Below, one piece after another: positions 1 through 44,717 of a DNA stretch of 44,717 bases; position 1 is the first letter of the stretch, and each line of letters begins with the position of its first letter. The DNA comes from Nemertoderma westbladi (Eukaryota; Animalia; Xenacoelomorpha). The stretch lies in contig JAUCBJ010008457.1 of the NCBI GenBank assembly GCA_032718475.1, positions 1 to 44,717 on the forward strand, in the 5' to 3' direction. The translations under genes and the position numbers were made by a program. Below the pieces are notes generated by a model. It was not told the origin of the DNA, did not search any database, and saw only the letters and a list, made by a program, of their open reading frames with translations.

Positions 1-958
1 CTGGCTGATCCTCACGGCGAAAGCAATGTCCTGCAAAGCGGAGGCGATTTTGTTCTAGTGTCAAGCTTGGGGGAACCAATGAGACACCTCCAATGTTATA
101 TAGTGTCTGGTTGGAGATGTGTGCATTGAACTTGACACAATGAACCCGGCGTATCATTCTTGTGAATGTGCCATCTAGAGATTTGGTGTCCTCAGCAGTT
201 AGAGCCCAGCATGGACTCCCATAGAGGAGTACTGGAACTACTGCTGTTCTAAATAACCGGACCTTAAGTTTCCGATTAATTCTCTGCGACTTCCAATTAT
301 CTGGAAAGCCTATTCAAGGCTGCACATGCCTTTCCCTTACGTTTTCGAAGGTCCTCACCTGACTTCCGGATCCATGATCCCAGGTAACAGAAGTCATCCA
401 CATGATCAAGCATACCATCTTTTGAGCTTATGCTCATCCGATCAGAGACTTGCTGAGGACTTTCAAAGTTAACTGTCAAAATTTTGGTCTTTCTGGAGTT
501 AATAAAAAGACCCCAAATACTCCTAAGTCATCAGCAAAGTCTAGATCAGTTAGGTACTTCGCAGGATTTCCTCGACTTCTGGAGCCAGTAGGTGGAGTTA
601 TCATCACCCCATCATCATTATGGTGATCTAAGGACATGCGTAGAACATAGTCAACAACAATTATGAACAAGAATGGTGCAAGTGTGTCTCCCTGGAGGAC
701 GCCCCATAACACTTCAAATGGTTATGTGTCACCGTCAACAGTAGACACAAATGTTGTCAAACCATCATATACTGATCTGATTGCTGCAATAATTTCATCA
801 GGAATCCCATATAATGAAAGTATGCTGAACATGCGTGAGCGAGAGACTGAATCAAAGGCCTTGAAGAAGTCAACAAAGATAACAGCCAGATGCCTGTCTT
901 TCTTTTTTGATAACTCTTCAATTATCCTTCTAAGTGCAATTTCTAGATATTGAGTGTT
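1..958 (-). mobile_element. Degenerate, 5'-truncated non-LTR retrotransposon (RTE-like LINE): reverse transcriptase and C-terminal region, running off the window start
   Basis: Minus-strand ORF fragments in shifting frames carry RT motifs IFVDFFKAFDSV, GVLQGDTLAPFLFIIVVDYVLR, LTDLDFADDL and FCYLGSWI. They continue to the RTE-type tail VLLYGSPCW...RLRFAGHCFR. Confidence 0.85.
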
Positions 959-1875
959 TATAATAGTGGTTGCTAGGGTCTCACTCGCTGTTGACATCGA
1001 AACACGTTTTATTCAAATTGCTCAAGGCTGAGAGAGCGACACCCTCGCTAATATCGATTAGTATGGTATTGTGGTCATGAATATGAGAGACTTTTTATGA
1101 GTATAAAATTGCACGGTTCATCACTTTGCTGCCGGACTAAAACCAATTAACGATTTTACTAATTATAAAGTTCCCCAAATTAATTAAAAATTTATCCAAT
1201 CCGGTTGCAATTAGTAAAACAGCTGATTCGTCAGCCTGGTTTGATGAACTTGATGAAATCGTACATTCAGGAGCGGCTGTATGCTATTATTGACTAAAAC
1301 TTTATACCAAACACCTCTACCTACCTAAATAACAGTCTGTAGTGAGCACCGGTGCAGGTATGGTAGGCCTACATGTTGGGCAGATATAGTGGAGGTTATT
1401 TTGGCACTGGTGAATACTATGAATACAGGAATACCCAAGTACTTCTGTACTTAGTGTACCCATCTGCCCATGTACAGTAATTGGCTGACAGGTAGTAAGT
1501 ACCCTTAGTGTTGTAGGCTATAGATGATTGACGTTCCTAGCAATGTTCTTAATGTAGGCATTTTACTGGAAGTTATTAATACCATACAGCCATAGTTTAC
1601 CCCAAAAAAACCCAAATTACCCCAAATCGCACCAAATCAAAATAAATCATGTAACAGACACCCAGGCTATATGATGATATGGATTAGATCAATGAAGCGG
1701 ATAGTGACCCTTGAAGGGCATCTTATGCATTCAAAGGAAAATATGATCAGACCCAAATCATGCAGTCAGACCAGATCTTTTGCTGATCAAATACCGGTAG
1801 GTGACTTTGCTGATATGCAGTAACATTTTACGGTACAATTTGATGCGAAAATGTTTTGGCCAGTACTTCCATTGC

Positions 1876-2470
1876 GGTCCCAGGTCATTCGCATACCACG
1901 GTCACTGTATCTGGCACCTGATTGGCTGAAATATTCAAACGCTGAAAACGTACCTAGGAGGCTAGGCCTTGACAATTTGTGATAAGATTTTATGCAAATA
2001 TGTTTTGGATGATGTTCTGAATCTCGCGTTGATGTCCCAAGTCACCCCCATACCATGGTCATCAGATACGGCGCCTGATTGGCTAATTCTTTGAACGACG
2101 ATAACTCGAGATTGCTTCTTTTTGGGATGAGGTTTGAAGGCTAGGACTATTCTCTGGAGGATGCCCTAACTTACTGATGATGTATATTGGGGTCCCAGGT
2201 CACTCATGTACCGTGGTCACTGTATCTGGCACCTGATTGGCTGGAATTTTCAAACGTTGAAAACGTACCTAGGCCTTGACATGTTATGGGATTTTATGCG
2301 AATATGTTTTGGATTGTATCTGAATCTCGTGTTGATGTCCCAAGTCACCCCCATACTGTGGTCACCAGATATGACCTGTGATTGGCCAATTCTTTGAATG
2401 ACGATAACTCGAGTTTGGGATAAAGTTTGAAGGCTAGGAATATTCTCTGGAGTATGCCCTAACTCACTGA
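1876..2470. repeat. Imperfect tandem duplication of about 300 bp (copies ~1876-2177 and ~2191-2470)
   Basis: Both copies start ggtcccaggtca..ggtcactgtatctggcacctgattggctg and end tattctctggag.atgccctaact.actga. Confidence 0.85.
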
Positions 2471-3039
2471 CGGTGTTTTATAGTCGTTGGATTGCCGGGT
2501 TTTGCTACGTGGTCTATGATTGGCTGATTAATGGCTGAAGGCTATTATCTTAAGAAGTATTCACTTTGGAATGATGAAGTTTATTTTAAAATGTTCTCTG
2601 CAGTGTTTCCGATCCCACTAAAGACATCCAATTGCTGTATGACTACAGGTTTCTCGCTTTTGGTTGTTTGAATATGCTTGAAAATTTTGCATATAAAATA
2701 GGCAGTTATTTTTTATGTCCTTTTATTTGACTTTTTTTGTCATTTTTTTTTACGAATTATGCATAATGACTTTTGTTGTCCTTTTAATGACTTTTATTGT
2801 CCTTTTAATGACTTTTTATGTATGTATTTCTTCAAACTGTCAGACTGCTGATTTCTGGACTGTCAGACGGTTGATTTCACTATGCCTGTGCCAAAACATT
2901 CCATGATTCCATGATTTATAGACTATGAGATTTCCATATGCGCCTGTGGTAAAAAGACTCTATATATTTAATAGTTTGTGGTTGTTGTCGATAATCGATT
3001 ACCACATGACGTAGCAAAACACTCATTTTATAGCTAAAA

Positions 3040-3689
3040 ACAATTACCAATTGATGGAAAGGAGCAGGTTAAGGCCGAGTTTTCTATCCAAAACAATAAA
3101 CAGTCACTTTACCAAATCAGGGAAAGGAGCATGTTACAGAGACGGGATTTTCTAACCAAAACAATAAACGATCACTTAACTAATTGAGGGAAAGGAGCAG
3201 GTTACAGAGGCGGGATTTTCTAACCAAAACAATAAACGATCACTTAACTTATTGAGGGAAAGGAGCAGGTTACAGAGGCGGGATTTTCTAAACAAAACAA
3301 TAAACGACCATTTAACTAATTGAGGGAAAGGAACAGGTTACAGAGGCGGAATTTTCTAACCAAAACAATAAACGATCACTTAACTAATTGAAGGAAAGGA
3401 GCAGGTTACAGAGGCGAGATTTTCTAACCAAAACAATAAACGATCATTTAACTAATTGAGGAAAAGGGGCAGGTTACAGAGGCGGGCCTTTCTAACCAAA
3501 ACAATAAACGGTCACTTTACCAATTCAGGGAAAGGAGCAGGTTACAGAGGCGGGATTTTCTAACCAAAAGCAATAAACGATCATTTAACTAATTGAGGGA
3601 AAGGGGCAGGTTACAGAGGCGGGATTTTCTAACCAAAACAATAAACGATCATTTAACTAATTGAGGGAAAGGAGCAGGTTACAGAGACG
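3040..3689. repeat. 68-bp minisatellite, about 9.5 copies
   Basis: Unit gggaaaggagcaggttacagaggcgggattttctaaccaaaacaataaacgatcacttaactaattga recurs at 3120, 3188, 3256 and onward. Confidence 0.95.
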
Positions 3690-4052
3690 ATAAAACTAAT
3701 ACAGTAATAGGCCTAAATTATGTGAAAGGTATATCCACATTTTCCACAATCCTGCTATCCAGTTTGGCCTATCAATTATTTAAAATTTATTAGCACAACC
3801 GGTAGGCCTACCATTACCGTATTTAAATGGTAGGCTACACAGTAGGCCTATAGCAGTACCGGTGCCGGTACTAAAATACATAAATACCTGCTTTATACCT
3901 ACCTACATCTGTACATACAATACATCAAAATAGTGCTATATATACTAATACCGGTACTGATATCCTGAGAGAACAGCAGTAGAGAAACCGGTAGCATGGA
4001 ATTAGACTTTTGGACATAAAAAATCAAAAAAAAGGACAAAAAAAGGATTTAA

Positions 4053-4780
4053 GGGGGGGGGGGGGGGGGGGGGGGGTACACCATTTTCGGACAACTCTTC
4101 GATTTATCACTCTCAGCGTTTCAAAATTGTTTGATTTTGGCTTAAATCTGGCATATAGGTGCCTAAGATGCTATTCTACATGACAGGTCAGAAAATTTTT
4201 TTTTTCGCTATTTAATATTAGTTAATACTAGTTAACAACAAAAAAAACTTGGTTGCGCTTAAAACCCTAAGGCTTTTACAGTTTTGAACGTAATCACATG
4301 AAAGTTTTTTTATATGATAGATCAAAGATGGGGCAACATAACTATCAGGCGAAATTTTGTTAAAATAATTCTGCACCGCTAGGTGGCGCTGCAAATTTAT
4401 GCAAATTTTTAGGTTTTTTATAAATAGTATTAAATTTTATTAACAAAAAATTTCGAAAAGTTGCCTGATACTTTTATGCAGGGTGGCTATGTAGACACCC
4501 ACAGGAATTTTCAGACTAATTGCTCAAAAATTGTAGAAGTAGTAGGGTTTTGAAGTTGACAATTTCATGAAAAAAATATTTGGAGATAATCGACCTTTCA
4601 TTATACATTGTAATAGTAATTTCAATAGGATTCCGTAAATGGAAATTTACATAACTTGAAAACTAAAAGAGCTATTATATAGCGGTTTTCAGATTTGGAA
4701 ACACCATTCAATGGTGCATTATAATAGACCATAAAAAAAATTTCGACATATTTTGGACCAAAATGGTGTACCCCCCCCCC
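4053..4780. mobile_element. Non-autonomous DNA transposon (MITE) with TTAA TSD, Kolobok-like termini
   Basis: TTAA at 4049-4052 and 4781-4784. Terminal inverted repeats G(n)tacaccatttt.gg.caa / ttggaccaaaatggtgtaC(n). Purine-first termini inside TTAA fit Kolobok better than piggyBac. No ORF. Confidence 0.75.
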
Positions 4781-5423
4781 TTAAACGGACAATAAAAATT
4801 ATTGCGTATAAAATATCAAGAAGAATTAATTTTTGCACAAGGAAATAATACTTAAATGCTCTCTGAATACACCTTCATAGGTTTTCTTTGTGATTTTAGA
4901 GCTTTAAAAGTTCAATATGAAATTTTTTATTAAATAATACTTTTTATGTTTTTTTGTTAATTTGAGTATTTCTGTATTTGCTGGTATTATATTTTGGGTG
5001 TTTTCTTTTGTTATTAATTTTGTTATTAATTATTTTTTATTAATCCAGGGAATATCCTTAGTAACTCAGGGTCCTCACTCACTAATTCAGGGACCTCCCT
5101 TGTTAGCTCAGGGTCCACCCTCGTTAATTCAGAACCTTTTGAATAATCTTTATTTATATTATAAGGTTTTCAAAGGTGCTGAATTAATTGATTGAAAATG
5201 GTTTTAAATGGCCACATTGTAATTCCATTTCGTGTGATGCGTTTTGTGCCACAAATTTTTGTAGTATTAATTGGGGGAGGGGGGGGGGGGGGGGGTCTAT
5301 GCGCCTGTCGATTTATACGAATCTACAGGCGCAACAAGAGTATTTGGAACATTATCATTATGCCCATGTATAGTTATACAGTATATGTTAGCCTACAGTA
5401 TAAACAAAATATTCTTAACAAAA

Positions 5424-6380
5424 TCGGAAGCAGGACAATTCGGTCCCGGACAATTCGGTCCCGGACAATTCGGTCCCATTAATTTTGTGATTTGGGACCG
5501 AATTGTCCGGGATCGAATTGCCGGGACGAAATTTAATTGGCACTACTGTACTATATAAGGGTGAATGTTCTAGAACCTTAATATATATCATTATATGGTA
5601 GCTAGTGTGTTTTTTTACTATAGCTAGTATTTTTTTGAAAATAAAAAATGTACTTTTTTTTGTTAACATTATTAGTTATGGTAGCTATTATGGTTTTTTT
5701 ATGGAGTTTGTGAATTATTTACTAGCTAGTAATAAATAGTATGTATTTAAAATGCGTTTTTTTATATATTGCGTACGTATACTGTATGTGTTGTTGATTG
5801 GTTAACAAGCCTAAATTATTATCTTAGATAATAGCTGGATCTCATTCAGGGACGGTAATATTGTTGGTAATTAATATAATCAGAAACAGTTTAGGCCTAA
5901 TTCTGAAATATCAATGTTTTCACAAGTATTTTTATAATTTCAAGGAAATGCTAGCTAGTAAAAAAAACACTAGCTACACCTTAATAAAAAATATATAATA
6001 ATGTTCTCGAACACTACCAATAACAAAAATAAAAAAAGTATAGTATTTTTAAAATTTCAAAAAATTATAGCAAGTAAATAACACTTAGCTACCATAAAAA
6101 AAATCTCTACTAATGTTCTAGAACATTCACCCCCAATATCAAAAAGCACTAAAAAGCTGCTATCAATTCGGTCCCGGACAATTCGGTCCCGGACAATTCG
6201 ATCCCGGACAATTCGGTCCCGGACTATTCGGTCCCGGATAATTCGGTCCCGGACAATTCGATCCCGGACAATTCGGTCCCGGACTATTCGGTCCCGGATA
6301 ATTCTGTCCCGGACAATTCGGGCCCGGACAATTCGGTCCTAGGACAATTCGGTCCTAGGACAATTCGGTCCTAGGACAAT
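5424..6380. repeat. Foldback-like repeat: 15-bp tandem arrays (ggacaattcggtccc) in both orientations around an AT-rich palindromic core
   Basis: Forward x3 at 5433-5477, reverse x2-3 at 5494-5528, forward x~14 at 6165-6380. The core gggtgaatgttctagaac (5559) is inverted at gttctagaacattcaccc (~6115-6133). A related core recurs at ~28750-28990. Confidence 0.8.
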
Positions 6381-7719
6381 TTATTTATTATTTATTTTAT
6401 ATATAATTGTAAATTGTAAATATACAATTTATTATTTACCATCAGCAACACGTACTAATAATGACTCGAGTAATACCGAAATATTCTAGAATACCCCATG
6501 GCCAACGCAGTCGGCCATGCATTCGCACGGCGCAAATAAATGCTCCATTTGCTCTCTTCACCTGGATTTATCTTATAAAATATAAAACAACTCATGAATG
6601 TGTTAAAACTATCTTGGAGTACTATTTAGTAACAGTGATTATGTATTCGGCTAATCGTATCAGAGTACATGAATTTTGTGATAATTATCACGAATAATGC
6701 CGACGTTTATGATGGTTCAATAATAATTTATTAGAAATTGGCAATATTGTACAACCAAGTTTCACCGGGGAAACCCCTGTTGTAGCAGTAATATTTAATA
6801 ATTACTCACCGCTGAGAAAAACGATAGTGATGTTGTTTTACTCGTTTTTAATGTCAATTATCACTCACTATTAACATGAATTAATGACATTTAATATGAC
6901 ATTGCATATAATAGTGATAAGATCAAAAGTATCTATAGTGGTCGAATATCAATATTGTACTGATTCAGAAGCCTGATTTACTATTGAATATTTAATTTTG
7001 ATAGAATTTTGTTAACTTTGTGTCAATAGAAGGTAGTGACAAACACACCACCTAGCGGTGTGGAATGAACTTTAATAGTAATTCAGTGAACAGTCCAACT
7101 AGTAACAATGGTTAGAACGACAATCTTATGTTAGTAGTGAAGATTCTGTCAATTACACTACAAGATTATTAAAATTAATAAAAAAGGGTTAAAGCGGCCG
7201 TAACATTTTGCAAATGGTCGGACAATCAACAGCTAATCTAATCGAAAACTAGTGTAATATTATATTCTACATATTTTTTTGATTATTTAACCATTGGTGT
7301 TTTCACACTGCTTTAAAAATTATATATATATACATATATTAAACACATATATATTAAGAAGCATTACTCACGTTTGTATCATCTGTGTTCTCAAGTTTTA
7401 TGGATGAAACTCTATCGGTTAAATATATCAAATTCAATCCATCATAAACCCCCACAGAGAAGGTCTCGCCGTTTCCCACATAATTTTTACTCCTATAAAA
7501 TATATAGAATTATTGGTAAATTATGGGGAAAGGAAGCAACAAAGGGAAACTATGAATTTCGGTGGATATTAACAAAGCATTATATAGGTAATATTTTCCT
7601 AGATACTAGAGCAATCACTTCCTTAGCAACACTGTGGTAATGCAGCATATGGCTATAAATCAATAATAATTATAACTGCATTTATATACAGATTTACATC
7701 AGTAAAGTTCAAAGGCTCC

Positions 7720-9503
7720 TTCGAATGCGGATGCTATACCGCATGCTATTGGCTATAGGCATCCATATCCCATATTCCTATATGGATGCTGTATGGCACA
7801 GGCGTTCAAGGATATACATAGTGGGAAGTATGGTGTCAGATACCTGAGCGTTCTTCTGGGAGGGATTGACTTTAAATAAATAGCCTGCTCAGGATTTACC
7901 AGAAGGACAACCCTGACCACCCCTAATATATCGATATGGTTCAAAATCCATAATGGAAGGATGTATTCTGACATTGCTCAATGCATGATCGATGGGAGGA
8001 CCTTTAAGACTAGCATATCACGTATGTCACGATGGAAATGTACATGGTAACAGCATTTGGGTGTTGAATGCTTAAGATGCTCATCGCAACCCAACCCAAA
8101 TCCTTCAATAAATTTGGATGGGTTGAGCTAGTAGTCCATGCATTCGCAGCTGTCAACAACATATTCCCCAAGGAAGTCCAGGCGGGTAAAGCGCAAACCC
8201 ACTGGTATCAACATGGACCAGCAAATATCGGCATGATGAAAGACCGACTGAAAACAATTGGTATGGACATATCGTTAAGCGACAATGTGGTAATGCCAGG
8301 TTTCGAATACATCGTTTCTGAGAAACCCTCTCTGGAATAGTTTGATATTACACAGCCCAAGCAAATTGTGGCGAGTGAGCCTGAAAATGATTCGAGTGTC
8401 AGAGTTCCGCTTTAGCGAAGGAGTCCTCCTACCACTTCCGACAACTGGCAGGCATTCTGGGTCTTCCATCAGCAATGCGAGGCTTCGTCGCCGTACTGGA
8501 TGCTGGGTGGAGAGAACTGGGTTGCAGAGATTGCGAGCCTCCGCCTTCAACAGGTAGAATGCAGTGTAGAATTCCAAGAGCAGCCATTCCCCACCCTAAT
8601 CCCCAAGACAATCACCAACATCATGCGGGTAGTTGCCACGAGATCTGATGACGAAGCCAAATGACCATCCACAGTACAAGCGGCTTCAGAGTTTACCCTC
8701 GACCCGATGAGAATCACTCACTGGTATCTGGAGCAGTCGCAATGGGTTACCCAACAAACTTAGTATACCCAACAAAGACTCGTTGGTTATAAACCAGGAT
8801 TCAAGATGGAGGACCATATGCGAACCAGTTTATGATTTGGGAAACAGTCTGAGAAAATTCTGCGAAAACGTAACAATAAAAAGATATATTATCAAGAGAA
8901 TGATGCGTTACAGATCAACCACAGGCCCCTGGAAGTCAGGGAGGTTTACAACTACTGTGTGACAAACAAGGGAGTGCTGTACTGTATGTACTGAGCCCGT
9001 CCAAGCCATGATATGAGAGTTTGCTCAGCTCTATGCACATGCGGATTCCGTGGCCACTCGGTGGATATTATTAAGTGCCAAAGAAAGACAGAGTGGCAAT
9101 AATCGCCAACTTGGCAATGTTCACCAACGTCCATATAAAGACGTGAGGTCGAAATAGCCTGACAATGATGGGTGGGAAAAGAGTAAGGGTTACTTCACCT
9201 TCCCCATGGATCTCAATAGGGAGAAACTCCCTTTTAGTTGAGAGAACCTACAAACCCCGAGGTAAGCAGCTTGACTTGCCTTAGCACCAACCCTGAAAGG
9301 GATTGCGAAGGGCGAGCAGTATGAAGAGGAAAGACATAATACCGACCCGATGGATTGATATGCAGCAGCACTGTTGCATTCTCTCACTGACCGACAGACA
9401 CCCAATGGACAGATGGGTGGCGCCAGTTAGTTTAGCACGAGCCTGAAAAGGCATCGGGGCATGATGACACTAGGCATCGTAAGGGATAGAACCGATGGAC
9501 TAC
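7720..9503 (+). pseudogene. Decayed coding-like relic of unknown origin (possibly viral), interrupted by the BEL insertion and continuing at ~25587-25690
   Basis: GC-richer island with long plus-frame stretches broken only by sporadic stops (e.g. ORF 8068-8340 reads on through single stops to ~8830). No recognisable motif. Confidence 0.35.
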
Positions 9504-10702
9504 TGTACGCGCTTTTGAAGACCTTTAGCAGTTTAACCTGCCAAAATTTATATGTCTTTTGGTTTATAAATAGACTTTAACATATGACAAGTATTTAATA
9601 CCAATAAACACAACATTAGCCGAAGCCAGCCTAGTGCGCGTCCATTCACCCGCTGGATATACCCGGGAGACTGGATTCGGAGGGCTTAGATTTTATTGCA
9701 GTGTAAGCTTACTGTATTATTCGATTGATCGTTAATAAATAATTTCTGACGAATATTATTCACTTTCGGGAAATATTAACAGTTCCTTTAGGACGTGGCG
9801 CTCTATCTAGGTAAACAGAGATATGACTTATACTAGACACAACGGTAAGACGGTAAGGCTTATGATTCACGTATGAGGCGCATTCTTTAGGAAATGCTTA
9901 GTTATCAGCCACAATCATGCACACTACCGGTACCGCACAATACTGCACACTAATCTGCCGACCGTCAATGAATTTTATCATACATAAAGAGAACAGCAAT
10001 TGACTCATGTAGTGCCTATCAAATAGCATTAAATTCACTACAAACCACGATAATATAAGTCGCAATCGCTATATGTAACCTGTCTCTCTAACCTGTAGTG
10101 TATCAAGAAAATTGGGAAATTTGGGTTATTTATCGATGTTCTCCAAGTAATAATATTCAACCAACTGATACAAATAATGACAACAGTAAATAGCAGTATA
10201 ATAATGTATGTTGCAGTGACTTGCACCGTGCACTGAACCGATAATGTAAGACTGAACTGATTGGGTTGCACTGATAACAGTTATACGTTCTATAATCTAA
10301 GCCTACTAATGTTTCTTCTAAAGTCTGAAACCAATTGACTCCAGAGCTGGTGTTCTTGGCCTAGATAGAAACAACAAAACTATAACACTGTAAGACTGAA
10401 CACGCCTAGTACGATCTGTAGAATATCTCCACGTCTAAAGTAAAAATCGCTCTGATTGGCTGTTAAGCTGAACAAAGAACCATGTGTCCAACGGCCGTTT
10501 CCATGCCAGCAACCAGCTGTCAGATGTCGTAATCTGAATCATCAAGGCTACACTGTGCTAGAGGATTTGACGCATTGCGGGTTTTGTGTCTTGCCATGTC
10601 CTCCAAAGCACACATATAGAAGAACAACTTTTATGTCCGTTAAAACACCCACACGGTACTTTGCGGGCAAGGGGACTGATTATATCCGCAAAAGCTTTTA
10701 CA
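9504..10702 (-). repeat. 3' LTR of the BEL/Pao element (1199 bp)
   Basis: TG...CA termini; near-identical to 24383-25581 (4 substitutions found by eye). Preceded on the minus strand by a short purine-rich tract (gggagcag), a weak PPT. Confidence 0.95.
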
Positions 10703-10779
10703 CTGCTCCCAGAAAATGGGATTCAAGTCTATAAATATACAAAATCACAGTTTCTAATATACGTAAATACTCTAAACAG

Positions 10780-13485
10780 TTAGTCTTTCTTGCGTGGACG
10801 GCGTTTACACAGTTTTTTAAAGCTGGCCAGAGTCTTTTCCTCTTTGGGGCGAGCCACTTTACAAGGAGGGCTATAACTCCTGGGTGAAGGGTGCAATATG
10901 ATTGCATCAGAGGGTGTAGGATTATGGTCGGTGTATCCGCCGGTCGAAGTGCCGGGTTGGTTGACATCAACGTCGGGGGAGAGGGGTCTAACGGCCTTTA
11001 GAGCGCGTTTTAGGACGGCCGCTCTTAAGGGTCCTTTACGAGTGGTCTGAACGAGAGCCGTGGGTGGACCATAGGCAGTCAGAAACTTCCTGGGTTTAAT
11101 GGTTCTTTCCAACTCGCGTTCGCGGGCTCGGTATTCGTAAGGCCGTCGATATACTTCCTGTAACTCGGGGTGTGAGTTAACAAATAAGTCTCCATAGTCC
11201 GGATCCTGACGGATAAAATTGATTAAGTTATAGGAATGAAGGTCGCTAGGATTAACACTCCTGAGAAATTTGCGTACGAATTTGGTTGAAATACATTCTC
11301 CGACGCGCTTCAGTAGTTCGTAACTCGATATGCGTGATTTCTGTTCGACAGAAGCGAATAGATAAGGATGGAACGCATAAACTCCTTCGTAAGCGCGTCC
11401 AGGATAATAGCGATGGCGCGAATCACAATGTAAATCAGCGTTCGCTTCCCAAGCTCTGATGTAACGTAGTGTGATCATTTCATCTACGCTTTCCAAATCG
11501 TGATTAAAAGGGCAATCGAAACTGGCGTGTCCCTTTAGTTGACAATGGTGACATTGAGTCATAAATTGAGGGCAAACCGCAAAAATATGCAAGTTATTGA
11601 GTCTGCAATATGCGCAATAAATTTCCATCGCCAGTTGTTCGTGAAAATAGGAACAGCGGACGTTTGTGTCCATGGGCGTAACATGGTCTCTCGATGCGCA
11701 TAACCGACAACGTTGCCGAGAAACATAGTTGGCATGGCGATAATCGTACGCAGTGAGACACTGTGGACCTTGATACCATTCTAGGATGTAATCGTTGTCG
11801 CTGTTCCGGGGCGCGATAGGCTGAATCTCCTCAGATTCTAGGCATATTGGTTCGTCTTCCCAGTGCATAGCTGAGGTGGGCGTGTCTGTCTCTTCAAGTG
11901 GACCTATTGTCTGAATTTCCACGACAGAATAACCGGTGGGGATTCGAGGTCTTTGTATAACAGAGGAGTGCAAGTTCGATATACAAATCTCTTTGAAAAT
12001 GGCAAATCCAGCGCTATCTAACTTCTCTGCAGCTGAGTTTCTTAGGCTGAGCTTGGTCAAAGCGCGGTCTTTAAATTGGCTATCCACGTTGCGGAACGGG
12101 GTTAAAAATCGCCGGAAACATTCGAAGCGGATGAATTTATTATGTTCATCTAGCTTAGCGAGTTTGGTCCCAAGTATTAATGGATGGGCGCGTATAGTAC
12201 GACTGCACACATCGGCTAGCCAACCGGAAAGTGCGGTGTTTTCAAAGATCGTGTAGATAGCTAAGGAGGGACGGAGTGGAACACTCATGAAGCTATACAC
12301 GGCGCCAGGTGCGGTCAATGGTCCATCAAAGTATAATCGAGAATAATGGTCTCCGTATACTTGTTGATAGTTGATGGGATTTCCGACTTTGAAATTCCAT
12401 CCGTATTCCTGAAAGGCAAGATGTCCGATGGAAGTTCGTTGCACCTTTGTAATGTTGCTGGACGTATTAGCATACATGGTGCGAAAGAAACCTCGACCTT
12501 CTGCCCAGGGAGCAATCAGCTGCGTATCCACGAAAGGATATGGGATATTTTCCATATTCCGAAAGTCGTTTTGGAGATCTCCATAAACAGCTGAGCCGAT
12601 TTTAAGGATTCTTTCGTTGAACAACATCTCGAGTACGGGCTGGGGTAACATCGATCCATTGATACCCATGGCCGGTTTGCGTTCGGTGTCAATGACGTAA
12701 CGCTGCGCGAGTTCGAATTGTCCATGTCGGAGATTCTTTTGCGTTTCGGTGAGAGTTTCAAAGGAATAATCAATCACGTCGGAACACGCTCGAGTAAACA
12801 CGTGGGTAGAACCAGCTAATCCGCGTATGTGGATCATGCGCGTAGTTCCTAGTTCTCCGACCGGAACGCTACCTTCATTATCGTAGGTGACAACTCCATA
12901 CATCTCAATGACATTAAGAGTTTCATTCCACTCTTTGGTGGCGTTCTCTAGGGTCATCCCTACTGGATGCCACAAGGTGGCGCATTGGTTAGCGTCAGGG
13001 AGATCACTATACTTCATGTGCCGAGTGGTATACGTCTCCACATTTCCATATCTTTGTATTTTCTCTTCTTCAAATAATACATCTAGATTCCAATGGACTA
13101 ATCGAGTTTTAATAAATCCATCGAGATTATAAGGAGGTTCTATATCCTTCTCGATTCGAGAAATGTTATATGGTTTTCTGAATGAGTTTACCTTTACTAA
13201 CTGATCCAGATGTTTCTGCAATTGTTCGAGTTCGAAAACGTCTAGAGGATTTATTAGTGGTAGAAACTTTAAATTATGCGTCGGGTCTTCTGGTTTTACC
13301 ATATAATATTGAGTCAGATTAACGTAATAAGGGTGGTCTTTGATCCCATAGAACGAGTTCTGTAAAGGTCTAGCGCGTATGTTGACATCATGTACCATAC
13401 GACGGACAAGATCCGCTCGATTGTCCGGAGGTTCAACGAGTATACCGTCAACACGAGCAGCCTCGATTGGCGGACGCTGTAACAT
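10780..13485 (-). CDS. Element-encoded 901-aa protein: DEDDy (WRN/EXD/mut-7/RNase D-like) 3'-5' exonuclease domain, three CCHC zinc knuckles and a basic C-terminus
   Basis: Exo I VVTYDNEG (D202/E204). LPQPVLEMLFNERILKIGSAVYGDLQNDF...FVDTQL matches the WRN-exo pattern LP..L...l....ilKvG....D......vDl (D303). TSIGHLAFQEYG fits SL..L....lG. Exo III-like PLRPSLAIYTIFE (Y411/E415). Knuckles CRLCASRDH..C, CAYCRLNNLHIFAVC, CHHCQLKGHASFDC. Tail FKKLCKRRPRKKD. No signal peptide or TM segment evident. Confidence 0.8.
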   Translation of the reverse strand: MLQRPPIEAARVDGILVEPPDNRADLVRRMVHDVNIRARPLQNSFYGIKDHPYYVNLTQYYMVKPEDPTHNLKFLPLINPLDVFELEQLQKHLDQLVKVNSFRKPYNISRIEKDIEPPYNLDGFIKTRLVHWNLDVLFEEEKIQRYGNVETYTTRHMKYSDLPDANQCATLWHPVGMTLENATKEWNETLNVIEMYGVVTYDNEGSVPVGELGTTRMIHIRGLAGSTHVFTRACSDVIDYSFETLTETQKNLRHGQFELAQRYVIDTERKPAMGINGSMLPQPVLEMLFNERILKIGSAVYGDLQNDFRNMENIPYPFVDTQLIAPWAEGRGFFRTMYANTSSNITKVQRTSIGHLAFQEYGWNFKVGNPINYQQVYGDHYSRLYFDGPLTAPGAVYSFMSVPLRPSLAIYTIFENTALSGWLADVCSRTIRAHPLILGTKLAKLDEHNKFIRFECFRRFLTPFRNVDSQFKDRALTKLSLRNSAAEKLDSAGFAIFKEICISNLHSSVIQRPRIPTGYSVVEIQTIGPLEETDTPTSAMHWEDEPICLESEEIQPIAPRNSDNDYILEWYQGPQCLTAYDYRHANYVSRQRCRLCASRDHVTPMDTNVRCSYFHEQLAMEIYCAYCRLNNLHIFAVCPQFMTQCHHCQLKGHASFDCPFNHDLESVDEMITLRYIRAWEANADLHCDSRHRYYPGRAYEGVYAFHPYLFASVEQKSRISSYELLKRVGECISTKFVRKFLRSVNPSDLHSYNLINFIRQDPDYGDLFVNSHPELQEVYRRPYEYRARERELERTIKPRKFLTAYGPPTALVQTTRKGPLRAAVLKRALKAVRPLSPDVDVNQPGTSTGGYTDHNPTPSDAIILHPSPRSYSPPCKVARPKEEKTLASFKKLCKRRPRKKD

Positions 13486-13815
13486 AGGGGCGTCAGCGAT
13501 AAGATTTTGTGATCCTGTATGATATCAACCGGTTGGGGTTGTATCGTCGCGAAGAGTTTGTCTCCGAAATGTGGAACCATCGAGGGATGACGGACGGTTT
13601 TAGAGTAGAGATCTGTCATAAGGATTTGAGCTTCGGGTTGGGCTAAAGCGGCTTCTTCTCTCTCGTCCAATTTAGTGTGTTTCTCCTCGAGTAGATTTTC
13701 CTCCGCTTGTCTCAAACACAATTTTATTCCAGAGAATGTCTGGGGACCTAGGATCCTTAATTCTATAAAATTGTCTTTTAAGAGTATCGGTAAGCGCTGC
13801 GATATCTTAATTGAC
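13314..13815 (-). other. Upstream overlapping reading frame; possible N-terminal part of the extra ORF joined by frameshift or splicing
   Basis: ORF 13314-13721 stays open upstream to an acceptor-like ttttctAG near 13816. It overlaps the 901-aa ORF start in a different frame, and that ORF has a stop 14 codons upstream of its ATG. Confidence 0.35.
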
Positions 13816-14522
13816 TAGAAATTTTAAAGGATCTGAATTTTACAGATTTTAATAAATATTAATTAATATTTAAGATGGGCACCGATTTATTCCAGAACTT
13901 GTCTGGGGACGTTAACCACTGATTCTAGAATTTGTCTTTCAAGTATATCGGTGGGTGCCGCGATATCTTAATCGACTAAAATTACAGATGGTCAAAAGGT
14001 TTAACAGATTTATTTGCGTTTTACGCTACTGTTATAGGGACATCACGCTACTATATGTATTATTTAATATAAAGTAGAAGAGCAATATCGCACGAAGCAA
14101 TGTCAGTGTGAAGAGGCAAGTCGTTTCCAAGGTCTACCCAGAGCTTGGTTTAGCCGAGACACGAGGATCTGAACTTTGCATTCCTAATACTCTGCCTACC
14201 AATAATACTTAAATATAGTAGGAGCTTTATTGTACTTTAATAAGTACTGACATGTCATCTTACTGTAGTCTCGTATTTATAATATAATACGGACAGTAAG
14301 GAAAAAGAAAGAATTATTTCTCGCCGTCATATTAAATATATATTATGTGTAATTACGTAATAAACACTAATATATTGCACTAACCTACTAAATAATCTAA
14401 AATAACATTCTACTAAATAAAATTAAATAAAATGATTATAATAAAGTACATAATAACGTTCGCATATAAAAATATAATAAAAATAGATAGAATAATATAG
14501 TCATGCACCCACTCCAGACGTA

Positions 14523-17500
14523 TCATGTTGGGGAGTCCCTAGATGTTTGAGGAATTAGGGAGGTGGTCGTGGGAAGAGTGTCTTGCCTTCCATAGTTTCC
14601 GGAGAGTTCTCGGTCTCTTTCCAGTAAACATAAACGACCAACTGGGCGGTTGAGCTGTTGCGTCTCAAAGATTATGCCTGGCTTCTTGAAGTTACGCCGC
14701 ATGACGACGAGTTCTACCGAGCACAATAAACCATCGTCCGAGATGTGAGTCTCGATGATACGACCTGTCTGCCACCGTTTACGTGGAAGGTCTGAATCTA
14801 CAATAAGCACCATATCTCCGGCGCTGACGTTTTCTTGCTGCGCAAACCACTTAGTTCGAAGTTGTAGCGTGGGCAGATAATGTTTCTCGAAATGGTCAGC
14901 GAAATGACGGGATAGCAACTGCATAAGTTGCCAAGTTCAACGGCAGTATTCGTCTCCGTCGGCAATCTCCGATCGAGGGAGCATGGCTACAGGTTTCTTC
15001 AGTAGAAAGTGCGCGGTTGTTAGCGCTTCCAGGGAATCGGGACTCGATGAGACTGGCATAAGCGGTCTCACGTTGAGATAGGCAGCTATTTCCTCCATTA
15101 ACGTCCGCAAAAGTTCGTCGGTGAGATACGCGCGGCATGGCACTATAAAGTGAAATGCGGTCTTGACACTTCTAATTAATCTCTCCCAACTTCCTCCCCA
15201 CCAAGGGGCGTCGGCGGCGTTGAAGGTCCAGCTAGACGCTGTTATCCTTAGCTGATCGTCCACCTGTCTTTGGTTCCAGTCCTTCACGTAAGCCTGGATT
15301 TCGTTGTTGGCACCAATGAAGTTCGTTCCCTTATCCGATCTCATGGTATTACTAGTCCCGAAGCGAGCGATCTGTCGGCGTAAACTTAAGACGAAGCTGT
15401 TGGTAGATAGATCGTTCACCATATCGAGATGGATGGCTCTACAAGTCATGCATACGAAGATGACACACCATCTCTTGACTATAGTCCTAGCACGATATAC
15501 TTCAATAGGGCCAAATAAATCTACACCAGTATTAGTAAAAGGTGGTTCATAGAAGCTTACTCGTTCCCTAGGTAATTCTGCCTCTCGCTGTGTTAAAGGC
15601 CTACTGAATGCTTTCCTACAGGGTATGCAGTTCCTAAGAACTTGGTTCAGAGCTCTACGGGGTTTATAAAAATAATAGCGAGTTCGGATTTCGCTAAGAA
15701 CTCGTTCTCTACCAGCATGATAAAGTTTACTGTGAACATCTACAATCATCTTGATTTGTACTTCAAGATTTCTAATGAGTATGGGGAATTTAGTGTCAAA
15801 GGATATTGGCGCATTGGTGAGTCTTCCTCCAACACGTATTAACCCATCTATCATTGTGCTAGAGAAGCGATCCCTTAATCGCATCTGCGGATTACTCAAC
15901 AACAGGAAATACTTATCGGAATCCTCATAGCATTGCAGGAGTCTCAGTATCTGCTTATTGGTTTCTTCATGCTCCTGGTAACTGATTTTCTCCTTTAGGA
16001 ACCGGTCGGATGTCTTATATTTGGGTAAATTTTTAATAACATGAACTTGCGCAGATGTCAATGGAGCGGTATCACTAATGGTCTTCGTCTTGGAGTAGTG
16101 ATGATGAAAACATCTCCTTAAATATGTGACGGCTTTACAGAGCCGATTCCAGGAACTGTAGTGATGCATTGCTCTCTGCAGCAGGGGTGAGATTCTTTGC
16201 GAGACGTCTGGTATTCCAGATTTCCAATCTCTATCTCTAATTTCCACAACAGACTTATTTGTGGCGAGGGATTGTGGATCCGAAGCATCGTTTCCGGAAG
16301 TATGTAATACAGATAGATCGATCGTCGGTTTAAATAACTTCGATTTACTCGCCCGGGTTTTAGGTTTGACTTTCTCCGCTCCCTTGGCTTGTCTAATCTC
16401 CGCCGTAGTAAGGTGAGGAGGCCATTCATCCTCTTCCTTACTCAGGAAGTCGGGTCCACCCAACCAGTCTGGAGTATCTATCAGTTCCTGTGGAGTCGCT
16501 CCCCTGGAGGCGATATCGGCTGGATTAATCGTACCAGGGCAATGTCTCCATTGATCTATCTTTGTGCGACTAAGAATAATAGCTACCCTGTTAGTAACAA
16601 AAACGCTGAACTGACAGACTTCATTGGTTATATACTCCAACACGAGTAAAGCGTCGGTCCAATAAACAGTTTTCTCCAGTGGATAGTCGATTTGTTCTGT
16701 TACATTCCGGCCGATGGCTGTAGCGTATAAAGCCGCTTTTAACTCCGCTCGAGGAACCTTTAACTTGTTGTTAATCAATGCCTTAGAGGTAACCAAGGCG
16801 ACTTTGATTCCATCCGGAGTTTCGACTCGCAGATATGCTACTATACCTATTCCCATGTCGCTGGCGTCTCCAAACACATGGAGTTGATAGGAATACGTAG
16901 GGAGAACATGACCAAAATATGCACGGGAAATTACAAAGCTCTCGATGGCAGGTAGAGAATCTTCCCATTTCATCCACCTCGTTAACAGTTCTCCCTTAAG
17001 TGGATCGTCCCATGAGTGGTTTTCAAGCCACATTTGTTGTACTAAACTCCGAGCAATCAATATAACTGGGCTAATAAATCCCAATGGGTCGAAATAAGTG
17101 CTCAGGATACTTAAACAAATCCGTTTGGTCCGAACTGGATTATCTCGCTGTTTTAGCTGAAAAAACAGGATATCTCTTTCTGTGTCCCACTTCAAGCCAA
17201 GCGTCTTGGTTTCTGGAAGATCGTCCTTTATTAAGTCTAGGTCTTTCGTTCCTCGGTCTTCTACCGGTATCACTTCCAGAAACTCACGGGAGTTCCTGGT
17301 GAATTTCGTCAGTCGAAATCCACCTCTTTTCAAACACTCTACTGTTCCTTTCGCGACATCAATGGCTTCTTCTACTGATGGAAGGGACTTTAAATTGTCG
17401 TCCATGTATATATCGCGCTTGATGTTGTCTATCACCTCTTTGGAGAAGGCGTCTCGGTTGTCATTCGCAGTGGTCCGCACCACGGAGCAGGCGTTGGAAG

Positions 17501-18900
17501 GGCTTGATATGATCCCAAAAGCCTGGATGGTCATCCAGTACTCTACCGGTTTCTGGTTGAGATCTCCTTCAGGCCACCACAGAAATCTTAGGCTGTCTCT
17601 ATCTCTATCCAGCGCCTTGACTTGTAAGAACATTCCTTCTATATCGGAGGCGAACGCGATGGAATATTGTCTTAATCTTAAAAGTATTCCCAACAAAGAT
17701 TGGAGTAAGTTGGGTCCTGGTAACAACTCGGAATTGAGGGATTGGCCCATATATAGAGCGGAGCCATCGAATACGACTCGTACTTCATGGGGTTTACCGG
17801 GTTTGGGAACGTAATGATGTGTTAAGTAATACGTTCTCTCAGTTACTGGTGTTCCTTCCAGTACTCACTCCGCGTATCCCTTTGTAATAAATTTCTTCAA
17901 CTGAGTTTGGTACATTTCTTTAGCTGAAGCATTAGCCGAAAGGCGTCGATGTAATTGAGTGATTCTTTTCTCTGCCAAGGGTCTGTTATTTATAAATCTA
18001 GGTTCTCGTTTTCGAAATGGTTGGCCGATTTCATATCTACCTTGATCTTTTAAAAAACGTGTAGTTGTTTCCTGGATTTGCTTGGCTCTTTCTTCTTCTA
18101 TCGATACGGCCTTATCGTATGAATTGGGCTCTACCAATTCTTGAGTAAAGAATCGTACGGCGAGTTCGTCCCGAGTTCTAGCGTTGTAGCGCTCTATCTC
18201 ATCATTTAGTTCGTCATTGTAATCAATGGGTCCCGATGGGCGAATCAGTTGACATAGGTTCACCTGGTTTTTCCAAGTTTTGTTTTCTGTAAGTAGGTCG
18301 ATTGTGTTCTCTTCATCGAAGAGTTGGTAGATGTCGTCATTATCTGAGGAGTATGGTGTTCCCTCAGTTAGTTCGTCCACCTCACTGCTCTCCACTTCCC
18401 AATCATTTACTTGGTATATTCTTTCTTTCTTTGAGAGTTCTGCGGGAAGGGCCAGTAAAGTACCAACCTACTCTAGTTCTTACCGCATAGGTTTGTAGTG
18501 GCTGCGGTTGAGCAGGCCGTTTCTCCAATGTCTCGAGCGCCTCATGCGCGTTTTGGCCGATGAGTATTTGCACTCCAGAATAATCTGTCTGGAATTGAGG
18601 TATCTTAAGCTGTTGGATGCTCTCGTCCTCGTCCCAGTTATAAGGTTCTACTTGGGTAGTAGCGAAGTTCTTTATAGCCACCATTTTTACTGACCTTATA
18701 CTTTGTGCTCCTAATTTATCCTGGGGGGTGGACAACGCACCTACCTACATAGTAATCTGCCGTTATGGTAGATTTCCAAACCTGCATAATTCCGGACATA
18801 TTCAACTAAGTTTGGAATTTGGGTTGTCCAGCAAAGATATCTTCGGCTAGTTCTTGATCGATGAATGTTCCCGTGCTGCCGGAGTCAAGGAGGGCGTTCA
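14523..18900 (-). pseudogene. pol: BEL/Pao pol (aspartic protease, RT, RNase H, integrase, C-terminal DUF5641-like region), disrupted
   Basis: PR ALLDSGSTGTFI; RT VRVVFDGSA, SDIEGMFLQV, YMDD; RNase H LHVFGDASDMGIG, YWTD; IN H..H/C..C, GVDLFGP, RSDKGTNF, WERLIRSVK; C-terminal WQTGRIIETH.SDDG. Stops at 18806, 17865 and 14937; frameshifts at ~18745 (4-bp duplication) and ~18400. Confidence 0.93.
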
Positions 18901-21900
18901 CTATGTAACTTTTGTTAGGACCGTGAACTCTTACCTGCACTACAGGAAATTCTCTGATTCCTACGTTGGAAGTTGGATCTTTCCAAGATGGTTGTCTGTC
19001 AAAGGTAGTTGGGGGGAACTCATTGTCGGTGTCCTTTTCGTAAGTAAGTGCTCGATATACTGCGGTATTTATTAGGTAACAGGATTCGTTGGCGTCGGAG
19101 AATTCGTCAGTATAGAATCCTTCCATCTCAGACTCTTGATCAGTGTCATTTACATCACTGAATTGGACATGTAGTTCGGGCTCACTTACCTGACTCGGGT
19201 TGTTTCGTTCGAATTCACTGTGTAACAAGATGTGATGTTTCGCACCGCACTTTGCACACTTTACGTCGGAGTAACAGGTTCGCCGTTGGTGTCCTGGTCT
19301 GAGGCAATTATAGCATAACCGCTTATCCCACATGACTTCACGTCTGTCTACCAGGGATTTCTTTAGGAATTCAGCATATGCACTCAAACGGTGGGGCCCG
19401 TCGCACAGCGCACAGTTTGGTTTGATGTTACTCACCTTACCTTGGGTAACGTGATGCACTCTCGTTCTTTCTTCGGGCTTTCTTCCGTGCATTCTGTTAG
19501 GAGACTGAGGAGGAGTCTTGGCAACCTGTTCTCTCCTATCGTTGGTTCGAGCCTTGTATTTACTTACGTCTTTTGAGGTTTTGTTAACGTAGTAAAATCT
19601 GTCAGAGTCTTTTCCACTGTCCTCTTCTTGAGAAGCTTGGCTTTCGCCGTCGTCAGTGTAACACACTGGTGTTACTCTTCTCCTAGAAACGGGTTTCTCA
19701 CTTACCTTATTTTCCGATGTTTTCTCTCTGGACTGCTTTATGAGTTGTAGTTTTAATTCACCATCTAAGAAGGACATGAGATCAGCCATGGTAGGGCCTC
19801 GTCGTTGCTGCTCATTCATATACAACACTTTCTTATCCCAGCGTGTACATACTCCACCCTTTGGTAAAGTAGAGACTACGGCTCCAATAACCATGTAACT
19901 CTGATATTCATGAGACTTACCTAACCAGTCCAATTGTCTACAGATCTCCTGAATCTCAGGAGTTTCTACTTCACTAGCAGTATAGATGCGTGTAGGCTCC
20001 ACACCTTACGCATGTAATACTTCAGACCTAACAGGTTGACACAATGTTACAGGAGGTATTGGTATACCCTTTTGTATATTGACTAATTTGTCGCGTTCCA
20101 GCGCAATACTTTGCTGCACTTCTTGCAATTCTACCCTACTTTCCCTTACTGTTCCCTTGAGTTGGTGGACAGTCCCTTCTAAATCTCGGATCTGCTGTGA
20201 GGAACATTCTCGGTGCTCTATCAGCTGCCCGAGCAAGAGACCCATCTCCCGCCGTCCCTCATCAACCCACTCGACCGCCGAAGCAGGAGTCGCCAACATA
20301 GTAGCGGGCCGACGTGGGACGACGGGAGACAAATCTTTGATTTCTCTCTCGGCGTCAAGAACCGGGACATTCTCTGGGACTGCTCCACCGGGTGCAAACA
20401 GTTTCGTACTATGTAAAGGGAATTTGGTTGTAGGTTCGGGAAGTACAGGGGCCTCTCTCACCGAAAGGGTGTTTTCGATAACAGGCTTAACTATTTCAGG
20501 CTCATCTACTATTGTAGGGAGTCTTTTGACCTTAATAATTTGGTCTGTGGGTTCTGTACTACCTAAGTCTGTGCTAGCTAGTTGTCTTCTAACAGCTGGG
20601 GGCAAATCAGGCAATTTGTGACGGTGAGATGTTTTTCTACGCCTGCTTAGACGAGATCTATTTCCTCCGCCTTCAGGATCGGTGGTCTCGCCTTCCTCCG
20701 ATGATGTGTATCCTTGGCGCTTGGGAGTAGATCGACTCATCATCTGCATTTGACTAGCAGTTAACTGTTTATTTATGCAGTCTTGCGTCTCTTGAAGATT
20801 TTCCAACTCCAGTTGGGTGGTCTCTTCCGACGCTCTCTGTTCTGCTTCTGCCAATGCCATTGCTGCTGCTGCTTTTGCTGCTTCCACTGCCGCTGCCGCC
20901 TTTGCCGCTGCTACTGCCTTTCTGTCCTCTATACGTTTTTTCTTTACTTGTTCTTCTTGGACTCTAGCGAGCGGAGTTTTTCATCAAATTTAGCTTGGTT
21001 TGCAGCTAACATTTCCGCATCGATTGAGTCCAACACAAGCTTGGCTCCTTCACTATTGGGGCGAAGTCCAGCCAGTCGTCTCCTCAACTCTTCATCACCT
21101 AAGAAACGTTGATAGTCTGACAGATAGATGTCGATGGCGTCTCTCGTTCGCGGTCTCTCTGCTTTCACTTCGCTTTCCACTTGAGAAAAGGTGGCATCGG
21201 TTGATTCTTCATAGGTTGGTCGCTCAGCCAGCTGGGATTTCCACTGGGCCGTTTCTTGAACTTTGAGACCTATCCGCTGGAACCAAGTCTTGACAGCAAC
21301 TTGCAGCGACGTGTCCTGTCTTCTTTTGGAAGTTTCCTCAAAGGCTGATAGGATTAATCTAATGCGTAGGGTTCTTTCGCGTACTTGATAAAGCAGCTCT
21401 TCCTGCTCTTGAGGTCCTTGGGGTTGTCGAAACAGTTGTTCTTCTAATCGCTCTAAGGAGCCGAAGAATCCCTGCACATATCCTGCTGCCGACCTCTTCC
21501 AAACAGCTGGATCCATCGTATCTTTAGTCACTCCCATCCTGTGTATGTCTTCCCAGGTAGCTTCAGATAAGTCTAACGGGGATCCGGGTCCGGGAAAGTT
21601 CCATTGTGACTCGACAATAGACATCAATTCTTCCCTGGCGTATCCCGCATAACTATCTTGGGTCGCTCGCTTACTTCTCGCCCAATCGACTTGGTGTTCC
21701 TCCACCGCAATCAATATCGTTGTTAGTACTGCGGCAGGAAGAGTGAGAAGGGGATCCGAATAGGCTGTATCCGCCATCTTCACTCCGCGTTCGGGGGTCA
21801 GCTCTACAGTATCCGAACTACTGGAGCTATCGGGTCGCTGGGAACGAGTTTCTTGACTAGGATGTTGCTGCTGTTGGACAGCTGCTTCTTGGTTCCGTTT

Positions 21901-22095
21901 GACCTGGGCCCGAGTGCCGATGATAGACCTACGGTGTTGGATTAGCCTAGGGTCTGATACTACTACTGGAGGGATGACCTTTCTTTCAGTAGGAGGTGAG
22001 CTGAACCCTTTTCTTAATCGCTCCACACAACTATCTGTGTCACAGATGGTTGTATCGATTAGACTGTCTGACAGGTTTTGCTTAGTGTCAGACAT
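18901..22095 (-). pseudogene. gag: BEL/Pao gag, disrupted
   Basis: Coiled-coil N-terminal ORFs (20944-22095, 20006-20887) and the BEL triple knuckle CALCDGPH(RLSAY), CYNCLRPGHQRRTC, CAKCGAKHHILLH. Frameshift ~20940, stop at 20006. Confidence 0.88.
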
Positions 22096-23453
22096 GCTTA
22101 GCTATACAGTTGAATGCTTACTGCTATAGTTACAGTTAAAGCAAGTCTAGTAATTCAGTATGACCGTTGGCCTAGTACCGGTAATTTATTACAGTATATT
22201 AGAATACCGGTATACACTTATAGTATATATAAGTATTGTAGACTAGGTTTGTCGCAGAATACCGGCATATAATTTTAGCACAAATATATATAAATATATA
22301 ATAGGCCTATCGTGAATACCGGTATGCAGCTTACACTTATAGTATATATAAGTATAATTATGAACTAGAATTAATTACAGAATACCGGTATGATTTCAGC
22401 CCAAATTTATAGAAATAAATATAATAAGCCTATGGTAAATACCGGTATGTCAATTATTTTAGAATAATTGAATTTCTGAAATTTTAGGGTTACTTGTTTA
22501 CTTTAACTTACTTTATTACCGTTATTTAAGCAGTAGTCCAACTGATATTGAGACCTAGTTGTTGTATGACAGGCCTACTCGCTTATAAACCTTTGAGTTG
22601 ATTTATAATAGATATATATATATGTATATACCCGTATGAGGGGTTTTGTTACAATATTGAAATAGATGTTACTATTTCTGGGAAATAATCACTACACAGA
22701 AGCTGTGCGCTCTCAGTGAAGTGCTACTTATTGGACACTAAAACAGATAATTCTACTTCCTAAGTTACTTATCTACGAATTACTTACGATACTGGTGAGA
22801 TTAATTCTCTAACTAAACACAACAAAAAATATTACGTACGAAATTTTAGGGTAATTTTACAGGAAGTCTACAAACCAGCCTAACAAAGGGTTAGAATTCT
22901 GGTTATTACAATGGACAGGGTACTACGGTATTTGAAAATAATAAGTAGTAGTAAATATGTTGCGCTGTCCAGATAGGAAAAATACCACTGTCTGACGACC
23001 TATAGCCGTATCGCTATAGGTACTACGTTATGTATCACGGAGTGTTCCTACCTGGAAGTTAATTACCGCGGAGTACCAGATCCAACGTGCCTATTAACCA
23101 CTTTACAACACAATACACTGCCTACACACTAATTACTTTCGGAAAGCACTGTACACCAAACCCTAAATTAGGTACAAGTACTTATTAAAAACAGATAACT
23201 AGCAGTTAAATATACTTGAACAGTTAAAAGAACCACGGCATCTGCTGGAGTGACCGGAGCACTAAGTCACCAGTCTTTACCTACGCCAAGCAGCCCGTGT
23301 AGTACCGGGGTTAATTTAACTATAACGGTATGTGTAACAAGCACAATTACTGTAGGAATAAACTTGGGGACATGAATGTTGCGAATAATCGCATAAACTC
23401 TGAATAATAAATATTACGCTACCCGTACAGAATACTCAAACAAAATACAAACC

Positions 23454-23984
23454 AAACGCTGGCAGACTACCATCAAGCCTAAATAAACTACAGTATGTGC
23501 AGATTCCAAAATGGTTAGTTAGTATGCGTTCTAACACGGTAGTACGACTTATTCTTTAGGAGGGGGTTGACCTTACAACTCAAGATGCCCCAACTTACTA
23601 ACTGGCACTTTATCGGACAGACTCTACACACGCCGCAATCTCTCCAGACCCAACAACAGCCAGACAACAATACAGCCTACAAAATATCTGAGTAATAACT
23701 ATTACGGTACCTGAACAGACCACACAAACAAACACAGGCTAAAACGCTGGTAGACTACTATCAAGCCTAATTAAACTACAGTATATGTAGATTCCAAAAT
23801 GGTTAGTTAGTATGCGTTCTAACACGGTAGTACGACTTATTCTTTAGGAGGGGGTTGACCTTACAACTCAAGATGCCCCAACTTACTAACTGGCACTTTA
23901 TCGGACAGACTCTACACACGCCGTAATCTCTCCAGACCCAACAACAGCCAGACAACAATCCAGCCTACAAAATATCTGAGTAAT
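23454..23984. repeat. 243-bp direct duplication in the 5' leader of the BEL element (23454-23696 and 23742-23984)
   Basis: Near-identical copies from aaacgctgg.agactac to aaaatatctgagtaat. Confidence 0.92.
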
Positions 23985-24168
23985 CTGAGCAGACTTACAC
24001 GTCTTCTGCTCAATATTAACTTACATGTAAATAAAACCGACAGAAATAAGTAAAATCTCAATAAAAAACCAGGGCGGCCATTCCCTGATTAAGTACTAAG
24101 ACCTACCGGTATACAATAATCAAAATCGAATAATACTAATGTACTTATACTGGAAGTACCGGTTAGGA

Positions 24169-24320
24169 CAGTTGGGCCTACAGACCTACAGCAGTACCGA
24201 TTCTGGCAGTTGGGCCTACAGACCTACAGCAGTACCGGTGCAAGCAGTTGGGCCTACGGACCTACAGCAGTACCGATTCTGGCAGTTGGTCCTACGGACC
24301 TACAGCAGTACCGGTTCAGG
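24169..24320. repeat. 38-bp tandem repeat x4 next to the 5' LTR
   Basis: Unit cagttgggcctacagacctacagcagtaccgattctgg with alternating 3' variants. Confidence 0.92.
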
Positions 24321-24382
24321 TTTACCGGTTGACCGGTACTTTCAACTTTATTGCTTACTGCAATAAAGAAGATAACTGTTAT

Positions 24383-25581
24383 TGTACGCGCTTTTGAAGA
24401 CCTTTAGCAGTTTAACCTGCCAAAATTTATATGTCTTTTGGTTTATAAATAGACTTTAACATATGACAAGTATTTAATACCAATAAACACAACATTAGCC
24501 GAAGCCAGCCTAGTGCGCGTCCATTCACCCGCTGGATATACCCGGGAGACTGGATTCAGAGGGCTTAGATTTTATTGCAGTGTAAGCTTACTGTATTATT
24601 CGATTGATCGTTAATAAATAATTTCTGACGAATATTATTCACTTTCGGGAAATATTAACAGTTCCTTTAGGACGTGGCGCTCTATCTAGGTAAACAGAGA
24701 TATGACTTATACTAGACACAACGGTAAGACGGTAAGGCTTATGATTCACGTATGAGGCGCATTCTTTAGGAAATGCTTAGTTATCAGCCACAATCATGCA
24801 CACTACCGGTACCGCACAATACTGCACACTAATCTGCCGACCGTCAATGAATTTTATCATACATAAAGAGAACAGCAATTGACTCATGTAGTGCCTATCA
24901 AATAGCATTAAATTCACTACAAACCACGATAATATAAGTCGCAATCGCTATATGTAACCTGTCTCTCTAACCTGTAGTGTATCAAGAAAATTGGGAAATT
25001 TGGGTTATTTATCGATGTTCTCCAAGTAATAATATTCAACCAACTGATACAAATAATGACAACAGTAAATAGCAGTATAATAATGTATGTTGCAGTGACT
25101 TGCACCGTGCACTGAACCGATAATGTAAGACTGAACTGATTGGGTTGCACTGATAACAGTTATACGTTCTATAATCTAAGCCTACTAATGTTTCTTCTAA
25201 AGTCTGAAACCAATTGACTCCAGAGCCGGTGTTCTTGGCCTAGATAGAAACAACAAAACTATAACACTGTAAGACTGAACACGCCTAGTACGATCTGTAG
25301 AATATCTCCACGTCTAAAGTAAAAATCGCTCTGATTGGCTGTTATGCTGAACAAAGAACCATGTGTCCAACGGCCGTTTCCATGCCAGCAACCAGCTGTT
25401 AGATGTCGTAATCTGAATCATCAAGGCTACACTGTGCTAGAGGATTTGACGCATTGCGGGTTTTGTGTCTTGCCATGTCCTCCAAAGCACACATATAGAA
25501 GAACAACTTTTATGTCCGTTAAAACACCCACACGGTACTTTGCGGGCAAGGGGACTGATTATATCCGCAAAAGCTTTTACA
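24383..25581 (-). repeat. 5' LTR of the BEL/Pao element (1199 bp)
   Basis: TG...CA; matches 9504-10702; flanked by TSD ACTAC. Confidence 0.95.
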
Positions 25582-25699
25582 ACTACTGAGAGACTTCTGA
25601 CGGCCTACTGACCGAATTATGACATATATGGACAAACCAGGCAGATGGGATTCACATGTAGTTTGGGAGGTTCAAATCCAAGTAAAATAAAGTCATCTG

Positions 25700-27835
25700 C
25701 CCGATTAAGTAATTTTGTACTATAGGCTTAAATAAATCATTTATTGTGTATATTCTATTTATATTGTCGTATCGTATGGCGTCCCATATAATTGGAATCA
25801 GTGTTAAAGCAGTGAAAGAATCGTTAGAGAACAATATCAGTTATAATAAATTGATAATTCAACCCAACTTGTTCTTTTTAATTTTTGATCTATGTTATCC
25901 TGTATTATCCAACCTCTCCCCGATCTGGTGACAAGTATCGCTGAGATCCAGAAACCTTCTCGAACGGCAACAAACTATTTGGTGTTGGAGTATATATTTG
26001 GAATCAGATCGATTAATGGTTTGGTGATATATCATTAACACTTAACCCTATTAAACCCGGGGGGGGGGGGTCAATATGACCCCCCCCGTGGTTTTTTTAT
26101 TATAATTCTGAAACAAACGCAGTTGGGAATCTGAAATTTTATGACTTTTCCTAAAAATCTATTGTCTTCCTAGTAGAGAAAACCGTTTTCAAAAATATTG
26201 GGTACTTTTCGAGTTATTGCACCATTTTTTAACCCTACTTTTGGCACTTTTTTTGAGGCGTTTTTTGAAAATTACATTTCATTAAATAAGAATTGTAATG
26301 CCGCTATTTTTGATTTACACCGGTTTTTTGGTGTTAGAAATTTGATGGAATTCATATAAATTGATTTAGAAATTTCAAACTTGTTTTTTTCGGTGGGTGC
26401 CAAATTTTGGTGCCAGCACCAAATTTTGAAATAAGTCAATTTTGTAAATTGATCGTTTGAAACTTGTTTTTTACGCAATTGGGGTTTTTTGGGTTTCTGG
26501 ATTCGATGAAATATATACGAGTTGCACCAAGCGTATCAAACTTGTATTTTTCGGTGCTGTGTGCAAATTTTGGTGCTAGCACGAAATTTTAAAAATCCAT
26601 TCAATAGATAAAATTGCTTGTGACAATTTATTTCTTGCGTTTTAGAGGTTTATGGCTGTTCTGAATTCAATGGAAAATATAATTATCGAACTAGACATCT
26701 CAAACTTGTATTTTTCGGAAGTGGGTGCAAAATTTGGTGCTAGCACCAAATTTTGAAAACCATCAAATATATCAATTGATTGTGTCACCTTGTTTCTTGC
26801 GTTATACGGGTTTGTGATGGTTCTGAATTCAATGGAATCAGTAAAAATTTCATAAGAGTTCTCAAACTTGTATTTTTCGCCGGTGGGTGAAAATTGTTGT
26901 GCCAGCACCAAATTTTGGAAAATATGCAAATTGATAAGTAGATAGTATCACCTTGTTTCTTGCGTTATACGGGTTTATGAGGGTCCTGAATCCGATGGAA
27001 TCAATAAAAACAGCACTGGACATCGCAAACTTGTACTTTTTGGTGATGGGTACGAAATTTGGTGCTAGCACCAAAATTTGCCAAATTACGCCTAAAAATA
27101 CAAGTAGCAATGATCTGGCATATTAGAAATGTATTCCATTAGAATCAGCGCCCTCGAAAACCTGAAAATGTGAATTTATAGCATCGTATAAGTGAATTAA
27201 AAATTTTGTGTTCAAACTGAAAAGTGCTGGTTACTTGTTTTTTTCATTTTTTTCCTACGCAGAGAGGACTAAACAGCCATTTATAGTAATCATATCATTT
27301 TTTAATATTTTCCAATGTATTTTGCACCCAAGAAAACCAGTATTGAAAAATAATTAGCCGAAAATGTAACTTTCAAATTTGGTGAAAATTGTGCACTACT
27401 TGTAATTTTGGTGCTGCAATATAACCACTCCAATACATTTTTTCGAAAAAATTTTTTTTCGGTCGGATCCAGACAAGTGATACCTACGTACAAACAAAAA
27501 ATCAGACGTTTTCGTAAATATTTGTAGATTTTAGAGGGGGGGGGGGTCAATATGACCCCCCCCCCCGGTATTTGTACAACATTTTATAGCCTGGTACTAA
27601 TAGGGTTAAGAGAACCACATCATTACGAATTAAATTGATGTACAACCCAACTCGTTTTTTTTTCATTTCGACCTGCATTATCAAACTTGCCCCGACAACA
27701 AATACCAGTGAATAGTTTCTGGAGATCGCAAAGATCTCGGAACTTAGATCGACATCATCCCCGTGATTGAGAATTGACGGCAACAGTCACTGAAGTATTG
27801 ATTGCCAGTATGGCAAAATTTATTATTACAAAATT
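25700..27835 (-). pseudogene. Possible endogenous dsRNA-virus (Ghabrivirales/totivirus-like) RdRp fragment split by a MITE
   Basis: With two 1-nt frame corrections and removal of the 26046-27605 MITE, the minus strand reads IINFAYW..ILNHGDDVD..IMQVE...YINLIRND..N(G)YITKPLIDLI..LVTRSG. This resembles toti-like motif B end (N..Y), motif C (GDD), EFLR-like and GY..R motifs in the right order. Confidence 0.35.
26046..27605. mobile_element. piggyBac-like non-autonomous element (MITE), TTAA TSD
   Basis: TTAA at 26042-26045 and 27606-27609; termini CCCTATTA / TAATAGGG. Subterminal palindrome gggggtcaatatgacccccc at both ends. Internal ~180-bp repeats with aaatttggtgctagcaccaaattt palindromes. No transposase. 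Confidence 0.88.
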
Positions 27836-28682
27836 GTTCCTCACCATCGACTTGGGGGGGGGGGGGGGGCGAGTAAAAAAAAAATAAAAAAAAATGTATT
27901 CTTGGTGGTCAAAAGTGTTCAAAAGATCAGTAAAAGTTCAAAAGATCACGTTATGGTAACCCCCAAATTATTTTACATAATATGGGGAAGGAACATTTTT
28001 TGTATATTTCGAAATTTTAGTTGATACATTTGATTAGGCTCAATTATGGCTGATCATACAAAGATAGTATTTTTTTGCAAATCCGACACAGAATGAGTCT
28101 CGCTTTGAAAACAGAAAAAAATGTTTCTTACCATCGATTTAGGGAGGGGGCGGGGGGGGGGGGGGGTGGAGATGTGGTAGGTAAAATATACACGTTGTGG
28201 GGTCTTCGAGTGTTCAAATGTTCAATGAATGAACAGCGACTAATTAACAAATTTATGAGAGACTCATTGACCAGCTACCGACAGACCAATATTGTCACAT
28301 ATATTTTAGTTTAATGTTTGATTCAATTAGAGGCACAAATTAAAAAGGCTACAAATATATAGGGGTGAATAATTAAATTAATCACCCATTAAAAGGTAGC
28401 CAAATATAAGTTGCAATCTATATAAATTTTTAAATTCAGTAGTGTGCGTGTGTTGTGTATTGATTCCGTAGATTTCATGTTGTAATAGCGTTCATTAATT
28501 TAATTTCTATTTAATTATTCAGGCATACTAATACCCACATTAAATTAGTTCGTGTGTGTTAAGTGTGTAAGATTTGATTGTTTCGTCACGAAACCATTAG
28601 GGCACAGAAACTGACGAATTCTTCGCGAATTTCGCAAACGTCGCAAACTTAGGGAATTTGTTCTACAATTTTGACTCCTTAA

Positions 28683-29062
28683 GCAAAAGGGTCCCGAATG
28701 AGTTTTTTAACCTTTATTTTTTTGTGAATTTGAGTGCTTTTTTATATTAGTGAATGTTCTAGAACCTTAGTAGATTTTTTATGGTATATAGCTAGTATTT
28801 TTTACTAGCTAGTAATTTTTGGAAATTATTTTGGTCATTAATATATTCTTCAACAGTTTAACCTGAAATATCATGGACATTCACATTTTTTAAAATTTCA
28901 AAAAAAAAAGTACTAGCTAGCAAAAAAACACTAGCTATCATAAAAAACATATCTACTAATGTTGTAGAACTTTTACCAATACCAAAAAAATTTATAAACT
29001 CTAAAAAAGGATTGGTGGAAAATGGCTGGGGTGTCGACAGGGCGAAGTAGGGACCGTGTTGC
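28683..29062. mobile_element. Small TTAA-flanked palindromic element, same core family as 5559-6133
   Basis: TTAA at 28679-28682 and 29063-29066; imperfect TIR gcaaaagggtccc / gggaccgtgttgc; internal inverted core tgaatgttctagaac...gttgtagaactttta. Confidence 0.55.
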
Positions 29063-29311
29063 TTAACCCCTTAGAGCCTAATGACGTCCACTGCACGTCA
29101 CCATGGACAGCACGAAGACGTGCAGTGGACGTCATGCTGGAATACATGTTTTATTGGAAGGCTCTTGGAGTAGGTATACTGGTGGATAGTATTAATGACA
29201 TTTATTGCTCTTGATGGCAAAAAATCCATTCTGTACTGTAGATAGGCTGTATTGTAGACTGTATTATTAGTGTTAGGTATATGGCGTAATGCCAACCACA
29301 GTACAGTAGTT

Positions 29312-31420
29312 CAGACTGACAGAGAGACCGACAGACAGACAGACTAGATTTATGTAAACGTGTAAACTGACATCAGAAATGAAATCAGCAACCCTTAAAA
29401 CCCCCATAGCGAGAATGTTGGTTAGTTAGTATACTTTCTTAAGTTTTCACAGACTGACTGACAGAAAGACCGACAGCCAAACAGACTAGATTTTTTTAAA
29501 CGTGAAAACTGACATCTAAAATAAAATCAGCACCCATTAAAACCCCCATAACGACAATGTTAATTAGTTTGTATTCTTTTTTAAGTTTTGACAACTGACT
29601 GACTGAAAGAAAGACCGACAAACAGACAGACTAGATTTTTTTAAACGTGAAAACTGACATCTAAAATAAAATCAGCACCCATTAAAACCCCCATAACGAG
29701 AATGTTAGTTAGTTTGTATTCTTTTTTAAGTTTTGACAGACTGACTGACTGACAGAAAGACCGACAAACAGACAGACTAGATTTATGCAAACCTGAAAAC
29801 TGACATCAGAAATGAAATCAGCACCCCTTAACCCTATTACCACTGGGGGGGGGGCCGAATCGGCCCCTTCCTAGTTTTTAGTTGCTGTAACTATGCAACC
29901 ACATTACGTACCGGCCCAATTTTTTGTGAGAATTAGCCAAATTTAATGCCGCATCTTTTGCAAAAAACGCCGTTGCAATTGGATTTCTACTTTTCGATGT
30001 GGGTGCCACCTCAAAATTTGGTCTCCAGCACCAAATTTTTTGAAATTTTCGAATTTTACAAAGTCATTCGTGATTTAGTAATTATTTATGTTTGGGCTAT
30101 TTTTATTTATTTTTATTGGTTTGGATCACTCTAATGCTCTATACAAGTATGTAAGTGTAGTGGTACGTCATTTTTGGAGCACCAAATTTAGGGCGTGGCA
30201 CTTTTAAATTTCAAAATTACTTTATTCGGAAAATTTACTAAAGTTCTGATTTCGAAGCATTTTTATTGGTTTTCTGGAGCGCTGAATCGATTAAAAGTAG
30301 TATAGAAGCCTGAAGACTTAGTGGTTCGCCATTTTTGGTACACCAAAATTAGGGCGTGGCACTTCAAATTTTGAAAAATACGAGATTCGGAAAATTCACA
30401 AAAGTTTTGATTTCAAATGAATTTTATAGGTTTTCTGGAACGCTGAATCGATTGAAAGTAATATAGAAGCCTCAAATCCTTTGTGTACGTAATTTTCGGT
30501 GCACCAAAATTAGGGCGTGGCACTTCAAATTTTCAAAATTGCTTTATTCGGAAAAAACACTAAAGTTTTGATTTCAAAAAATGGCTAACTTCTAAGTCTT
30601 CAGGCTTCTATATTACTTTCAATCGATTCAGTTGTCTGGAAAACCTATATAAATTCGTTAAAATTTCAATTTTGGTTTATTTTCCGAAACTCGTATTTTT
30701 CAAAATTTGAAGTGCCACGCCCTAATTTTGGTGCACCAAAAATGGCGAACCACTCAGTCCTCAGGCTTCTATATTACTTTCAATCGATTCAGCGGCACAG
30801 AAAACCCATAAAGATGCGTTGAAATAAAAAAATTAGGGGCATTTTCTGAATATCTAATTTTTCAAAATTTGAAGTGCCACGCCCACTTCTTAGGTGCACG
30901 AAAAATAGCATCCACTTCAATTTTGGAAGTGGAATATAATCACATTCGATTCAGCGTCTTGAAAAACCTACTAAATCTAGCCAACACTGCCACACTATTA
31001 GTTTTTAGAAAACGAAAAATTTTGTAATTTTGTCCTGGGACTACTTTTATTTTTCATCAAAATTATGAGTCCCTGCTTATGAAATTTTAACTTTTTAAGG
31101 TTTGGTAGTGTTCATCTATAGTTGTTTCACCAACAGCCCAAATTTTGTAGGATTTCATTGGACGACTACAAAAATATAGTGGGTGGGCCGAATCGGCCCC
31201 CCCCCAGTGGTGCTAATGGTCAAAACACCCCAGTGGTAATAGGGTTAAAACCCCCATAGCGAGAATGTTACTGTAGTTAATTTGAATTATCTTTTAAGTT
31301 TTGGCAGACTGACTGACAGAATGACCGACAGACAGACAGACTAGATTTATGTAAACGTGAAAACTGACATCAGAAATGTAATCAGCACTCCTTAAAACCC
31401 CCATAGCGAGAATGTTAGCG
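29312..31420. repeat. 142-146-bp tandem repeat (about 5 units with gaca/gact microsatellite), interrupted by a nested MITE
   Basis: gactagattt....aaacgtgaaaactgacatc.....aatcagcaccc.ttaaaaccccca recurs at 29342, 29484, 29629, 29775 and ~31339. Confidence 0.88.
29832..31244. mobile_element. Nested piggyBac-like MITE with 17-bp perfect TIR
   Basis: TTAA at 29828-29831 and 31245-31248; TIR ccctattaccactgggg / ccccagtggtaataggg; subterminal gggccgaatcggccc palindromes; internal inverted arrays (agggcgtggcacttcaaattt x3 forward, x2 reverse). Confidence 0.92.
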
Positions 31421-32066
31421 ACAAGTTTTAAATATTAACCATATTTCGTAAGATATATTTTAAAACATTTATTTATTAATAATGCAATAACTGAATAACC
31501 AGATAACGGAAAGACAAATCGAATTGAAACTTTTAATTACTAATAATAATTGTGGTGAGAAGTGATGGAAATCAAGAATATATGTTATGTTATGGAGCAC
31601 GCGTTGGTAGGCACAGGCAAATGAATTGATGTCTGTTGAGATGTATTGAAGGAGCACTATTCCTTCTACTGGACTACTATGTCCTTGTGTACTAGCCTAG
31701 GCACTGGCTTGGCCAATGACTTTAGCTTGCCAACTGTAAAACTTCAAGAAATATTATTGGGCACGGCTGCCCTTGCCATGCCTTAGGCTCTATGGGGGAG
31801 AATGGAATCAGCGTATGAATTTAAAATGTTAATTATGTTTAAATCAATTAAAAATACATTTATTAACGCAAATCACTTGAAAAAATAAAAAACTATAATG
31901 GGATGGGGTACATGGATTCCAGATATCTAATTTCAGTGCAAAATAACTTTAATCGTATGGTGCTAAACAATTAATTTCCATGGCGAGACCCTTTCAAAAT
32001 GACTCAACCATACAATTTAGCTGAAGATATTAACTTCGATTATGGCTTCCGACATTTATGGCTACC

Positions 32067-32140
32067 GACACACCTACGTACACACACACCCCCCCCCCCC
32101 CCACACACACACACGTACACACACACACGTCACACACAGA
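32067..32140. repeat. (CA)n / poly-C microsatellite
   Basis: cacacacac tracts flanking a C run. Confidence 0.8.
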
Positions 32141-32378
32141 CTTTTGAAAAACGGCCATAGTATAATTATATCAGTTCGCTGATGGCTCGCCATACGTGTC
32201 TCGCCCCACAGAATAAAAATAAATCTTGATGGTCAAAACTGGTTTGGAATCAATTCCTACAATGCTGCCATAACTTGAGAACTATTGATATATTATTAGT
32301 GAAGTTATATGCACTCTATTTTCTAAAACTTGCTTCTCATAGTCAACATACTTGAGGTAATAATGAACTAAAACTTAC

Positions 32379-32555
32379 TCATATAGAGTCCACGTCCCCG
32401 ATGTGATAATGAATGACGCTGTGATGTCTCCGAAACCAAGAGTATGTAGATCAGGAACTGAGTGATCTAAAGCCTGCGCCTCACCAGCAAAATCTAAATG
32501 GTTGAACAACACGATCGCTGCACCAGAACCATCACATAGCGTCAGAGGTCGAGCG
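32379..32555 (-). CDS. Internal exon (177 bp, phase 2-2) of a beta/gamma-crystallin-domain gene
   Basis: Acceptor atacAG, donor GTAAGT. Translates ARPLTLCDGSGAAIVLFNHLDFAGEAQALDHSVPDLHTLGFGDITASFIITSGTWTLY(E/D), a Greek-key pattern I.LF...F.G...S.PDL...GF.D...S....G.W.LY. Confidence 0.85.
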
Positions 32556-32777
32556 CTGTATGATTAAAATGATTTCATTTTATTGAATAGGCTAGAACAA
32601 TAGGTAATAACATAGGTCGGAACATATGACTAGTGATAAGAGTAGCGAACACCACTTATAGTCAGTCGCCTCTAGCTTTGAGTGACTATTTGCTATTTGC
32701 TTTCAAATACTAATACTTTAACGCTTTGCTCATAGTTAATTGCATAGTTAAATTGCATAGTTAAATGCTCTAATTAC

Positions 32778-32921
32778 CTCGAAATTGCATTATCTCCTGG
32801 GCCATTAGGGTGACTTGTGTAGGGTGACTCCACGTTGGTCCAACTGGCGGCATTGGAGTAATTCCCAACATCCAAGATTGCATATGTTCCTGTAAAACTA
32901 TTCCCGTCAAAAACAATCCAT
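32778..32921 (-). CDS. Internal exon (144 bp, phase 2-2) of the same beta/gamma-crystallin-domain gene
   Basis: Acceptor tttgcAG, donor GTAATT. Translates WIVFDGNSFTGTYAILDVGNYSNAASW...GDNAIS and splices in frame across a 222-bp intron to give ISSARPL, the typical end of a Greek-key motif. Confidence 0.85.
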
Positions 32922-33522
32922 CTGCAAACCAAATATTAGTAAAGATCACTGAAATATAAGTAATATAAAATTAATTTTTGAGAGGAAAAAATTGTATTCA
33001 ATTTTGTAAAAAAAATATCTGAAAATGTTGACTTAATAACTGGAGTAGTAGGAGTATGGCCGGCTTAGTGACAGTTAGACCTCACTCATGACTCATCGAT
33101 GAGTCATAGCACCCATAGGGTGTCATTGGGTGTCATAGGTGTCTAGGTAGCTGTCTAGGTGACTCCCTTCAATTAGGCTAATTTGACCCTAATTGACTGG
33201 TGTCATCAATTAATTAGTGCATTTAATCCCTAATAGGTGTCTTATGACTCCTAATTAGGGTTTAATTGATTATCCTAATCAACCAGAATGATTAGCGCCC
33301 TAACACCCAATGAGATATAAGTGATGTCTAACTATCACCTAGAGGGACATACGGGAGTTATAAGTGACACCTCTGCTCTTTTATTTTTATCTAGGCAGCT
33401 TTAATGTTGACTTTTGACCCCAAGCAGCTTTAACCAAACAGCAGGTTTTGAAAAATGATTATTTCCAAGCGCCCCACCCCCTCATCCAATAGACTCTACT
33501 AATCCTATACTAATTAGCATAG

Positions 33523-33849
33523 GGTCCCAGGTATGTCTCTCACGATGATTTTAACTTTGGTTTTATCGATCAATCTACTTTAAAGATGTTTATATATGAA
33601 TGGTTACAGCAAAAAATGCGACAAGGATTCGATATTTTAATTCGGGGAGCACCAAAATCATTCATCATGAAAAATGAATTTAAAGTGGACGCCAAACTTT
33701 TAGAGTCTCTCGGGATTATCGAAAAAATTATCGGCGATGTCAAATGGCCTTTCCACGATACTTCACCAAAGTGTACCTTTCATTCCTATCTCTATGACAA
33801 ATACTCCAATTGCTGTTCCGCTAAACTGGCCACTGGTTGTGGTTACTGA
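33523..33849 (+). pseudogene. Protein-like ORF fragment with Cys/His motif; possibly the C-terminal part of an RNase H-fold (Maelstrom-like or Polinton-associated) protein
   Basis: Open frame HDDFNFGFIDQSTLKMFIYEWL...ILIRGAPKSFIM...LLESLG...KCTFHSYLYDKYSNCCSAK with an E...C-x2-H-x9-C arrangement. Resemblance from memory only. Confidence 0.3.
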
Positions 33850-34089
33850 ATTCTTTTGAATACTGAATACTTTTACTGAATCGCAGAGTATTCTGAAGTT
33901 CCCTAGTCTGCCGCTAGAGGGTGAAATTTCTCAAAGTGAAAACCTGATCTTATAGACGTCTAGACATCTAATATGGCATTGGCTATACTTTACCGATGAG
34001 GTTGGTCGACCCGCAGTTCTCCAGTAGTCTGCTGCAAAAGACTCGGATTTAAGACCTGAGGCACTCCTCAAGCCTCAAGTTTTAGGATT

Positions 34090-34234
34090 GAGCCACAGAC
34101 TATGCCTCACTGAGGCACAGACTATGCCTCACTGAGGCACAGACTATGCCTCACTGAGGCACAGACTATGCCTCACTGAGGCACAGACTATGCCTCACCG
34201 AGGCACAGACTATGCCTCACTGAGGCACAGACTA
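34090..34234. repeat. 22-bp minisatellite x~6.5 with internal palindrome
   Basis: Unit gaggcacagactatgcctcact (tgaggca...tgcctca). Confidence 0.93.
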
Positions 34235-34242
34235 CAAACATT

Positions 34243-35040
34243 CGTTACGAATGGTTGTGGGTGTTGACTGTGTCCCGGGTGCTTGTCAAGGTAATGTTCT
34301 CCCATCGCTTCCTTATGGTTCGCCCCACGTATCGAGTTACGATGTTGGTGTATCTTCACACATAAAGGGCACACTGTCTCCCCGATGTACTAGGATCGGC
34401 ATGCTGCATTGCAGCTGCATTTTTAAGAATGCTGTCCCGGCTTATCGACAAAATTGCACCGCCACAACTCCCTATCACCCATGACATTTGCTAGATCATC
34501 TGCATCTTCAAGGCCAGTGTAATTTTCAATGTAATTCGTCCCTGATGTAATTTTGTACGGAATAAGGTACAGACTAGTTCATACACTACGTTCCTAATTG
34601 TACAGTTTTTAACTCCGTTGGTGCAGGTGTAACAAGTTACGTTGCGGATGGTTGGGCAGGGGTCTGTAGTTAGACTAGCTCGAATCAGAAGTTGTTTCAG
34701 TTTGGAACCTGGGGTACTGACTAGGCGGATATGGCGACGTAAGTTGGAGGTATTAATAATTTGTTGTGTGTGTTTGTGCAGGTGTTCGTTGATGTACGGT
34801 ATAACCAGTGGTATGTGGGGTCTGTTGGTGGCAGTGTTCGTGGGGTGTGAGTTGCGTTTATGTGGTGGGGGCCTACCGCTATAGTATAGTATTGGTTAAT
34901 GTGCCTACTACGGATGCTGGGAAGTCATTATTTATTAGGTTAATTGTTACTTTAACTAAGCTACTTTTGCGCCCTAGATTGGTATTACTATTACGTATAG
35001 CCCGTTGGAGTGCGTTGGTTATTTGAATACTTGACACCCC
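34243..35040 (-). mobile_element. Inverted partial copy of the Penelope-like element (34243-34393 and 34555-35040), interrupted by a short RTE-like 3' fragment
   Basis: Reverse complement of ~35203-35564 and ~35586-35727, plus RT-thumb-like NALQRAIRNS...LINNDFP. 34395-34520 reads DLANVMGDRELWR on the minus strand, like an RTE C-terminus. Confidence 0.8.
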
Positions 35041-35870
35041 ACTATTAAATATACCATGGAGAAATCCTATACCAGTCTCCCCTTTCTCGATGCAATCACC
35101 ACGGTTAATGACCACGGGCACATCGATTTCGAGCTCTATATCAAACCTAGTAATGCCGGCATAATCCTGCATAGTTCTTAATACTGCTAGGGCCGCACTC
35201 CAACTTCCCAGCAGCTGTAGTAGGCACATTAACCAAACTATACTCAGCGGTAGGCCCCCACCACATAAATGCAACTCACACCCCATGAACACTGCCACCA
35301 ACGGACCCCGTATACCACTGGTTATACCGTACATCAACGAACACCTGCACAGACACACACAACAAATTATTAATACCTCCAACTTACGTCACCATATCCG
35401 CCTAGTCAGTACCCCAGGTCCCATACTGAAACAACTTCTGATTCGAGCTAGCCTAACTACAGACCCCTGCCCAACCACCCGCAATGTCACTTGTTACACC
35501 TCCACCAACGGAGTTAAAAACTGTACAATTAGGAACGTAGTGTACGAACTAGTCTGTACCTTATGTAAACCTACAGTACAAAAATACATCGGGGAGACCT
35601 TGTGCCCTTTACGTGTGAGGATACACCAACATCGTAACTTGATACGTGGGGCGAACCGTAAGGAAGCGATGGGAGAACATTACCTTGACAAGCACACGGG
35701 ACACAGTCGACACCCACAACCATTCACAATAACTGTAAAGCATAAATGCAAAGACTGGGCCGACAGAAAAATAAGCGAAAAACACTACATAAAACACGAG
35801 CACCCCACACTTAACACTCAGTACGTACAATATAATACGGGATGGTAGCTCCATCAAATTGATTACTAGT
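35041..35870 (+). mobile_element. Penelope-like retroelement 3' part: RT C-terminus and GIY-YIG endonuclease (ORF 35285-35848)
   Basis: LPFLD...ELYIKP, then IPYI, a Cys linker, NVVYELVCTLC...YIGET...RIHQH...GEHY...RKISEKHYIK...PTLN. Confidence 0.9.
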
Positions 35871-36219
35871 ACCTATAGGGGTCGAATTGTTGTTTTTTGG
35901 CGCGAAAAGATAAAATATATAAATCCCCCCCCCCCTTTGTTGTTTATTATAATTTTGGAATATACTTGGTGCTGTATTGTGATGTTTAGCTAGGCTCGAT
36001 TGTTACCGGTATCCCATTCAGACCTTGTGCTATGTGTAGTAGTTTAGTTTCCCAGTAGGTAGCCAGCATTCCGTCTGCCCTGATGAAGGCCTGTTAGTAT
36101 ATTATAATTTAATTGATTAAATATACTGTACATTGGTTGAAATATCGGCAACTCTTCCTTTTTGATCACCAGCAACAGATCCTCTAACAAACTTATTATT
36201 ATGTTTCTCTCCGGTGACC

Positions 36220-37294
36220 TGGGCATGCAACTTTCTTTATAAATATGAATAATTACCTCATGGGAGTCCTGATGCGTTTCAGACAACTCAAGGTGGCCTT
36301 CACCTGTGATGTAGAGGCCATGTTTCACCAGGTTAAAGCTTTGGAGCGAGACAGGGACAGTTTGAGGTTTCTTTGGTACCCAGAGGGAAACTTGGATCTT
36401 CCGTCAGAAACTTACCAAATGCAGGTAAGAGTTTTCGGGGCCCAGTACAGCCCCAACTGTACCATGTACGCCTTAAAGCAGACTGCGTTGGCTTGACGAG
36501 ACTAACTAGACCCAGAAGTAGTTCGGACAGTGTACCGGATTTTTACGTGGATGATGGCCTCAAAATTTGTGACACTCTCGAGCATGCTACAATCGTAGCA
36601 CTCCAAGATTGTCTTGCCGAGGGCGGATTCCGCCTCACCAAATTCGCTTCCAATAAATCCGAACTGATGAACTCATTTGACATGACCGATAGTAGTGGGG
36701 GTGACCTAGATTTATACCTAGAACCTCTACCTATGACCAAAGTTATTGGACTTAGTTGGGACCCGAACACCAACAACTTTAGGGTGCGTGTAAGGGCCAA
36801 TGACCAGACGAGACCTCTCACAAAGAGGACCCGCTTGTCTACAATGAGTCGTTTGTGTGACCTACTATGGTTCATCAGTCCAGTGATCCTACATGCTATG
36901 ATCATACTCCGCAGCATTTGGCAGGCCGGACTGGAATGGGATGTTCCCATCCCAGAAAAGCTAGTCGAGCAATGGAGGGACTGGGAAGCCCAACTGACGT
37001 TCCTACAACACTATACAATACCATATGGTATACTTTCCTTTACAGGCCACCTTTCCTGCCGACGACCTGGAGCTTCACAGCTTCAGCGACGCTAGTAAGG
37101 ATGGGCTGGGGGTTACTCTATACCTTAGACGACAAGTGACATCAGACAGCTACGAAGAATCTCTCGTTACTTCAAGGGCTAAAACAATGCCTTTAAAGTA
37201 CATGACAGTACCTCATGGAGAGCTACAAGCCGGGACGATATCCATCGATATTGTCAGTCTAGTTCAACGCGAACTGGAGGCTAACTTAAAGGTC
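36220..37294 (+). mobile_element. Degenerate BEL/Pao pol fragment (RT to RNase H), a different family from the 16-kb element
   Basis: GVLMRFRQ..AFTCDVEAMFHQV, LRFLW, FYVDDGL, GGFRLTKFASN, LELHSFSDAS; frameshifted. Confidence 0.9.
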
Positions 37295-38700
37295 TGTAAG
37301 CGGATTCAATTCCGTACATCACCCATCTAAAATGGGATTAGTGGCATTTTACCAATATAGTTGGCGATGTGAGATTACCAATAATAATCTCACCTCATAA
37401 CCAACTGTGGCGACACACGCCGTATGCCACAGAGAGAGGTGAGAGGTCAAACCACCTCAGAGGGACAAACAAGCTAGTAAGGCTAGCACCAAGGGACAAT
37501 GCCAACAGGGAGTGGCGAGGTGAGAATTAATCAGGTTAAGCCAATAGTGGGCAGGAAAGCACATTGGGGAGGACAAGAGCGCATCTATTGGATATTAAGG
37601 CCGCCCAGTAGTGTAGGGCTAATCTAATATGTGTCAATGATATAACCGTTATGATTACTGATTATTACTTTAGTTGATTTCCTTACTGTTGTGAGACCAG
37701 AATAGTTTTGACCGTTGTCGTTACTGACCATTGTATTGCATATTGTTATATTCAGACTGTGCTATTATCAATTGCTGTGATTATTAATACTGACAATTTA
37801 ACTCTATTGTTTTCATCGGCCTTCGGCCTAACATATATATAATCAACGTTAGCCCAGCAGCCCATGGACGCGACGATGCGTACAATCCACATACCGGTCG
37901 GAATCCACCACTGTCAACTGCAGTGGATTCCATCACAGTCAAAACTACCGAATTAAATACTGTGACCACAACAGGACGAAGAGGCCAAAAAAGATGAGCG
38001 AACATACGCCCCAAGTTTCACAAAGGGGAGAAAGACCGCCGCGGACCCCGAGCGATAGAAACCAAACGATTTGAGACGCCTCGGCGAGGCGGTACTGGCC
38101 CGCCATACCAGATTCGCCAATGAGGGACGCTCCGGACATTGAGGAGGACGGCAGCCAAGTACGAGGAGGAAGAGAGGACGAGTCGACGGGAGATCCAAGT
38201 GGCGGAAGAAGTACCAAAGTTGCCGGCCAACCACTGGCCAAGGGCGGCGAACGGCCCACCGGAACGGCGATGGTGGGGCCGATGGTACGGCACCGGACTT
38301 GGAGGGAAGGCAATGTCCATGAGGAAGACGTCGGAGAGAGCGGGAGGAGAGGGTGGAAAACGAGCGCAAAGAGCGGGAGGCGAGGGAGGTGAATGAGCGT
38401 AGAGAGCGGGAGGCGAGGGAGGTGAACGAGCATAGAGAGTGGGAGGCGAGGGAGACAGAATTAGTCAATCGGAGTATTAGAGAGGATAGAGAGAGTGAGA
38501 GGGCGGGTAAACGTTTGCGGGATGCAATGCATACCCGGCTGAGGTTTTGATGCAATACCAAGCAAAACAGAAGCGCCGATTAGAACTGGCAAAAATGGAT
38601 CTATCAGATAGTGAGGCTGGTTCGGGTAGTATTTATGAGGAACCAGAGGTGATGGAAACCTTTGTCAATACCCCACTTACCCCACCTTACTTATGCTGAT
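37295..38700 (+). mobile_element. Probable LTR (~37295-37973) followed by a low-complexity gag-like remnant
   Basis: The pol fragment stops abruptly at TGTAAG; the segment ends attaaa...acaACA. It is followed by R/E-rich coiled-coil-like repeats (EREAREVNE x3). No TSD or partner LTR. Confidence 0.35.
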
Positions 38701-39049
38701 TGGTTACAGTTCTTTGGTTGCCTGGCAACAAGCTTTCTGGGCAGTATTAGACTCTTTCAATTTATTTTTTGCAGCATATAGGTAAAATTTAATGCTGATC
38801 AATTTTTTCACTGTTTTCCGGAAGGTTTATAGTGTTTTTATAGTGTTTTCCCTATGTTTTACGGTGATTACTTAAGGGGTGCTATGCGAGGAGTACATTT
38901 AGGATTGTCAATTCAGAGAAGTACATGTGTTAAATTCCCTGCTGATCAATGTTTTCACTGTTTTCCGTGTGTTTTACAGTACTTTTCCTATGTTTTCCTA
39001 GTGTTTTACTGTTTTACTAGTGTTTTCCTAATTTAGAATCATCCGATAG

Positions 39050-41285
39050 ATAGCATTGAAAATTAGCCAGATGTTCCAAAAGACCTAGTGAATGTGGAAA
39101 TATCAAATTCAGAAGAACAAATTATCACTACTTCATCATCTCTTTCTATTGATCCCACAATTATTTCTGTTATAAAGTGTGAAAATTTTTCTTCAAAGAA
39201 AATATTGCTGACAATAACCAGTTGGGTTTTACGATTTATTCACAATATAAAGGGAAAGATGCTAAAAAACACTAACCACACAATGGATATTTATCAGCAT
39301 TTAAGATACGAACTGCCGAGAATATGTGGATCCTTAACTTATAGAAACTGTATTATTCCAGCGAAATAAAATATTTGAATAATAAAGAAAAAACCGCTCC
39401 ACCTTTTTTGGTGACATCTCTAAATCTATATTTAGATGAAAATAATAATAATAAATTGGATCTGCTAATATCCCATAATCAGAAATTCCCCTTATTGTTA
39501 CACAGGAACGACTACTTTACAAAGTTAGTTATTATTGAATCACATTGGAATTTTATCCACAATGGAACTGGGGATACGTTTGCTGAAATGCGCACTAAAT
39601 TTTGGGTGCCAAAGTGAAGACAAACCGTGAAATCAATTATAAAGAATTGAAAGATTTGTAAAAGCATAGAAGGGAAATCGTACAGCAATCAGACAATGCC
39701 TGCCTTGCCACTCAAACGGGTTGAAATGTTTGACTGTTTCCATAATACAGGTATTGATTTTGCAGGTCCGTTTAACAACGTAATTGTTGTAGAAGGTAAC
39801 TCATATAAACTAAAAACTTATCTTGTTCTTTATACTTGCAGTGCCTCAAGATATGTGTGTCTGGACATCGTCGAAAACTTAACTACAGATTTATTTTTAC
39901 TATCCTTTAGAAGGTTTATATCACGAAACGGTTATCCAGCACCTATTTTATCCGACAACGGAAAAACATTTAAGGCAGCATCCAAAGAAATACGGAAATT
40001 CACAAAGATGATTGTTCGTGACGAAACGTTTATTGGATATCTCTCAAGGAAGGATTTTAATGTTGAACTCGCCCAATGGTGGGGTGGTTTCTGGGAACGT
40101 CTGGTGGGTTTATCCAAACGTTGTTTAAAGAAAACAATCGGTTCCAAATGTATTTCTATTGGTGAAATGAGGACTGTCGCTCTAGAAGTTAAACACATAA
40201 TAAACAACCGACCGCTTACCTTCGTCTATTATCCCGATGATATTGATGACATTGAGCCCTTAACACCTTCCCATTTGTTATATGGTCGTAGATTGGGGAG
40301 AGTTACACTGTCCCGATAAATACGAAATCAACTCTATTGTAATGCGAAAACGTGGAAAACTTCAATTCAATCTAGTTAACGCCTATTGGAAACGATGGTT
40401 GAAAGAATACCTCAGTGAATTACGAGAACACTATAAACCACGCGTCCCCAATCAAAACAACAGAGTCGAACCCAGTGTCGGTGATGTAGTTCTCGTACAC
40501 GAGGAAAAGATGCCACAATCTCGATGGAAACTCGCTAAAATAAAACAAACTCATACAGGCCGTGATGGAAGGATTCGAAGTGCCACTGTAAAGGTCTACG
40601 CCGCTCACAAGAAAAAACCTGTGGAACTCAATAGACCAGTGACACGTCTTTATCTTTTAGAAACAAATAACTGAAATTTATTATCTATTGGTTGTAGGGT
40701 TTTAATCTACGAAATATGTGTTGTTTATATTATTGTTTAAAGCTTGGTTAATTCACATAACAGCAAAAATGGACTATTATTTTGTTTCTTGTTATAAAAG
40801 TAGGATATCTACAGTATAGACATAAAATTATTGAACTTTATACTAATTTGGTTTATTTTTTTTGACATTGTGAATAATTTTTTTGAACTTTGTTCGTATA
40901 TTTTATAAATTAACTTGGGGGAAATGTCTTGGATACTACTAATTAATTTATTGTGATATTAGCAAAGTTCTTGTTTTGATTTATTGCATATTTTGACGTT
41001 GACTGCAATCTGATAATCACTGCAGGTTTAACACTTTATTGTAATTAATTACGTAATTAATTGTGTCATCATTTAAACCAATATTGCCATGTATAACCTG
41101 TTTGACCTAAGTATTTTACGTAATCAATGTAATGATATAAACAATATATATATATAATATATATAAATAATGTATTAGACTTAATATTCTTTCTTTTGTA
41201 ATTAGTTTGTGCGTTTGTGTGGTTTCGTTTAAATTATATTACTACTGTAGGTTTGTCGGAATATAAAGATTTTAGTTAGTTTACA
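39050..41285 (+). mobile_element. Degenerate BEL/Pao 3' fragment: integrase and C-terminal domain, PPT and probable 3' LTR (~40925-41285)
   Basis: TGIDFAGP, SDNGKTF, WWGGFWERLVG, INNRPLT, LTPSHLLYGR, WKRWLKEYL, GRDGRIRSA, LNRPVTRLYLLE; ggggggaaa directly before TGTC at 40925. Confidence 0.9.
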
Positions 41286-41319
41286 ATAACTTGTTTTTTT
41301 TTTACTACTAACTTCCCCG

Positions 41320-43899
41320 AACCGACTCCTCAACAAGGGACTATGATGACCACATCAAGAACCTGAAAGCCTGCTTGGAAAGGTGCAATGAGAAGGGAAT
41401 CACACTAAAACTAAGCAAGTCCACATTTGGTATGAATGAAAAAGAATGGTTTGGTCGTACTTTTACACCATACAGTGTTGCTGCTGATCCAAAGAAAATA
41501 AAAACAATCATTGAAGCAGGACGTCCGGTCAATGTCGAAGATGTCTGGTCTCTCTTAATGACATGCCATTATAATGCCAAATTCGCTTTCGACCATCCCA
41601 CTGTACCTGATTCATACAACGAACAGATAACACAACCACTCCGAATGTTATTACGCAAAGACACAACCTTCTATTGGGGCCCAATTGAGGAAGAGTCATA
41701 CCAGAAGTTGATTACCACCACGAGCTCAGAAACTACACTGCGACCCTACAAATCCGAACTGCCAACACATTTTGTGGCAGACGCATCTGAAGTTGGCATT
41801 CAAGCAAGTTTATACCAAAAAGAAGATCGGAACAAATGTGTACCAGTAGACCACACAAGCCGAGCACTTTCAGAGACTGAACAGAATTATTCACCAATCG
41901 AACGGGAAAGCCTTCTACAATCGTGGGGAATGCAACAATTTAGGTACTACTTATTGGGGGGACTTTTCACAAGCTGGAGCGACCACGAACCACTGATACC
42001 ACTATACAGTATACAACTCCCAAAAAGCAACCTCCATGCGAATCTCCAAACACCGCGATCAGATACAAGACCTCAACTTCAAAATGAAACATCTTCCTGG
42101 AAAGGAATTGCCCTCTGATTTCGGCAGCAGACATCCAATTCCCATCAAGCATCTAAGCGAGGATCAGCAAGAACGACTGGGCATTTACATAGGCAAAGAG
42201 AGCTATATCAAAAAACTCAATATCATCGACTCACCTGATACAATAACAACCAAAGAACTCATAGCTGCTTCTCACTTTGACAAAACTTACCAGAAAGTTG
42301 CGCTTAGAACTTGCTCTTAGGCAAACATCCAACAAAAAGCAGTCTCGAAGGCTATCGACGAATCTGGAACAAACTATGCATTGTTGGAGACCTAGTTATT
42401 AGGGGAGACAAAATTGTCGTCCCAGATGGAGAGTTCTTTCCAGGTTCGGGAAACATTAGACAATGGATCATTGATGCAGCTCATGAAGGACATCCAGGGA
42501 TAGTCACCATGAAACGCCACATCCGATCAAGAGTTTGGTTTCCAAACATGACAAACGTGTTAATTCTAGGGTAAATAGTTGCCTCGCTTGCCAGGCGGCA
42601 ACCAAGACCCACCATCGAGACCAACTCATTCCATCAACACCACCCATGCAACCATGGCAACATTTATCCGCAGATCACTGGGGTCCAACAGAAGATGGAA
42701 AATTTATTCTAGTCGTTGTTGATGAACTTACCAAGTACCCAGAAGTAATGATAGTAAATGGTACCAGTTCTGATAAGAACATTGAGGCATTTGACTAAAT
42801 CTTTTCTCGGCATGGCTTCTGTGAAACACTTAAAATGGATAATGGACCACCCTTCAATGGATCAGATTCCCATGAGTTACAACAATATCTTAAATGGGCG
42901 GGAATAAAACACAAGCTAACTCAGAGTGCTGAAGACCCAGAAGCGGACTGGCTGAAAGTTTTATGAAACAATGCCAGAAAACATGGCACACTGCCATAAA
43001 AGAAAAGAAAAATCCCACAGCAGAACTAAACAAACACCTTCGAATGTACAGAGAAACACCTCAAATATCGACAAACAAATCCCCTGCTGAACTACTCTTC
43101 AGAACGAAATTCCAAAACCGCCTCCCAATGGCTGCTTTCGAGAGTGAAGACATCAAGGAAGCCCGATTCAATGACATGTTGGCCAAAGAAAACAGAAAGG
43201 ATACAAAGACGCCAAACAATACGTAAAGCCACATGAAATTTCAAACGGAGACGAAGTGCTGCTCAAACAAAAACAGACAAAATCAAAACCACCTTTCGAT
43301 TCAAAGCCTTATACCGTCACAGACGTTGTTGGCCACCAAAAAAATCAGGATGGAAAAGAGATAACTAGAGATGCACAGAAGTGGAATCAAATTAACACAA
43401 ACACACCAATTAACTACGACAACATACAACAAAGAAGAGCAGAATATCACCATGAACGAAATAATGACTGGTTGGATGGAGATCTAAATATATCAATGAC
43501 CTCACCAGAAACTGTGAACCTATCGGAAGTCGAAGCTACAAACAGGGAGCCTGAAAACATCAACCAATCACTGCCCAATTAAGGATGCTCCTAACGCACA
43601 AGATGCATGCCGATCCACTATGGAGACTATGTCATGTTCTAGAACGACTCATATTCCCATAGGGGCAAGAAAAACAGAGGTGTAATGTCCATACTCACCC
43701 AATATAAACTTATATAGCTTTTGAGGTTTTTAATATAACCCAGTTGGTGGTGGTCTGTTGTTTAACATGTTGTAAACATGTATGACCTTTTTTTATTGGT
43801 TAAGTAATGTTATTTATCTGTAATCAGTTTGGTGGTGGTTGATTGAGACTGAGCCTTATGTGAGATACTTATTATTAAATCCTTGCCAACTTTATTACA
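41320..43899 (+). mobile_element. Degenerate Ty3/Gypsy (Mag-like) pol fragment RT-RNase H-integrase with PPT and 219-bp 3' LTR (43681-43899)
   Basis: VADASEVG, SRALSETEQNYSPIERE, SDHEPL, AHEGHPGIV..K...RSRVWFP, PWQHLSADHWGP, DNGPPFNG, SPAELLF. Purine tract aagaaaaacagagg precedes TGTAAT...ATTACA. Confidence 0.9.
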
Positions 43900-44246
43900 C
43901 CTAACTTTTGAAGCATTACACTGAACATACTATATGCCATGCTGGGAGAGATGTGTAGGGGATAGGGTAAAACATAAACATGCTGGGATTAAACACGGAG
44001 GTCATGGCTTACATACCGGATAGTAGGCAGGAACCTGCTAGGCCTATACCGGTACCTGTTGCACACCAGTATGACTATAATATGCAGGGATATAACATAT
44101 ACCCAGGGGAGGGGGGGGGGGGGGTATTGCAGATAAGTGTATGGGCCCAAATATAATGACATCTACCCCAGCGCAGAATATAACACCAGCAGGGGGGAGG
44201 GGGGTGGGGGCAGGATAACACTCATCCATCACTGTATCCGCAACAC

Positions 44247-44717
44247 ATGCAACAAAAGAAAATAAAGGTCGCAACCCTCTCAGATCCAAACAAGTCGTTC
44301 GACACCGAGATATGGAGGGGACCATTGCCCCAGATGATATATCCCACACAGGGAAAGTCGAGGAACCCGAGAGGTGAAGCACAGTCAACACCGAAAGAGC
44401 CTGCATCCGTACAATCAAGCGCACTGGAAATTCAAGCGATGGGAATAACAACACTCATCGATGCGCTAAAAACTAGAATAGAGCTGCCACCCATGGAGCC
44501 TTTTAAGTTTGATGGTAGCTGATGGTCAAGCTGGAAGAATATCTACAGTTCTGGAGGATGTACAGCAATGAGATTCTCACAGGCTACACAGGGGGGGGGG
44601 GGGGGGGGGGGCAGCCTATGATATTGTGAGGCAATATCTGGGAATCGAAGCATGGATGGCATTACAACAGCATGGAGAGCCCTGGATAGGGAATTTGGCC
44701 ACCCGGTGAAGATTATC
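44247..44717 (+). mobile_element. BEL/Pao gag remnant running off the window end
   Basis: IELPPMEPFKFDGS and AWRALDREFGHPVKII match BEL gag (DUF1759-like) patterns LP.....FDG and A...L...FG.P..I. Confidence 0.65.

Follow-up and report, generated by a model that had tools for sequence, protein, structure and literature searches.

ORF3 of the Nemertoderma westbladi element described here is carried as a regular third gene by a multi-copy BEL/Pao retrotransposon family and is under purifying selection. Its predicted protein combines an RNase D/DEDDy-like exonuclease domain with three CCHC-type zinc knuckles. We tentatively propose that this protein would act in trans as an RNase D-type 3'-5' exoribonuclease that counters host RNA silencing. 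Nuclease cargo of this type is already known from another retrotransposon group, in rotifers.

The element and its third gene

The element spans 16,078 bp on the (-) strand of contig JAUCBJ010008457.1, within an analysed stretch of 44,717 nt (the window), and all features given here lie on that strand. It is bordered on both sides by the 5-bp target duplication GTAGT (5' copy, 25582..25586; 3' copy, 9499..9503). Both LTRs (5', 24383..25581; 3', 9504..10702) are 1199 bp long, start with TG and end with CA; they mismatch at 4/1199 positions, and AATAAA occurs at LTR position 1006. Within the long 5' leader (22096..24371), a 38-nt tandem repeat occupies 24155-24344, and a duplication of 288 nt lies at 23399-23984. 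The gag and protease region (18809..22095), in three pieces with a frame change at ~20950-20980 and a stop at 20006-20008, features BEL-type nucleocapsid knuckles and a protease motif, and a Pfam search gave no capsid match. Pol (14523..18744) is in four pieces comprising RT, a PF05380 region, integrase and DUF5641, with frame changes near 18745-18808 and 18406-18467 and stops at 17865-17867 and 14937-14939. The gag-pol of this copy is disrupted six times in all, by three in-frame stops and three frame changes.

Judged by its sequence, the element is BEL/Pao, because its pol carries PF05380 (E 5e-36), PF17921 and PF18701; together with the LTRs and the target duplication, these matches bear out an identity claimed in the earlier note. 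No loci related to pol were found in a scan of metagenome and viral contigs. The element shares with the Belpaoviridae (Semotivirus) TG...CA LTRs with a short target duplication, the LTR-gag-pol layout, a Pao-type pol in PR-RT-RH-IN order and a short PPT, here a candidate purine-rich tract (10703..10710) abutting the 3' LTR (PMC8742986). It differs in length (16 kb, against 4.2-10 kb), in a third gene that is a predicted nuclease rather than env-like, and in the absence of the tRNA-Arg/Gly primer site typical of the family (PMC8742986).

ORF3 (P0001; 10780..13485) lies between the last pol frame, which ends at 14523, and the 3' LTR (10702-9504). Coordinates and translation agree with its earlier description as an uninterrupted 901-codon frame co-oriented with gag-pol, 77 bp from the LTR, and its 901 aa contain no internal stop. 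The view that it is not an envelope also stands: 19-residue Kyte-Doolittle windows reveal no membrane segment (highest mean 1.10), Pfam and PDB searches gave no fusogen match, and an envelope gene was rejected. A chance ORF was likewise rejected.

The 5' end of the gene is less straightforward. An open frame of ~98 codons in another phase (13520..13814; ATG at 13619) runs into ORF3; the chance of such a run is ~0.004 for one frame, and a one-base length variation among copies is listed at the 13520 junction in 3/4 runs. Because this frame enters ORF3 and the junction differs by one base, translation may start elsewhere than at the 13485 ATG. From the sequence, the upstream frame probably represents the genuine 5' part of ORF3, which would be frameshifted near 13520 in the present copy. 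The A+T-rich spacer between pol and ORF3 (13486..14522; 1037 nt) has acceptor-like AG at 14413 and 13815 and holds a 74% imperfect duplication (13723-13849 / 13886-14011).

Purifying selection on ORF3 follows from the differences among related copies, since 36 of the best-supported 40 (of 162) in the nuclease domain are synonymous and 4 non-synonymous, against an expected synonymous share of 0.315 (31.5%). The crude omega of ~0.05 is not neutral, which answers the check among copies that had been proposed. None of the four listed replacements touches a candidate catalytic residue, and around D202/E204 only synonymous differences are listed. Nor is the gene a peculiarity of this copy, as it is present in many diverged related copies as well. 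Copies skipping most of ORF3 also occur among those listed. An arms race leaves no trace in the strong conservation of ORF3, which speaks against counter-silencing.

These data also bear on whether ORF3 is a passenger, either a host gene captured not long ago or a nested insertion, of no use to the element. Its CpG ratio (1.24; spacer, 1.27) departs from those of pol (0.96) and gag (0.79), and no listed contig joins ORF3 to pol, as a passenger would allow. Against this stand the crude omega and the absence of terminal repeats or a target duplication around ORF3. Diverged contigs cross the ORF3 start into the spacer, and the loose contig ends between the stop and the PPT represent variants of one sequence. 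Among 1.84 billion representative proteins, moreover, none is a close homologue of host type. We regard a passenger as scarcely credible, and its nested-insertion form was rejected.

A host-kept or host-beneficial element, with ORF3 serving host defence (for example, antiviral) or RNA metabolism, would fit an ORF3 that is open while the gag-pol of the same copy is broken, although at equal break density this combination has a chance of ~0.12 by our own estimate and is not significant. Antiviral defence has been put forward as a role for the accessory enzyme domains that retrotransposons carry (PMC6338049). The insertion is young, however, as judged by its few LTR differences, and the selective signal is spread over many diverged copies, as expected of element-level selection. 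Such a host role therefore receives little credence from us.

Nuclease domain and zinc knuckles

The nuclease domain covers aa ~178-433 (12187..12954), with an insertion at aa ~232-260, and very likely has a DEDD-family fold. An HMM that we built from 31 PF01612 domains scores ORF3 at 17.7 bits, compared with at most 1.1 in 300 shuffles. The NCBIfam RNase D model matches the domain at E 0.0024, and hhalign gives 94.5% (E 7.7e-8 over 78 columns). In the ESM Atlas, ORF3 matches PF01612 clusters at 0.93, and its best 10/10 family matches fall in one family or clan. Significance on its own is restricted to the Exo II block, where the domain resembles RNase D profiles. Across 201 bacterial genomes, weak matches turned up in 23, and 6/23 fall within listed PF01612 matches.

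Searches of Pfam or the PDB with the ORF3 protein alone found no exonuclease and no PF01612 match at the gathering score. An HMM of 41 stand-alone bacterial exonucleases gives ORF3 no score, and no HRDC domain was detected in it. A PHROGs search returned nothing significant, tblastn against phages reached only E 2 or worse, and no loci related to ORF3, P0002 or alignment A3 were found in metagenome and viral contigs. A word-based search for relatives among proteins of near or shorter length also found nothing.

Among PDB matches of profile A6, which we built on RNase D rows and on a register of our choice, Egalitarian ranks second (E 6e-5) and is the sole top match aligned through Exo I, extending from there to the DTQ; the structure 7c45 of Trypanosoma brucei RNase D (TbRND) matches weakly (E 0.011). 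RNase D and Egalitarian are the best-scoring profile relatives, and WRN/EXD2 match weakly. Profiles and the layout of P0002 uphold the proposed DEDDy-family nuclease, with WRN/EXD2 not among its best-scoring relatives. Within PF01612, which includes RNase D, Rrp6, Egalitarian, EXD2 and Nibbler, ORF3 is significant against RNase D at its Exo II block; it departs from the family in having no HRDC, a Glu in Exo III and a ~30-aa insertion after the third strand.

One homologue, P0002, was found (E 2e-6 among 1.84 billion proteins). It is 29% identical to ORF3, shares its layout of a nuclease with three knuckles and, aligned without guidance, lines up with RNase D at each of the three motifs; against PF01612 it reaches 11.9 bits (cut-off 23.6). 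This singleton comes from a 9449-bp contig and is known from its protein alone rather than from a retroelement context; a word-based search with it at near or shorter lengths returned only P0002 itself. Its best Atlas match, a euglenozoan PF01612 plus zf-CCHC cluster (0.86), is a lead only. The basic C-terminus of ORF3 (10783..10821) is a candidate nuclear localisation signal, and P0002 likewise ends in a basic run; the tails behind the knuckles show no significant likeness (1989/2000 shuffles as good). A second candidate homologue, P0003, was dropped as a low-complexity chance match.

The motifs quoted in the earlier note were all located, and in order: YDNEG (201-205), LP..D (279-303), FVDTQ (318-322) and PL-x6-Y411-x3-E415. 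As a DEDDy set they hold in their order but not in the last catalytic Asp, and Exo I has the rivals D266/E268 and D239. Exo II comprises D303, invariant in alignment A6, with the conserved D320 of the DTQ (12526..12579). In Exo III, Y411-x3-E415 (12241..12255), the Tyr is retained and Glu replaces Asp, in P0002 as well as in ORF3. The first catalytic motif is probably D202-x-E204 (12874..12882), whose spacing to strands 2 and 3 is canonical and which matches P0002 by eye. This register is recovered in few MAFFT runs (1/7, 2/30 and 1/16), local alignment to P0002 at D202 is equalled by 469/2000 shuffles, and a PSSM favours D266/E268 (12690-12682) over D202/E204, 14.3 vs 8.0. The default MAFFT register puts Exo I at D239, and the second Exo I acid is then absent.

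These features raise the question of whether the domain cuts at all. The D239 register, the Exo III Glu and the alignment of Egalitarian through Exo I would suit a dead or weak nuclease that, in the manner of Egalitarian or EXD1, binds RNA as an adaptor in the packaging, localisation or transport of element RNA, or serves as a small-RNA decoy, and purifying selection fits binding as well as cutting. The Egalitarian match, however, comes from the profile built on those rows and that register. Both ORF3, in the D202 register, and P0002, at 29% identity, have the Tyr and four acidic residues, and only synonymous differences are listed around D202/E204. We consider an adaptor or decoy quite improbable, and an active ORF3 nuclease fairly likely.

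Fold searches were limited by poor models. AlphaFold reached a mean pLDDT of 30 from the single sequence and 43 with a chosen alignment. Foldseek with such a model listed many DEDD nucleases and the Prp8 RNase H, none of them reaching E 0.001, and a viral row at E 9e-4 has an rmsd of 37; VIA-align gave a best Z of 4.2. No significant nuclease match emerged from either search of these models.

The three CCHC-type knuckles lie at aa 593-658 (11512..11709), ~160 aa from the nuclease across a partly acidic stretch, and match PF13917 at E 0.0042, under its cut-off. Their presence and position were correctly noted before; the canonical CX2CX4HX4C spacing is found in the third alone (645-658), whereas the first reads CX2CX4HX9C and the second CX2CX5HX4C. 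Their resemblance to the knuckles of P0002 is equalled by only 2/2000 shuffles. They are not significantly like the Gag knuckles of the element itself (352/2000 shuffles as good).

Primer site and possible functions

The 11 nt that directly follow the 5' LTR (24372..24382), at the primer-binding position, are the exact complement (11/11 nt, offset 0) of an 11-mer in the LTR (25153..25163; 3' LTR, 10274-10284), a candidate self-primer. This match was found post hoc; LTR shuffles gave at least 11 nt in 6/5000 cases at offset 0 and in 13/5000 at offsets 0-4. The first 120 nt of the leader contain no TGG and, by this sign, no tRNA-type primer site; the window holds no tRNA or Rfam matches. The pairing probability of the LTR/leader helix is 0.94-1.0 with 15 or 60 nt of leader and 0.00-0.02 with 150 nt.

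This arrangement suggests another role for an active ORF3 nuclease, namely to serve reverse transcription, either by trimming a single-stranded 3' flap down to the 11-bp LTR/leader duplex, which would yield the self-primer, or by cleaning cDNA 3' ends. The missing tRNA-type site, the exact complement and the helix with short leaders would fit primer making, and RNase D trims tRNA 3' ends. Frame et al. in 2001 reportedly described an RNase PH-type exoribonuclease in the BEL element Cer13, proposed for primer processing. The helix is lost, however, with the longer leader, and an ORF3 protein that is translated separately lacks a built-in way of entering the particle. Tf1-type self-priming is not known to involve such a nuclease gene, the element's own RNase H making the cut. 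Processing of element RNA 3' ends has been suggested by the authors of a rotifer study (PMC5408684), and DNA-end processing has been proposed for the DEDDy domain of Dada transposons (PMC3706591), which would favour end trimming. Primer sites complementary to the element's own LTR, as here, are described for Tf1 and Tj1 and, from fungi to vertebrates, for further LTR elements, in passages that name no BEL/Pao element (PMC4600332). Overall, we think a function in reverse transcription rather unlikely.

A counter-silencing exoribonuclease remains our preferred reading, and we put a counter-silencing role rather than another at slightly below an even chance. With good confidence, the substrate would be RNA rather than DNA. 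Action in trans is proposed because ORF3 is separate from gag-pol, stays open despite the six gag-pol breaks, although at a chance of ~0.12 this is not significant, and is mostly skipped in some listed copies. An ORF3-specific message, probably spliced, would encode the protein, in line with what is reported for the rotifer ORF3s. D202, E204, D303 and E415, with Y411, would form a two-metal site. The knuckles may hold single-stranded RNA and pass its 3' end to this site, in a manner comparable to TbRND with U-tailed guide RNAs. Its substrates could be the small RNAs of silencing or the precursors of these, or else the non-templated 3' tails by which element RNA is marked for decay, and the protein would act in trans, possibly in the nucleus.

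Relation to known nuclease cargos

DEDDy-type ORF3s are already published for the gypsy-like Juno and Vesta LTR retrotransposons of bdelloid rotifers, which share them with Terminons, and the novelty of the cargo type implied in the earlier note is not borne out (PMC5408684). They resemble the present ORF3 in being RNase D-like, separate, downstream of pol in the env position and free of a membrane segment; both keep the catalytic residues, in the present ORF3 candidate ones, with one Asp-to-Glu change (PMC5408684). The rotifer motif is DEED, whereas the present ORF3 has the Exo II Asp and an Exo III Glu. The carriers also differ, being Juno/Vesta there and BEL/Pao here, with the cargos compared by description only (PMC5408684). 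The present ORF3 has at least 901 aa and three CCHC knuckles; in rotifers, a Cys-His-Cys motif is reported only in Vesta2 and Vesta5. Selection on the nuclease is shown here, and that work reports no such test for the rotifer DEDDy ORFs (PMC5408684).

The describing paper leaves the function unassigned, favours auxiliary roles in replication, reports a spliced message for these ORF3s and argues for exchange among retroelements (PMC5408684), an alternative to the capture from a host gene. TbRND offers a working analogy only: it also carries CCHC knuckles behind an RNase D exonuclease domain but is a host gene with four of them. Its knuckles raise RNA binding and cleavage, and its overexpression depletes small guide RNAs (PMC7797062). 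No case of DEDDy cargo in BEL/Pao was found in the literature searched.

Our analysis places DEDDy cargo in a second LTR superfamily, beyond the rotifer gypsy-like elements, and provides evidence that purifying selection acts strongly on the nuclease domain of an element-borne DEDDy ORF3. To our knowledge, few counter-defence proteins of animal retrotransposons have been described. The knuckle module points to single-stranded RNA ends as the substrate of the predicted nuclease. More tentatively still, this BEL/Pao lineage may have swapped env and tRNA priming for a knuckle-guided exoribonuclease that either suppresses piRNA/siRNA silencing in trans, by destroying small RNAs and 3' decay tails, or trims the element's own RNA into the primer. 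ORF3 provides a defined protein whose candidate catalytic residues are named, together with two hypotheses that can be told apart, counter-silencing and primer making.

Architecture of the host element and its surroundings

ORF3 occupies positions 13485–10780 on the minus strand (901 aa, without an internal stop) and is enclosed by an LTR element that is complete over its 16,078 bp. Its two LTRs (25581–24383 and 10702–9504, minus strand) are 1199 bp each, start with TG, end with CA and differ at four positions, with the target-site duplication GTAGT flanking both. The ORF3 stop lies 77 bp from the 3′ LTR, which is immediately preceded by a short purine tract. The element belongs to BEL/Pao, since Pfam finds the Pao domain PF05380 in its pol (E 5e-36) together with DUF5641 and the zinc finger of an integrase. 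The earlier note's observation, an uninterrupted 901-codon frame between pol and the 3′ LTR of a BEL/Pao element, is thus confirmed, with corrections described below, and its interpretation is partly supported. Its view that this frame is not an envelope gene also stands: the top 19-residue hydropathy window reaches 1.10, indicating no membrane segment, and Pfam and PDB searches with the single protein returned no fusogen match, so env was ruled out.

In the present copy, gag-pol (14523–22095, minus strand) is split into seven pieces by in-frame stops at three points and changes of frame at three others; one of the latter could be programmed. Set against only four inter-LTR differences, these six breaks probably predate the insertion for the most part, and the copy was therefore likely mobilised in trans; alternatively, assembly error may lie behind the breaks.

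TGG is absent from the first 120 nt of the leader. The first 11 leader nucleotides (24372–24382, minus strand) show perfect complementarity to LTR positions 419–429 (25163–25153), a signature found post hoc that dinucleotide LTR shuffles matched in 6 of 5000 cases at offset 0 and 13 of 5000 at offsets 0–4; an 11-nt LTR complement occurs at 4 of ~2250 other leader positions. In folds starting near the LTR 11-mer, the LTR/leader helix has a probability of 0.94–1.0 when 15 or 60 leader nucleotides are included and 0.00–0.02 when 150 are, falling to 0 if the RNA begins 20 nt earlier. A 4-bp stem at the LTR end neighbours the 11-mer pairing. This primer region has no tRNA-type site; in this BEL/Pao element it carries a signature like that of Tf1 self-priming, the likeness to Tf1/Tj1 (PMC4600332) being LTR/leader complementarity at the primer position.

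The window also holds plus-strand fragments of a second BEL/Pao element (36337–40674: PF05380 at 36337–37092, integrase core at 39696–40319, DUF5641 at 40282–40674) and a plus-strand RT-RNase H fragment of another, possibly gypsy-like, LTR element (41312–42118; PF17919, E 9.5e-21). A large inverted duplication at 34238–35848 (arms 34562–34880 and 35246–35564, 95%) is accompanied by a GIY-YIG-like ORF (E 3e-4) and, at 34067–34242, by a tandem repeat of 22 nt, and may represent a Penelope-like element. Tandem and palindromic arrays, their units 15, 68 and 161–164 nt long, lie at 5391–6369, 3004–3706, 26401–27083 and 30140–30976.

Predicted nuclease family and candidate catalytic residues

The proposed DEDDy nuclease assignment gains support from profile similarity to RNase D/PF01612, whereas Pfam and PDB searches with the ORF3 protein (P0001) alone found no exonuclease domain. 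Among 1.84 billion representatives, P0001 has one true homologue, the 648-aa P0002 (E 2e-6, 29% identity), which shares its order of nuclease, acidic linker, three CCHC knuckles and basic end, and which, without guidance, aligns to RNase D at each of the motifs Exo I to III.

The sensitive family tests agree with one another yet rest on one shared block. An HMM of PF01612 built from 31 domains (30 RNase D-type and one Pol I) gave 17.7 bits for P0001 and 13.5 for P0002, against 1.1 and -0.2 for the best of 300 shuffles, and hhalign matched the hand-anchored P0001/P0002 pair to the same set over 78 columns (94.5%, E 7.7e-8). NCBIfam RNase D aligned to residues 282–327 far under its cut-off (domain E 0.0024). 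When 201 bacterial genomes were searched with the domain, 23 had matches at E ≤0.1, and six of these matches fall within listed PF01612 matches at the same query block; P0001 was not scored by an HMM from 41 stand-alone bacterial exonucleases. In the ESM Atlas, residues 160–520 adjoin PF01612 clusters at 0.93, a similarity of which shuffled proteins attain 0.9 in 4–10 of 100 cases, and the best ten family matches all belong to one family or clan. The closest named Atlas clusters are giant-virus (Nucleocytoviricota) proteins of 361–380 aa, a lead on the origin of the domain rather than a sign of transfer. Structure prediction adds no proof of the fold: the two models have mean pLDDT of 30 and 43, the top Foldseek rows include REXO2/Orn, EXD2, Nibbler and Prp8 RNase H, none at E 0.001, and VIA-align gave a best Z of 4.2, against unrelated helices.

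The motifs quoted in the earlier note are all present in their stated order. Exo II D303 and the residue D320 are securely assigned from the alignments. Exo III reads Y411-x3-E415 in the register set by P0002, which also has Glu there. Exo I is uncertain: PSSM ranking places D266/E268 first (14.3) and D202 second (8.0), and the pairwise score of P0001 and P0002 across this block is no better than shuffles (469 of 2000 as good). However, D266 aligns with RNase D strand 3 in the hhalign comparison and leaves no space for strands 2 and 3 before Exo II, which favours D202/E204, in our judgement the probable Exo I. By eye, D202/E204 is preceded by a predicted helix and Gly, as in P0002; the strand that comes next, again by eye, keeps the RNase D spacing (17 residues) and shares its His, Leu and Gly with P0002. 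The alignment of both proteins with RNase D (A6), in which RNase D rows span the Exo II block only, was selected for its D202 register, which in three sets of trials MAFFT produced under only 1 of 7, 2 of 30 and 1 of 16 settings; the model from it has strands at 198–201, 215–223 and 225–232 and D266 in a helix, mostly at pLDDT <50. Egalitarian aligned through Exo I with the A6 profile (E 6e-5), and a non-cutting RNA adaptor of the Egalitarian or EXD1 kind is a rather unlikely alternative to an active nuclease.

Copies and selective constraint

The ORF3 stretch, whole or in part, occurs in six public runs from four studies under two organism labels. In the four runs compared, each of the 30 bins running from the 3′ LTR across ORF3 and spacer into pol is covered, many contigs being <95% alike. 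For 841 bp of the nuclease domain, one run (X1) yielded 3505 contigs, 724 at ≥99%, 1330 and 1130 in successive classes below, and 321 at <90%. Some diverged contigs run across the start of the ORF into the spacer (13220–13652 and 13416–13707); none among the contigs listed spans ORF3 to pol.

Among the best-supported 40 of 162 nuclease-domain differences, 36 are synonymous (35 at third positions) and four are not (V192, E258, N276, N344), compared with an expected synonymous share of 31.5% under the same change spectrum; for these 40, crude omega is 0.05 and the binomial p of 2e-14 is overstated, since the differences are unphased and of shared ancestry, though the direction is clear. The domain shows no indel at ≥15%, and in the wider four-run comparison 11 of 16 differences are synonymous in ORF3 and 6 of 11 at the end of pol. 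No repeats or duplication bounding ORF3 were found. Diverged copies, synonymous excess and the lack of bounding repeats identify ORF3 as a long-established gene under constraint in a multi-copy family, ruling out a nested insertion; the single-copy frame and neutral dN/dS that the earlier note had set against its reading were not what we found. A mere passenger role is very improbable, and a benefit to the host improbable.

An open minus-strand frame (13520–13814) enters ORF3 in another phase, and a one-base length difference marks the junction in three of four runs (7%, 79% and 42% of depth), which probably means that other copies encode an ORF3 extended at the N-terminus. Contig joints at 10942–13678 and 11178–13247 omit most of ORF3: X1 and X3 hold one contig each, with short sides of only 26–27 letters, and X5 one with 114. 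Derivatives without ORF3 thus appear to exist.

Comparable systems and proposed function

Frame et al. are said to have reported in 2001 that the BEL element Cer13 carries an RNase PH-type exoribonuclease, of different fold but similar theme. In line with the earlier note's statement, the literature searched outside subscription journals and Repbase yielded no DEDDy gene in a BEL/Pao element. Only env-like third genes are named in the ICTV profile of BEL/Pao and, in the portions consulted, in a 2026 eLife paper and the survey of de la Chaux and Wagner, where 'exonuclease' does not occur. The DEDDy ORF3s of the bdelloid rotifer elements Juno and Vesta (PMC5408684), a case cited in two reviews (PMC5718144, PMC6338049), would work in a similar mode, but their catalytic motif differs, so the present ORF3 is not classed with them. 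A DEDDy domain is also carried by Dada DNA transposons (PMC3706591).

With an RNase D-type domain and tandem CCHC knuckles in a protein encoded on its own, ORF3 matches the architecture of trypanosome RNase D, whose knuckles bind single-stranded RNA rich in U and greatly enhance cleavage; when that enzyme is overexpressed, small guide RNAs are depleted (PMC7797062). Trimming of primer or cDNA ends by ORF3 is possible, if unlikely. By analogy with the trypanosome enzyme, we tentatively favour, at somewhat under even odds, a two-metal 3′–5′ exoribonuclease that would act in trans on single-stranded RNA 3′ ends, its likeliest substrates being small silencing RNAs or the decay tails of the element's RNA.
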